From the IMG/VR virus record IMGVR_UViG_3300025872_000001: DNA of 64,000 nt; one strand, 5' to 3'. The position numbers and the translations under genes are program-made. The notes beneath the pieces were generated by a model, which saw nothing but the letters and a program-made list of their open reading frames with translations, was not told the origin of the DNA and did not search any database. Each line of letters starts with the position of its first letter. Within the stretch, counting starts at the first letter, position 1. The stretch is from a virus. Below are positions 1 to 64,000 of the stretch, piece after piece.

Positions 1-8202: not shown

Positions 8203-8597
8203 AATTCACTCCCGATAACATTTCATCACTAGAAAAAAACCAAGTTTTTGTGTTTGGCTCTAACGAAGCTGGCATTCACGGTGCAGGAGCGGCGAAACTG
8301 GCTGAACAAAAGTTTGGGGCGATTAGAGGAATGGGCTATGGTCTCCAAGGTAAATCGTTTGGAATTCCCACCAAAGATACATTTATTCGCACACTTCCTC
8401 TTGACAAGATAGAGTTCTACGTCTACTCTTTCCTCACTGAAGCTATGGAATACCCAGATACAGAGTTCTTGCTCACGAAGATTGGATGCGGTCTTGCTGG
8501 CTATTCTGAAGATCAAATCGCAAATTTATTCAAAGATAAGTTCATTCCAGAAAACGTTACCTTGCCAGAATCATTTTTTAACATTATAAATTCATGA
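8199..8597 (+). CDS. macrodomain-like phage protein
   Basis: VFVFGSNEAGIHGAGAA...FGA..G.G.G...IPT...TKIGCGLAG motifs. Confidence 0.65.
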   Translation: MKFTPDNISSLEKNQVFVFGSNEAGIHGAGAAKLAEQKFGAIRGMGYGLQGKSFGIPTKDTFIRTLPLDKIEFYVYSFLTEAMEYPDTEFLLTKIGCGLAGYSEDQIANLFKDKFIPENVTLPESFFNIINS

Positions 8598-8788
8598 AAC
8601 TCAAGATCAGTAAGAAAGATCAAAAGCTAGTAAAGAACTTCAAAAAGATTGTAGAAAAGAATAGAGAGATCGAAGATAGGTTGTTTGCCGCGCTCTCATC
8701 GAAGATGATGCTGACGGCTTCAGAAGAAGAAATTCTTTTCGACCACATTTATAACGATACTAACTGGACAGTTGAACTCGAAAGATAA
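8594..8788 (+). CDS. hypothetical protein
   Basis: overlapping start/stop in operon. Confidence 0.6.
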   Translation: MKLKISKKDQKLVKNFKKIVEKNREIEDRLFAALSSKMMLTASEEEILFDHIYNDTNWTVELER

Positions 8789-8997
8789 TGAAAGCTACAT
8801 TAGAATTTAATTTACCAGAAGAGCAGACCGAGTTTATTCGCGCTTCACGCGCCGATATCGCTTGGGCTAAACTGCACGATATTGATATGCAGTTGAGGAA
8901 CTGGATCAAGCATGGTCACGATTTCAAATCAATTGAAGATTTGGCCCAGCACATTCGCACAGAAATCAATGAAGCTCTTGGAGTAATCGATGAATAA
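8788..8997 (+). CDS. conserved phage hypothetical protein
   Basis: MKATLEFNLPEE N-terminus common in phage ORFs. Confidence 0.7.
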   Translation: MKATLEFNLPEEQTEFIRASRADIAWAKLHDIDMQLRNWIKHGHDFKSIEDLAQHIRTEINEALGVIDE

Positions 8998-9487
8998 AGA
9001 CGTTCAATACTATAAAGACGAGGCTGATCGCTATCGCAGGATGTTTAATATGCGGTTCAGCGACCTCTACCGATCTGAAGATGATCTTAATCGTAGTCGT
9101 CTTGCAATTAAAGAAGATCAACGTCTTTATCGCAAGGTTGGCAAGAAGTTCGTGCCAGTTAATGATCCTTATGCTTATGATGGTCTCCGCAATGGCTTTT
9201 GGCTGATTCAAGTCAAGGATGGTTGCACTTCTATTCGTCAGGAAGTTTACCCCGACAATGCGTGTATTCATGCTGCTGCACGCTTAATGGAAAAAGAGCT
9301 TATAGAAATTATCCGTAAGGCTTGTGAAGCTCGCCCCAGCAAAACGCCGCTTTCTCCAGAAGAGAAAAAAGATTGGGATAAGTTTATCAAGAAGCATGGA
9401 GAGTCGTTCAATACTTTGCATTATCCTTCTATGCAAGAGAATGCAGAGAAGATAGTTAAAGTTCTTATTGGGGAGGCGCAACCATGA
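8990..9487 (+). CDS. hypothetical protein
   Basis: ORF in operon. Confidence 0.65.
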   Translation: MNKDVQYYKDEADRYRRMFNMRFSDLYRSEDDLNRSRLAIKEDQRLYRKVGKKFVPVNDPYAYDGLRNGFWLIQVKDGCTSIRQEVYPDNACIHAAARLMEKELIEIIRKACEARPSKTPLSPEEKKDWDKFIKKHGESFNTLHYPSMQENAEKIVKVLIGEAQP

Positions 9488-9771
9488 GCGACCATTTAAT
9501 TGCCGAGGCGAATCGACACGCCAAGGCTCTACCTAAAATGACACTACCAACCACTAAACCAAACGACCTCGACCTCGCTTGGTACAGGCGCGAGTGCGAA
9601 TTGTTACAAGACCGAAATGAGGCGCTGGAGCGCGAGAACGCCGCGCTGCGGCAGACATTGGACACCGCAATAGTGTTGTTACGGAAGTGGAATAAAAATG
9701 ACGTAACCGATGATGTTGTTATTGATACAAGGAAGGCTATTTACGCTACCCTAAAGGAGGCGCAGCCGTGA
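9484..9771 (+). CDS. hypothetical coiled-coil protein
   Basis: GGAGG upstream; LERENAALR coiled coil. Confidence 0.6.
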   Translation: MSDHLIAEANRHAKALPKMTLPTTKPNDLDLAWYRRECELLQDRNEALERENAALRQTLDTAIVLLRKWNKNDVTDDVVIDTRKAIYATLKEAQP

Positions 9772-10076
9772 GCAACACACCCAAAACCGACGCCGCTTGC
9801 GGCTGGGCGTGGGGCCATCATGGGAAAATTGAAAGCAGCGACTTGAAATGCTCACTGGATGGCCCATTCGTTCATTCGTCGGTTGCCCGCGAACTGGAGC
9901 GCGAGAACGTTAAACTGCGGAAAAACTTCATGTTCGCCGAAAGTGAGATCATCTTGTTGCGCGAAGATCGGGAGGAACTGCGAGAACTCGCTGCTCGCAT
10001 GGCTAAAGAAATGCGCGAGATAGATCATGAGTTTTGTTCTTTAGTGGATTACGACAACTTACAAAATAAAATATAG
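9768..10076 (+). CDS. hypothetical coiled-coil protein
   Basis: GGAGG upstream; MSNTPKTDA start; ARELEREN motif. Confidence 0.6.
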   Translation: MSNTPKTDAACGWAWGHHGKIESSDLKCSLDGPFVHSSVARELERENVKLRKNFMFAESEIILLREDREELRELAARMAKEMREIDHEFCSLVDYDNLQNKI

Positions 10077-10078
10077 TT

Positions 10079-10333
10079 ATGGGCTGCGATAAATATTACT
10101 TACAAGGTATAGATTACCCAATGATGTTCTCGGAAATGAACGAGGACATTTGTTGTTTATGCACTTTCCCGCACAATGACGGCGAAACTCTTGATCCCGA
10201 AAGAGTTAGATCGTTGGCGTATCTTGGGGCGGCAGTTGTGCTAAACTCCAGAGGAGATGCGCCGCATGGGTTCATTCCTTCTTGTCTACCAGATTGGATG
10301 AAAAAGGAAATAGACCGAATCGTTTTAAAATGA
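10079..10333 (+). CDS. hypothetical protein, paralogue of 7948-8202
   Basis: high similarity to 7948-8202. Confidence 0.75.
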   Translation: MGCDKYYLQGIDYPMMFSEMNEDICCLCTFPHNDGETLDPERVRSLAYLGAAVVLNSRGDAPHGFIPSCLPDWMKKEIDRIVLK

Positions 10334-10518
10334 ATATTAAAGATTTCCTAGCTGAACTAACAGTTCTGTCAAACAAGTACGGCATCAAGATCGAAGGTTG
10401 TGGGTGTTGCGGATCTCCTGCGCTCACTGCAATCAAACCAGAAATGATGAACGGTAGTTACAAAATCAACGAAGAAAATGAAAATTTAACATGGATAAAG
10501 AACCAGACATCAAACTAA
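10330..10518 (+). CDS. small Cys-motif protein
   Basis: GCGCCGSP motif; ATGA-type overlap. Confidence 0.6.
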   Translation: MNIKDFLAELTVLSNKYGIKIEGCGCCGSPALTAIKPEMMNGSYKINEENENLTWIKNQTSN

Positions 10519-10706
10519 CGGAAAAGGATTTTGAGGGTCAATCATTGTTGGGCGATTCAAATTCATCTAAAATAATTTATAGTCCCAAATGGCAATGGGA
10601 CATATTTGGTGGCAGAGAACTTGCCGTTACGTTGGGTTATACCCCTCCACTTTGGAGGCGAATCATTACTCGCATCTTTTTAGGTTCAAAATGGAAGCGG
10701 CTTTGA
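10491..10706 (+). CDS. hypothetical protein
   Basis: ORF in operon. Confidence 0.55.
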   Translation: MDKEPDIKLTEKDFEGQSLLGDSNSSKIIYSPKWQWDIFGGRELAVTLGYTPPLWRRIITRIFLGSKWKRL

Positions 10707-10707
10707 T

Positions 10708-11739
10708 ATGAGATTCCATGTAGTCGCAATGCCTCAAAGTTTAACCACAAAATCGTTTTCGATGTGTGGTTTTAGTCAAAAAACTATACGTTTTTGTTGG
10801 ATGATGAAAGCGTTAGGGCATAAAGTTTTTTTGTACGCCGGTACAGAAAACGAAGCAGTTTGTGACGAACATATAATTTCATTCACGGAAGAAGATAGGA
10901 AAGAAATAATACAACAGTCTAATCATTACGCTTTTCCTTCTTGGAGTCCGCAACATCCAGTTTGGGTCAGAACAAATAAAGTTGTTGCCGAGCAAATAAA
11001 TGAAAGAAAAAATTCTGATGATATAATTTGTATTGTTCAAGGTTTATGCCAAAAGCAAATTGCTGAAACAATTCCAGAACTCAAAACAGTTGAATATGGA
11101 ATTGGCTACGAAGGTTTTTTTTCTAAATGGAAAATTTTTGAAAGTCATGCTTGGCGCTCTTATTGTGCCGGTAAATACTTAAATAAAAATTATTCGTATT
11201 TAAATGACGGGGTGATTCATAATTTCTTTGATGAAAGAGAATTTTGTCCAAGTTTTGAAAAGAAACCATATGCCCTCTTTGTAGGCAGAATAGCAAGTAT
11301 TAAAGGAATTGAAGAAGCCTGTTTAGCAGCATCAAAAGCTGGTATTAGTTTAAAAGTAGCTGGTAATGGCGATATTAATTTAATTAAATATGGAGCAGAG
11401 TATATTGGAGAGCCATCACTACAAGAAAGAAATAAATTAATGGCAGAGGCAATGGCTGTAATGTGTCCGAGTAATTTTTTTGAACCATTCGGAAATGTGG
11501 CGTGTGAAGCTCAATTATCAGCTACCCCAGTTATTTGCACAAATTGGGGAGGTTATACGGAAACAGTTGAAAGTGAAAAAACTGGTTTCAGATGCTCGAC
11601 TGTAAATGAAATGGCCGAAGCATTAAAAAATGTTTATAAACTTGACAAGCATTACATTTTGTATAGAGCGGTAAAAATGTTTTCAATGAGAAATAAAATG
11701 TTTGAATTCGAAAAATATTTTAATCGAATTTCAATGTAA
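10708..11739 (+). CDS. glycosyltransferase, GT4/GT-B family
   Basis: LFVGRI...KG; PS.FFEPFGNVACEAQ..ATPVI...GG..ETV....TGF. Confidence 0.9.
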   Translation: MRFHVVAMPQSLTTKSFSMCGFSQKTIRFCWMMKALGHKVFLYAGTENEAVCDEHIISFTEEDRKEIIQQSNHYAFPSWSPQHPVWVRTNKVVAEQINERKNSDDIICIVQGLCQKQIAETIPELKTVEYGIGYEGFFSKWKIFESHAWRSYCAGKYLNKNYSYLNDGVIHNFFDEREFCPSFEKKPYALFVGRIASIKGIEEACLAASKAGISLKVAGNGDINLIKYGAEYIGEPSLQERNKLMAEAMAVMCPSNFFEPFGNVACEAQLSATPVICTNWGGYTETVESEKTGFRCSTVNEMAEALKNVYKLDKHYILYRAVKMFSMRNKMFEFEKYFNRISM

Positions 11740-11751
11740 AGTATATTTACC

Positions 11752-12168
11752 ATGTACCAATACAAAGCCCAATTAATCAAAGTTGTCGATGGAGACACAA
11801 TTGAAGTTGACTTTGATCTGGGCTTTGGAGTTTGGCTGAGAAACCAAAGAATTCGTCTTTATGGTATAGACACTCCAGAGAGCAGAACAAGCGACAAAGA
11901 AGAAAAAGCTCGCGGTTTAATCTCCAAGGCTAAACTAAACGAAGTTCTTTCCAATTCTAAATACCTGACAGTAGAAACAGAAATCGACCCAGAAGAGAAA
12001 TATGGGCGCATTCTCGGCAGGATAGAGACAGATGATGGAGTTAATGTAAATGATTGGATGATAGAGCAATGCTATGCTGTTCCTTACAGTGGGGAGAATA
12101 AAAACAAAGTCCAAGAACTCCACAAAGCAAACGCCAAGAAATTAAAAGAGCGCGGCGAAATTTTATGA
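11752..12168 (+). CDS. thermonuclease (SNase-like)
   Basis: VVDGDTI...RIRLYGIDTPES...KYGRILG. Confidence 0.9.
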   Translation: MYQYKAQLIKVVDGDTIEVDFDLGFGVWLRNQRIRLYGIDTPESRTSDKEEKARGLISKAKLNEVLSNSKYLTVETEIDPEEKYGRILGRIETDDGVNVNDWMIEQCYAVPYSGENKNKVQELHKANAKKLKERGEIL

Positions 12169-12716
12169 AAAAAGACGTTAATTTTAAATCATATGTAGAA
12201 GAAGAATATCTCACGATAAAAGCATGGGATAATCCTTCTGATCCAGCACAGTTTGACGACGTAATGAAGTTCTCAAACTGTAAGTATATTCGTGTAGAAG
12301 GAGTTACGATAAATGGGGGCATGGAAGACTGCATTGACGCTGTAAGAGGCAAAGAATACTACTTTGAGAACCTCACATTGCACCCATTAAACAATGGAAT
12401 CACAATCAAAGGAAGCATTGATGGCTGGCATTTAAAAAACATTTTATTTGAGCGCAAGGGCAACGAATACACTATTGAGATCGGGCAGTACGACAACTAC
12501 TGGACCCCATCCACACCACCTACCCGCAATGGTACTATAGAGAACGTAAAAATGGCAGATGGGGGCAAGGTGACTGTCAGGATATGGGATGGCGAAAAAC
12601 CCGAACTTATCAACGCCCCTGACGTTAAGATCGTAAAGATTCCAAAGTTCATTTGGTTTCCTTACTTCATCTTCAGATCAATCCAAAGAAATGGGTTGAA
12701 ATTCTTCAAAAAATAG
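12165..12716 (+). CDS. right-handed beta-helix (pectin-lyase-like) protein
   Basis: GGMEDCIDAV, NNGITIKG, RNGTIENV repeats. Confidence 0.5.
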   Translation: MKKDVNFKSYVEEEYLTIKAWDNPSDPAQFDDVMKFSNCKYIRVEGVTINGGMEDCIDAVRGKEYYFENLTLHPLNNGITIKGSIDGWHLKNILFERKGNEYTIEIGQYDNYWTPSTPPTRNGTIENVKMADGGKVTVRIWDGEKPELINAPDVKIVKIPKFIWFPYFIFRSIQRNGLKFFKK

Positions 12717-12755
12717 ATTGACAAATTTTCAACAAAAACATAATATATACAAACT

Positions 12756-13055
12756 ATGAATAACATTAATCCTGAGCAAGCGTTGGCAAACTTTGCCGCA
12801 CTTCATCGTCAATCGCGTCTTCTTCCTGAGCAGCACGAAGCTCTGAAGGAGAGCCTCCAAGTTCTTGCTGGTTTGGCTAATCCCGCCAACAAGACCGAAT
12901 CCAAGCTGACACCTGACGTTGCCCTTAACAACTTCTTCCAGCTTTATACCCGCGCCACTGTAACTGTTGAGGAGCATGAGGCACTCAAGGCGAGCTTCAA
13001 TGTTATCGCTCCTTTGGCTCAAGCTGCCAAGCAGTCTGAGGCTCCAGCAAGCTAA
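12756..13055 (+). CDS. hypothetical protein with internal duplication
   Basis: two ~40-aa repeats P..AL.NF..L......HEALK.S..V.A.LA; TTGACA-N17-TAATAT promoter upstream. Confidence 0.7.
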   Translation: MNNINPEQALANFAALHRQSRLLPEQHEALKESLQVLAGLANPANKTESKLTPDVALNNFFQLYTRATVTVEEHEALKASFNVIAPLAQAAKQSEAPAS

Positions 13056-13082
13056 AATCTGATTAAAAAATAGCCCCAAACG

Positions 13083-13124
13083 CCCCCAAATTGGTAATCA
13101 AACGCTAATTTGGGGGTTTTTTAT
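13083..13124 (+). terminator. rho-independent terminator
   Basis: CCCCCAAATTGG...CTAATTTGGGGG followed by a T-tract. Confidence 0.65.
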
Positions 13125-13183
13125 TACTTAATTTATGGTAATTTGGGGATATTTACCCAAAGTGTTTAATTAAAACTTTTAAA

Positions 13184-13432
13184 ATGAGCATCGATTTTTT
13201 ATTCGACGTTATTGTGCCACTTTTAGGTATGGGAATCATCTCTTGGTTCTTCATTTGGGTAGTAAAAGAGAACATTAAAATAGAAGAAGAGCAGAGTGAG
13301 AAACTGAGGCGAGAAATAGACCGTTTTGAGGCCGAAAAACTATCCAAAAAAATGAAGGATTCTACCGTCGAAATAGCAGTGAAAAAGCCCCAAGCGTTCA
13401 AGACCAAAAGAAAGCCTCAGAAAAAGCCTTGA
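13184..13432 (+). CDS. small membrane protein
   Basis: N-terminal hydrophobic helix, charged tail. Confidence 0.6.
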   Translation: MSIDFLFDVIVPLLGMGIISWFFIWVVKENIKIEEEQSEKLRREIDRFEAEKLSKKMKDSTVEIAVKKPQAFKTKRKPQKKP

Positions 13433-13635
13433 CAAAGGCAAGAAACATGGGTAACTTTACCCCATGTTTAACACAGATAAGAATAGGTACATACATAAGA
13501 TAGAATATAGAAAGAATAAGGGAGAAAGATATAAGGAAGTAAGAGATAAGGGAAAGGTTAGTAATTGAAATACTACCTGCTCGGCTCCATTTTTTATTCA
13601 TTTTAATTCATTCTCACCATTTTAATAAAAATTCT

Positions 13636-13863
13636 ATGCTATTTGCTAGGCTCTCATCGTTTCTCCTTATATTAGTCTTATTCTTATTTGTTATTGTTCC
13701 GATAGCAGTGGTGTTAAGCCTTGTCACAATGATTGTTGTGTTTGTGGGCTACGCTAATGGAACATTAATGAACTTATTGAAACATAGAGAGGCGCTCTTG
13801 TCAATACATTATCTAACGAAAACTGTAAAAGAAAGTATTAAGAAGAACACGATAGATATTTGA
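13636..13863 (+). CDS. small hydrophobic membrane protein (holin candidate)
   Basis: long hydrophobic N-terminal stretch; adjacent to the spanin candidate. Confidence 0.45.
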   Translation: MLFARLSSFLLILVLFLFVIVPIAVVLSLVTMIVVFVGYANGTLMNLLKHREALLSIHYLTKTVKESIKKNTIDI

Positions 13864-13897
13864 AACATGGCTTGACAAAGTGTAAATATGTGCAATC

Positions 13898-14539
13898 ATG
13901 AATAAGCTGGGGCTAAATATAGTGTTGGTGCTTTTGCTTTCTGGTTGCAACATGTTTACTAGAAACAATAGAACAGATAGTAAAGGAGAGAATATAAGTG
14001 CTAATGCCCCAATTTTTATAACTCCAAAGGCGAATGCTAACCCTGTAAATAAAGCAATCACGAATCCAGTCACGCCAAATAAACCTGCACAGGTAGTGTT
14101 CAATGCAGAGAACTATGTGATGGTAAAAGAAAAAGATTTAAATATATTAGTAGACCAAAAGACGAATGAGGTTTTATTAAATATTAAAAAATCAAACGCG
14201 AATGAGAAACAACCAAATAAGGAGTTAGATGCGGCGCTGGACAACCACATAAAAAAAACCATTGAACAGCCATCCGTTAGTTTAACGCCAAAAATTGTCC
14301 AATTAGCTCCTGTTGTTGAACCCGAAAAACCATCTAATGCCCCGGCAATTCACCCATTTTTCGCATTCATTATGACAACACTAATCATCTTAGCATTCAT
14401 CTTAACTGTAGGATATTTCTTCTTCATCAAGAAGAAGGCGTCCAATGAAACCCCAGCCCCCACCGCCCCAGAGACCCCCAAGGTGGCAACCGAAACCGCA
14501 CCCGAAAATCAATCCAACAAAGATACTGAAAAGGCGTAG
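13898..14539 (+). CDS. lipoprotein with C-proximal transmembrane helix (unimolecular spanin candidate)
   Basis: lipobox LLLSG-C; TM FFAFIMTTLIILAFILTVGYFFFI then KKK; GTGTAA upstream. Confidence 0.55.
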   Translation: MNKLGLNIVLVLLLSGCNMFTRNNRTDSKGENISANAPIFITPKANANPVNKAITNPVTPNKPAQVVFNAENYVMVKEKDLNILVDQKTNEVLLNIKKSNANEKQPNKELDAALDNHIKKTIEQPSVSLTPKIVQLAPVVEPEKPSNAPAIHPFFAFIMTTLIILAFILTVGYFFFIKKKASNETPAPTAPETPKVATETAPENQSNKDTEKA

Positions 14540-14563
14540 GATTAAAAATTAATTAAAATTCAG

Positions 14564-14598
14564 ATCACCCCTTGAGAAATCTTGGGGTGATTTTTTTT
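14564..14598 (+). terminator. rho-independent terminator
   Basis: ATCACCCC...GGGGTGAT followed by a T-tract. Confidence 0.7.
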
Positions 14599-14656
14599 GA
14601 AATTTTTTTCAAAAACCGCTTGACGGGGGATTAAAATGTGGTACAGTTCCCCTCGT

Positions 14657-14896
14657 ATGAATAACACATCTACTGTAGTTAAGCGTGGTCGTGGTCGCCC
14701 TGCGGGTTCGACCTCTTTCGTCAACGTCAGTCTTGCTGACCTTGATCAGTTCGTTGGCACTGCTAGTGCCATTCCCGTGTCGCGTGTTTGGCTTCAAAAG
14801 ATGGGCTTGACAATCCAGCCGATCTCGCGCACTATTCAAGAAGCTGAAGGTGAGGACTCGACCCCGAAGGTGGAGTTCAAGATCTCCAAGCTCTAA
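14657..14896 (+). CDS. small AT-hook DNA-binding protein
   Basis: KRGRGRP motif; TTGACG...TACAGT promoter 9 nt upstream of ATG. Confidence 0.65.
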   Translation: MNNTSTVVKRGRGRPAGSTSFVNVSLADLDQFVGTASAIPVSRVWLQKMGLTIQPISRTIQEAEGEDSTPKVEFKISKL

Positions 14897-14907
14897 CCTA
14901 TACTCAC

Positions 14908-15843
14908 ATGAAACGTTTTGCTGAACTAGTCGGGCAAGAAGATGTCAAGAAGAAGTTGGGGTTTTACCTCGACGCCTTCTCTAAGACCCAGAAGTTTCCC
15001 TTCCTCCTGCTGACGGGGGCGAAGGGAATGGGCAAGACCGAATTCGCCAAGGAGACTGCGCGTGGCATTAATGCCAAGGACGGTGCGCCTCGCTCTTTCC
15101 TTGAAATCAACTGCGGCACGATCAAGAACGCGCAAGTGTTCTTTGAGCAAGTGTTCGCCCCAGTGATTCAAGGCAACGAGGTTACTGTTCTATTGGACGA
15201 ATGCCATGCGCTCCCCAAGGACTTGATGACTGTATTACTTTCTGCTTTCAATACCGAGAAGGCAGATGTGAAGCAGATCACTTGGCGCGACGGTATGTAC
15301 GAGTTCAACTTCAAGTTGCAAAGTTTTATGCTTGCGACTACTGAGGCTGACAAGTTGTTCGCGCCGCTCAAGGATCGCCTCACGCCTGTTGACTTCCAGC
15401 CGTACACAGTTTCGGATGTTGCTAAGATCGTAGAGAAGATGCTCCCTGACATCGCTTTCAAGGGTGATGTCTTGGAGAAGATCGCCTCCACAGTTCGTGG
15501 CAATGCTCGCTCTTCCGTGCAGCGTGCAAAGCAGATTGAACTCTACTGCGAGACCAAAGCAATCAAAGAGTTTGGTGTCAAAGAGTGGACTGATCTTTGC
15601 AACAAGATTGGTATCAACGCATCTGGTCTTAACAACACCGAGATTCAAATCCTGCGCGCTCTTAAAGATCGTGGGGACTGCTCGCTCAATATGCTGTCGG
15701 CCATTACTGGCATGAGTCGCTCCTCGCTCCAGCGTGACGCTGAAATCTTCCTGCTCCAGAAGGGCTACATGAAGATCGAAGGCTCCCGCAAGCTAACCGC
15801 CGCAGGGTCCAAAGTCTTAGAGAATCTTCAGAAGAAGGCTTGA
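14908..15843 (+). CDS. ruvB: RuvB-like Holliday junction branch-migration AAA+ ATPase
   Basis: F.ELVGQE.VK, Walker A GAKGMGKT, Walker B LLDECH, ATT...L.APLKDR, C-terminal winged helix. Confidence 0.8.
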   Translation: MKRFAELVGQEDVKKKLGFYLDAFSKTQKFPFLLLTGAKGMGKTEFAKETARGINAKDGAPRSFLEINCGTIKNAQVFFEQVFAPVIQGNEVTVLLDECHALPKDLMTVLLSAFNTEKADVKQITWRDGMYEFNFKLQSFMLATTEADKLFAPLKDRLTPVDFQPYTVSDVAKIVEKMLPDIAFKGDVLEKIASTVRGNARSSVQRAKQIELYCETKAIKEFGVKEWTDLCNKIGINASGLNNTEIQILRALKDRGDCSLNMLSAITGMSRSSLQRDAEIFLLQKGYMKIEGSRKLTAAGSKVLENLQKKA

Positions 15844-15846
15844 CAA

Positions 15847-16017
15847 ATGAAACACAAAGTCGCAATATGGATAGAAGGTGGCATGATACAGGGGATTCGA
15901 TCCTCCGTAGACATTGACATAGAGATTATTGATATCGATTGGGAAGGCGTAGACAGGGACGCTGCTGAACAGAAATGGGAACAATATCAAACTGAATTAC
16001 CTTTTAACACTGTATGA
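15847..16017 (+). CDS. small hypothetical protein
   Basis: 56-aa ORF read manually (MKHKVAIWIEGG...). Confidence 0.55.
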   Translation: MKHKVAIWIEGGMIQGIRSSVDIDIEIIDIDWEGVDRDAAEQKWEQYQTELPFNTV

Positions 16018-16175
16018 AAACATTCCGAGTACAATTCGTTGACGAAATCACTGCCAAGACAGAAGAAGATGCATACGAAGTTCTGCTTCGTTATCTCCGT
16101 GACTGTGCAGAGTATGGGGATGCTACCGCATTCCAATTTGAGGAAGTTGAACACAAAGAATATCAGACACATTAA
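16014..16175 (+). CDS. small hypothetical protein
   Basis: 53-aa ORF read manually (MKTFRVQF...); ATGA overlap. Confidence 0.55.
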   Translation: MKTFRVQFVDEITAKTEEDAYEVLLRYLRDCAEYGDATAFQFEEVEHKEYQTH

Positions 16176-16179
16176 AAAT

Positions 16180-16195
16180 TGTTCCACGTAGAACA
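16180..16195. promoter_or_regulatory. parS-like palindrome
   Basis: TGTTCCACGTAGAACA, one mismatch from TGTTCCACGTGGAACA. Confidence 0.6.
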
Positions 16196-16497
16196 TTTGT
16201 TGCGAAACCTCCCTACTTGCTTATAAGTGGGGAGGAAACGTAACATTAACGACTTAGTCTTAAATAAATAAAAGGTGAATCAATAACGAGTTAATAGTAA
16301 ATAAATAACATATGGTAGGATTGGGGAAAATTCCCCAGCCGGGCCTGGCCCGGATTCACGAACCCTTGGCACGCAATGAGTTACAAAACTCGACAACCCG
16401 GATTGGTGAAGCGCTGGTATTCAACGAGTTACACCGGGCCTGGCCCGGCTCTATATAGCGCTATAGTCAGCACTATATAGGCGGGGGGTTAGTTATA

Positions 16498-16824
16498 TCA
16501 TCCCTCGTAGTGAGCGTATGTATATACAGTCGGGAGACTGACCGCAAACTTTGCGGCGATCTCGTACAGGTGCAGGGCGCAATCCCTGCGGCGAGTGCGG
16601 CGGGGAAGCTTCTGAGCATAGAACGCAATCTTCCAGCGCTCATCTTCATTCAGCCAGCCGTTGCGCCTGTATAGAGTCACGGCAGACTCACGCGCAAACA
16701 TCTTCTCGGCTTCCTCCGGTGTCTTGTCGCTGTATTCTTCAAGATTCTTCAGAGCCTTTTCGATTCGCTTCTGTTGAATCTGATAACGGGTACGCATCCA
16801 CTCCAACTTGGTTTTGGTATTCAT
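16498..16824 (-). CDS. hypothetical protein, possible C-terminal HTH
   Basis: ATG at 16824; LYEIAAKFAVSLPTVY resembles an HTH. Confidence 0.55.
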   Translation of the reverse strand: MNTKTKLEWMRTRYQIQQKRIEKALKNLEEYSDKTPEEAEKMFARESAVTLYRRNGWLNEDERWKIAFYAQKLPRRTRRRDCALHLYEIAAKFAVSLPTVYTYAHYEG

Positions 16825-16924
16825 CGCAATTTTTTTTTGAGCAAAACAAACAAAAGTATTAAGAAAAGCGCAATTTGATAAAGCAAGGGAAAAAAGGGGG
16901 GCGCTGTCACCGCCCCCCGTTTGA

Positions 16925-17689
16925 TCAGACCGCAACCTCCGGTTTGATGTCAACCGTCAAGTTCAGACCCGCGAAGGGGTCGAGGATGCTGTGCAGGGCT
17001 TGGCTACGCTTGGGCAGCGCGATCAGGTTGCCCTTGTACACCTCGGTGAAGGCGTTGTGCAGGGACCAGAGGTTGCGCGGGGCAAACTCCTCATGCGCGG
17101 GCTTCTCCCATTGGTCGAGAACGTCGGCAATCATCGTCTTGCCAACCGCGCCAGCGCGGTAGCCGCGCAGGATGAGGGTGCCAGCCTCGTCATCGGTGAG
17201 AGGGGTCGCCTCGTACTTGGCAACGCGAGCCTCCTGCTTGTTCCACATATCGGAGAGCGCGCCGATTCCACGCGAAACGATTTGCGGCAGATCGCGCAGG
17301 ACGTTGGTCGTGTGCTTGCGGGCAAACACGATCTCGTTATGGAAAACGAGATTGGAGCAGACAAACGGCGCATTGCCAGCGCAGAAGCCAGCAGGGAAGC
17401 ACTTGTCATGCGAGTTGCGCAGACCGACAACGGTGCCAGAGGAACCCTGCTTGCCCATGTCGATCTCGAAAAGACCGAAGTAACGCTGACCGAAACGGGC
17501 AGTCGTGTGCAGTTCCTGCTTGATCGCAAGACCCGCAACCTTCATCTGCTCGCGAAAGATCGAAACGAGGTTCGCGTGAGGGATCGGCTGATACGTCTCG
17601 GTGGCATTGGGTGTCGGAACCTTGGCGAGATCGGCAAGGCTGATTTGGGAATTGTCTGCGCCGCAGACATGGAGGTTTACGCTGTTCAT
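16925..17689 (-). CDS. DUF932/DUF945-family protein
   Basis: TETYQPIPH, VGLRNSHDK.FPAG, FVCSNL, RKHT, NLWSLHNAFTE motifs. Confidence 0.8.
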   Translation of the reverse strand: MNSVNLHVCGADNSQISLADLAKVPTPNATETYQPIPHANLVSIFREQMKVAGLAIKQELHTTARFGQRYFGLFEIDMGKQGSSGTVVGLRNSHDKCFPAGFCAGNAPFVCSNLVFHNEIVFARKHTTNVLRDLPQIVSRGIGALSDMWNKQEARVAKYEATPLTDDEAGTLILRGYRAGAVGKTMIADVLDQWEKPAHEEFAPRNLWSLHNAFTEVYKGNLIALPKRSQALHSILDPFAGLNLTVDIKPEVAV

Positions 17690-17743
17690 TTTTTTATTTG
17701 GTTGAGGTTGACGAAAAGAAGTTTGGAGAGATTTGCGCAGAGT

Positions 17744-17935
17744 TCAAGAACTTTTTTGATTAATTTTCGCGGCGAATTCGGCGGCGTTGCGATCCGTTTC
17801 GTCGGCCCTTTCGTTGAGCCACTTCTGGAACGCTTGGTGGTCCTTGATCTCGACACCAGGAATCTTGTGATAGAAGGCGATGCTGGTGAGAGCGCCGCGC
17901 ATCGAACCGTACATGATAGGATAATCGTTATTCAT
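17744..17935 (-). CDS. hypothetical protein (leaderless)
   Basis: TTGCAA...TAGACT promoter 7 nt before ATG. Confidence 0.65.
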   Translation of the reverse strand: MNNDYPIMYGSMRGALTSIAFYHKIPGVEIKDHQAFQKWLNERADETDRNAAEFAAKINQKSS

Positions 17936-18142
17936 CGCGAGCAGTCTACAAGGTGCAGTTACACTTGCAAACTTTTTTTTGCGTTAAATTGAATTTTTTT
18001 TCGCGGAGCGTGGAACATTTTTGGCGTCGTGGAACATTTCATTTTGGAATGAACTCTCTTTTCGGCTTGACGGCCAGGCCGGGCCAGGCCCGGTTTGATA
18101 CAGCACCCTATATAGAGCGCTATATCAACCAGACTTTATATA

Positions 18143-18475
18143 TTAAAATGAGCGTCGAGCAAGAAGATTATTCTCTACATAATCCTTTGCATCCTTGAGC
18201 GAAGTGTTGGGGACAAGAGTGCGGACCGCTTTGATCAGAGCAATCTTGTTGGGGCAAATGCCCTTGCCAGCGCGATACTCTTCTTGAATGTTCATAGCTT
18301 CATCGTAAATCGATGCAATTGCATTGCGAACTTCGAAATCGAGAAGCGAATTGATCTTCGGGATCGAAGGGACAATAGGCTGTGACACAATGTCGATTTC
18401 GATCTGATGATGCTCCAGCCCAGTTTTGGCGGCGAAAGCATCGATGATGTCGGTTCTGTTGATGACGAGTTTCAT
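18143..18475 (-). CDS. protein with ribosomal L7/L12 C-terminal-like motif
   Basis: NKIALIKAVRTLVPNTSLKDAKDYVE matches the L7/L12 CTD pattern KI..IK.VR....L.EAK..VE. Confidence 0.6.
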   Translation of the reverse strand: MKLVINRTDIIDAFAAKTGLEHHQIEIDIVSQPIVPSIPKINSLLDFEVRNAIASIYDEAMNIQEEYRAGKGICPNKIALIKAVRTLVPNTSLKDAKDYVENNLLARRSF

Positions 18476-18479
18476 AGTA

Positions 18480-18692
18480 TTATGATTTGAGGAAGCCGTG
18501 ATGTTTGAGGAGATTTTCATACTCTGCAAGCAATTTCTTTTTGTCGCGAGTGCGGGAACTGCACATTTTGCGAACATGGTTGGAAACAGAACCGCGTGAA
18601 TTAGTCATGCCCAGAGTTTCAAGCTTAAGCGCGCTTCTGAAAGCGAGCAAGCGATATGCGAGAATAGCGGAGGGAGTGTCAGCAATGATCAT
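18480..18692 (-). CDS. hypothetical protein
   Basis: ORF in leftward unit. Confidence 0.65.
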   Translation of the reverse strand: MIIADTPSAILAYRLLAFRSALKLETLGMTNSRGSVSNHVRKMCSSRTRDKKKLLAEYENLLKHHGFLKS

Positions 18693-18927
18693 AGTAGTAA
18701 ATTGGAGCCGCGCTGCTCATCTCCTATATGATGAGTGATTAGGGAGTCTTCACGGCTTTGGTTTCTCCCCGTCAGCAAGAGAGAGAATGACAGAGTGTGC
18801 GCGGTGTGCAACATTTATTTTGAATTTATTTTCAGTTGCGAGAGAGATTTTGCTTGACACGCACAGCCGGGCCAGGCCCGGATGCCAAGCCGCAACCAAA
18901 AAGTTACAGCAAGGCTCCGATTTTTTA

Positions 18928-19443
18928 TTAGCTTTCTTCCTCGACTTCCTCCTCCCAACTAAACTCGTCAATTGCAATCTTTTTCCATGCATCAGTTGAA
19001 GAGTCGTCTTCGTGTTCTCCGGTTTGATACTCGCCACCTTCCCAAATGCTGTAGCCAACAAAGCCCATTCCCTCTTCAAGATAAGCAAGCTTGAATTTTA
19101 ATTCGGGGAACTTGGCTGACAATGCTTGAATCGCCATTTGAGGCGGCGACCATGCAGTTGTAAAGCACAGCACCATCAACGTCGGGTCGTACTGCTGGAT
19201 GTCAACTTCATCAATGTCCCACTTGGTTCCCCAATTCTGAACGCGCCAATCATACCAATCATACGCGCCATACTTCTCCTTGAATTCATTACGTTTGGCG
19301 TGCTTGTCGTTGAATGGTTCAGAGTCTTTCAACTCTTCGGGCATTGGGAGAATTTTATTGAACGAGAAAACGTCACCCATCCACTCATTAAAGCGCGTGA
19401 AGTCACCGCTGACATACAGGTTATTGGCACACCAGTTAGGCAT
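18928..19443 (-). CDS. DUF1281/YubB ferredoxin-like (Api92-like) protein
   Basis: MPNWC.N.L, WYDWR..NWGTKWD, F.TAWSPP motifs. Confidence 0.85.
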   Translation of the reverse strand: MPNWCANNLYVSGDFTRFNEWMGDVFSFNKILPMPEELKDSEPFNDKHAKRNEFKEKYGAYDWYDWRVQNWGTKWDIDEVDIQQYDPTLMVLCFTTAWSPPQMAIQALSAKFPELKFKLAYLEEGMGFVGYSIWEGGEYQTGEHEDDSSTDAWKKIAIDEFSWEEEVEEES

Positions 19444-19448
19444 AGGAT

Positions 19449-19631
19449 TTAATCGTTTAGGTTATTATCGTCGCAATAGATTGTCATTCCCTTGTCGTAA
19501 CCAGCCTTGTAATCGCTGCCAGCGTTGGGGCTGTTCATTTTTTTCACAGCCTCGTAATCGTATGAGCCTTTGTTGTAAGCATCAAGCACACCGCGCAGGT
19601 ATGCGTAGGTAGGTTCAATCATTGGTTTCAT
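19449..19631 (-). CDS. hypothetical protein
   Basis: ORF in operon; Y..GY motifs. Confidence 0.6.
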   Translation of the reverse strand: MKPMIEPTYAYLRGVLDAYNKGSYDYEAVKKMNSPNAGSDYKAGYDKGMTIYCDDNNLND

Positions 19632-19987
19632 ATTTGAGCAAAGATTCTTTTCCCGTAGATGGCAACGTAACGGGCATTTTTAATTGGCGACCCATCCTTT
19701 GCAAGCACAAAAGTGGAATACTTGTAGGGATTGTAAGTCACCTCCACAGAATTCTCGGGGATAACTTGGCTGATTGCTGTGCGGAGATAATTGTCCCAAT
19801 CGCCGCGCACCCATGCGTGAACATTCTTGCGCTTGTTCTTCAGCACACGCTGCCGCCCCGCCTCACTAACGTGGAACGTGGGGTTGTCGAGGGTAATCGC
19901 AGGGGCGTGGGCAATCACTTTCCCATTGACACGAATCGACAGCATGTGTTTATGCAGGTTGAAGTAGACTTCCGTTTTGATTTTCAT
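19628..19987 (-). CDS. conserved phage hypothetical protein
   Basis: VYFNLHK...GRQRVL..KRKNVHA...YNPYKY..F pattern. Confidence 0.75.
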   Translation of the reverse strand: MKIKTEVYFNLHKHMLSIRVNGKVIAHAPAITLDNPTFHVSEAGRQRVLKNKRKNVHAWVRGDWDNYLRTAISQVIPENSVEVTYNPYKYSTFVLAKDGSPIKNARYVAIYGKRIFAQI

Positions 19988-20202
19988 GATTCTTGTTCAG
20001 CAAACATTTCTTCCCAGACATGGGGAGGAGTACCAGTCATGATGAACTCGCGCTCATCAGCGGTCAAGAAAAAAAATGCTTCTTGAATCAGCGCGCCAAG
20101 ATCGCATTTCATCAAAGCCGTGGCGTATTGCTCTTCAGTCATCGTGGGAAAATCCATCGTGTAGATTTGCCCGTTGAATTGGCATCGTTTGGTTAGTTGC
20201 AT
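19984..20202 (-). CDS. conserved phage hypothetical protein
   Basis: LIQEAF..LTADEREFIMTG.PP..WEEMF pattern. Confidence 0.75.
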   Translation of the reverse strand: MQLTKRCQFNGQIYTMDFPTMTEEQYATALMKCDLGALIQEAFFFLTADEREFIMTGTPPHVWEEMFAEQES

Positions 20203-20291
20203 GGTTAAGAGTGTGAATAAAAAATCCGTGAGTGCAACAGCAAAAGAAGAAACAACAAATAAATAAATACGAAATAATGCTTGACAACCCG

Positions 20292-20397
20292 CCGGGCCTG
20301 GCCCGGAATCCTCACCTGGTGCACCTGGCGAATAAAAAATCTGCGCTCTCGCGAAATTTTCGGTTTTCTGCCGGGCCTGGCCCGGATTATATAGCGC
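20292..20397 (+). repeat. ~105-bp double-palindrome element, copy A (copy B at 22540-22650)
   Basis: palindrome-AATC..CCTGGTGCACCTGGCGAATAAAAAAT...TCTCGCGAAATTTT...-palindrome-ATTATATAGCGC; 79-bp period in both copies. Confidence 0.9.
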
Positions 20398-20508
20398 CTA
20401 TATAGCACTATACAATCACTATATAGTTTCGGTGGTGTTTAATGAAGGGCAACGAAACCTCCCCATGCCGCAAGCTCTCCTTGCGTACTATTCCACCGAA
20501 AAAATTAT

Positions 20509-20736
20509 TTAGTTAGCATAAGCCAAGCGGCCTTCTGTAGTCACTAGAGGGCGGCGACCTTCGGCTCCCTCTAGATACTCTATAACCTCCGCGCTAGTGG
20601 CGAGGCGCATATAAGAGTTAGGCCACCCCACAAGATCTTCCCGATGATAAGAGGTCGCGCATACACGCGGACCCGTTGCAATCACGCGCTCCACTCGGCG
20701 CGTCCTTGTATTATACCACAGTTGACCGTTTTTCAT
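20509..20736 (-). CDS. hypothetical protein
   Basis: ATG overlapping the upstream stop. Confidence 0.6.
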   Translation of the reverse strand: MKNGQLWYNTRTRRVERVIATGPRVCATSYHREDLVGWPNSYMRLATSAEVIEYLEGAEGRRPLVTTEGRLAYAN

Positions 20737-21239
20737 TTGTAGAAGATATGATGATTGATTTGAACCGTCTTGACAAGCTTTTTCGCCCAACTCGGGGAAA
20801 CTTTTTCGGCGTGATAATGCGTCGCGCCGTTGGTGTAATTCGTTTTCTGATTAACTAAAGCGAGAGCCTGTGACCATTTCGGATGGCGCTTTGCTTTCGC
20901 GATTCCGTCCTCGACGTTTTTTCCATTCCAACACGAAAATTGTTTCGGCGCGAGAATGACGGCAAGTTCCGTTTTATTCTTGGCGCGATTCGCGATCACC
21001 TCGCGAACCGCCGCCATTGCGCGGGGATCAGCCTCCCCACCCGCTTCCAAGATCAGAGTCGCCGCCACAATCTCCCCACGCGAGACGGTGACCGTGGTGG
21101 TCTGCCCCCGCAGCGATAAGACGGCCCCAAAAAGCAGCGTCAGCAGTAACAACCGAAAAACCGCGCAAAGCAAGATGCTTTTCAACAAGCTCGGTGTTCC
21201 ATTCATATTTTTGCAGGAGGTATGCGAATTGTCTTTCAT
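20733..21239 (-). CDS. cell-wall hydrolase, SleB/Hydrolase_2 family, with N-terminal signal/anchor
   Basis: LEAGGE...AVREVIANR...VILAPKQFSCWN...GATHYHA...PSWA...NHHIFYK. Confidence 0.85.
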   Translation of the reverse strand: MKDNSHTSCKNMNGTPSLLKSILLCAVFRLLLLTLLFGAVLSLRGQTTTVTVSRGEIVAATLILEAGGEADPRAMAAVREVIANRAKNKTELAVILAPKQFSCWNGKNVEDGIAKAKRHPKWSQALALVNQKTNYTNGATHYHAEKVSPSWAKKLVKTVQINHHIFYK

Positions 21240-21248
21240 TTACTGATT

Positions 21249-21437
21249 TCATGAGGTGACCTTGGTGGCGTATTCTTCTGCGCGCTTTTCCATCTCAACA
21301 AGCTCGCGGTCAATCTTGGCGCGGAATTCCGCGACAGCCTTGCGGCTCATATTCACGGGGAGGTAAAGGTCGATACTCTTGAGGAGGCTTTCCATGCCGC
21401 CCTTGAGGTAGATTTCTTTGAGTTCGTTTTTGTTCAT
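21249..21437 (-). CDS. hypothetical protein (leaderless)
   Basis: TTGACG...CACACT promoter 7 nt before ATG. Confidence 0.65.
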   Translation of the reverse strand: MNKNELKEIYLKGGMESLLKSIDLYLPVNMSRKAVAEFRAKIDRELVEMEKRAEEYATKVTS

Positions 21438-21482
21438 GAGAGAGAGTGTGGAGATTTTTTTTGTTTCGTCAACAACTTTTTT

Positions 21483-21668
21483 TCACTTTTTGAACCAGCG
21501 GAAAACGGTGCGATTCGCGGAGGAAAATTCGACGATGTACTCCGTGAAGGTAGCGGGGACAATTTGGAAAACGTCGTTTTTCATGGCGCGAGCTTGGCAC
21601 GCTTTCCAAGCGAGTTCGCAACCCGAACCCTGCGCGATGATGATTGAAGACCAGCGGTAGTTTTTCAT
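21483..21668 (-). CDS. hypothetical protein (leaderless), paralogue of 22665-22859
   Basis: TTGACT...CATTCT-N7-ATG; Y.W.S.IIA.G..C..A....QA.AM...EYIV...RWF.K. Confidence 0.7.
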   Translation of the reverse strand: MKNYRWSSIIIAQGSGCELAWKACQARAMKNDVFQIVPATFTEYIVEFSSANRTVFRWFKK

Positions 21669-21871
21669 GAGAGAGAGAATGACGAAAAAATCCGTGAAGT
21701 CAAATTTTTTTTCAGATTTTTTTTTGGAGCGTGGAACATTCTGCGCGTCGTGGAACATTTCATTTTAAATTGAAAGTTCATTTTCGCTTGACGGCAGGGC
21801 GCCGGGCCTGGCCCGGATTTATATAACACTATATAAAGGGATGTAGAGTCCCTATATAGAGAGTCTATATA

Positions 21872-22141
21872 TCACTCGCCCATACTATAGTGGTCATCAT
21901 AGGCGGACCCGTAGTCCTCGTCGGTGCCGAGGCCAGCAGACGCGAGGGCATCCGCATCCGCCTCCGCATCGGTGCGGAAGCCGTCAAACGGCTCCTCCTC
22001 GTTGGCGGCGTTATAGGACGCCTGTAGGGTGTCGATGACCGCATCAAGCTGCGGCGCGTTCATCGCGTCGGCGGCATCGCGCAGCGCGGCGAGAACGAGG
22101 GAGGCTTCGGTGAGGGTGAGGGCGAGGTTGATCTGGTTCAT
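21872..22141 (-). CDS. acidic hypothetical protein (leaderless)
   Basis: TTTACC...TACTTT-N7-ATG; DADALASAG.GTDEDYG motif. Confidence 0.7.
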   Translation of the reverse strand: MNQINLALTLTEASLVLAALRDAADAMNAPQLDAVIDTLQASYNAANEEEPFDGFRTDAEADADALASAGLGTDEDYGSAYDDHYSMGE

Positions 22142-22204
22142 GGGGATAAAAGTAAGAAAAAATTCGTGCAGGTAAAGAAAAAAGTGAAAGAAAAAAAGGG
22201 GCGC

Positions 22205-22375
22205 TCAGAGCGCCCCCGAATCGACAAGGGCCGCGAGGCGATCCCAAGCGGCGTCAACTTCGTCGTTGATGGCGTTGACCATATCAAACCAAGCGTGCAG
22301 ATCGGCGCGGTCAGCGTCGGTCAGATTGGCGTACTCGGCGGCGGCGTTGCTGGGGAGGGAGTTGATGAGGTTCAT
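22205..22375 (-). CDS. small acidic protein (leaderless), not in ORF track
   Basis: 56 aa MNLINSLPSNAAAEYANL...; TTGACC...CATTCT-N7-ATG; terminator GGGGCGCTC/GAGCGCCCC overlaps the stop. Confidence 0.65.
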   Translation of the reverse strand: MNLINSLPSNAAAEYANLTDADRADLHAWFDMVNAINDEVDAAWDRLAALVDSGAL

Positions 22376-22664
22376 GAGAGAGAGAATGAAACTTTTTTCG
22401 GTGCGGTCAACTTTTTTTTCAGATTTTTTTCAGATTTTTTTTCAGAGTGTGGAACATTTCGCGCATCGTGGAACATTTTCGTGGAACATTTTTTTCTGCG
22501 TGGAACATTTTTTTTTCTTGACACGCGCCTGGCGCGGGGCCGGGCCTGGCCCGGAATCTTAGCCTGGTGCACCTGGCGAATAAAAAATTTACCGTCTCGC
22601 GAAATTTTGGGTTTTTCACCGGGCCTGGCCCGGATTTATATAGCGCTATATAAACCCTTATATA

Positions 22665-22859
22665 TTATTTACGAAACCAGCGCACAATTGTTATATGGCC
22701 CTTCGGTATAACAACTATATATTCCTCGCCCAACGCTTTAGCAATTTCGAAGTGGGTGCCACTCATTGCGTTTGCTTGCTGGGTAGCGAAGGCCGCAGCG
22801 CAATCCGCGCCGCGAGCAATTATCTGAGACGCCCAACCGTAGTGCATTTGTTTTTTCAT
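22665..22859 (-). CDS. hypothetical protein (leaderless), paralogue of 21483-21668
   Basis: TTGCGC...TAAGGT-N6-ATG. Confidence 0.7.
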   Translation of the reverse strand: MKKQMHYGWASQIIARGADCAAAFATQQANAMSGTHFEIAKALGEEYIVVIPKGHITIVRWFRK

Positions 22860-22970
22860 GCTGCTACCTTACCAGAAAAACGGCCCCGCGCAAGTTTTTT
22901 TTCGCATTTTTTTCGATTTTTTTTCGCATTTTTTTCTTGCAAGTGTGCGCGCTGCGTGTATCTTTCCCGC

Positions 22971-23669
22971 ATGAAACTCAATCTCCTGTCAGTAGGTGCA
23001 GATGCCAAGACAAGCAAGGGCGAGGCTTTCGGATGGCTGACGGCTATTCTCTACCTTGCGCCAGCGCGCCAAGCTGGGCGCGGCGAAGTTTGCACGCATC
23101 GGTCAGCTGGATGCACGCTTGCGTGCCTCTACACGGCGGGGCGTGGTAAGATGTCCAACGTGCAGCAAGCGCGCATTCGGCGCACTCAATTATTTTTCGA
23201 TGACTTCGCGACCTTCAAGGCTCTTCTCTTCGCTGACATCCGCGCATTCGTTGCAAACTGTGAAAAGCAAGGGATGCGCGCTTGTGTTCGCTTGAACGGT
23301 ACAAGCGACATTGCGTGGGAGCGGCTGGGCGTGTTCGCTGCGTTCCCTTCCGTGCAGTTCTATGACTATTCGAAGAGTCCGATTCGTGCCTTGCAATTTG
23401 CCAAGGGCGCAATGCCGAGCAATTACCATTTGACTTTCTCGCGCAGCGAAAGCAACGAAGCGCAAGCAATCGACGTTCTCCGCGCAGGTGGCAACGTGGC
23501 GGTTGTGTTCGCGAACTACCTTCCCCCAACGTGGGAAGGGTTTCCCGTGGTGAACGGTGACGAAAGCGACTTGCGTTTCCTTGACAAGCGCAACGTGGTG
23601 GTTGGCCTCAAGGCGAAAGGCGCAGGCAAAAAAGATGCAACTGGGTTTGTCGTGACCGCAACGCTGTGA
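22971..23669 (+). CDS. GP88-family (Fe-S/radical-SAM-like) protein, leaderless
   Basis: C.....GC...CL..AGRG, VRLNGTSDI, FYDYSK, YHLTFSRSE, GD..DLRFLD, VVGLKAKG; TTGCAA...TATCTT-N6-ATG at 22971. Confidence 0.75.
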   Translation: MKLNLLSVGADAKTSKGEAFGWLTAILYLAPARQAGRGEVCTHRSAGCTLACLYTAGRGKMSNVQQARIRRTQLFFDDFATFKALLFADIRAFVANCEKQGMRACVRLNGTSDIAWERLGVFAAFPSVQFYDYSKSPIRALQFAKGAMPSNYHLTFSRSESNEAQAIDVLRAGGNVAVVFANYLPPTWEGFPVVNGDESDLRFLDKRNVVVGLKAKGAGKKDATGFVVTATL

Positions 23670-23788
23670 ACGCCGAGCTTTTCCCTCTTGTTTTGTTCTT
23701 AGTCCTTGCCCTTGCGTTACTTACGCAAGGGCGAAGAAAAAGATAAAAAATTCCTTGCAATGCGGGGCGCGTGTGCTATCTTAGCAGC

Positions 23789-23971
23789 ATGAAAAACAAA
23801 ATGATTATCAACGGTAAGGTGGTCGAAGATTACAAGCTGCACGTCGAAGGTGATTGCGGTGATGGCTCTTGGATTGAGTGGGCGAAGTTCGAAGATGGAA
23901 CAGAGCTAGAAGGTGAAGAGCTATTCGAATTCGAAAAAGTTTACTTGCCCGACTTGGTGTGGGGTAGGTGA
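23789..23971 (+). CDS. hypothetical protein (leaderless)
   Basis: TTGCAA...TATCTT-N6-ATG. Confidence 0.65.
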   Translation: MKNKMIINGKVVEDYKLHVEGDCGDGSWIEWAKFEDGTELEGEELFEFEKVYLPDLVWGR

Positions 23972-24196
23972 CACCCTCCCCCATTAATTAAAAATCGCGA
24001 CCCGCGTTTCCGTGGGGGCGCGGGGGGGGTGGTATTTAGTCCGCTCTACCCCAATTTTAAATACCCTAAACTATCTCTTTATCTTCTTCTATATCTATCT
24101 TTATCCCTTTATATGTATACTATACTATGCATCTATGGGGGCTGTGGGGGCTTAATGTGTTATATACGATACGTTATTGGGGGTGTAAAAAGAAGT

Positions 24197-24406
24197 ATGA
24201 GAATCAATTCGGACATGGGTTTAGGAGCAGTAGCAAGAATGTATGAAAAGAACTCAACTTTAGGTTCAGTATCAAAGGCCGCTGATTGGTTTGGGGATGT
24301 GGAGAAGATAGATGAACTTAAAAAAGCATTAATAATGGCAATTGATTGCGGCAATTTCGATAAAGCTTTGTTTATACTTAAACAGTTACAAACTCTTAAA
24401 GCGTAA
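24197..24406 (+). CDS. hypothetical protein
   Basis: GTGTAA 8 nt upstream of ATG. Confidence 0.55.
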   Translation: MRINSDMGLGAVARMYEKNSTLGSVSKAADWFGDVEKIDELKKALIMAIDCGNFDKALFILKQLQTLKA

Positions 24407-24693
24407 CTATTTCTTAACTATCGCAAGATAGCCTACTGTAAGCATCAATATAAGAACAATAATCAACCAATCTGTTTCTAGATCGTTGTTCTTCTTCACG
24501 GGGATATTTACACCCCACGCCCCCATTTATAGAAAATGGGGAAAATTCCCCAATTCTATTTGTTTAGGTGAACCGGGAAACCGGGGAGGGTCATTTTACC
24601 AATGATGAATAATATTAATTATAAGGGCAACATCAGCGATGATTGCTAAAATCATTAAAACAAATTGAAAGCGCTCACTCTTAGTGTCGAATT

Positions 24694-25242
24694 TCATTTT
24701 TTATTTATTATTTTTTTAAATCTTCTACTAGCTTGATTTTGCCCAATAACAATTTCATTAGTCTTGATATAGTCTATTTTACAATACGAAAGCGGAAGTT
24801 TATAGTAATTTATCTTCCAATTATTTACGATTTGCTGCAAAACTTTTTGATCCCATTTTTGGGGATTTTCATTATTTAGTTTTATCCACTCGTCTAATAA
24901 TTTAAAATTATTTTCAGTGGGCTTAAAAAATAATGTCCCAGACATTAACTCTTGGCGATAAAAACACAAACCAAGATCCTCATTGATTTGACAGAAAATG
25001 TCTGGAGATTTTTTTAAAACAGCATCTGCGTCAAGCCAAACCACCGGGGTATTTAACTGTTTAAGCTTTTCTTTTATTATATAGGCTTTATATTGACAGT
25101 TTTTTTCCCATGTGCCTTTATTTTCAAAAGGCACTAAATGTTCATCAGTAAATCCAAACTGTTTTAAAGAAATTCTTAAATTATTTATTTCTTTTTCGTA
25201 AGGAGTGTTTTTTGTATATCCGCTTACTATTTTGTAGTTCAC
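24694..25242 (-). CDS. nucleotide-diphospho-sugar transferase (GT-A)
   Basis: VVWLDADAV (DxD), SGTLFF, WDQ.VLQ, LP.SYC motifs. Confidence 0.8.
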   Translation of the reverse strand: MNYKIVSGYTKNTPYEKEINNLRISLKQFGFTDEHLVPFENKGTWEKNCQYKAYIIKEKLKQLNTPVVWLDADAVLKKSPDIFCQINEDLGLCFYRQELMSGTLFFKPTENNFKLLDEWIKLNNENPQKWDQKVLQQIVNNWKINYYKLPLSYCKIDYIKTNEIVIGQNQASRRFKKIINKK

Positions 25243-25271
25243 TATTTTTTTGATTCAGTAAATCTTCAACC

Positions 25272-25904
25272 TTAATCAGTTTCCCTTCGTGAAGTGTGTA
25301 ATGTTCCTTCGGTATCCTCTGTAGTAATTGAGTTAGATCCATATAAAGTTTTAGTTAAACGGTCAATTTCTTCTTGGTCAAGGGGAAAGCGTTGGCCCCC
25401 GCGATATTCCTTAACTTGAATATAGCTTGGGACTTTATTTATGGTTACGCAACGGAGAAACTCTACCTTGCGGCGATTCTCTCTAAGTGGCAAATTATCA
25501 AACAGATAAACAAACTCTGCTGGCTCCAAATTAATTGATGGAGATTGGATATGCTCGCGAGCATAAATGTCATCCAGCGCGAAATTAAATTCAAAAAGCG
25601 CATTCATCACCTTTGCATACTCATAAGTAGCAATAGTCAACATGCGAACCTCCCCGATCTCGCGCAGTTTAGCGAGAAACTCCTTTGCGCCGGGTCTCAG
25701 GGATGTTTTATACTCATTGTCTTCAACTGTCACTGGCACCGCACACTTGCATGGTGTTTCATGATAATCATAAGTGTGAATTAACGTCTCGTCTAAATCA
25801 ACGAATATGTATGGCTTCATGTCTTTATTCCTTAAATAAAAATGATAAATATTATATCCATCTCTCGGATCGATGTAGATGGTAGGATATTGTAACTGGG
25901 CCAT
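25272..25904 (-). CDS. HAD-superfamily phosphatase (FCP1/NIF-like)
   Basis: FVDLDETLIH (DxDxT), LRPGAKEFL. Confidence 0.75.
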   Translation of the reverse strand: MAQLQYPTIYIDPRDGYNIYHFYLRNKDMKPYIFVDLDETLIHTYDYHETPCKCAVPVTVEDNEYKTSLRPGAKEFLAKLREIGEVRMLTIATYEYAKVMNALFEFNFALDDIYAREHIQSPSINLEPAEFVYLFDNLPLRENRRKVEFLRCVTINKVPSYIQVKEYRGGQRFPLDQEEIDRLTKTLYGSNSITTEDTEGTLHTSRRETD

Positions 25905-25917
25905 CTACTAGTTTACA

Positions 25918-26109
25918 CTAGTAGCTTTCTATGCCGTTCCTTACAAATCTTAAAATTGAATATAGCGATTCTTTGTAATCTTTGCCAGCATTAGGATACA
26001 GGCAAGCTCCAAGTAAAAATACTACTGTCATTATAGCGGCTAAAACTAGACCAATGCAAGCCCTTACTGGCATAAAAAGATATCTAATTATATGCTGGGT
26101 CATGTCCAA
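25918..26109 (-). CDS. small membrane protein
   Basis: hydrophobic central helix. Confidence 0.5.
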   Translation of the reverse strand: MDMTQHIIRYLFMPVRACIGLVLAAIMTVVFLLGACLYPNAGKDYKESLYSILRFVRNGIESY

Positions 26110-26756
26110 AAATATTGTCTATACTTAGCTACCCATATGATCATTTCTTCATCAAGCTTTTCAATCTTTTTTATTTTTTTACTCCATGTGTCGCGCCTTT
26201 TCTCAAAAGGTAATTCGTAATTTTCGTTAAGCAGATCAGAAACTTCTTTCATCATTTCTTCTCTGGTTATGGTAACATAATGATAATATTTTTTTAAGTC
26301 TCTTTCGAATTGACCCCTCTTATTCCTTGCTTTAAGTTGAGATTCGAAATGCTCAAAATACTTTTCGCGCTCAACAAGCTCTTTTATAGTTTGGATATTA
26401 AAATTTATAATGATTTCTGGCAAGTCTTCGTAGCGAGAAGGAAACACAATGTTCCTCATCTCTGTTCTTGGGTTTTTGACATAATGTTTTAACTTCCACC
26501 AAAAATCATTGATTTTTGTTTTCAATACCCAATACTCCATAGCAATAAATTCTCTAAAGAAATATTGAACTGGGTAATTCTTTTTGATCTTATTATCAAA
26601 CGTTTCCCAATCTTCCATAGAAAGAGCGAATGGTTTAATGTAAGTCTCAGTTGGCCAATACCAAACCCTTTTTGTTTCTATTTTTATATCTTTCATATGT
26701 ATAAGCACCTCATTTTGCTGGCGAATCTTTCGACCATATCCCAAAAATTTATCCAT
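26100..26756 (-). CDS. hypothetical protein
   Basis: ORF in leftward operon; true start probably near 26696. Confidence 0.6.
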   Translation of the reverse strand: MDKFLGYGRKIRQQNEVLIHMKDIKIETKRVWYWPTETYIKPFALSMEDWETFDNKIKKNYPVQYFFREFIAMEYWVLKTKINDFWWKLKHYVKNPRTEMRNIVFPSRYEDLPEIIINFNIQTIKELVEREKYFEHFESQLKARNKRGQFERDLKKYYHYVTITREEMMKEVSDLLNENYELPFEKRRDTWSKKIKKIEKLDEEMIIWVAKYRQYFWT

Positions 26757-27274
26757 ATTTTATAATGCAAGAAACGATAGAATTTAGTATAAAAGAAATA
26801 TTTATTGATCCAACGCTTTTGTTCTTTTTCTATTTTTTCCTTCATTTCAGCATCGCGAGCTTTTCTTTCTGCATTGTCGGTCTTATCAAACTTAAACAGT
26901 TCAAGCTTTTGCAGTTTGCCGTCAGTGAATACCGCTTTAAATTCCACCCAGCAATCCCATTTATCTTGAACATTCATTAGAAATTCATAAAAATAAATCT
27001 CTCCGTGGAAATTTACTTTATCAAAATATGGACCTTTTCTTTCCATGAAGCCAATTCTATCCATAATGCTTTTTGCAGTAGGATCTCCAGCAATCCATTC
27101 TTCTGTCTTGTATTTTTCCTCAAACAGTTCGCCATTTTGAATGATGTAATGCGACATGGTGCAGTCCAAATCTTTTGTTTGGAATGACAAGTTGTTTTTA
27201 TCAATACCAAGGTCGATCATTTCCTGTGAGAAAGGAAGATCACCCGAAACAGAGATAGTGTCGAACATGCCCAT
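26693..27274 (-). CDS. conserved phage hypothetical protein
   Basis: MGMFD.I...FQTKDLDC...F.GEI.FY...EFKAVF.DGKL pattern. Confidence 0.7.
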   Translation of the reverse strand: MGMFDTISVSGDLPFSQEMIDLGIDKNNLSFQTKDLDCTMSHYIIQNGELFEEKYKTEEWIAGDPTAKSIMDRIGFMERKGPYFDKVNFHGEIYFYEFLMNVQDKWDCWVEFKAVFTDGKLQKLELFKFDKTDNAERKARDAEMKEKIEKEQKRWINKYFFYTKFYRFLHYKIWINFWDMVERFASKMRCLYI

Positions 27275-27275
27275 A

Positions 27276-27509
27276 TTATTTTTTGGTTAATTTGAATGTC
27301 CCGTCAGATTGGTCGGTCCAAATGATTTCGTCGCCAACCTTCCAACCTAAACCATCCATCAAGACTTGAGGAATCTCAATGAATTGATCGCCGTTGTCAA
27401 GAGTTTTTACTGGAACAGTAGCTTTTTTAGCAAAAATTTCATCCCAGTTTTTTTGGAATTCCTCTTGAGAGACTGAGAATGGTCTGGGCTTAGATCCTTT
27501 ACCGTTCAT
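27276..27509 (-). CDS. AbrB/MazE-like DNA-binding protein
   Basis: IEIP..LMD.LGWKVGDEI.W swapped-hairpin motif. Confidence 0.6.
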   Translation of the reverse strand: MNGKGSKPRPFSVSQEEFQKNWDEIFAKKATVPVKTLDNGDQFIEIPQVLMDGLGWKVGDEIIWTDQSDGTFKLTKK

Positions 27510-27511
27510 GC

Positions 27512-27712
27512 TTAATTGTAATTCTTATAATCTGGAGAATCAAAAGATTTTTCTAGAAATTCCATCAAGCCATCGCTGAATTTATTGTCTGCCGTTACGG
27601 AATCAAACCAAATATCTCGTCTTTGCAGTTCTTCAAAGACTCTATTGTGGATCGCCTCAAGGTCTTCCATGTAAACTTCGCGGCTGACTTTTAATTTCTT
27701 TTTGGATTTCAT
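27512..27712 (-). CDS. hypothetical protein, paralogue of 7730-7945
   Basis: shared motifs. Confidence 0.7.
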   Translation of the reverse strand: MKSKKKLKVSREVYMEDLEAIHNRVFEELQRRDIWFDSVTADNKFSDGLMEFLEKSFDSPDYKNYN

Positions 27713-28398
27713 GTTACGGTTACTATAGAGAATTTTTTGTCTTTGTCAACATCAATTACCAAAGGTTTATTGGCTGGCATATACGATTCGTCGAGAAGAG
27801 AAGCATTTGCGTAAATTGTTTTTGGCATAACAAAACTACTTCCACCAGAAAAGTGGATATGTCCAAATACATGAAGTTTTGGTTGGACTCTTAAAGTAGC
27901 CTCAAATAAATCGACGCAGCCAACATGTTTATAGAAACCTTTTGCTTGAGGAGCGACATCGCACATTTTATGCGGTGGACCATGAGTGATAAGAACATCA
28001 GTTCCTTTAGGGATCATGTCCCAGTGCTTTTTAATTGGTTCGCCACGATCACGATTAAAAGCCCAATTAAAAAAAGTGGGCTGCACAGGACTACCCCAAA
28101 ACTTCAAACCCTCCAGTTCAATTCCAGAATCTTGAAGATAGTGAACTCCGTCAGGCATAGTCCTCAAAAAAGAATCTATGTCAGAAGGGTTGCCTTGTTC
28201 AAAATAAAGATCGTGATTACCAGCAATGAAAATTTTATGCTTGTGCGGGTGCGTGCCAAACCAATTGACGAATTTTAATGCATCAATGTATTGGCCATGA
28301 GAACAGAAATCTCCGCAATGGATTAAAACATCTCCATCTGGAACTTGTACCCCAAGATGAGAGCCATGTGTGTCTGACATTACGACTAATCTAGTCAT
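27709..28398 (-). CDS. metallophosphoesterase
   Basis: SDTH, HCGD, AGNHD, THGPP, FGHIH motifs. Confidence 0.92.
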   Translation of the reverse strand: MTRLVVMSDTHGSHLGVQVPDGDVLIHCGDFCSHGQYIDALKFVNWFGTHPHKHKIFIAGNHDLYFEQGNPSDIDSFLRTMPDGVHYLQDSGIELEGLKFWGSPVQPTFFNWAFNRDRGEPIKKHWDMIPKGTDVLITHGPPHKMCDVAPQAKGFYKHVGCVDLFEATLRVQPKLHVFGHIHFSGGSSFVMPKTIYANASLLDESYMPANKPLVIDVDKDKKFSIVTVT

Positions 28399-28463
28399 AA
28401 ATATTATTTTACTTAATTTTTTTCATTTGTCAATAGGTTTTGAGAAAAGTGTAAAAGATTTAG

Positions 28464-28826
28464 ATGGAAAAAGAATTTAATGCATTCATTTCTGAGAACT
28501 CAGTGCTTCTTGTCGCTGGCGTAGCCTCTTTGCTTTTTAAAGAATTTATAATCAATATTGTCAAGAGTCTTATTTTTAGAATGACTTCTGGCTTAAAAGA
28601 GGATGATGTTCTTATCTTCTGGGACGGTTCTAAAAACCCAGCGAGAATTGTTCGGATTGGTTGGATGTCAACAACTTTGTTTCTTTACGATGTAAATGAG
28701 CAAGGTATAGTAACTGGCGGACACAGAATAACTATGCAAAATGTTAAACTTGAGAATGTTAAGTTGTTGAAGAGATTGTCTATGATTGATGAAGCTGACT
28801 TGAAAATGTTTAAAAAGGACAAATAA
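28464..28826 (+). CDS. membrane protein, MscS beta-domain-like
   Basis: N-terminal TM then GLKEDDVL...ARIVRIGWMSTTL; GTGTAA upstream. Confidence 0.45.
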   Translation: MEKEFNAFISENSVLLVAGVASLLFKEFIINIVKSLIFRMTSGLKEDDVLIFWDGSKNPARIVRIGWMSTTLFLYDVNEQGIVTGGHRITMQNVKLENVKLLKRLSMIDEADLKMFKKDK

Positions 28827-28835
28827 TAATTTGTC

Positions 28836-29657
28836 ATGGCTTACGTTTCGTACAATAACATCAGGGCTTTTCTTTCTGCTGGCGATTCACAAAGTTTATC
28901 GACAGGATCATATGATATTTTGTATGCATTAAATTTTAATGCCAGCAACACAACTCAATTAAAAAGGATTAAAAGAATTGGTCAAGAGCTTGATTATTAT
29001 ATTCAAACAGGTCCAAAAAGCGCATCAATTTCAACTTCGGTTATACCCGTCACTGGCGCTGACTTTAATCAGTTTACTGGATTTTTAGCTTTAACTGGAG
29101 ATTTTACAAGCGGTTCGTATATTCAAGTTCCTAATTACAGATTTGATAAATGTTTCTTAAAATCATTTGGGTTTTCTATGGAGCCTTGGAAACCAATTGC
29201 GGTAGAAATGCAATTTGATTCTTATGGGTTAGCTACTGGAGACGGAATTAATTCTTATGCTGGACAAGACTTTCCAACTGGCGCTCAAACAGGAATTGTT
29301 TCTCCGTTAAGAGGAATGAGTGTTACTCTTTCTGCTCCAAATTTTACTCAAACAATAAATCAATACGAAAATTTAAATTTTAACGTTGAAGTTGATCGTG
29401 CTCCAAATTTTGAAATAGGTGGAACTTATCCTGCTAAAGTGAGTGTTTCTAAAATTACAAAATCATTGCAAATTAACGGTATATCCAACATTGATTGGCT
29501 TTCTGACTATCAACCTAACACTACTGTCTCTGTGACAGTAGGAATGCCAGACGGCAACTCGTTTTCAGTTGCTGGAGTACTGAGTTCACAAAGTTTCTCA
29601 GTAGATGGCAATGGCGTAGCAAAAGGAGGGCTACAGATAGTCGAAGAGATGGTGTAA
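28836..29657 (+). CDS. putative virion structural protein (tail-tube-like)
   Basis: beta-rich, S/T/G-rich composition; in late module. Confidence 0.5.
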   Translation: MAYVSYNNIRAFLSAGDSQSLSTGSYDILYALNFNASNTTQLKRIKRIGQELDYYIQTGPKSASISTSVIPVTGADFNQFTGFLALTGDFTSGSYIQVPNYRFDKCFLKSFGFSMEPWKPIAVEMQFDSYGLATGDGINSYAGQDFPTGAQTGIVSPLRGMSVTLSAPNFTQTINQYENLNFNVEVDRAPNFEIGGTYPAKVSVSKITKSLQINGISNIDWLSDYQPNTTVSVTVGMPDGNSFSVAGVLSSQSFSVDGNGVAKGGLQIVEEMV

Positions 29658-29661
29658 CTTT

Positions 29662-30432
29662 ATGGCAAAAAAGCCCAAGAAAACAAAATCGGCATCTACG
29701 GAAGTAATTATTCCGCAGATGAAAACAGAAATAAAATTCAAAGAACGCAAATTCAAATTCACTGAGAAACAACAACAACTATTAAAAATACTTTTAGGAG
29801 ACGAGACCAAAATAGTCTTTATCGCTGGACCAGCGGGGACTTCAAAGACTTTTATGGCAGTCTATGCAGCCCTTAACCTTATCAACCACAATGAAAAAGA
29901 TATTATCTATATTAGAACCATCGCTGAAAGCGGTGAAAAATCTCTTGGTTCGCTGCCAGGAACAGTTGGCGAAAAGTTTCAGCCATATCTGCTCCCTCTT
30001 GAAGACAAAATTCAAGAAATAATCGAACCAACTGATGTACATCGTTTAAAAGATGACGGAAGAATTTCTGCAACTCCCATTAACTTCTTAAGGGGCAGCA
30101 CTTTAACAGATAAAATCGTAATCGCAGATGAAGTGCAAAATTTTACCTTCAAAGAAATCACAACCCTACTTACTAGAGTCGGGGATGGGAGTAAAATTTT
30201 CTTATGCGGAGACTTTATGCAGTCAGACATCAAAGGTAAAAATGGATTTATCGACTTTTACGATCTATTTTCAGACGAGGATTCCGCGCAACATGGCATC
30301 TTCTCGTTTGAGTTTACAGAAGAAGATATAAAAAGAAGCGAAATTCTAAAATTCATTGTAAAGAAGATTAGAAATATTAATAATCATGAAGAGACAAGAA
30401 GAAAAGCTGTCCCTTTTGAGCAGTTGGGCTAA
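29662..30432 (+). CDS. phoH: PhoH-family ATPase
   Basis: GPAGTSKT, LGSLPG...EK..PY, FLRGSTL, ADEVQN, TRVG..SK...GD..QSD. Confidence 0.93.
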   Translation: MAKKPKKTKSASTEVIIPQMKTEIKFKERKFKFTEKQQQLLKILLGDETKIVFIAGPAGTSKTFMAVYAALNLINHNEKDIIYIRTIAESGEKSLGSLPGTVGEKFQPYLLPLEDKIQEIIEPTDVHRLKDDGRISATPINFLRGSTLTDKIVIADEVQNFTFKEITTLLTRVGDGSKIFLCGDFMQSDIKGKNGFIDFYDLFSDEDSAQHGIFSFEFTEEDIKRSEILKFIVKKIRNINNHEETRRKAVPFEQLG

Positions 30433-30730
30433 TTTAATTAAAATTATGGGCGGCATGGCTATTGCCGCCCTTTTATTTTATTTGAACGCGACCTATGTAA
30501 AAAGAGACGATTTCTTACCAGTAGCTAAAGAGATTACTATTCAAGCAGAGCAGCTTTCTTATGTCAATGCAGAGGTTAAGAGCATATCGCGTCGCTTGTC
30601 AAAGATTGTAGATGACGAGGGCAAGCCAGTAAATACTGATAAGATGGTTGAAATTCAAAGAGATATAGCTACAATATTGGTAAAGCTAGAAAATCTCAGC
30701 GATAAACTTAACAAATTAGAAAAAGAGTAA
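30386..30730 (+). CDS. membrane-anchored coiled-coil protein
   Basis: single TM plus coiled coil. Confidence 0.55.
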   Translation: MKRQEEKLSLLSSWANLIKIMGGMAIAALLFYLNATYVKRDDFLPVAKEITIQAEQLSYVNAEVKSISRRLSKIVDDEGKPVNTDKMVEIQRDIATILVKLENLSDKLNKLEKE

Positions 30731-30733
30731 TAT

Positions 30734-31105
30734 ATGGCAAGCGTTTTCTGTACAAATTGTGGAGGCAAGCATGAATATGTTGGATTTGCCCCAAACTTTT
30801 GTTCAAAATGTGGAAGTCCCATGAACGGGAAGGTTTCGACTCAATTACAGAAAAAGCCAGTTAGAACTGCAAGTTCTGAAGATATAGAGGATGAATCAGA
30901 AGACAACACAAGTGTCGACGAACTTCCCGATATCGATAAGCTTGATGTAGAAATCGAAATGGAAGGGGGCTTTAGGGCTTTTAATTTAGAAGATTTATCG
31001 CGTAACCCTCAAGCTGGAGCAAGGAAATTCGCTCCAAAAAGAGTTGGTGGGATAGACAGCTTGTCCCCCACCAAATATGGAAGCACAAAGGCGCGAGAAG
31101 ATTAA
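30734..31105 (+). CDS. zinc-ribbon protein
   Basis: FCTNCG...NFCSKCG; acidic tail. Confidence 0.7.
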   Translation: MASVFCTNCGGKHEYVGFAPNFCSKCGSPMNGKVSTQLQKKPVRTASSEDIEDESEDNTSVDELPDIDKLDVEIEMEGGFRAFNLEDLSRNPQAGARKFAPKRVGGIDSLSPTKYGSTKARED

Positions 31106-31787
31106 ATACGAAGACAAGCAAGAAGTTATCGATAGGATTATAGAAAAGCACAGATATATCTGGCAGCTTAAAGCTATTGCTTGGATGGATTATGAGGATG
31201 TTGCTCAAATCATTCGTTTTCACATTTCAAAAAAATGGAAAATGTGGAAGCAAGATCGCCCACTTGAACCTTGGATTGCGCGTATTACCGTAAACCAGAT
31301 CAAGAATCTTCTGCGCAATAATTACTCTAATTATGTTCGCCCTTGTTTATCTTGTAAGTTCAGCATGGGCAACGAACCTCCAGCTTGTTCAATAACTCCA
31401 AGCGGAAAACAATGTGGCGAATGCCCCTTGTATAGAAAATGGGAAAAGACAAAAAAGTGTGCATATGATGTGAAGCTTTCTGTCTCTATAGAAAATCATT
31501 CAGAGTCTGTACAGGGGATGAAAGATTTAAACTTTGATGTTTTATCAAGCGCACAGAGACTTCACGAAGAAATGAAACATCGTTTGGCGCCCAAACAATA
31601 TAAAGTTTATTCAAGGCTTTATATCGATGGCGCAGATGAGGAAAAAGTTGCAATGGAAATGGGATACAAAACGAATGAAAAGGGTAAGAAAGCTGGCTAT
31701 AAACAAATTAAAAATCTTAAAAAGTTATTTAAACAGATAGCGACTAAAATCTTACAAGACGAGGATATTTTAGGTGGCCAACAATAA
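31077..31787 (+). CDS. ECF-like RNA polymerase sigma factor with Cys-rich insertion
   Basis: region 2-like DYEDVAQ...LEPWIARITVNQIKNLLR; region 4-like L.PKQYKVY...EEKVAMEMG; CLSC...C...CGEC between them. Confidence 0.65.
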   Translation: MEAQRREKIKYEDKQEVIDRIIEKHRYIWQLKAIAWMDYEDVAQIIRFHISKKWKMWKQDRPLEPWIARITVNQIKNLLRNNYSNYVRPCLSCKFSMGNEPPACSITPSGKQCGECPLYRKWEKTKKCAYDVKLSVSIENHSESVQGMKDLNFDVLSSAQRLHEEMKHRLAPKQYKVYSRLYIDGADEEKVAMEMGYKTNEKGKKAGYKQIKNLKKLFKQIATKILQDEDILGGQQ

Positions 31788-32838
31788 AATAAGTTTCAGT
31801 GACGAAGACAAAAAGAGGATTATGGAAATCGCCAAGGAGTTTCCAGATCTAAATACTATTACGCGCAAATTTTTTAACGATGAAAATCTTGACGGCAGAA
31901 CAAAGCAAGGAATTGCGATCAGATCTTTGCTTGCCTCTAATAAAATACAATACAAAACATCTAAGTACGAAAAAGTTGGCGAACTCCCTCTCACTCCAGA
32001 ACAAGAACAGTTCATTGAGGATCAGGCTGCTAACGGAATCTCGGCACTAAGAATTGCAGAGCTTCTTTATCCAGACCGCCCAATCTCTGCAATGGGATTG
32101 GAACACAGAACTGTTGCCGCTCATATCAGAAATTCTGGTTGTGAAAATAATGCCGTATCTGATGATGCGATGTTTGTAAAATACCAAACACCCCGATCAT
32201 TAGAGAGAGTAATTAATAGAATTAATGAAGCCACGGGAGAGAAAATAGATAAAGATAGGCTCACCAGACACCATAAAGTATGCGCTGAGAAACTCGCCAT
32301 CAATTTGTCTAACTCAAGATTTCAAAAAATTATTAATTGTTATACATCACAAGATGATAGGAATATATTTGAGCAAGAATTTATCCGCATGACATGGGAC
32401 AAGCCTGATTTGACCGCTGATGAGGTTAATTTGTACATGAACGTTTGCAAAGAAATCATTAATTTAGAAACCACTTCAAGGCATTTAGATAAGTTGAATA
32501 AAATGTTTGAGGAAACTCAAGAACAGAATGAAATGAGCATTCGTTTGGCCGAAATCATCAAGGCTAAAAGCAGCGAGTATCACCAATGCGAAGGCAGAGT
32601 GGAAAGTTTAATTAAAAAATTGCAAGGCGATAGGCGCGAAAGAATTTCATCTAGGCAAAAAGAAAACGCCTCTATTCTTTCTATTGTCCAACTCTTTCAA
32701 GACGAAGAAGAGCGCGCTAATATGATTAAAATTGCAGAGATGCAAAAGTCACTTGTCACTGAAGAAGGTAAAAAAATGGAAACTATGGTGGAGTGGAAGG
32801 CTCGTATATTAGGAATATCATTAGAAGATGCAGTCTGA
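31774..32838 (+). CDS. hypothetical helical protein in packaging module (small-terminase candidate)
   Basis: HTH-like N-terminal part plus coiled coils; lies before the terminase. Confidence 0.45.
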   Translation: MANNKISFSDEDKKRIMEIAKEFPDLNTITRKFFNDENLDGRTKQGIAIRSLLASNKIQYKTSKYEKVGELPLTPEQEQFIEDQAANGISALRIAELLYPDRPISAMGLEHRTVAAHIRNSGCENNAVSDDAMFVKYQTPRSLERVINRINEATGEKIDKDRLTRHHKVCAEKLAINLSNSRFQKIINCYTSQDDRNIFEQEFIRMTWDKPDLTADEVNLYMNVCKEIINLETTSRHLDKLNKMFEETQEQNEMSIRLAEIIKAKSSEYHQCEGRVESLIKKLQGDRRERISSRQKENASILSIVQLFQDEEERANMIKIAEMQKSLVTEEGKKMETMVEWKARILGISLEDAV

Positions 32839-33805
32839 CAATTCCAACTGTTGCAAAATATGCCACAGTTCCTTTCCTTCCGAAAGGAGCCTACATGCGC
32901 ATTTAAAAAAGCACAAGATTGGTCTTGATGAGTATTATCTTGCACATTATCCTAGAAAAAACCTGCTAACAGGCACTTATTTGCAATTTAAGGACAAGGA
33001 GTCTTATTTTGAAAAGGACTTTGAAAACAGAAATCAGCTTTTGAGATGGTGTGAGATAGAATCGCCAGAAACTGTTAAAGCTCAAATTAAAAAAATGCTG
33101 GCTTATAGAATAAAAAGCAAAGATTTAAAATATGCGCCATGTCATTTAGAGTTGGAAACTAGTGAAATGCCGACAGTTGATTTGTACAAGAAACATTTTG
33201 GGTCTTATTCTAATGTTTGTGCAGAAATAGGAATTGAGCCTATGTTTAAAAAGAGTTTGCCCAAAAAGTTTTACGAAGATTATTCTAATATTAATATATT
33301 TGTTGATACCAGAGAACAGCAGCCTTTAAGCTTTAAAAGCGAAAAGAAAGTAAAGTTAGATTTTGGCGATTATACCGCTAGCGGTTCAAATTATACAAAA
33401 ACATTCGTAGATAGAAAGTCAGAATCTGATTTTAAAGGTACATTAGTTGGTGAAAATCTGGATAGATTTAGGCGTGAACTGCAAAGATGCAAAGATATGG
33501 AATGTTATTTATTTATTGTGGTAGAATCTACTTTAGAACGTATAAGTAGTAACAACGACTTTACTCCTCATAAGGCGAATTTAAAATTTATATATCATAA
33601 TATGAGATTATTGCAGCATGAGTTTGCAAAAAGCTGCCAATTTATATTTTCGGGTAACAGAACCAATAGTGAAATTATTATTCCAAAGCTAACTGCCATT
33701 GGTAGCGCACTTTGGGATGTAGACGTTCAATATTTTATAGACAAGAACTCATCATGGCTTGGATCGAAGGAAACCAAAAAAGAAAAAGCTTATTCCGTAA
33801 CGTAA
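32828..33805 (+). CDS. C2H2 zinc finger plus ERCC4/XPF-type nuclease
   Basis: CKIC...LHAHLKKH; VDTREQ, GDY, VDRKSESD, IVVE motifs. Confidence 0.75.
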   Translation: MQSDNSNCCKICHSSFPSERSLHAHLKKHKIGLDEYYLAHYPRKNLLTGTYLQFKDKESYFEKDFENRNQLLRWCEIESPETVKAQIKKMLAYRIKSKDLKYAPCHLELETSEMPTVDLYKKHFGSYSNVCAEIGIEPMFKKSLPKKFYEDYSNINIFVDTREQQPLSFKSEKKVKLDFGDYTASGSNYTKTFVDRKSESDFKGTLVGENLDRFRRELQRCKDMECYLFIVVESTLERISSNNDFTPHKANLKFIYHNMRLLQHEFAKSCQFIFSGNRTNSEIIIPKLTAIGSALWDVDVQYFIDKNSSWLGSKETKKEKAYSVT

Positions 33806-35622
33806 ATCAAGAGATCCTTGAAAAGAAAGGATTCTTGGAAGAAAGAGAAGCTAAAATTCTTCTCTACAAATTCTTGCGTTCAAATATTTCATTTTCTTCG
33901 GAGATTATTTGTGGCGTTAAGTTGTTCCCATTTCAACATATGGCAATTAAAACCATGTTTGAAACGGATTATTCTATGATGGTGTGGAGTCGTGGACTCT
34001 CAAAGAGCTTTACCTGTGCAGTATTTGCGTCTCTCGACGCAATATTAAATCAGGGTGTGCATATCGGCATTGTTAGTAAAACATTCCGTCAGGCTAAAAT
34101 GATTTTCCGTAAGATAGAAGAAATTGCAGAAAAGCCTAACGCTGTATTTTTGAAACAATGCATAACCAAAGTTTCCAAAAGCTCAGACGAATGGACAATG
34201 GAAATTGGGCGTAGTAAAATTACTTGTTTGCCACTTGGAGACGGTGAAAAGCTGCGCGGTTTTCGTTTTCACCGCATGATGATCGATGAATTCTTGCTGA
34301 TGCCTGATCGCATTTTTAATGAAGTTATTATTCCGTTCCTTTCCGTTGTGCAAAACCCAACCGAAAGAAAACAAGTTTACGATTTAGAGACTGAACTAAT
34401 TAAGCGCGGAGAAATGAAAGAGGAAGATAGGTTTGCTTGGCCCAATAATAAGATTATTGTTCTATCCTCTGCATCTTATCAGTTTGAATACATGTATAAA
34501 CTGTACAAACAGTACGAGGATTTGATTGTCACGCCAGAAAGAAACGCTAAAGGCGCAGCGACAAGAGCTATATTGCACTTTTCTTATGATATTGCGCCTC
34601 ATGGCTTATATGATGAAAGTTTGTTGACGCAAGCTAAGGCAACGATGTCCGAATCACAATTTAAAAGAGAATTCGGCTCACAATTTGTTGACGACTCTTC
34701 TGGTTATTTCAAACTTAGTAAAATGCATGAATGTACAATTAAAGTTGGAGAGGGGCAGTCTATTGAATTGGCGGGAGAAAAGAATGCAGAATATATTTTA
34801 AGCTTTGACCCATCTTGGGCAGAAAACGAATCTTCTGACGATTTTGCAATGAACGTAATCAAACTGGATAAAACAACTCGTAAAGGAATTCTTGTACATA
34901 ATTATGCGCTTTCTGGAACAAACTTAAAAAAGCATATTGAGTATCTTCATTATTTGTTCACTCATTTTAATATTGTTGCAATGTGCGGTGACTATAACGG
35001 AGGCTTGCAGTTTATAAACGCTGCAAATGAAAGCGAACTTTTTAAAAACAATAAAATTGAAATTAAAATTTTTGAGGCAGACTTTGATACTCCAGAAACT
35101 TACCAAGATGAGTTAAGAAAAGCAAGAAATACATATAATAAAAGCACTAATAAAATTTGCTACTTACGCATTCCAACTAGCGGTTGGATAAGATACGCTA
35201 ATGAACTTCTTCAGTCTAACTTTGATCACAGAAAGATTCTTTTCGCAGCCGAAGCCGTAGATAATGATTTTACAACGCAAAAAAGCAAAAATATTCCAAT
35301 TAAAGGACTTAAGTTTATCCGAGATCAAGAAGATGGTCAAAGCGCTGAAGCAAAAATGGTTGATTTCGTTGATCATCAGGCCGATATGATTGAACTTGTT
35401 AAGGCAGAATGCTCTCTTATTATGCCCACAACAACAGCTAATGGGCATCAAAGCTTTGATTTGCCGCCAGAATTAAGAAAACAGAGTGGAGCAGAAAAAA
35501 CAAGAAAAGACTCCTATTCTTGTTTGGTCCTTGGTAATTGGATGACCAAGGTATATTTCGATATGATGGATGTAAAAGTTGAGAAAACAACTTCTACATT
35601 TGTGCCATTTTTCGCTAGGTAA
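33754..35622 (+). CDS. terL: terminase large subunit
   Basis: LFPFQ, SRGLSKSF (Walker A variant), LRGFR..RMMIDEF (Walker B), C-terminal nuclease SFDPS...DD and RKDSYS. Confidence 0.9.
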   Translation: MAWIEGNQKRKSLFRNVNQEILEKKGFLEEREAKILLYKFLRSNISFSSEIICGVKLFPFQHMAIKTMFETDYSMMVWSRGLSKSFTCAVFASLDAILNQGVHIGIVSKTFRQAKMIFRKIEEIAEKPNAVFLKQCITKVSKSSDEWTMEIGRSKITCLPLGDGEKLRGFRFHRMMIDEFLLMPDRIFNEVIIPFLSVVQNPTERKQVYDLETELIKRGEMKEEDRFAWPNNKIIVLSSASYQFEYMYKLYKQYEDLIVTPERNAKGAATRAILHFSYDIAPHGLYDESLLTQAKATMSESQFKREFGSQFVDDSSGYFKLSKMHECTIKVGEGQSIELAGEKNAEYILSFDPSWAENESSDDFAMNVIKLDKTTRKGILVHNYALSGTNLKKHIEYLHYLFTHFNIVAMCGDYNGGLQFINAANESELFKNNKIEIKIFEADFDTPETYQDELRKARNTYNKSTNKICYLRIPTSGWIRYANELLQSNFDHRKILFAAEAVDNDFTTQKSKNIPIKGLKFIRDQEDGQSAEAKMVDFVDHQADMIELVKAECSLIMPTTTANGHQSFDLPPELRKQSGAEKTRKDSYSCLVLGNWMTKVYFDMMDVKVEKTTSTFVPFFAR

Positions 35623-35676
35623 AAGTTATTGAAAGTACTTTTGATACTTTTAGTGTAACTTTTAATATATAATAAA

Positions 35677-37599
35677 ATGGCACGCCAATATAATAAAAAG
35701 TCTGATTATTGGACCAGATTTAATAAAGTTCAACCAGTTCAAGTTTCTCAGGCTTCCTATGAGCCAAAACTTCTTGGCGAACCGTTTTATAAAGAAGTTT
35801 CTCAAGCTTCTTATTCAAGATCAAAAGAAACTGGCGGTTCTACAAAAATAAAAATTCCAAGAAATGGAACTGACGTTAATGTAGGTAGATATTCTTTACT
35901 CAGCCAAGGGCTTCTACCTTATGAATATACAAAAGATGGCGTTGATGTACGCGATGCCATTATGCTTTGCCAAAAAGCTTATGCTAATGTAGCTATTGTT
36001 AGAAATACAATTGATATCGCCACAGAATTTGCAAATACAGATGTTTATCTTGAAGGCGGAACTGAGCGTAGTCGTGAGTTTTTTCAAAAATGGTTTGAAA
36101 AAATTAAACTTTGGAAACTTAAAGATCAATATTTCCGCGAATATTATCGCAGTGGTAATATTTTTCTTTATCGTATCGATGGGAAATTTAATGCAGAAGA
36201 TTTTAAGCTTCTTTCTGGTTTAAGTGAGAATGGAATCAAAAATAATAAAGTTCCATTGCGTTATATTTTGATTAATCCCTATGAAATAGTGGCAAAAATT
36301 TCTAGTTCTTTTGCCGAAGCTGTTTATGAAAAAGTTCTTTCCGAATATGAGTTGGAGCGTTTGAAAAATCCAAAGGATGATGCCGACGTTGAACTTTTAA
36401 ATGGTTTTGAGCCAGAAATCCAAAAGAAAATTAAAGATAAACAATATTTTAGAGACGGTTTGAACATGAAGCTTGATCCAAAATATTTGCTTTATTCTTT
36501 TTACAAAAAGCAAGATTACGAGCCATTCGCAGTTCCATTCGCCTATCCTGTTCTTGAAGACATTAATGCTAAAATTGAATTAAAACGCATTGATCAAGCT
36601 ATTGCCCGTACTGTAGAGAATGTAATTCTTTTAATTACAATGGGCGCAGAGCCAGATAAGGGTGGCATTAATCCTGCCAATATGGCTGCAATGCAAACTT
36701 TATTTTTAAATGAAAGTGTTGGTCGCGTATTAGTTTCTGATTATACTACAAAAGCTGATTTCGTTATTCCTGATTTAAAGAAAGTTGTTGGCAAGGAAAA
36801 ATATGAAGTTTTGAATGAAGATATCAAAGAGGGTTTGATGAATGTTATGCTTGGAAATGAAAAGTATAATGGTCAAAGCGCTAAAATTAGTTTCTTTATG
36901 GAGCGCTTGAAAGAAGCTAGAAACGCATTCCTTAATGATGTTCTTCAGCCAGAAATTATTCGCATTTCAAAAGATTTAGGATTCCGCGCTTGGCCAACCG
37001 CCAAATTTACTGAGATTGATTTGAAAGATGAAACTCAATATATGAGAACCATCAGCCGTTTGATGGAAATTGGAATTCTTACTCCAGAGCAAGGTATCGA
37101 ATCTATTAATAATGGTAAATTACCTAATGTTGCTGATCTTTCTTCTGCGCAGGAGAAATTTGTTGCTGACCGAGAGAAAGGATATTATAATCCAATCGTT
37201 GGTGGTGTACCGATGGTGCAAGGAGCGACACCAACTCCTACCGCAGCACCTAAACAATCTGGCGCTGGTAGACCTGTTGGCGCAACAGCATCAAGAAAAG
37301 ATATTCAAACTACAATTTATGAAGTAGATGCTTTTATGAAAGCTGCTGAAGATTTTGCAGCAAAGAAATTTGCTGTAGCTTCTTTAAGCGATGAACAAAA
37401 ATCAAATGTAGCGAATCTTTGCAAGAAAGTTATTGCGTCAAGTTCAAGAGAAGATTGGGTCGCGAGTGTTCAGAAATGTATGGCTAATCTTGACGAAATC
37501 GAAAAGCTGCAACCAATGCAGTCTGTTCTTGATACAGCTGATGAATTTTTACTTGATGAATATTCTGCGGCCATTTTGCATCATTCTGCTGTAAAATAA
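35677..37599 (+). CDS. portal protein
   Basis: 640 aa directly after TerL; REYYRSGNIF, PFA.PVLEDI portal-like segments. Confidence 0.8.
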   Translation: MARQYNKKSDYWTRFNKVQPVQVSQASYEPKLLGEPFYKEVSQASYSRSKETGGSTKIKIPRNGTDVNVGRYSLLSQGLLPYEYTKDGVDVRDAIMLCQKAYANVAIVRNTIDIATEFANTDVYLEGGTERSREFFQKWFEKIKLWKLKDQYFREYYRSGNIFLYRIDGKFNAEDFKLLSGLSENGIKNNKVPLRYILINPYEIVAKISSSFAEAVYEKVLSEYELERLKNPKDDADVELLNGFEPEIQKKIKDKQYFRDGLNMKLDPKYLLYSFYKKQDYEPFAVPFAYPVLEDINAKIELKRIDQAIARTVENVILLITMGAEPDKGGINPANMAAMQTLFLNESVGRVLVSDYTTKADFVIPDLKKVVGKEKYEVLNEDIKEGLMNVMLGNEKYNGQSAKISFFMERLKEARNAFLNDVLQPEIIRISKDLGFRAWPTAKFTEIDLKDETQYMRTISRLMEIGILTPEQGIESINNGKLPNVADLSSAQEKFVADREKGYYNPIVGGVPMVQGATPTPTAAPKQSGAGRPVGATASRKDIQTTIYEVDAFMKAAEDFAAKKFAVASLSDEQKSNVANLCKKVIASSSREDWVASVQKCMANLDEIEKLQPMQSVLDTADEFLLDEYSAAILHHSAVK

Positions 37600-37602
37600 A
37601 AT

Positions 37603-39186
37603 ATGGCATTCAAGTATAGCACGATTTTGGACAATGTTGCTGTCGCTTGTTATGGTATTTCGGATGAACGCTTCAAAGTATCCAAAGCCTCTTTGGACGA
37701 GCTTAAAAAGCTTTCTCCAAAAATAGATTTTGAAGATAATCCCGATCTTCTTGGAGTTTCTTTTAATCTTGCGGTTCCGAATATGATCAATAATAATGGA
37801 GACGGTATTTCTGGCGCTACCGCATCAAAAATTGCAAAGCGCTTTATGAATAAATATCTTAATATTGAGCACAACAAAGAACGTGTCGTTGGCCATATTA
37901 CAAATTATTCTTTCAATAGAATTTCCGATAACAAATTTTTGACAGAAGAAGAAGTTGGTAAAAGTCTTGATCCTGTTTATTTATCAGTTGCTGGCGTTAT
38001 TTACAAAACTGTTGATAAAAAATTTACATCGCTGATGTTGAGAAATTCTGACCCAAAAGATTCTTTTTATAATTCAATTTCTGCAAGCTGGGAAATTGGT
38101 TTCAGCAATTATTATTTAGCGGTTGGTAGTCAATCTTTAAAAGAGGCTGATATTATTACTGATCCAAAGCAAATTGAAGAGTTTGCTCCATTTTTAAAAG
38201 CAAAAGGTGGCTCCGGTAAATTAAAAGATGGGACTCCAGTTTATAGATTAATAGTTGGAGAAATTTATCCTTTAGGTGGTGGATTTACTACAAATCCAGC
38301 TGCGCAAGTCAATGGCGTTGTAGCATTTGAAGATGCTCCGTCATTCTCATTACAAGAGGACGAAAACAAAAATGAAGAGGTGGAAGCGACTGAAAATTGC
38401 ATCGAAGAAGTTCAAGCGTTTTTGTCGAATAAAAAATCAAATTCCATTTTAGAGAGAAAAAATGTAAAAACAATAAACCATATGGACTTAGAAAAACTTA
38501 TCACAGAGTTAAAGTCTGCTCTTCTTGAGAAAAAGTTTGGTGAAGAGGCTGTCGCTTCAATGACCAGCCATTTCGCTGAAGCCATCAAACAAAAAGACGC
38601 AGAGTATCGCGACTCCATTGCAGCCGAGAAGGCCGCTAAGGACAAAGCCGAGAAGCTTTACAATGAGACAGTCGCTTCAGTAGAATCAATGAAGGCAGAA
38701 CTTGCCAAAACACAAGAAGAGCTTAATAAGATTAAAGAAGCAAAAGCCCAAGAAGAGGCCGTTGCTCGTCTTAATGCTCGCGTTGGTGAACTTGATGCCG
38801 CTTATGATCTCAGCGACGAAGATCGCAAATTGATCATTGGTGAGGTTCAAGCTCTTCAGACTACCGAAGAGGCATTTGCTTCTTATAAAGAGAAGTTCTC
38901 TGCCGTTTGGAAGCATAAGAACAAAGAGTTTATCAAAGCTCAAGCCGCCGAGATTGAAAAGAAAATCTCCGAGCAGGTTGAAGCTCGTCTCAAAGAAGTC
39001 AGCAAAGCTTCTGCAACCCCCGAAGTAAAAGTCGAGGAACAGAAGGCTGACGTTGCTGCTGCGCTTGAAAACGCAACGGCTACCAACAAAGCTCCTGACA
39101 GCAAGGTTGCTGTTGAGCAGTCTTTCCGTGAGAAGTTCGCCAAAGCGTTCTCTCGCGAAAATATTAGCGTAAGCTATTCTAAATAA
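37603..39186 (+). CDS. prohead protease fused to scaffold-like coiled coil
   Basis: NNNGDG, LNIEH...VVGHI, SASWEIGF, FTTNPAA motifs; long C-terminal coiled coil. Confidence 0.75.
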   Translation: MAFKYSTILDNVAVACYGISDERFKVSKASLDELKKLSPKIDFEDNPDLLGVSFNLAVPNMINNNGDGISGATASKIAKRFMNKYLNIEHNKERVVGHITNYSFNRISDNKFLTEEEVGKSLDPVYLSVAGVIYKTVDKKFTSLMLRNSDPKDSFYNSISASWEIGFSNYYLAVGSQSLKEADIITDPKQIEEFAPFLKAKGGSGKLKDGTPVYRLIVGEIYPLGGGFTTNPAAQVNGVVAFEDAPSFSLQEDENKNEEVEATENCIEEVQAFLSNKKSNSILERKNVKTINHMDLEKLITELKSALLEKKFGEEAVASMTSHFAEAIKQKDAEYRDSIAAEKAAKDKAEKLYNETVASVESMKAELAKTQEELNKIKEAKAQEEAVARLNARVGELDAAYDLSDEDRKLIIGEVQALQTTEEAFASYKEKFSAVWKHKNKEFIKAQAAEIEKKISEQVEARLKEVSKASATPEVKVEEQKADVAAALENATATNKAPDSKVAVEQSFREKFAKAFSRENISVSYSK

Positions 39187-39223
39187 TAATAATTAACTGT
39201 AAACAACTCAAAGGACAACTATT

Positions 39224-39844
39224 ATGGCTAATCGTCTCCTACCATTCCGTCAATATAACGAGAATGATGTGGTAAACATGTACGCTCTCGTTGACGAAGC
39301 TGTCAACGAAAACGTAACCGGCGTTGGAACTGGTGACGCAGGGGTATTTGTCAAAGTTTCCGCTGGCAACTTTGACCTTGACCCTGTTTCATACTCTTCC
39401 GACTCTTATCTCGGCAAGACCGACTTCCCCCATGTCGGTGTTAACCAATATCCAAAGGTAAACCTCAAGATCACCCCTGCTGCCTCGGGTGACTTGACCA
39501 ACTGCCTTGGTCTCACTCTCCGTCAGACTGCAAAGTACGACGAGAATGGTGAAAAACTTCTCTATTATCGCCAAAAAGCTGAAGAGCTGATGTGCGTACT
39601 GCCCGGCCAAGCCGTTCCAGTCGCTACTCGCGGCATCTTCACTCTTGGATCTGCGGCTATCGACGGTACTCTTACCGTTGGCTCAGGCTTCAAGCTTTCC
39701 GCCAATGGTGGTAAAGTTACCGGCTGCGCCCACAGTGATGCTGGCAAACTCGGCATCGTTCTCGGCACAGGTTCACGCACCGCACTCACAAGCGTTTCTG
39801 ACGCTTATGCGGGCAACTTCGCAGTAGTAGGTCTGCGCATGTAA
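39224..39844 (+). CDS. capsid decoration/cement protein
   Basis: between scaffold and MCP; PGQAVPVATRG motif; strongly biased codons. Confidence 0.65.
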   Translation: MANRLLPFRQYNENDVVNMYALVDEAVNENVTGVGTGDAGVFVKVSAGNFDLDPVSYSSDSYLGKTDFPHVGVNQYPKVNLKITPAASGDLTNCLGLTLRQTAKYDENGEKLLYYRQKAEELMCVLPGQAVPVATRGIFTLGSAAIDGTLTVGSGFKLSANGGKVTGCAHSDAGKLGIVLGTGSRTALTSVSDAYAGNFAVVGLRM

Positions 39845-39864
39845 TAAGAAAGGAAACAACTTAA

Positions 39865-41004
39865 ATGAAAATCACATTAAAGCGCACCCCAGAACAGATT
39901 GAGCTTATCAAAGCAATGGCTAGCCGCAATCGCACTGTTGCTTATGATGCTCAAGTCGCACTCGCTGAGTTCATCGGACCCGTTCTCGCAGAGGTTATCA
40001 ACAATGCTCCCACACTGAGCAACTTGTTCACAAGCCTCTCCTATAACGCTGATGATAATCCCAGCATTCCTCTTGACCTGTACTACGACGTAACTGACGA
40101 GGACTACATCACTGTATACTCGCAGTCCGTAGCTGGTGGTCTTCCCACCAATCAGGTTCTTCCCACAGTCTCAGAGATGAAGCTGACAACTTATTCGTTG
40201 GACAGCGCCCTCTCCTTTGACCGCCGTTACGCTGCCAAGCATCGTATGGATGTCGTCGCCAAAACCTTCACCCGTATGGCTCAGGAAATCCTGCTCAAGC
40301 AGGAGCGCACCTCTGCCACACTGGCAATGACTGCTCTGGCTAACGCCTCCACAAACGGTAAGAAACATATCCAGCGCTCAAATACCTCTGGACGTTTCCT
40401 TCTTGCCGATTTGAACGAACTGCTCACACTCGCAAAGCGCATTAACACATCATGGGCCAAAGGCACACCCGCTACTGGTTCGCGTGTTGGTGTAACTGAT
40501 CTTCTGGTTTCTCCAGAGATTGTTGAGCAGATTCGCGCTATGGCTTATAACCCCATCAACACTGTTGCTGGAGTTACAGCTTCTGGCGGCACAGGCTCAA
40601 CAGTTGGTATCACCGCTACTGATGAGATGCGCAGCGCCATTTATGGTGCCGCTGGCATTCCCAGCTTCTACGGTGTTTCCATCCTTGAGTTCAGCGAGCT
40701 TGGAAAAGGTCAGAAATTCAACACAATCTTCGGCACAGCCGCTGGCGCTACAGCTTACACAAAAGCTGATGGCACAGGCTCTAACGGTTTCACCGCCGCT
40801 TCTGAAGAAATCATCGTAGGTATTGATCGCACTCGCGATTCACTCCTCCGTGTTGTAGCAACTGATCCAGATTCCAATTCGGAATTCTCGCTGGTCGCTG
40901 ATGATCAATACAGCATCCGTCAGAACAAGATTGGCTACTTCGGCTCCCTTGAGGAAGGTCGCGTAGTTCTTGATGTTCGCGCTCTGCTCGGCAAGATCGT
41001 CTAA
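39865..41004 (+). CDS. major capsid protein
   Basis: 379 aa; position after protease and decoration genes; highly biased codons; strong terminator follows. Confidence 0.8.
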   Translation: MKITLKRTPEQIELIKAMASRNRTVAYDAQVALAEFIGPVLAEVINNAPTLSNLFTSLSYNADDNPSIPLDLYYDVTDEDYITVYSQSVAGGLPTNQVLPTVSEMKLTTYSLDSALSFDRRYAAKHRMDVVAKTFTRMAQEILLKQERTSATLAMTALANASTNGKKHIQRSNTSGRFLLADLNELLTLAKRINTSWAKGTPATGSRVGVTDLLVSPEIVEQIRAMAYNPINTVAGVTASGGTGSTVGITATDEMRSAIYGAAGIPSFYGVSILEFSELGKGQKFNTIFGTAAGATAYTKADGTGSNGFTAASEEIIVGIDRTRDSLLRVVATDPDSNSEFSLVADDQYSIRQNKIGYFGSLEEGRVVLDVRALLGKIV

Positions 41005-41020
41005 GGTTTAAAAACCTGTT

Positions 41021-41051
41021 AAAAACCCGCCTCGAAAGGGGCGGGTTTTTT
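41021..41051 (+). terminator. rho-independent terminator
   Basis: AAAACCCGCC-TCGAAAG-GGCGGGTTTTTT. Confidence 0.85.
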
Positions 41052-41099
41052 ATTTCATTTAAATCATTGAAATGTGTAAATGTTACGATAGTATTTAGT

Positions 41100-41495
41100 A
41101 TGGAAATCTCAACTGGACAGTCTACTGAAGTCAGCAAAGCTAGTCTGTTAGATCAGCTTAATTCTATCGCGGATAAAAATTCATCCGAATATCGCTCAAA
41201 AGTAAGAGAGTTAGAAGTAGTTCTTGGCATTAAAGAAGTTAATATTTTTGGCACAGCTAATCGTAAAATTTTTGAAGAAGATATTGATAATATGTCGCAG
41301 TTACAGTTGCAAGATTTTGCACGAAAACTCAAGATAGATGGGTCAGGCACTATGGCCGCTATCAAAACCCGTCTTTTACGTCAATTTGATACTCAGAATG
41401 TGCAGTCCAGAGGATATTTCTCCCCTCAACCACAACAAAAAGAGATGTTCTCAAAAGAGCAAAAAGAAAAGCTCACTAAAATTTTAAATGGCTAA
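41100..41495 (+). CDS. hypothetical late protein
   Basis: GTGTAA upstream; ATG at 41100. Confidence 0.65.
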   Translation: MEISTGQSTEVSKASLLDQLNSIADKNSSEYRSKVRELEVVLGIKEVNIFGTANRKIFEEDIDNMSQLQLQDFARKLKIDGSGTMAAIKTRLLRQFDTQNVQSRGYFSPQPQQKEMFSKEQKEKLTKILNG

Positions 41496-41982
41496 TTTAT
41501 TTCAAGTCGCAAGTGGCATTTTTTTCTACGAATTTGACGCTGATACCTCAGAGGTAAATCTCAGTTCAATTTCTGGCTGGATGGAGGCTAATCTAGGAGA
41601 GTTAAATAATTTAATTTATACTGATCTTAGTGGCGCAGCGGCAGAATTGACTCAAGAGCAAGCGAATATTTATAAGCATTTATATTTAGGTCATTATTAT
41701 AAGAAAAAGTCTAGAAATGCCATTAAAGCTGCGGCTGGTGGATCTGGCAGTGCTATTATTTCGATCCGAGATGAAGATAGTTCCGTAACATTCGTCAATA
41801 GCAACGAAATTAGCAAACAATTTCGTCAAATGTCCAAAGATAATTTTGATGAGCTTAATCGTCTTGTAGCATCTTATAATTCATATCAAGCTGCGCCATT
41901 ACAGGTTGGTGCGAAAAATATGCTTAATGACGTATTAACTTTGACTGGCACAGGATTTTATAATACTTATGTGAGAGGCTAA
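41488..41982 (+). CDS. putative head completion/adaptor protein
   Basis: position after MCP; helical with a beta hairpin. Confidence 0.5.
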   Translation: MANLFQVASGIFFYEFDADTSEVNLSSISGWMEANLGELNNLIYTDLSGAAAELTQEQANIYKHLYLGHYYKKKSRNAIKAAAGGSGSAIISIRDEDSSVTFVNSNEISKQFRQMSKDNFDELNRLVASYNSYQAAPLQVGAKNMLNDVLTLTGTGFYNTYVRG

Positions 41983-42055
41983 AAGCCTAAAATAATTGTT
42001 TTTAAGAGCATCTTTACGGTGCGCTTTTTGTGTAAATTGATTAGTAGCCACCATC

Positions 42056-42397
42056 ATGTCCGCATCAACATATAATCTTTCTATTGAAAGAAATACGGAT
42101 TTCTCAATAACATTAGTATTAAAAGACAGCAACGGTAGTGTAATTGATGTCACTAATGCAACTATAGATGCTGAAATAAAGCAAGATTATTATTTTCCAA
42201 CAATACAGACTTTTACTGTTACAAAAACTTCTCCCGCTTCTGGTCAAATTACTCTTTCTTTGACTGCCGCTCAAACTGCTGTTCTTCATCCTGGTCCTTT
42301 AAAATATGATGTGCTGGTTAAGTATCAAAATAATACCTTTCAAAAAATTATGAAGGGTACGGTATATGTTGATACAAACATAACCACATTATCATAA
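42056..42397 (+). CDS. virion structural protein (BppU-like Ig fold)
   Basis: YNLSIE..TDF...GQITLSLTAAQT..L....YDV...I.KG.V pattern. Confidence 0.65.
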   Translation: MSASTYNLSIERNTDFSITLVLKDSNGSVIDVTNATIDAEIKQDYYFPTIQTFTVTKTSPASGQITLSLTAAQTAVLHPGPLKYDVLVKYQNNTFQKIMKGTVYVDTNITTLS

Positions 42398-42398
42398 A

Positions 42399-43118
42399 AT
42401 GCCAGACGTAGTAGAAATTATAGTTTCGGGAATTCAATCACCAACAGAAGTTATTGTTTCTGGTGCTGAAGGTCCAGTATCTTTAATTGAAACTGATCAA
42501 TTATTGCATAATTCTTCGCCTGACTTACAAGGTGGAACGAGTGGAGAGTATTTCCATTTAACAAGTGGCCAATATTCATTTGTTACAGGCCTGTGGGAAG
42601 ATAAAATTGACCCAAGCAATAATGTAATATTTGAAAAAAATCTAACTGTAAGCGGAACAGTTTTACAAGGCTCTGGATATAATAATTATCTTACTGGTTT
42701 GCGAGTAATGTCAGATGGAAATTTCTCTACTGATGGAGACGCTCAAGTTTCAGAGTTTATTTTAAAAAGAGAAACCGCAAACGACTCGCTGCAAGAATTG
42801 CAGTTCGCAAATACTACTAAAAAATTGTCTTTGCCAGATAATTCTTCTTGGTATTTTAAATTAAGAGTTATAGCTAAGGACACTAACAACAATACAGCTA
42901 TTTTTAATTCAGATGGAGGTATCAAAAAAGGCGCAAGCGCTGGCTTTACGCAAATAGTAGGAAACTTGCAAACTATCCGTTTTGCAGATGAGATTGGGTG
43001 CAGCGGCATAGCTATTTCAGCGGATACTTCCTATGGCTACTTAAAAATACAAGTAGCAGGAAAAACCGACACAACTATACGTTGGGTCGGTTATTTAAAT
43101 TTAACAGAAGTAAGATAA
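42399..43118 (+). CDS. tail-associated structural protein
   Basis: LQGGTSGEYFHLT motif; C-terminal domain shared with 43152-44705 (LK.QV.G....TI.W). Confidence 0.65.
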   Translation: MPDVVEIIVSGIQSPTEVIVSGAEGPVSLIETDQLLHNSSPDLQGGTSGEYFHLTSGQYSFVTGLWEDKIDPSNNVIFEKNLTVSGTVLQGSGYNNYLTGLRVMSDGNFSTDGDAQVSEFILKRETANDSLQELQFANTTKKLSLPDNSSWYFKLRVIAKDTNNNTAIFNSDGGIKKGASAGFTQIVGNLQTIRFADEIGCSGIAISADTSYGYLKIQVAGKTDTTIRWVGYLNLTEVR

Positions 43119-43151
43119 ATCGTGTAAATTATATAACCGGAGAAAAATAAA

Positions 43152-44705
43152 ATGGCAATTTATTATACAGGAATACAAATCGGCAATCAAATCAATTTCA
43201 CTACTGGCGATGCGTCAGTAGTTGCCGCTGATGTTAAGCAGCACTTTATTGAACAAAGTGTTACTGGTAATACAACTGGAACTGTTCCAAGCAATAAAGC
43301 CGTTTTTGATTTTGGCACAGGTCTCTCTGGTTATCTTTACGTTAACGCTGGTGGACTATATCAAATTTCAGCATTATCTACTGGAACCGATATTGCCGCA
43401 ATTAATTTAACAGGTAGAGTAAGCGGCACTTCGTTCATTGATAGTGTAACAATTTCGGGTGGCGCGGCATTAGATCTTTCAGTTTCAAATGATGCGATTG
43501 TACTTTCGCACACTGATACATCAAGCGTTGCAGATCTTACAGTAAATGCCCTTGCAGGTTCAGCGATCACAGGAATTGCTTTTACTTATGATACATACGG
43601 TCACGTTTTAACTGCTACTGGAACAACAGCCGTCATTGTTCGTGATCAAATTGCAAGCGGAGTAACAACTACTGCTCCTAGCGAAAATGCCGTTTACGGT
43701 CTCTCTGGAATGCTGAGACCTCTTATTGATCAAGCTCTTGGCAGAGATTTACAAAGCGTAACAAACAGTGGAAATAGCACTACAAATGGAATTAATATTG
43801 GCGGCGATCTGGTTGTAAGCGGTAATACAATTCTTGGTAGTGACGCATCTGATTCAGTAACAGTAAAATCTGGTCCAGTTATTTTGGAAGCAGCAACAAG
43901 TTCTGCTGATGCTCTTATTTTTGGTCTTAATGATGCGAATAAAGTTTCAGTTTATAAATCAGACCCAACAGTTTTAAGAATTGATGGCGGACTCATTATC
44001 ACTGGAAATCTTACTGTACAAGGCACAACAACAACAATTGACAGTAATACAGTTTCGGTTGGTGATAGTATAGTTCTTCTCAATGGAGATTATACTGGAT
44101 CTGCTCCTAGTGAAAATGCTGGCGTCGAAGTTGAGCGTGGAACACAGACTAATACAGCTTTACTATGGAACGAAGGAACTGATCGTTGGACATTTACTAA
44201 CGACGGTACAGTTTATTATAATATTCCGGTAACATCAGAATTAACTCTTGATGCGACAACCACAAATGGAGCATCAACAGCAAACGACATTACGATTGGA
44301 GGATTGACTGTTTCTGGATCTGCTCAGGCAAAAAGTGATCATCTTGTAGTATATTGCACAACCACAGATAACACTACTACAGAAATGTTTTTAAATGGCA
44401 CTAATGGTAGAATTACATTAGCTTCAAATTCTGCCGTATCTTTTAAGGGTCAAATAACAGCTTTTGATCTTGTAAATCAAAAAGCAGCTTCTTGGAATTA
44501 TGATTGTTTGGTCGCTAATAAGGCTGGAAATTCTGCAATTGTTGGCTATGCGCATGTGACAAAAATTGGCGATGATTCTAATAATGTTTGGGAAGTTTAT
44601 GTTGATGCCGATAATACTTTTGATTCCTTAAAATTGCAAGTAAAAGGTCAAGCGTCAGCGACTATTAAATGGACAGCAAGTGTAATTAGCACTGTTGTAG
44701 TTTAA
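43152..44705 (+). CDS. tail fibre-related protein
   Basis: DTYGHV, LQSVTNSG, GNLTVQGTTTTIDS...GVEVERG fibre motifs. Confidence 0.75.
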   Translation: MAIYYTGIQIGNQINFTTGDASVVAADVKQHFIEQSVTGNTTGTVPSNKAVFDFGTGLSGYLYVNAGGLYQISALSTGTDIAAINLTGRVSGTSFIDSVTISGGAALDLSVSNDAIVLSHTDTSSVADLTVNALAGSAITGIAFTYDTYGHVLTATGTTAVIVRDQIASGVTTTAPSENAVYGLSGMLRPLIDQALGRDLQSVTNSGNSTTNGINIGGDLVVSGNTILGSDASDSVTVKSGPVILEAATSSADALIFGLNDANKVSVYKSDPTVLRIDGGLIITGNLTVQGTTTTIDSNTVSVGDSIVLLNGDYTGSAPSENAGVEVERGTQTNTALLWNEGTDRWTFTNDGTVYYNIPVTSELTLDATTTNGASTANDITIGGLTVSGSAQAKSDHLVVYCTTTDNTTTEMFLNGTNGRITLASNSAVSFKGQITAFDLVNQKAASWNYDCLVANKAGNSAIVGYAHVTKIGDDSNNVWEVYVDADNTFDSLKLQVKGQASATIKWTASVISTVVV

Positions 44706-44745
44706 TGGTTGAATGACGGATTAAAAAATTTAATATAAAAGGAAT

Positions 44746-47700
44746 ATGGGTAAGTATTATCTAGGCACAGGTAATCAACAGATTAATTTCCAAGTCGTTG
44801 ACTCGACGGGAGTTATAAATGATTTAAATTTAAGCGGCCTGTATCTAAGTATCACTGGCAAAGCCACCGATGCTGATAAACTAGATAATTACGATAGTTC
44901 ATTTTTTAGAAACGCGGCAAATTTAACTGGAACATACACAGGATCAGTTAGCGGTAAAGCTGCTGATTCTGAACTTCTTGATGGTCTTGATAGTTCTTAT
45001 TTTTTAAATGGCGCGAATATTACTGGAACTGTTGCCTTAAGCGGAACGTTTACAGGTTATTATACTGGCGCATTCAGTGGTACTATCACCCATACTGATT
45101 CGATTACATTTCACTCTGGATTAGGAATTAATCCTGATCCTGCGGAATTAAGTTGGGAAGATGGGGTAGGCACAATGAATCTTGGCCTTAAAGGAGGCAA
45201 TGTTGATTTGCGTGTTGGCTTACAAAATTATGAGTATGTAACAAATCGTACTGCATCTACAATTTCAAAAGGTTCAGTTATTTATGTTAGTGGCGCGCAA
45301 GGTAATCGCCCATCAATTTCTTTAGCTCTTGGAGCAGCAGATACTACTTCAGCAAATACATTTGGTTTGGCCGCTGAAGATATCGCTTCGATGGCAGACG
45401 GTTATGCTATCACAAATGGCTTGCTCACTAATCTTAATACAACTGGATTTGCAGAAGGCGCAGCCCTTTATCTTTCACCAACAGTTTCTGGCGCGATCAC
45501 TTCAACTAAACCACAAGCTCCACAGCATAGTGTATTAGTTGGTTTCTGTGTTCGTTCACACCAGAGCGCGGGTGAGATTCTCGTTAAAATTCAAAATGGT
45601 CTTGAGATTGATGAGCTTCACGATGTTAGAATATTAAACAAGCAAAATAATGATATTATTAGGTATCATGCGCCTTCTGGCGTTTGGTATAATAGCGATA
45701 CACTGGCGATTAATGGAACTGGCGCGAATTATATTTCTGGAGATTTAGGAATTGGTATCGCTTCGCCAAGTGCAAAGCTTCATATTTTTGGCGCAGATAA
45801 AAGACAGATTATTACTTCGACAACAGACAATGCGGCGCTTGTTCTTGGTCAGTGGGACGGCACAACAAATCGCATTGAATCTTCTACAAGAAAACTTTTA
45901 TTAACATCTTATGCTAATGGAATTTCATTAGGCATCAATGGATCTGAAAATGTACACGTTAGCACAAGTGGATATTTAGGAATTGGAACAACAAGTCCAT
46001 TAACAACATTAAATTTATCTATTTCTGGGGGAAACGGTCCGGTATATCAAACATTCACTGATACTACAAACGCATATCATCACGGATATGTTGGGAAAAA
46101 CGGTGGCGGACTAGTATTTGGATTTTCAAGTCAAAATGGAAGTTTTTCCACCGATGAAAAGATGCGGATTACAACATCGGGTAATGTTGGTATTGGAACA
46201 ACCTCTCCTGGATATAAACTTGATATCCAAGGAGGATCAATTAGAGTTCTTGATGCCGCTGGCCCAGTTATTAATTTATCCGATAATTCAACTAGAAATT
46301 GGGACATTGGATTAAACGCTACAACTGACGCTTTCTATATTAGAGATGTTGTAGCAGCTGTCACCAGAATGACAATTAATACTTCTGGTAGCACGACGTT
46401 TGATGGCGAACTCACACTCATTGGTTCAAAATTGGCCTTTACCGATGACGGAACAAATATTAACGCAACGGTGACGAGTCGAAGACTTCAACTTGTTGCA
46501 ACTGGAAGTTCTGTTGTAACTGGCTACAATACCGATTTCTATTTCTCAAATGAGACATCTGTTGCGAAATATAATGGCAATGTTGGTATTGGCATAACAA
46601 ATCCCACTAACAAATTAGAAATTGCGACAGGAAATTCTGCCACAACTGGTATTAGAGTTAGAGACTCTGCTAACGGTGTTTGGACAGATATATACAGAGC
46701 AACTATAAAATTTTTTGGTGGGGGAGGAGTTATTGATACAAATGATACAACAGATGCAATAGATATAAGACAAGCTGGTAATAGCAGATTATTTATAGCG
46801 CAATCAAATTCAACATATAATGGAGTTTCAGTTGGAGGTTGGGTTGGTATAGGAACAAGCGCACCTTCGCAACGTTTAGAAGTTTTAGGCGATTTAGATA
46901 TGGCTGGTCTCAAAGTAACGACGACGACTGGCAGAGGAAGAATAACCGTTGCTTCTCAAACTATATCATATAGTTCATATTTAGAATTAAATAGTGGCGA
47001 AAGTCAAATTGCTTTCTTGGATGGAAATTATAATTCTAATCGTTTAAGAATCGCTACAAATCGCACTGGTGCATATATTGCATTTGAGACAGACGCGCAA
47101 AGTGAAAAAATGCGCATTACCAGTTCTGGCAATGTTGGTATAGGAACAACAAGTCCTACATCAAAATTATATGTCAGTGGAGACATTGCTGCAAATGTAG
47201 ATAATTCGCTTGGTGTTAAACTAAATAGAAGTGCCACAAATGTTTGGAATGGTATAGGATACTCCACGGCAAATTCAACCAAATGGTTCGTCGGATTGAG
47301 AGAAAGCGGGGATGACAATTTAAGATGGTACAATTACACCAATACAAGTGAAAAAATGGTTTTAACGGAAGCTGGAAGTCTTGGTATTGGTACTACTACT
47401 CCAACTTATAAACTCCATGTTGTAGGAGATGCCAGAATTGGCACAAATGGACAACGCGTATATTTATTTGATGATGGTAATGCTCATATACATTCTGGTT
47501 CTGGGCCACTTTGGTTAAATGCTGAAGATGCAAGTGGTATATATATTAATAATCAAAACAACGGTAGCGTTTATTTGACTAATGGAACTGGAAGAGTAGG
47601 CATCGGAACCACATCAGTATCATATAATCTTGAAGTAGCTAAAGCGTCAGCTGGAGCAACATTTGCAGTTAATGCTGATATGTCTGCCGCTGGAGAAGCT

Positions 47701-50700
47701 TCAATTATAGCATTTACTTCAAAACAGTATAATACTTATTACAAAGCAGCAATCATTGCTTATGATCCACACGGAGGATCTTGGAATCGTCGTGGATTAG
47801 CATTTTGTGTTAATAATACAACCGATGGAACAAGTGCAACATACGCTAGTGATAAAGCTCTTTATATTGCTCCAGATAAAAGTTCAACTTTTTATGGTAA
47901 TGTTACAATTGGCGGTGATCTAATCATCAACGGAACCACAACTACTGTAAATTCCACAGTAACCACAATTGATGATCCAATTATCACTTTAGGCGGCGAT
48001 ACCGCCCCAACAACAGATGATAATAAAGATCGTGGCGTAGAATTTAGATGGCATAATGGAACTGCTGCTAAAGTAGGATTCTTTGGATTTGATGATAGCA
48101 CTGGATATTTTACTTTTATTCCAGACGCTACGAATAGTAGTGAGGTATTTAGCGGAACTCAAGGCGATATTCAAGCCGTTAACTTCCGTGGAACATTAAT
48201 TGGTTCTCTTAGTAATGCTTTGACAGCTGGATCTTATTTGACCGGAAGTCCTTCTTCAAGTTATAATGGATCAGTGGCGGTTACATTTGCGGTTGATGCA
48301 ACATCCGCAAATACTGCAAGTAAAGTTGTAGCGCGTGATGCATCTGGCAACTTTAGCGCTGGAACAATTACAGCATCTAGCTTTACTGATGGATACAATA
48401 CATTCACGTTGGCCCAGATTAATAGAAGTGGCGGCGCAGTAGAACTTCAATATAATAAAAGCGTGGCCGGTGAGAACGTTCATATCTTCGGAAATACTGC
48501 AAATCGATGGGTATGGCAAGCTGATACAGGTAAATTAGTTCTAGGAACAAATGGCGATACAAATCTTTATAGAAGCGCCGCAGATACGTTAAAGACAGAT
48601 GATAATTTTGTAACTGCGGGAAATATCGGTATAGGAACAACGCCATCTTATAAGCTTGATGTTGCTGGTGCAGGAAGTGATCAGATCGGCGTAAGACTCA
48701 CGCCTGATTATGGAAGGGTAAGATTTAATGGTTATGATTTGCTCGGATATGCCGGCTCAAATATTTGGGCAATTAGTAATGGAAGTTATAATCAATTTAC
48801 TCTTGGAACAAGTTGGAATTGGGATACTTCCTGCGATTTTACTTATACTCCAGGAACAGTTGGTGCGGTGGGCGGATCTTTGATTATAGGTCAGACAAAT
48901 AAAAACAGCGCAACGTTTACTCATGGATATACCGCATTATATACTAATGGTGCTGAAAAAGTAAGAATTAACGCCTCTGGTAATGTTGGTATTGGAACAA
49001 CTACTCCAAACGCAAAACTTGAAGTTTACGACTCGACAAATGCCGTAGGTGGAATAAAGATAAATAATCCAAATTCTGGAACTGGTGCTCATTCTTCATT
49101 ATCTTTTGCGAATAGCAATAGTTCAAATGGCGCTGGAGTAGTATTATTCGGTGGTAGTTGGACTACATCAAATCTTTATCGCCAAGACGGTATGTATATT
49201 TATACAAATCGTAATGGTGGAATGACTCTTGCCGTTGAAACTGCAAATCCAATATATTTTGCAACTAATAATACTGAAAGGGTGCGTATAGATAGCAGTG
49301 GCAACGTTGGTGTCGGAACAACGAGTCCATCTGTAAAATTACACGTCGTTGGCTCGTCTATATTAGCAAATAATACTTCTATAGATCCAGATGCATATGG
49401 AAATACTACTATTGCTGGTAATATTGCTGATGGAGGCGGATGGGGAGTTGGTGCGGCTATTGGCGGAAACAATGGAACTGGAAAATCTTGGGCTATTGGC
49501 GTAAGTGGAGATTTATATTTCGGATATCAGAATGGATCTGCTAATGATACAATGCAGACATTTATGCAGGTTGGAACAAACAGAAATCTGTTTTTTGTTC
49601 CTGTAAGCGGAAATGTTGGCGTCGGAACTACAACACCAACTGCGGCAAAATTACAAATTTCTTCTGGCGGTATTTCAACCCAAGACAGCACAAGAACATT
49701 TGCAAGCACAACGTTTAATTCAGCAATAGGCTCAAGCGATACAAGAACATTAGCATTCAATGGAACTGGCGGTTCATCTGTTTGGTGGTGCGATAGCGGA
49801 ACTCCAAGTTTTGCAATAGATTCTGCTGGCGGAACTACAGGATTTTGGAGATATTCTAGTGGTTGGGTTCAAAGAATGGCTCTTGATGCTAATGGATTTG
49901 GAATTAATACAACTTCCCCAGGTGTAAAACTTACTACAAGAAGTGGCACAAATTCTCTTCCAGCAACAACTGGAACCGCGCAGGCTGGCGCTGGATTGCG
50001 TGTAGAGGGTGGAGATAATGCTGTAATTGACATAGGAGCTAATAGCGTTGATACATGGATTCAAGCAACAGATAAATCAGCATTAGATAATTATTATAGA
50101 TTATTATTAAATCCTCGCGGTGGTAACGTTGGAATCGGAGTAACAACAAATCCAGCTTATAAACTTGAAGTTAACGGTTCATTTGCCGCGACTGGAATAA
50201 CTGTAGCAAAGTCCTCTGGTATCTCGACTATCACATTTCCAGCAGGATTTAATGATCCTGGTTATATTCAGCACGAAGAGTCAACAAATAATAACGGCAG
50301 AATGAGATTCAGCGTTGGTGATGACAATGACGACAACGATTACTTCTCATTCGGTAATACTTCAAGCGGGTTTGTTGAAAGACTGAGAATATCGGCAAAC
50401 GGAAGATTACTGTTGAACTATGGAATGTGGCACCAAAGCTTGGATGGATACAACAGATTCAACTTTACTTCTAATGGCAGAACATACTTTGGCTCTGGAG
50501 ATGGTTATGAATGGAGAAGTGCTGCCGACAGTGCGTTGATGGTATTGCTCAATGGTGGAAGTGTTGGTATTGGAACAACTTCTCCAGGAGAAAAACTTCA
50601 TGTTTCGGGGACTGTTCGAATTGATGGAACAACCGATGGATTGAGAATTTTCAAAGACGGTGGAGCATCGGTAACAAGTACTCTATATATTGCTAACGCG

Positions 50701-51213
50701 GCAAATACTCGGGCATATAATTGGCAGCTAAATGCATCTGGCAATGGATTAGATTTCTTTACATACGACGGAAGCGCTTGGGCATATAAAATAACTTATC
50801 TGGCAAATGGTAATGTTGGTATTGGAACTCAAGCTCCAGCATACAAACTCGAAGTCAACGGATCATTCGCAGCCACAACAAAGAGCTTCGTAATCTCTCA
50901 CCCCACTAAAGAAGGAAAGAAGTTGCGCTATGGCTCACTTGAAGGCCCAGAAAATGGCGTTTATATTCGTGGTAAAACAACATCAAAAGTAATTGAACTC
51001 CCGGATTACTGGACTAAACTTGTTGATCCAGAGTCTATTTCTGTTCAACTTACCCCAATTGGCTCCCACCAAAAACTTTACGTTGAGAAGATTGAAGATA
51101 ATAAAGTATATATTGCCAACGAGAATCTGCTGGCGAAGAACATTAACTGCTTCTTCTATATCTTAGCTGAACGTGCAGATGTCGAGAAGCTCCAAGTTGA
51201 AATAGATGCATAA
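44746..51213 (+). CDS. long modular tail fibre (2155 aa)
   Basis: about 16 GNVGIGTT.P repeats; C-terminal TKSFVI.HP...LRYGSLEGPENGVY.RG domain. Confidence 0.85.
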   Translation: MGKYYLGTGNQQINFQVVDSTGVINDLNLSGLYLSITGKATDADKLDNYDSSFFRNAANLTGTYTGSVSGKAADSELLDGLDSSYFLNGANITGTVALSGTFTGYYTGAFSGTITHTDSITFHSGLGINPDPAELSWEDGVGTMNLGLKGGNVDLRVGLQNYEYVTNRTASTISKGSVIYVSGAQGNRPSISLALGAADTTSANTFGLAAEDIASMADGYAITNGLLTNLNTTGFAEGAALYLSPTVSGAITSTKPQAPQHSVLVGFCVRSHQSAGEILVKIQNGLEIDELHDVRILNKQNNDIIRYHAPSGVWYNSDTLAINGTGANYISGDLGIGIASPSAKLHIFGADKRQIITSTTDNAALVLGQWDGTTNRIESSTRKLLLTSYANGISLGINGSENVHVSTSGYLGIGTTSPLTTLNLSISGGNGPVYQTFTDTTNAYHHGYVGKNGGGLVFGFSSQNGSFSTDEKMRITTSGNVGIGTTSPGYKLDIQGGSIRVLDAAGPVINLSDNSTRNWDIGLNATTDAFYIRDVVAAVTRMTINTSGSTTFDGELTLIGSKLAFTDDGTNINATVTSRRLQLVATGSSVVTGYNTDFYFSNETSVAKYNGNVGIGITNPTNKLEIATGNSATTGIRVRDSANGVWTDIYRATIKFFGGGGVIDTNDTTDAIDIRQAGNSRLFIAQSNSTYNGVSVGGWVGIGTSAPSQRLEVLGDLDMAGLKVTTTTGRGRITVASQTISYSSYLELNSGESQIAFLDGNYNSNRLRIATNRTGAYIAFETDAQSEKMRITSSGNVGIGTTSPTSKLYVSGDIAANVDNSLGVKLNRSATNVWNGIGYSTANSTKWFVGLRESGDDNLRWYNYTNTSEKMVLTEAGSLGIGTTTPTYKLHVVGDARIGTNGQRVYLFDDGNAHIHSGSGPLWLNAEDASGIYINNQNNGSVYLTNGTGRVGIGTTSVSYNLEVAKASAGATFAVNADMSAAGEASIIAFTSKQYNTYYKAAIIAYDPHGGSWNRRGLAFCVNNTTDGTSATYASDKALYIAPDKSSTFYGNVTIGGDLIINGTTTTVNSTVTTIDDPIITLGGDTAPTTDDNKDRGVEFRWHNGTAAKVGFFGFDDSTGYFTFIPDATNSSEVFSGTQGDIQAVNFRGTLIGSLSNALTAGSYLTGSPSSSYNGSVAVTFAVDATSANTASKVVARDASGNFSAGTITASSFTDGYNTFTLAQINRSGGAVELQYNKSVAGENVHIFGNTANRWVWQADTGKLVLGTNGDTNLYRSAADTLKTDDNFVTAGNIGIGTTPSYKLDVAGAGSDQIGVRLTPDYGRVRFNGYDLLGYAGSNIWAISNGSYNQFTLGTSWNWDTSCDFTYTPGTVGAVGGSLIIGQTNKNSATFTHGYTALYTNGAEKVRINASGNVGIGTTTPNAKLEVYDSTNAVGGIKINNPNSGTGAHSSLSFANSNSSNGAGVVLFGGSWTTSNLYRQDGMYIYTNRNGGMTLAVETANPIYFATNNTERVRIDSSGNVGVGTTSPSVKLHVVGSSILANNTSIDPDAYGNTTIAGNIADGGGWGVGAAIGGNNGTGKSWAIGVSGDLYFGYQNGSANDTMQTFMQVGTNRNLFFVPVSGNVGVGTTTPTAAKLQISSGGISTQDSTRTFASTTFNSAIGSSDTRTLAFNGTGGSSVWWCDSGTPSFAIDSAGGTTGFWRYSSGWVQRMALDANGFGINTTSPGVKLTTRSGTNSLPATTGTAQAGAGLRVEGGDNAVIDIGANSVDTWIQATDKSALDNYYRLLLNPRGGNVGIGVTTNPAYKLEVNGSFAATGITVAKSSGISTITFPAGFNDPGYIQHEESTNNNGRMRFSVGDDNDDNDYFSFGNTSSGFVERLRISANGRLLLNYGMWHQSLDGYNRFNFTSNGRTYFGSGDGYEWRSAADSALMVLLNGGSVGIGTTSPGEKLHVSGTVRIDGTTDGLRIFKDGGASVTSTLYIANAANTRAYNWQLNASGNGLDFFTYDGSAWAYKITYLANGNVGIGTQAPAYKLEVNGSFAATTKSFVISHPTKEGKKLRYGSLEGPENGVYIRGKTTSKVIELPDYWTKLVDPESISVQLTPIGSHQKLYVEKIEDNKVYIANENLLAKNINCFFYILAERADVEKLQVEIDA

Positions 51214-51215
51214 CA

Positions 51216-52490
51216 ATGGCCACTTATTATTCACCGAAAATTGTCACGGATGGGTTGGTCTTTTGCTTGGACGCTGCGAGTCGTAATGGAATATCCGCGC
51301 TTGGGTGCGGGGGATTTAATGGCGCTCCCCAGCTGGTCAAAAACATGGCTTCGCCATCTGACGTTATAACTGATGCGGGTGGAGTAAGACTAGGAAATTT
51401 AACTTATTATACAGCGTTTGCCATTGATTATCCAGAAGGAAATTATGGAGGAGATGCGGCAGGAAGACATGGCATTACTCCCGGATATAATGTAAGATCT
51501 GGAACTAAAACATATGATACAAGTAGAGCGCTTCATTTATACGCTTGGAATAATATAACAAATACTTGGATTGAAGGAGAGTTTAATGGTGCTCGTTTGT
51601 CTGGGCATTGTTATGATAATTATACCGGCGCAGAAACTGGATATGCAAATGAATTAGCAAAATTTGTTACCGATTACAACAATGTAAAAACAAAGTATCC
51701 AGACGTTACATTCATTGTGATTGGAAGTCACAGAGCAGATAGATATACTCAAGCCGTAAGAGATATTTTAACCGATCTTGGCAAGCCAGCCGGATATATT
51801 GATTCTGATTATATTGCTGCGCCAGAATGGATACTAATAGGAAAGCCCGGATTGGGAGCGGGTAATTATTATGGTTGGGCGTATGAAAATTACACTACAA
51901 ACCCATCTCAAGTTGCCCATTTAAATTTTGGTTTACCGCTTTTCGGTTCAAAAGATAATTATTTTTTATTTGATGGAGTAGATGATTATATTAGCGCAGG
52001 AAATTTGGGCGCTCAATTTTCAAATTATACTGTTGAGATTTGTTTTAAATCCGATAATGTAGCTAATTACAGAAATCCAATAGACTGTAATTGGCTAGTT
52101 TATAACGGATCTTATAGTAACATAGGACCAAGACTTGAACAGAATAATTCTGGCAATCTAGTATGGGTAGTTGGTGATACATCTGGAAATTATGAGAGTA
52201 GAACAGTTATATCTTCTGGTATGAGCGCTACGCCAATTCATTGCGCCTCTATAACTAAATCTGGTAATCTTGTTACATCTTATTATAATGGAGCGCAAGT
52301 TCAATCTGCAAATCAGACGTATACACATTCTGGTTCTTTTGGCAACGTTCAGATAGGTAGAGGTTTTTCTACATCAGCTGAAAGATGGTTTAATGGAAGG
52401 GTTTATAGTGTTAAAATTTACAATAAAGCGCTTACTACAGCTGAAATTCTTTCAAATTACAACGCGACGAAAGGACGCTTTGGATTATAA
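51216..52490 (+). CDS. LamG/concanavalin-A-like virion protein
   Basis: PKIVTDGLVFCLDAA, FDGVDDYI, IYNKALT..EI..NYNA.KGRFGL. Confidence 0.8.
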   Translation: MATYYSPKIVTDGLVFCLDAASRNGISALGCGGFNGAPQLVKNMASPSDVITDAGGVRLGNLTYYTAFAIDYPEGNYGGDAAGRHGITPGYNVRSGTKTYDTSRALHLYAWNNITNTWIEGEFNGARLSGHCYDNYTGAETGYANELAKFVTDYNNVKTKYPDVTFIVIGSHRADRYTQAVRDILTDLGKPAGYIDSDYIAAPEWILIGKPGLGAGNYYGWAYENYTTNPSQVAHLNFGLPLFGSKDNYFLFDGVDDYISAGNLGAQFSNYTVEICFKSDNVANYRNPIDCNWLVYNGSYSNIGPRLEQNNSGNLVWVVGDTSGNYESRTVISSGMSATPIHCASITKSGNLVTSYYNGAQVQSANQTYTHSGSFGNVQIGRGFSTSAERWFNGRVYSVKIYNKALTTAEILSNYNATKGRFGL

Positions 52491-53171
52491 ATGAGTTATC
52501 ATAATGGGCCAAAAATAACCACAGATGGTTTGGTAATGTTGCTGGATGCGGCTAATCTTAATAGTTATCCAGGAAGTGGAACTGCTTGGACAGATTTAAG
52601 TGGTAGTGGAGCTAACGGAACATTAACAAATGGGCCAACATTTAATAGTGCTAACGGTGGCAGTATAGTTTTAGATGGCACAAATGATTATATACCAATA
52701 TCTGTTCCTAGCAACATAATAAGATTGTATGATTCCACAATATTTTTTGTAGTAAAACTACCTTTATATTCTGGAGGTCAGCGTTGTATATTTTCTTATA
52801 GAGGCGGAAGTGGTGGTAATTTATATGTAGGAAAAGGTTCTGGTGGTATATTTTGCTATTATAATGAACTGAATAATCCTGGATATACAGTTGGAAGTAT
52901 CACTGACAATACAATAGCGATTGTAGCTATAGAATTAAATTATTCTGGAAATAGTATAACAACTACAATTAATGGCTCTAAACAAACTTCTGCAACAAGA
53001 ACCGGATGGGTATCGGCTTATAATACAGTTTTAAATTTAGGTTATGATGCTGGAGGAACTAACGAGTATATGCTGGGTAATTTTTATTGTTTTGCTCATT
53101 ATAATAAAATTCTTTCTGATGGAGAAATTTTACAAAATTACAACGCGCTAAGGGGGCGCTTTGGTTTATGA
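52491..53171 (+). CDS. LamG/concanavalin-A-like virion protein
   Basis: GPKITTDGLV.LLDAAN..SYPGSGT.W.DLSG...YN..LS..EILQNYNA. Confidence 0.8.
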   Translation: MSYHNGPKITTDGLVMLLDAANLNSYPGSGTAWTDLSGSGANGTLTNGPTFNSANGGSIVLDGTNDYIPISVPSNIIRLYDSTIFFVVKLPLYSGGQRCIFSYRGGSGGNLYVGKGSGGIFCYYNELNNPGYTVGSITDNTIAIVAIELNYSGNSITTTINGSKQTSATRTGWVSAYNTVLNLGYDAGGTNEYMLGNFYCFAHYNKILSDGEILQNYNALRGRFGL

Positions 53172-54436
53172 TAGAAGGTCCAATTCAAACTAATAATAAT
53201 GGACTTGTATTTTATTTTGATACAAAAGAGCCAAAAAGTTATGTGGGTGAGCCAACGACAAATCGCAATCAGCAAATTTCAAATTATACTGGGACTAATT
53301 ATGCAGATGGTTCACATGGCGGAGAATGGACATCTAATCCCACAAGATTTACAAAAACATACAATGGCTCAATAATTACTCCAATAGGATTTGGCGCGAC
53401 ATTATGCTCTGAAAGTGGAACGGCTGGATTTCATCATTTAAGCTCAATGGGAGGAGGAGAAGAATCAGGAGCGCATTCTATATCTTGTTATGTTAAACCT
53501 TTAAATTCTATAACTGATTTTACAATTGGTATGTTAGGTGATGGCAGCAATCAAGTTTCTTTTAATCTTTCCACTAAAGCTATTACATATGGCGGAGGCA
53601 TTAGTAATAGAAATGCATTTTGTGTTGAAGTCAGTGGCTTTCCTGGTTGGTTGTATGTTGGCGCAAATATAGAAGGCAGAGCTGGAGGTTGGGTTGGATG
53701 TGTAGGCATAAGTACACATTCAAGCTACACTCCAACAACGCCATATAAAACATTTTATATTACTGGACTTCAATATGAATATAAAGTTGCACCAACAAAA
53801 TTTACAGTTGGAACTAGATCTAACACTCAAGGTTTACTTGATTTAACTGGTAATTCTACTTTAAATTTATCCACAATGACCACTTACACCAATACTTCTG
53901 GTTTAAATTGGTCTGGTAATAATTACATAACAACAGCAAATAATTGCAACTTAACTAGTGATCAAACTTTAACTGCTTGGATAAAACCAACAAAATCAGG
54001 TGCAAATACTGGGCCGCACAATACCGTAATCTGTACTGATCCTGGTTATCAATACGGTATAAAATTAATGAATTATAAAAATAATAGCCGTTATGGTTTA
54101 TGGCTTGGTTTTGGCTCTAGTAATTATGAAGCTTTATATGCTGGTAATATAAATGATGGTGTCAATAAAATGTTTACTGGAACATGGACCCAATCTACTG
54201 GAGTTGTGAAAATTTATATAAATGCTCAATTAGTGTCTACCATTAATACAGGTGTTACAAGTGCAATTTCTTTGAATACTGGTCAAATATATGTTGGAAC
54301 AGGGTATGAATTGGCTTGGGGAAATGGCAATATGTTTGAAGGTGATATATATGCAGCAGCAATTTATAATAGAGCGCTTTCGGACACTGAAATTCTTAAG
54401 AACTTTAACTCCCAGAGAAGCCGTTATTCCGTGTAA
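53168..54436 (+). CDS. LamG/concanavalin-A-like virion protein
   Basis: GLVFYFD..., IYNRALSDTEI..NFN. Confidence 0.8.
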   Translation: MIEGPIQTNNNGLVFYFDTKEPKSYVGEPTTNRNQQISNYTGTNYADGSHGGEWTSNPTRFTKTYNGSIITPIGFGATLCSESGTAGFHHLSSMGGGEESGAHSISCYVKPLNSITDFTIGMLGDGSNQVSFNLSTKAITYGGGISNRNAFCVEVSGFPGWLYVGANIEGRAGGWVGCVGISTHSSYTPTTPYKTFYITGLQYEYKVAPTKFTVGTRSNTQGLLDLTGNSTLNLSTMTTYTNTSGLNWSGNNYITTANNCNLTSDQTLTAWIKPTKSGANTGPHNTVICTDPGYQYGIKLMNYKNNSRYGLWLGFGSSNYEALYAGNINDGVNKMFTGTWTQSTGVVKIYINAQLVSTINTGVTSAISLNTGQIYVGTGYELAWGNGNMFEGDIYAAAIYNRALSDTEILKNFNSQRSRYSV

Positions 54437-54456
54437 ATATATAAAGAATTTAAATT

Positions 54457-57400
54457 ATGCCAGACATCGTCATAACTCCAAATAGGGGTACAAGTAATAA
54501 CCCAAAGATCGATTTTACAGGCACTTCCGCAGGTACAATTAAACTGGAAGTATTGGCTGATGGTTCAATCGCTTGGAATGGAGCCAACGGCTCCCTTTTT
54601 AGCATCGCTGATAGTTTAAGCGGTAGCTTAATGTCGGTAAATGACATATCTGGTTTACCGGCTTTTGAAGTATTTTCTGATAATAGGGTTGTAGTTGGAC
54701 AGTTTGGGGCGAATTTACTTTTAGGTAAAACTACCAGTTCAAGTAATGGTAGGTTGCAATTGGCAAATCATACAACTGTGGCTGGAGGTATTGGAATTGG
54801 AACAGATATAAATTTATATCGTAGCGCAGCTGGATCTTTATCGATTGCGTCCTCCGCAAATCCAACTCAACTTAAAGTTTCAACAACGACAGCAGGTGGA
54901 TATTCTCAAATATATCTATCAAATCCAACCAGAGATTTTATATTAACAAATAACGCGGGAGATAGTCTTTTGTCGTTCAACTATAGTGGAGCAAATAGGC
55001 TACAATTTGACACTTCAAATCAATGGTTTAATAGTGGTAATGTTGGTATTGGTACGACAAATCCTGGTGAAAAATTGACTGTTGTTGGAAATGCAGCAAT
55101 ATCAAATGGAATTGTTTCAAATTCCGCAAACGATGCTGATAATATGACTGGTGGTGTTTCAATGTGGAGTAGCCCAAGCGCTACCACTTCATTGTCACTT
55201 TTTAAGAGTTGGAATTCTATTTTTGGTAGAACAAATACTTTGATGACCAATGGATACGCCACGTATTATATAATGGATACTAGTGGTCGCGGTTGGGTTT
55301 GGAGATATGCAACGGGAGGGTCAGCTGGTACAAACGTCGCATCACTAAGAAATGATACTGGGCAAATGTCGCTTGGTACAGCTTGGGATTGGTCTGGCGG
55401 TTATCATGCTCAATTAAACATTGCAGCTGGACAAGGCTCTGCTACAACTTATCGTGACATTGATTTGCATGGTGGCTGGAGTCCTGGCGAAGGTCATGCT
55501 ATCACCGCAACACATGCTAGCGGCGCAAGTAATATTGTTGGTCAAATTGTGTTTCAATATGATGGCGGACCATCAAGAATACGATTCGGTAAAATACACC
55601 ACAATGGAGATCAAAGTGGATATCCATTAGAACTTATTTCAACCGGAGCAAATGTTGCGAATTTGATATTAAATAATGGAAATATTAATGTTGCGGCTGG
55701 AAATGTAAGTATAGGAACGACAAATTTTGATACAGGAAATGGTAATATTGGTGCTACACTTAAACTTGGAAGTAATAACAATAATCTAATTGTAGCTGAA
55801 ACAACCACAACAAACAGATATCTCTTGCTTGAATCAAGAAGAACAAGCAGAACTGGTGGAGCAAGAAATGCGCAAATTAGCATCGGCGGTGACGCAAGTG
55901 ACAATGGAGAAATGATATTCTATACAGCCCCATCTGGCGCTGATGTATCCGAAAGAATGCGCATCATAAGCAATGGTAATGTTGGTATAAGCACAACAAG
56001 CCCTTCTACAAAACTTCACGTATACAACGGATCGATTGGTATCACAGGAGCATCAACGGGATCAAGTAGTATAACATCGTCGCTGGATGCACTTATAATA
56101 GGACCATACCCTCAAAGAAATCCAACGATTGGTTCGTATTTTCCAGGATTGGCGTTCAATCATTTGTTCAATTATTCTGGAACAACGTATGATGCTTCGG
56201 CTCACGGATGGATTGGTCTTCGTCTAACATCAATTGCGGGTGCGGAATTGTCTGCCTTGGTATTTGCCACAAAACCAACAACAGGTACTGCTGATCGTCC
56301 AATTGAAAGAATGGCAATTACTCCAGACGGTAATGTTGGTATTGGAACTACAACTCCTTCACAAAAACTTCATGTTTACGGAAGTGCAGATGCGGCTGGC
56401 ATTCTAGTTGGAACTTCAAGTGGAAGAGCAAGAGTAACTATCGACTCAGCAACCTCGGCACTTTCATCATATTTGGAATTGAATAGTGGTGGAAATCAAA
56501 TTGCATTCCTTGATGGTAATTACGGAAACGATTGGCTGAGAATTGCCACCAATAAATCAACCGCATATATTTCTTTTGAGACTGGGAATCAGAGTGAAAA
56601 AATGCGTATTACTGCCAATGGAAGTGTTGGTATTGGAACAACAAGTCCTGGTTACAAACTTCAAGTTCAAGGAACTGCTTATGTAGATAGTACTTTATTT
56701 GTAAACGGCGCTACAACTATAGAAGATACACTTACAGTAAAAACTCAAAGCGGTTCACATAATGTAGCTATAATTGATTATAGTGGTGTAGCTGGAGGAA
56801 GAATTAAAGTTCTTGTTGACGGAGTTGTTCGTTCTCAAATTGGAACTTATAGTGGCGACAATACATTTTTTAATGCTGGATACGGTGGAAATGTTGGTAT
56901 TGGAACCTCAACACCTAGTTATCTTCTTCATGCTGTTGGCGACATATACGCTAATGGCGGATGGTTTAGAGTAAGCGGAAATCAAGGATATTATTTTGAA
57001 ACGCATGGTGGCGGTTGGTATATGACCGATAGCACCTGGCTTCGTGCATATAATGACAAAGCAATCATCACCAACAATGAAATTCGCGCAACAATATTTA
57101 AAGATGCAAATGATACCGCGTATTATGCTGATCCCGCATCAACAAGTGTATTGTCAAAATTGTCGGTAGGAAATGCTCCGTATGTCGCATCAATTCAAGC
57201 TGGCGCTTTAGAATTAGGTAGAACAGATACAAATTACCAATACACTAGTGGTTGGACTGGAACAATGCAGGGCGGTATTCTTGCAAATTGCGCCGATAAT
57301 TGGGAATTTGTAATTCACGATTCTGGACATCGTCTAGCTTCTGCGTTTGAATTTAGAGGATCAGGAACAAACGTAATACGTTTAGGTAGAGATCTTGGCT

Positions 57401-60400
57401 GGGGCGTTACTCCAATTGAAACCCCAGGTAATCTAACTGTTATAGGAAATGCTTATGCTCCAGTATTTTACGACTATAATGATACTAATTTTCGTTTAGA
57501 TCCTGCATCAACAACAACTTCATTACAAATCGCGGGAGCGATTGAGCAGGGAAATAATTTCGCTCATCCGAATGTTGAATGGGCGCAAAGCGGATCAGCC
57601 ACTGGAATGGTTATTATTAAGTTCCCAGGAAATACTGGTAACTATGGAATGATTCACGCTGTAGTTGATATTTATGAATACAGCAGCAATAGCGCATGTA
57701 CAGTTACGGTTGCTGGTCATAATTGGAACGGCGCTTGGTATAATATTAGTTCAGAAGTTATAGGCTATACTGATAAACAAGTTCGCGTTGGAGTAAAAGA
57801 TAGTCAATATTGCATTGTAATAGGAACATCAGGTTCAAGTTGGAGTTATGGCCAGGTTCGTCTGAGAAAAATTCAAAATGGTTCATATTACAATGATCAA
57901 ATGGATCTTGGCGGAACTTACAGCGCCTCAATCACAACTACTGAATCGTTCTCTAATATTTCTGGTGATTTAAGAAATTTAAGGACTCCAAATAATATTA
58001 GTGTTGGTGGAGGTATATATGGCCAAATTTTCTATGATAGTAATGATACAAATTATTATGTTGATCCAGCAAATGGTGGATTTGTTCTGCGCGGTGGTAC
58101 AAGTAATCGCGTAACATTTTCTACAACTGACAGTGGAATTTTTGTTGCCAACGCTGAAGGAGGTGGGACTACTGTTCGTTTAGGTGCCGCGTGGGGTTGT
58201 CCCGGCATATACAATAACACATCTCTGACGCTTGGTGCAGAAAGTAACATTGAATTTAGAATTGCAAATGCGCAAAAAGGTTATATAGATTCAAGCAGTA
58301 ATCTTTTTGCTTTTGGTTCGATGCGTTCACCAATCTTTTATGATTACAATGATACAAATTATTACGTTGATCCTGCTAGCACATCAAGGGTAAATACCGT
58401 AAGTTTTGTCAGTGGAGCTTCATTTGGTCCATATCTTCAATTTAACAATCAATCCAATTTACGTCTTCAAGCTGGACAGCAATCTGGGGCTATTGGCATA
58501 AGTGGTTATGATTTTAATGGAAATTGGAAATTTCAATTATACGGAGATAGCAGCGGTTATGGATTTTTGAACGGAAACTGGGCAGGATGGGATCTGCTGA
58601 AAAGTGTAAGCGGTAACCTATATCTAAATAATCAAAGCACATATTACATTGGCACCAACGAGATATATTACAACCGTGTTTATGGTATAGCGGATATTAG
58701 ATCTCCGATCTTTTACGATAATAATAATACTGGATATTATATTGATGGTAATAGCACATCATATCTGAATAGTTTATATTTGTATGGAGGACTTACCACA
58801 ACAGGAAATACTCGTCTTGGACAAAGCAGCGGCACGACAACACGCATTGATGATATTCTGCAAGTAGGAGCTTCTGACAGCGGTGATAGCCATTTGTACT
58901 TTGGAGAAGATACCAGTAACTGGTATGGAGCACACTGGTATTGGGATTCAGGATATACGCACTATTGGTATTCACGCAATGGTGGAACCGATAGCACGCT
59001 GATGCAGTATGCCACGAATGATACCACTAAAATCACATTCGGCAGAAATATTGAATTTAATAATTACGGAAAAGGAATCATTGGAACATACGCATCCACT
59101 CGCTATCAGGGGGTATTTGCGATGGGAGAATCCTATAAACTTCCAGATGATGGAAACGGCGTAGGAACTCTTTACGGTATTGCGTGGTCTCATCCAAACG
59201 CAGGTGGTGCGGCAGGAAATCTTGCATCTCACGGTATGCTCATCCTTGAGAATGGAACATTCAAGGGAGCTTGGGGCGGTGGAAGACTTGTAACGACTTC
59301 TGATATACGTGGTACAGTCTTTTATGATTATGATAATACTGGATATTATGTAGATCCAACTGGCAACGCCAATATTGCTAACTCTGTATATGTTGGAGGC
59401 TGGTTTAGAAACTATGGAAACCAAGGATTATATAATGAAACTCATGGCAATCACTGGTACGCAACGGGCAATGATTTTTGGAATTTAGCAGGAAATAACG
59501 CGAGCAATATTGGAATTATTTTAAGATCTGGCGGACACCAAGGAACTATACGCGGATACGTTTATGCCGATAGTAATAATCATATTGGATTTCTAAATGA
59601 TGGCGGAGCTTGGAGATTAAGAGTGGTCAGTGGAGATTACACTCTTGCCGATGGCTCTTCTATTCGAGGCCAACTATTTTATGATAGTAATGATACCAAT
59701 TATTATATAGACCCAGCAAGCACTGGAACCTCCGCGAATTTTGCTGGAAATATAATTGTAGCAAATGGACGCACAGACGCCTATATCTACATGGGCGATA
59801 CAGACGAAGGCCAAAGAGTTATTCACAACAATTCAAATAGAATTGGATTTTTGAATCAGTCTAGCGGATGGGGAGCTTGGTGCGATGATTCTGGCTATTG
59901 GCAATCCGATACAAGCATCAGAGGACCGCTTTTCTATGATAGTAACGATACCAATTATTATGTAGATCCTGCCAGCACATCAAATCTTAACCGTCTTTTA
60001 ATTCAGCCTCGCAACGACAATTATTATGTTGGAACGGTGAGTTATGTAAATTCAGTGTCGGATTGGCAAAGTTTGACGAATACCACAGGCCAATTCACAG
60101 TGACCCAAATGAATAATTTTGCTGCAGGTGGGTTTAGCAATTATCCAAGCAGCGTTTATACATATGGATCAGTATTAAGTTGGAGAACAGAATACCATTC
60201 TTTCCAACTATACGCCGCACATACAGGAGATATTACGTACAAAACTCAATGGGCTAATGACAACTATTCTGGATGGTTGTATCCAATGGTGTATGGAAGA
60301 GTAAATGGCGGCGGAGGATCTATTTATGGCACAATTTTTTACGATCAAAATGATAGTGGCTATTATGTAGATCCAAATAGCACAAGTAAACTAAATAATT

Positions 60401-61080
60401 TACAGGTTGCAGGAGGAATATCAGATCCTAGTACTAATGGTAGAATATATCTTTATGGAAATCTTCATATTGATGCGTTCAACGGATATGATATCTATGC
60501 CAATTATTATAGCGGTAGAAGATTCAGAACATTTTATGGTGCACAAAATGAGTCTTTTAGATGCGATACTGATGGAATTGTATATGCATATAACCACATC
60601 CGCACTCCTTATATTTACGATTATAACAATACTGCATATTATTTTGATGGAAATAATACTTCCGTGATGAATCTGGTGACGGTGAATTCTCTTGGAGTAG
60701 GAACATCCGTATCTGGAACAACAGGTGAAATTCGCGCCACAAATAATATCACAGCTTACTATTCCGATGAACGCTTAAAAACTAGACTCGGAAAAATTGA
60801 AGATCCAATTGCCAAAGTAAAGTCACTTTCTGGTTTCTATTTTGAAGCTAATGAAACGGCAGTTGCTTTGGGCTACGATAAAAAACGCGAAGTTGGCGTA
60901 TCAGCCCAAGAGGTCCAAGCTGTATTACCCGAAATTATAGCCCCTGCCCCAATTAGCGATAAATACATGACAGTAAGATATGAAAAGCTTATTCCTCTTC
61001 TTATTGAGGCCATTAAAGAGCAGCAAACTCAAATCGAACAACTTTCTAATGAATTGAAATCATTAAAAAATAAATTATAA
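54457..61080 (+). CDS. long modular tail fibre with C-terminal intramolecular chaperone (peptidase S74) domain (2207 aa)
   Basis: 6 GNVGIG-type and 10 FYD.N.T.YY.DP-type repeats; YSDERLK...GVSAQEV..VLPE...V.YEKL.PLLIEAIKE. Confidence 0.88.
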   Translation: MPDIVITPNRGTSNNPKIDFTGTSAGTIKLEVLADGSIAWNGANGSLFSIADSLSGSLMSVNDISGLPAFEVFSDNRVVVGQFGANLLLGKTTSSSNGRLQLANHTTVAGGIGIGTDINLYRSAAGSLSIASSANPTQLKVSTTTAGGYSQIYLSNPTRDFILTNNAGDSLLSFNYSGANRLQFDTSNQWFNSGNVGIGTTNPGEKLTVVGNAAISNGIVSNSANDADNMTGGVSMWSSPSATTSLSLFKSWNSIFGRTNTLMTNGYATYYIMDTSGRGWVWRYATGGSAGTNVASLRNDTGQMSLGTAWDWSGGYHAQLNIAAGQGSATTYRDIDLHGGWSPGEGHAITATHASGASNIVGQIVFQYDGGPSRIRFGKIHHNGDQSGYPLELISTGANVANLILNNGNINVAAGNVSIGTTNFDTGNGNIGATLKLGSNNNNLIVAETTTTNRYLLLESRRTSRTGGARNAQISIGGDASDNGEMIFYTAPSGADVSERMRIISNGNVGISTTSPSTKLHVYNGSIGITGASTGSSSITSSLDALIIGPYPQRNPTIGSYFPGLAFNHLFNYSGTTYDASAHGWIGLRLTSIAGAELSALVFATKPTTGTADRPIERMAITPDGNVGIGTTTPSQKLHVYGSADAAGILVGTSSGRARVTIDSATSALSSYLELNSGGNQIAFLDGNYGNDWLRIATNKSTAYISFETGNQSEKMRITANGSVGIGTTSPGYKLQVQGTAYVDSTLFVNGATTIEDTLTVKTQSGSHNVAIIDYSGVAGGRIKVLVDGVVRSQIGTYSGDNTFFNAGYGGNVGIGTSTPSYLLHAVGDIYANGGWFRVSGNQGYYFETHGGGWYMTDSTWLRAYNDKAIITNNEIRATIFKDANDTAYYADPASTSVLSKLSVGNAPYVASIQAGALELGRTDTNYQYTSGWTGTMQGGILANCADNWEFVIHDSGHRLASAFEFRGSGTNVIRLGRDLGWGVTPIETPGNLTVIGNAYAPVFYDYNDTNFRLDPASTTTSLQIAGAIEQGNNFAHPNVEWAQSGSATGMVIIKFPGNTGNYGMIHAVVDIYEYSSNSACTVTVAGHNWNGAWYNISSEVIGYTDKQVRVGVKDSQYCIVIGTSGSSWSYGQVRLRKIQNGSYYNDQMDLGGTYSASITTTESFSNISGDLRNLRTPNNISVGGGIYGQIFYDSNDTNYYVDPANGGFVLRGGTSNRVTFSTTDSGIFVANAEGGGTTVRLGAAWGCPGIYNNTSLTLGAESNIEFRIANAQKGYIDSSSNLFAFGSMRSPIFYDYNDTNYYVDPASTSRVNTVSFVSGASFGPYLQFNNQSNLRLQAGQQSGAIGISGYDFNGNWKFQLYGDSSGYGFLNGNWAGWDLLKSVSGNLYLNNQSTYYIGTNEIYYNRVYGIADIRSPIFYDNNNTGYYIDGNSTSYLNSLYLYGGLTTTGNTRLGQSSGTTTRIDDILQVGASDSGDSHLYFGEDTSNWYGAHWYWDSGYTHYWYSRNGGTDSTLMQYATNDTTKITFGRNIEFNNYGKGIIGTYASTRYQGVFAMGESYKLPDDGNGVGTLYGIAWSHPNAGGAAGNLASHGMLILENGTFKGAWGGGRLVTTSDIRGTVFYDYDNTGYYVDPTGNANIANSVYVGGWFRNYGNQGLYNETHGNHWYATGNDFWNLAGNNASNIGIILRSGGHQGTIRGYVYADSNNHIGFLNDGGAWRLRVVSGDYTLADGSSIRGQLFYDSNDTNYYIDPASTGTSANFAGNIIVANGRTDAYIYMGDTDEGQRVIHNNSNRIGFLNQSSGWGAWCDDSGYWQSDTSIRGPLFYDSNDTNYYVDPASTSNLNRLLIQPRNDNYYVGTVSYVNSVSDWQSLTNTTGQFTVTQMNNFAAGGFSNYPSSVYTYGSVLSWRTEYHSFQLYAAHTGDITYKTQWANDNYSGWLYPMVYGRVNGGGGSIYGTIFYDQNDSGYYVDPNSTSKLNNLQVAGGISDPSTNGRIYLYGNLHIDAFNGYDIYANYYSGRRFRTFYGAQNESFRCDTDGIVYAYNHIRTPYIYDYNNTAYYFDGNNTSVMNLVTVNSLGVGTSVSGTTGEIRATNNITAYYSDERLKTRLGKIEDPIAKVKSLSGFYFEANETAVALGYDKKREVGVSAQEVQAVLPEIIAPAPISDKYMTVRYEKLIPLLIEAIKEQQTQIEQLSNELKSLKNKL

Positions 61081-61093
61081 TCCTATTAAGTCT

Positions 61094-61468
61094 ATGATCA
61101 CCTACACATGGAAATTAACATCCCTAAAAAAACGCAACGTCGGTAATTTAAACGATGTTGTTTTTCAAACCCACTGGCAAAAAATTGGAACAGATGAGAG
61201 TGGCAACACTGGAATTTTCTCTGGCGCTACCCCATTTGATCCAGCTAAATTAGATCCTTCTTCATTTGTTTCTTTTGAGCAGCTGACAGAAGCCGCAGTC
61301 CTAGAATGGATTAAGGCGGTTGTTGTTGGCTCTTACGAGCAGCATGTAAACGAGCAAATTGCTCGTCAAATCGACGAGAAGAAAAATGTCGCTTCTGAAG
61401 TTAATGCTGGCGCATTCCCCTGGGATCCTCCTCCCTCTGGCGCGCCAACATCCGGTATAGCTCCCTAA
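61094..61468 (+). CDS. tail fibre accessory protein
   Basis: follows the fibre; ITYTWK, F.SFEQLTE..VLEWI, PW motifs. Confidence 0.65.
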   Translation: MITYTWKLTSLKKRNVGNLNDVVFQTHWQKIGTDESGNTGIFSGATPFDPAKLDPSSFVSFEQLTEAAVLEWIKAVVVGSYEQHVNEQIARQIDEKKNVASEVNAGAFPWDPPPSGAPTSGIAP

Positions 61469-61492
61469 TACTACAATAAATAAGTAATTGTC

Positions 61493-62491
61493 GTGGCCTT
61501 ACCCTCATCAGGCGCTATTTCAATGAATAACGTCAACCAAGAGTTGGGTAAGGCTTCGCCATATACTCAAACCGTCTCATTGAATGATTCGGATGTAAGA
61601 TCGCTTTTCCAAAAAACAACAGCAGGAAGTGCGATTTCAATGAGTGATGGTTGGGGTAAAAGTAATGCTGCTCCAGCTAGCCAAGTAGAATGGACAACGC
61701 CTAACACTTATAGTTGGACGGTTCCTGCTGGAGTAACATCTATATGCGCAGTAGCAGTTAATGGCGGTGGTGGTGGTCCCCGTGGAGGCTGCGATTTTGG
61801 AGGACAGGGTGGACTAGGAGGTTATTTTTTTTATAGAAATAATATTTCAGTTACACCTGGAGAAACTTTGACAATTGTTGTTGGTGCTGGTGGTTCTGGA
61901 GGAACAATAAATGGTGTTGGAACAAATGGTGGCGCATCATCGATTGCCAGATCTGGAACAGGATTATTATCAACAAGCGTTTTTGATTATTTATCTAATG
62001 GAGCATATGGTGATGCCTGTGGTGCTGGAGGTGGCGCTGGTGGTTATTCTGCTTCGGGACAAACTTCTACAGGAGGTGTTGGTGGAGGACAAGAGAATCA
62101 AGGAGGAAATGGAACCTATGGCGCATCTGGAGGCGGCGGCGGCGGTTATGACGATGGATGCTGGAATCGTTATCAATCTGGTAATGGCGGCAGCACTTAT
62201 CTTTATGGCAGAGGAGATAATGGTGTAGGAGGAGCAGGTGGAGATCCAAATTCACATTATGAAGGCTATAATGGAGGCGATGGCTCCGCAACAAATATAG
62301 CTGGATCTGGAACAAGAGGGAACGCAAAAGGAGGAGGCGGCGGTGCGATTGGCGGTTATAATTCAGATGATTGTGGAGGCACAGTATCTACAAATTTTGG
62401 TTACGCTGGAGCAGCTGGTGCAGTTAGAATAATTTGGGGAGACACTAGCATCAGCAGATCTTTCCCCGCAACAAACACAAAAAATGTATAA
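61493..62491 (+). CDS. glycine-rich adhesin/tail-tip protein
   Basis: MALPSSGAISM..VN.ELG N-terminus; WTVPAGVTSI; Gly-rich repeats; GAVRIIWG..RSFP. Confidence 0.75.
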   Translation: MALPSSGAISMNNVNQELGKASPYTQTVSLNDSDVRSLFQKTTAGSAISMSDGWGKSNAAPASQVEWTTPNTYSWTVPAGVTSICAVAVNGGGGGPRGGCDFGGQGGLGGYFFYRNNISVTPGETLTIVVGAGGSGGTINGVGTNGGASSIARSGTGLLSTSVFDYLSNGAYGDACGAGGGAGGYSASGQTSTGGVGGGQENQGGNGTYGASGGGGGGYDDGCWNRYQSGNGGSTYLYGRGDNGVGGAGGDPNSHYEGYNGGDGSATNIAGSGTRGNAKGGGGGAIGGYNSDDCGGTVSTNFGYAGAAGAVRIIWGDTSISRSFPATNTKNV

Positions 62492-62494
62492 TTT

Positions 62495-62839
62495 ATGAAA
62501 GTTAAAATTCAACCTTGGATATACAACGATAAAACAGCAGTTAATATTGAAGTGCCAACTATTTTCATAATGGGCGGTAAAAAAGCCGTTATTAATTGCG
62601 CTTTAACAGACGAAAATAGCATTCCTGTTTATGCTTCTAGAATCGATATGCCAAAAGAAGATTATGATCAATGGGGAAGCGATGATTTGTATATTGTAAA
62701 TTATTGCGCAAATGTATTTAATCCTCCAGCGATTATTGATGGACCTTTGTCTGGATATTCGGAATTATATACTACTATAATTAATCAAAAGCCACCTCCT
62801 AGTGGCTCTGCTCCGACACCTAGCGGATCTGCTCCATGA
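62495..62839 (+). CDS. hypothetical protein
   Basis: Y.QWG.DD.YI motif. Confidence 0.65.
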   Translation: MKVKIQPWIYNDKTAVNIEVPTIFIMGGKKAVINCALTDENSIPVYASRIDMPKEDYDQWGSDDLYIVNYCANVFNPPAIIDGPLSGYSELYTTIINQKPPPSGSAPTPSGSAP

Positions 62840-63069
62840 ACCCATTAGAGGTCGTCAAAGAAGCCTCTAAAACAGCTTTTAATGTAGCTGAACATGCTGT
62901 AAGAACAGCTTCTTTTTTTGCAACAGATAAAAAGAAAAACGAAAGAATAAACATTTGCCAAACTTGCTCAGAGTATATATTAGAAAAAGATAAATGCTCT
63001 AAATGCGGATGCGTTATGCAAAGAAAAGCTTCCTTAGAAGCTGCAAGGTGTCCAATAGATAAATGGTAA
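62836..63069 (+). CDS. small Cys-rich protein
   Basis: R..IC..C...C.KCGC.M..K..L..A.CP..KW. Confidence 0.7.
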   Translation: MNPLEVVKEASKTAFNVAEHAVRTASFFATDKKKNERINICQTCSEYILEKDKCSKCGCVMQRKASLEAARCPIDKW

Positions 63070-63099
63070 TAAAAAACCCCCGATTTCTCGGGGGTTTTT
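63070..63099. terminator. bidirectional rho-independent terminator
   Basis: TAAAAAACCCCCGA-TTTC-TCGGGGGTTTTTA between convergent genes. Confidence 0.85.
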
Positions 63100-63121
63100 A
63101 GTTTATTTTATTTGTGTATTG

Positions 63122-64000
63122 TTATACAGTTGTAGCTACGAATACGCCATTAGTAGTATCCTGTGGCGCACCGATCTGAGTCGTGAAGACCAGATCAACA
63201 CTCTTGTTGTCACCGATTGAGCTTGAGAAGTTTTCACTTACAAGCTTGCAGCCTTTGACCTGATAGCAGATCTTATCGCTTCCAGAAGGATCTTTGAACT
63301 TGAAGAGCAGGGTCTTTGTAGTGTCAGCATTTACAAGATCAATCAAATTACCAGCTTGTCTAAGGTCAGCGAGAGTAGCGGAAACGTTTACAGTTACTTC
63401 GATTGGGAAGTCGATAACCTTTGCGAAACCGAAGCGAGTGCCGAGGCGTTGCAGAGTTGTACGGCCAATTGGAACCTCAATTGAGAAGGACTGAATGTGA
63501 GCCGCAGTATTGCCAGTATCAATGCCTGTGGGCATGTCTGTCAGTACTGGATCAGCAAGTTCCATTACAATGTCACCGGGGCGGAGAGCAGAAATTCCGA
63601 TATCACCGCTAGAAGGTGTTGGAAGAGTAAATCCATTACTTGTCGCAGTGCTGGTTTCTACAGTTAATGAGGGAAGAACTCCTGTGCTGCCTTCAACAAC
63701 ATTAATATTCAGACCTTCTACTGAAACTGAAACTGTTGGAAGGTTACCTACAGAAGCTTCAAGTGAATAGTTTGTAACGAATCCGTTGCCGATTGTGATT
63801 GTGCTAGCTTGATCGCCTGTAAAGGCTACACCAGCAGCATTATTGGCGTCGTTACCTTCTGGGGCAGTAAAGATATGGAAGTTACGGCCAGAAAGGGTCG
63901 AAGTGTCAGCCGTTTGAGTAGCGTCAATCAGACCCGAAATGAAAGAGCGTGTGGTTCCGAGACCAGTGCCTACGCTGAAACCAAGTGCTGTTTCATTATT
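63122..64000 (-). CDS. major tail/tube-like protein, 5'-truncated by window edge
   Basis: frame appears open from 64000 to the stop at 63122; IQSFSI.VP..RT.L.RLG...GCKLVSENFSSSIGDNKSV. Confidence 0.65.
   Translation of the reverse strand, partial: NNETALGFSVGTGLGTTRSFISGLIDATQTADTSTLSGRNFHIFTAPEGNDANNAAGVAFTGDQASTITIGNGFVTNYSLEASVGNLPTVSVSVEGLNINVVEGSTGVLPSLTVETSTATSNGFTLPTPSSGDIGISALRPGDIVMELADPVLTDMPTGIDTGNTAAHIQSFSIEVPIGRTTLQRLGTRFGFAKVIDFPIEVTVNVSATLADLRQAGNLIDLVNADTTKTLLFKFKDPSGSDKICYQVKGCKLVSENFSSSIGDNKSVDLVFTTQIGAPQDTTNGVFVATTV

Follow-up and report, generated by a model that had tools for sequence, protein, structure and literature searches.

A conserved 15-bp palindrome marks repeated intergenic junctions in a shuffled accessory-gene island of an uncultured lake phage

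The 64-kb stretch of DNA analyzed here (the window) comes from a large (about 130 kb) uncultured freshwater (lake) tailed phage that has no nucleotide match to any deposited phage; its terminase is nearest to those of Bacillus Basilisk-type phages (∼25% identity), and a tape measure protein is present. Between rightward genes ending at 16175 and a rightward GP88-family gene starting at 22971 lies an island of small accessory genes, all read leftward (Table 1). The island is richer in GC than the late region (47 to 52% versus 35 to 40%), as an earlier sequence-only reading of this DNA had noticed, and its Pfam matches include DUF932, DUF1281_C, L5 gp82, and Hydrolase_2; counts of third-codon-position substitutions agree with the gene calls. 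The paralogues singled out in that reading (21483-21668 and 22665-22859) are genuine, with 42% identity and an E value of 5e-16.

Table 1. Features of the island and of the flanking DNA, in window coordinates
Feature	Position	Strand	Basis or remark
Palindrome J1a	16339..16353	none	exact match, center T
Palindrome J1b	16434..16448	none	exact match
Palindrome J2	18079..18093	none	exact match, center A
Palindrome J3	18867..18881	none	exact match, center A
Palindrome J4a	20292..20306	none	exact match
Palindrome J4b	20371..20385	none	exact match
Palindrome J5	21802..21816	none	exact match
Palindrome J6a	22540..22554	none	exact match
Palindrome J6b	22619..22633	none	exact match
GC-rich island of self-contained leftward transcription units	16176..22970	-	composition, genes, promoters
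DUF932 gene	16925..17689	-	Pfam, third-codon-position substitution counts
Canonical terminator (hairpin + T run) after DUF932 gene	16918-16896	-	sequence, folding
DUF1281_C (Api92-like) gene	18928..19443	-	Pfam
Mycobacteriophage L5 gp82 homologue	19628..19987	-	Pfam
SleB-type cell-wall hydrolase (Hydrolase_2)	20733..21239	-	Pfam
GP88-family gene	22971..23669	+	profile match, third-codon-position substitution counts
Putative leaderless promoter TTGACT-16-CATTCT-7-ATG(21668)	21669..21703	-	read from sequence
Putative promoters, same design	22376-22410 (ATG 22375), 21438-21472 (ATG 21437), 20203-20237 (ATG 20202)	-	sequence
Putative promoter TTGCAA-16-TAGACT	17936-17970 (ATG 17935)	-	sequence
Putative promoter, same design	22860-22894 (ATG 22859)	-	sequence
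Putative promoter, same design	22936-22970 (GP88 ATG 22971)	+	sequence
AT palindrome boxes CTATATAGCGCTATAG ... CACTATATAG	16451..16480	none	between palindrome and next leftward gene's stop
Matching AT boxes	18108-18124, 20388-20426, 21819-21871, 22636-22664	none	sequence
TTGACG, T tract before, 8 nt ahead of J5 palindrome	21788..21793	+	sequence
TTGAC(A/G) hexamers	18067-18072, 18854-18859, 20281-20286, 22518-22523	+	match 21788 element
Four direct GTGGAACAT repeats, parS-like half-sites	22449..22508	+	sequence
GTGGAACAT pairs	18010-18037, 21731-21758	+	sequence
Near-palindrome TGTTCCACGTAGAACA	16179-16196	+	sequence
RuvB homologue, full-length	14908..15843	+	profile match; beside array in all relatives
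Endonuclease VII	7279-7635		Pfam scan
ERCC4/HNH-repeat protein, weak match	32828-33805		Pfam scan
77-aa protein, C-terminal SpoVT/AbrB (MazE-like) DNA-binding fold	27276..27509	-	

An exact-match scan of the window for the palindrome CCGGGCC(W)GGCCCGG (the dyad) returned nine copies, distributed over six junctions from 16.3 to 22.7 kb, and none in the remainder of the 64 kb, in agreement with the earlier count; 100 shuffles of the sequence gave zero matches. Junctions are spaced 738 to 1,645 bp apart and paired copies 79 or 95 bp apart, and the J4 spacer (20307-20370) is 89% identical to that of J6. An even genome-wide spread of the motif had been named as speaking against a region-specific role; instead, in the window and in five relatives, all copies lie inside one 6- to 7-kb island. 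These observations confirm that the repeated, palindrome-marked junctions are real.

The dyad belongs to a composite module that spans about 150 to 300 bp and combines four or more motif types. The neighbors reported for it, a rightward TTGAC, GTGGAACAT repeats, and TATATAGCGCTATATA boxes, were all found: CTATATA matches 22 times (7 expected), with 18 of the matches within 16451-22721, and eight of nine exact GTGGAACAT copies fall at 18010-22508. From a leftward promoter and A/T tract, the module runs through GTGGAACAT repeats, (C)TTGAC(A/G), and 5 to 16 nt of linker to the dyad, which is followed by a TATATA box and then by the stop codon of the next leftward gene. The claim that this order is constant holds at J2, J4, J5, and J6, where the full module is seen, but not at J3, where the repeat is degenerate and another hairpin (18890-18920) replaces the missing TATATA box, or at J1, a convergent junction without a leftward promoter. 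No −10 element was found 16 to 18 nt past the rightward TTGAC hexamers.

Seven unit starts share the arrangement TTGACx/TTGCAx-16-(CATTCT/TAGACT/CACACT)-7-ATG with A tracts upstream, recognized by sequence only. These sigma-70-type promoters lie 6 to 7 nt ahead of the ATG, so the mRNAs are predicted to be leaderless; the design is kept, with a perfect TATAAT, in a distant relative, G001, a complete 133.8-kb genome with terminal repeats that lacks the dyad. Promoter activity of the unit-start elements is a prediction, and early timing of the island genes would follow from these promoters only. The dyad sits outside the promoter, ∼95 to 110 bp upstream of the leftward −35.

The same palindrome recurs in about a dozen related IMG/VR contigs, with 3 to 9 copies in each and always within this single island. 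Its arms are invariant and its center base is free, while the neighboring motifs depend on the clade, with flanks of TTGACA/TATATA, TTTTACAA...TTGTAAAA, TTTGCG/TTGCAA, or GTGGAACA. ParB/parS or KorB-type silencing was considered for the GTGGAACA repeats and rejected, since no phage-encoded ParB-family protein (PF02195) is present in five contigs. More distant relatives have different modules in the same place, such as GACCCC-NNN-GGGGTC. The dyad occurs in tail-to-head and tail-to-tail (J1) settings and between divergent promoters (L211, position 4225).

Cassette shuffling, proposed earlier from the window, is supported by the relatives, among which the island gene order is shuffled and partly inverted. 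The GP88, SleB, DUF1281, L5-gp82, and DUF932 genes vary in the cassette that holds them and in their order; L210 has the DUF932 cassette inverted relative to L211, and the GP88 gene occupies other array positions, in some relatives as a lone gene between two palindromes. In L206 and L205, an unrelated segment of ∼220 bp stands in place of the DUF1281_C gene; its left breakpoint is 52 nt away from the J3 palindrome center. Units of dyad plus spacer are gained or lost precisely at the palindrome: the 95-bp unit of J1a and its spacer is missing in L087 and L205, where the left flank of J1a is joined straight to the right flank of J1b; L205 has a single dyad copy at J4; and J6a with its spacer is missing in the closest relative (L206/L039).

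Breakpoints are enriched about 2-fold at the module: 23% of 160 breakpoint ends, which are not independent events, fall within 60 bp of a dyad center, whereas 12% would do so at random; the ends peak both at the dyad edge and at the module edge. Flank types also reassort across the palindrome, with one left flank paired with various right flanks and one hairpin type found on either side. Only ∼10% of ends lie within 30 bp of a dyad center, and most are at module edges or gene boundaries. This placement, mostly at edges and not within the palindrome, is the mark of general recombination acting between repeated junctions, as it is for the promoter-early stem-loops (PeSLs) of the T4-type phages RB49/phi1, T4/PST, and KVP40/nt-1 (Arbiol et al. 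2010, PMC2839356; Comeau et al. 2014, PMC4122927). A PeSL combines a sigma-70 promoter, an AT-rich tract, and a stem-loop, is found in hyperplastic regions, and supports shuffling via homologous recombination (PMC2839356; PMC4122927). Circular excision products, or mini-circles, are a further mark of the type.

We favor, with a probability of roughly one-half, a PeSL-like regulatory junction that doubles as portable homology for cassette shuffling and whose dyad is probably a protein-read sequence. The DNA from 16.2 to 23.0 kb is a hyperplastic island whose genes are small and accessory and in which each unit has its own putative sigma-70-type promoter and a multipart module, with CCGGGCC-N-GGCCCGG as its invariant part, separates the units. 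Under this reading, the module would be regulatory DNA that shows where one unit ends and another begins and, because it is repeated, would also offer portable homology. Modules could then exchange DNA by general recombination and gene conversion and so add, delete, relocate, duplicate, or invert cassettes, a pathway we infer from the rearrangements. The phage RuvB homologue, which is general recombination machinery rather than a site-specific recombinase, and endonuclease VII might supply the recombination functions.

Conservation of the dyad was counted over 11 related arrays, at the sites whose arms have no more than one mismatch (n = 74). Perfect arms are found at 64 of these sites; the center base is T 36 times, A 23, C 10, and G 7. 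An action through structure only, as an RNA or DNA hairpin with a 6-bp stem and a 3-nt loop that attenuates, terminates, or insulates transcription from unit to unit or stabilizes mRNA ends, fits the free center base and a folding energy of −10.3 kcal/mol. Two copies are terminator-like in the plus direction (CCCGG and then ATTTATATA), UUGU follows the dyad on both sides in clade B, and the same place in G001 holds another perfect GC hairpin, which has a 3-nt loop of variable sequence, is followed leftward by GUUUUGG, and looks like a terminator. PeSL stem-loops terminate in reporter tests (PMC2839356), and a purely structural dyad would have exactly their role. However, all 10 single-mismatch sites break a pair and none is compensated, so that the 74 copies hold no compensatory change despite diverged surroundings, and a pair-breaking variant, CCCGGCC.., with an RNA hairpin of only −4.6 kcal/mol, is stably maintained by five genomes, three of which have it at one and the same junction. 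In the window, no U run follows the dyad in the gene direction, and canonical terminators with U runs (−17 to −19 kcal/mol) are present besides; in clade B, strong canonical terminators adjoin the dyad. No transcript is expected across the dyad that lies between divergent promoters. The dyad may have a structural role, but it is less likely to be a mere RNA terminator hairpin, and an action through structure only seems doubtful.

Most likely, the dyad is read as DNA by a dimeric protein and serves as an operator or boundary site common to all units. Dispersed operator families occur in phage early regions, as the conserved inverted repeats of phiC31 and the stoperators of mycobacteriophage L5; both phages are temperate, the reader is the immunity repressor, and the L5 sites are asymmetric and orientation dependent. 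As in those families, the site is short and highly conserved and recurs many times between the genes of one set, and one phage protein would read the sites and govern all units together, whereas the dyad is symmetric and no integrase or repressor was found here. The 77-aa protein with an AbrB fold is a weak candidate for the reader of one junction motif: it follows the dyad imperfectly, in that one clade without the dyad has a 45%-identical homologue and one contig with the dyad yields just the N-terminal motif of the protein.

A dedicated enzyme might instead cut or exchange DNA at the dyad, acting as a site-specific recombinase or as a nuclease that recognizes sequence or structure, so that cassettes are captured, excised, and inverted at an integron-like site of a new kind. 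The dyad is invariant at cassette boundaries in any orientation, and the reassortment of flank types exactly over its 15 bp would fit such an enzyme as well. The precise gains and losses of dyad and spacer also fit, as does the hexamer-to-palindrome linker, which is hypervariable among close, near-identical relatives; as in integrons, cassettes bounded by a recurring palindromic element vary in content and order. Endonuclease VII and the weakly matched ERCC4/HNH-repeat protein are encoded, but the former is also present in the dyad-less G002. Searches of the window ORFs scanned and of five dyad-bearing partial contigs (40 to 70 kb) found no tyrosine (PF00589), serine, or HUH recombinase, consistent with the earlier statement that the window encodes none; the core sites of known recombinases are longer than this 7-1-7 site, and few breakpoint ends lie close to the dyad center. 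The integron- or REP-like system suggested by the sequence-only reading finds no support in these data: integron attC sites are imperfect palindromes of 57 to 141 nt recombined as folded single strands, in contrast to the 15-bp perfect palindrome here, and integron cassettes are promoterless and co-oriented and depend on an integrase, which was not found, whereas these cassettes have their own putative promoters and one is inverted (L210). REP/BIME elements with a RAYT were rejected because the HUH (Y1) transposase (PF01797) is absent from the five contigs. We regard a dedicated enzyme as improbable, and about equally so a dyad that is the recognition site of a dedicated nuclease or recombinase, perhaps kin to restriction enzymes reading CCGG, GGCC, or CCWGG. 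If true, it would mean a phage group with integron-like gene exchange at a new type of site and with no known integrase.

An oddity of the palindrome is that it is built from CCGG, GGCC, and CCWGG, words otherwise avoided in this phage group. A tie to restriction-modification, in which the maximal overlap of these words (CCGG+GGCC+CCWGG+GGCC+CCGG) would make the dyad a decoy or a sensor, or else a switch on early DNA that depends on methylation, is in keeping with the depletion of the words outside the dyad (observed/expected, CCGG 29/73, GGCC 55/97, and CCWGG 21/52) and with their absence from the 38 kb of G001 examined (CCGG 0/42 and GGCC 0/57). It is nevertheless very improbable: no C5 methyltransferase was found in nine related records, there is no known mechanism by which uncut restriction sites benefit a phage, and a palindrome made only of G and C would include such words anyway with a chance of a few per cent. 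The other earlier suggestion, that the copies are sites for protein loading or nicking arrayed on the genome end injected first, is barely credible; the sites are repeated and perfectly conserved in a single region, but nothing puts that region at a genome end, the equivalent array of G001 lies mid-genome (∼64 to 74 kb), and the dyad has no polarity, its center being T or A at 36 and 23 sites. The N4 virion RNA polymerase uses promoters in the early region that are DNA hairpins with a 5- to 7-bp stem and a 3-nt loop. The dyads resemble these in stem and loop size and in lying in a putative early region, but they occupy the 3′ ends of units, with ordinary sigma-70-type promoters ∼100 bp downstream. 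In the part of the genome covered by the window, no virion RNA polymerase turned up, and N4-type promoters were rejected because the two ∼2,200-aa proteins encoded there (44746-51213 and 54457-61080) match fiber proteins and the S74 chaperone.

The PeSL-like junction that we favor thus shares with PeSLs an intergenic repeated composite in which a GC-rich stem-loop accompanies a strong sigma-70-type promoter and an AT-rich tract; a concentration in a hyperplastic region where the genes are small and accessory; and indels, replacements, and relocations in close relatives that are joined at the elements, with no dedicated recombinase. It differs in having a longer module of more motif types and one stem-loop that is invariant across diverged genomes, whereas PeSL stems are variable polyG/polyC. 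The dyad lies ∼100 bp upstream of the promoter and lacks a U run in the gene direction, whereas most PeSL stem-loops are inside the promoter, although some subclasses have it within the upstream AT-rich region (PMC2839356), a placement that matches the dyad. The mRNAs are predicted to be leaderless here and are SD led in PeSLs, and the phage is not a T4-type myovirus. The system would work as a PeSL does, but in another phage lineage.

The 15-bp palindrome CCGGGCCWGGCCCGG (the dyad) occurs nine times in the window, at six intergenic junctions (J1 to J6) of which J1, J4 and J6 carry two copies (a and b), and has zero copies outside 16.3-22.7 kb; 0 of 100 dinucleotide-preserving shuffles gave a match. 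The copies and their confinement to one region had been recognized from the sequence alone, as had the higher GC content of the island, a stretch of leftward, self-contained accessory-gene units, and all three observations held (47-52% GC in the island versus 35-40% in the structural region). CTATATA was observed 22 times in the window against 7 expected, with 18 of the 22 within 16451-22721, and 8 of the 9 exact matches to GTGGAACAT fall within 18010-22508.

Read on the + strand, a junction consists, in order, of a leftward promoter and associated A/T tract; direct GTGGAACAT repeats, two to four in number; a T tract with CTTGAC(A/G); a GC-rich linker of 5-16 nt; the dyad, single or doubled with a spacer of 64-80 nt; an AT palindrome of the TATATAGCGCTATATA type; and the stop codon of the next leftward gene. 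The common order proposed earlier stands overall, with two exceptions: J3 has a different hairpin in place of the AT box, and J1 is convergent, third-position substitution counts identifying two rightward ORFs as the true genes on its left. The convergent gap at J1 also contains a hairpin (CCTCCCTACTT-GCTTAT-AAGTGGGGAGG), a related word of which, GAAACCTCCCC, recurs at 20452, and a near-perfect parS-like palindrome, TGTTCCACGTAGAACA. Upstream of leftward promoters, GTGGAACA half-sites form direct repeats with 13-21-bp periods; a perfect TGTTCCACGTGGAACA was seen in a distant relative (L293, ∼19300). Readings of CACTATATAG as an NrdR box or a T7-type promoter were dropped, the likeness being to a half-site or partial only, and a sigma-54 reading of the recurrent TTGGCAC(G) motif was set aside because the -12 GC is missing. 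A promoter split across the dyad (TTGACA as -35, TATATA as -10) is ruled out by its variable spacer of 23-34 bp. The dyad junctions matched no known RNA family in an Rfam search.

Positions of the features discussed, in the window unless another genome is named
Feature	Position	Strand	Remark
Endonuclease VII	7279-7635	+	
RuvB homologue, full-length	14908-15843	+	Directly left of island; aligned over RuvB residues 23-308
ORFs left of J1	15847-16017; 16014-16175	+	
Island	16176-22970		
parS-like palindrome, J1	16179-16196		
Hairpin, J1 gap	16204-16236		
Dyads J1a/J1b; J2; J3; J4a/J4b; J5; J6a/J6b	16339/16434; 18079; 18867; 20292/20371; 21802; 22540/22619		
Canonical terminators	16918-16896; 22217-22197		With U runs, -17 to -19 kcal/mol
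Unit starts	17935; 20202; 21437; 21668; 22375; 22859	-	
Unit start, GP88-family gene	22971	+	Right end of island
GTGGAACA half-site repeats	18010-18037; 21731-21758; 22449-22508		
Gene overlapped by mini-ORF	18480-18692		
Mini-ORF	18689-18778	-	29 codons, TTG start
77-aa protein	27276-27509	-	Within block 25.3-27.7 kb; C-terminal half with SpoVT/AbrB (MazE-like) DNA-binding fold
Possible phage sigma factor	31077-31787	+	Weak Sigma70_r2 match, E = 5e-5, just under Pfam cut-off
325-aa protein	32828-33805	+	Adjoins possible sigma factor
Fibre proteins	44746-51213; 54457-61080		∼2200 aa each
Array in G001 (L202)	5100-14800		Eight ∼75-bp inverted-repeat modules, centre GACCCC-NNN-GGGGTC
Array in G003 (L203)	3500-13000		Nine modules of GTTGATTTTCAAC repeats; GTTGATTTTCAACGACTTAC pairs around CGCGGGGCGCG core
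Array in L293	17500-19300		Tandem AAAATTTTCCTACCCCTACCCC units

Among the leftward genes of the island are those for DUF932, an L7/L12-C-like protein, DUF1281_C, a SleB-type hydrolase and a homologue of L5 gp82, along with several small ORFs. The unit starts follow a single design, in which TTGACx or TTGCAx is separated by 16 nt from CATTCT, CACACT, TAGACT or TAAGGT, and ATG comes 6-7 nt later; the same design, with a perfect TATAAT, is found in the distant relative G001. With a -10-like hexamer 6-7 nt before the ATG, the mRNAs would be leaderless, and the promoter type suggests that the units may be early. Behind the J3 promoter, a leaderless mini-ORF overlaps the start of the next gene by ATGA; L206 and L205 carry ∼470 bp extra at its position. 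Late genes (28.8-62 kb) have AT-rich upstream regions without a Shine-Dalgarno sequence, several with GTGTAA...TATATAA 10-30 nt upstream.

The window is part of a large uncultured phage, with rIIA/rIIB, tRNAs, a large terminase, PhoH and a staphylococcal-type nuclease. Endonuclease VII and RuvB, a junction resolvase and a branch-migration motor, are an unusual pairing in one phage; no RuvA was seen in the window. The possible sigma factor is conserved in all relatives, and the protein adjoining it gave weak HNH-repeat, C2H2 and ERCC4-nuclease matches. Both fibre proteins have segments resembling mosaic adhesive trimer fibres from Bdellovibrio (8ond, 8ojn), and an S74 intramolecular chaperone domain forms the end of the second. 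Among deposited phages there was no nucleotide match to the window, near or distant; hundreds of relatives, on contigs of up to 134 kb, are present in IMG/VR. A search for the host through the capsid gene in bacterial assemblies returned only mis-binned MAGs from four phyla.

The dyad is present in about a dozen related IMG/VR contigs, with 3-9 copies in each, and there too it is region-specific, the copies always clustering at a single place right of the RuvB gene. Allowing one arm mismatch at most, 11 arrays contain 74 sites, of which 64 are perfect in both arms; the centre base varies freely (T 36, A 23, C 10, G 7). All 10 single-mismatch sites break a base pair, and none is compensated. 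Five genomes retain the variant CCCGGCC.., with a fold of only -4.6 kcal/mol versus -10.3 for the dyad, and in three of these it occupies the same junction. The flanking sequence has turned over. In clade A (the window and L205-L208), TTGACA stands to the left of the dyad and TATATA boxes to its right; clade B (L210-L213) has a 55-bp inverted repeat, TTTTACA...TTTTACAA-dyad-TTGTAAAAAA..TGTAAAA, after which comes either a canonical terminator hairpin or an operator-like palindrome centred on ACGT, plus TTGACA; L214 has TTTGCG/TTGCAA repeats, and in L217 the dyad is flanked on each side by GTGGAACA repeats. The dyad is missing altogether from three nearly complete relatives (G001, G002 and G003), which have analogous arrays at the equivalent genomic place, those of G002 being degenerate CCCGGCCNGG cores between TTTGCA and TGCAAA. 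The distant relative L293 has its tandem units at this place, and a further clade has (GGGGTA)n-type repeats. The analogous arrays indicate that the architecture, a repeat-rich junction with a GC core, is old; judged from these comparisons, the particular GC core is clade-specific and the dyad is frozen within its clade.

ORF clustering of 13 arrays showed that the cassettes of GP88, SleB, DUF1281_C, L5-gp82 and DUF932 genes, and their order, differ between genomes. GP88 is last in the array of the window and a single-gene cassette flanked by two dyads in L207 and L210-L213; the DUF932 cassette of L210 is inverted relative to that of L211. Breakpoints were scored in seven close-relative pairs, wherever a collinear BLAST block ended. 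Of 160 ends, which are not independent events, 23% lie within 60 bp of a dyad centre, versus 12% for random positions. Ends cluster at three places: ±7, the dyad edge, which reflects doubling or un-doubling; +26 to +30, the limit of the inverted repeat of clade B; and +51 to +61, which is a gene stop or the module edge. Many remaining breakpoints are ordinary gene boundaries. Individual events include a 95-bp unit (J1a plus spacer) missing in L205 and L087, where the left flank of J1a is joined to the right flank of J1b; the absence of the J6a unit from L206; replacement of the DUF1281_C gene, a breakpoint lying 52 nt away from the dyad of J3; and an indel of the 344-bp gene adjoining J1. Flank types assort independently across the dyad: one left flank is combined with three kinds of right flank, and the GGGGAAAATTCCCC hairpin is seen on either side. 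At orthologous junctions of ∼93%-identical genomes, the linker between TTGACA and the dyad varies in length and sequence.

The closest described system is the promoter/early stem-loop (PeSL) of T4-type phages, a sigma-70 promoter, AT-rich tract and GC stem-loop concentrated in hyperplastic regions; for PeSLs, studies have demonstrated promoter and terminator activity as well as the insertion, deletion and replacement of ORFans through homologous recombination, mini-circles included (PMC2839356; PMC4122927). PeSL logic fits the island, although the lineage of the window is unrelated to these phages. Repeated regulatory junctions would recombine with each other by general recombination and so shuffle cassettes, and the phage's own RuvB and endonuclease VII would be available for this. 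Our comparison supports the module, the multi-part junction around the dyad, as a variant of the PeSL-type junction in an unrelated phage lineage. The cassette shuffling proposed by the sequence-only reading is supported in this sense by the differing gene order and enriched breakpoints. Its integron- or REP-like version is unsupported: as that reading had noted, the window ORFs scanned with Pfam include no tyrosine, serine or HUH recombinase, nor do they include ParB or a C5 methyltransferase, and none of these five was found in five dyad-bearing partial contigs of 40-70 kb. The suggestion that the array marks first-injected DNA found no support.

We favor, with modest confidence, read-out of the dyad by a putative dimeric protein, every unit sharing it as an operator or boundary site. 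A structural role, as hairpin or terminator, keeps weight because the equivalent hairpin of G001 is followed leftward by GUUUUGG. Four observations count against a plain terminator and thereby favor protein read-out: no U run follows the dyad in the gene direction, so that a canonical terminator in that orientation was rejected; canonical terminators with U runs exist in the window and, in clade B, directly beside the dyad; a dyad is also found between divergent promoters (L211, position 4225), a place that transcripts are not expected to cross; and what is conserved is sequence, not pairing. It is possible that a site-specific enzyme acts at the dyad, because flank reassortment is so sharply centred on it. 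An N4-like hairpin promoter was rejected, since the giant proteins of the window are fibres and each dyad sits where a unit has its 3' end.

In the dyad, CCGG, GGCC, CCWGG, GGCC and CCGG overlap as tightly as they can, and these words are depleted in the window outside the island (29 observed versus 73 expected for CCGG, 55 versus 97 for GGCC and 21 versus 52 for CCWGG); GCGC and GATC showed no depletion there. With the dyads removed, the island is also depleted of CCGG (4 versus 16), and 18 of the 51 CCGG sites of the window sit in the nine dyads. In the 38 kb examined of the dyad-less G001, neither CCGG (42 expected) nor GGCC (57 expected) occurs. Avoidance of the three words is strong and specific throughout the window and in L187, L202 and L193. 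Either restriction avoidance gives way to selection for the dyad, or the dyad's role is tied to enzymes reading these words.

A phylogenetic profile for a dyad-specific gene pointed to the block at 25.3-27.7 kb. Its 77-aa protein has a Pfam match at E = 1e-3 (PF04014 in homologues), an invariant N-terminal MNGKGSKPRP..NWD.IF motif and a structure model (pLDDT 68) whose top fold matches, with weak E-values, are MazE, SpoVT, AbrB and VapB. Every dyad-bearing contig examined in full encodes it, and three dyad-less genomes lack it; a 45%-identical homologue occurs in another dyad-less clade. The correlation of the block, this protein included, with the dyad proved imperfect on a wider sample, so this candidate reader of one of the junction motifs is a lead only.

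PeSL logic is now seen in an unrelated, abundant freshwater phage group. To our knowledge, no route other than PeSL-type junctions has been described for lytic phages to shuffle accessory genes along with the genes' own control signals, and we know of experimental demonstration only in T4-type phages. The present system adds three features: one 15-bp palindrome frozen while all other junction motifs turned over between genomes, clade-by-clade replacement of whole modules at one genomic place, and the making of the frozen palindrome from restriction-site words otherwise purged from these genomes. The accessory genes probably act against host defences or in host takeover. If the dyad is read by one protein, that reader would be an easy pull-down target and a master control or recombination handle for the whole accessory-gene set.
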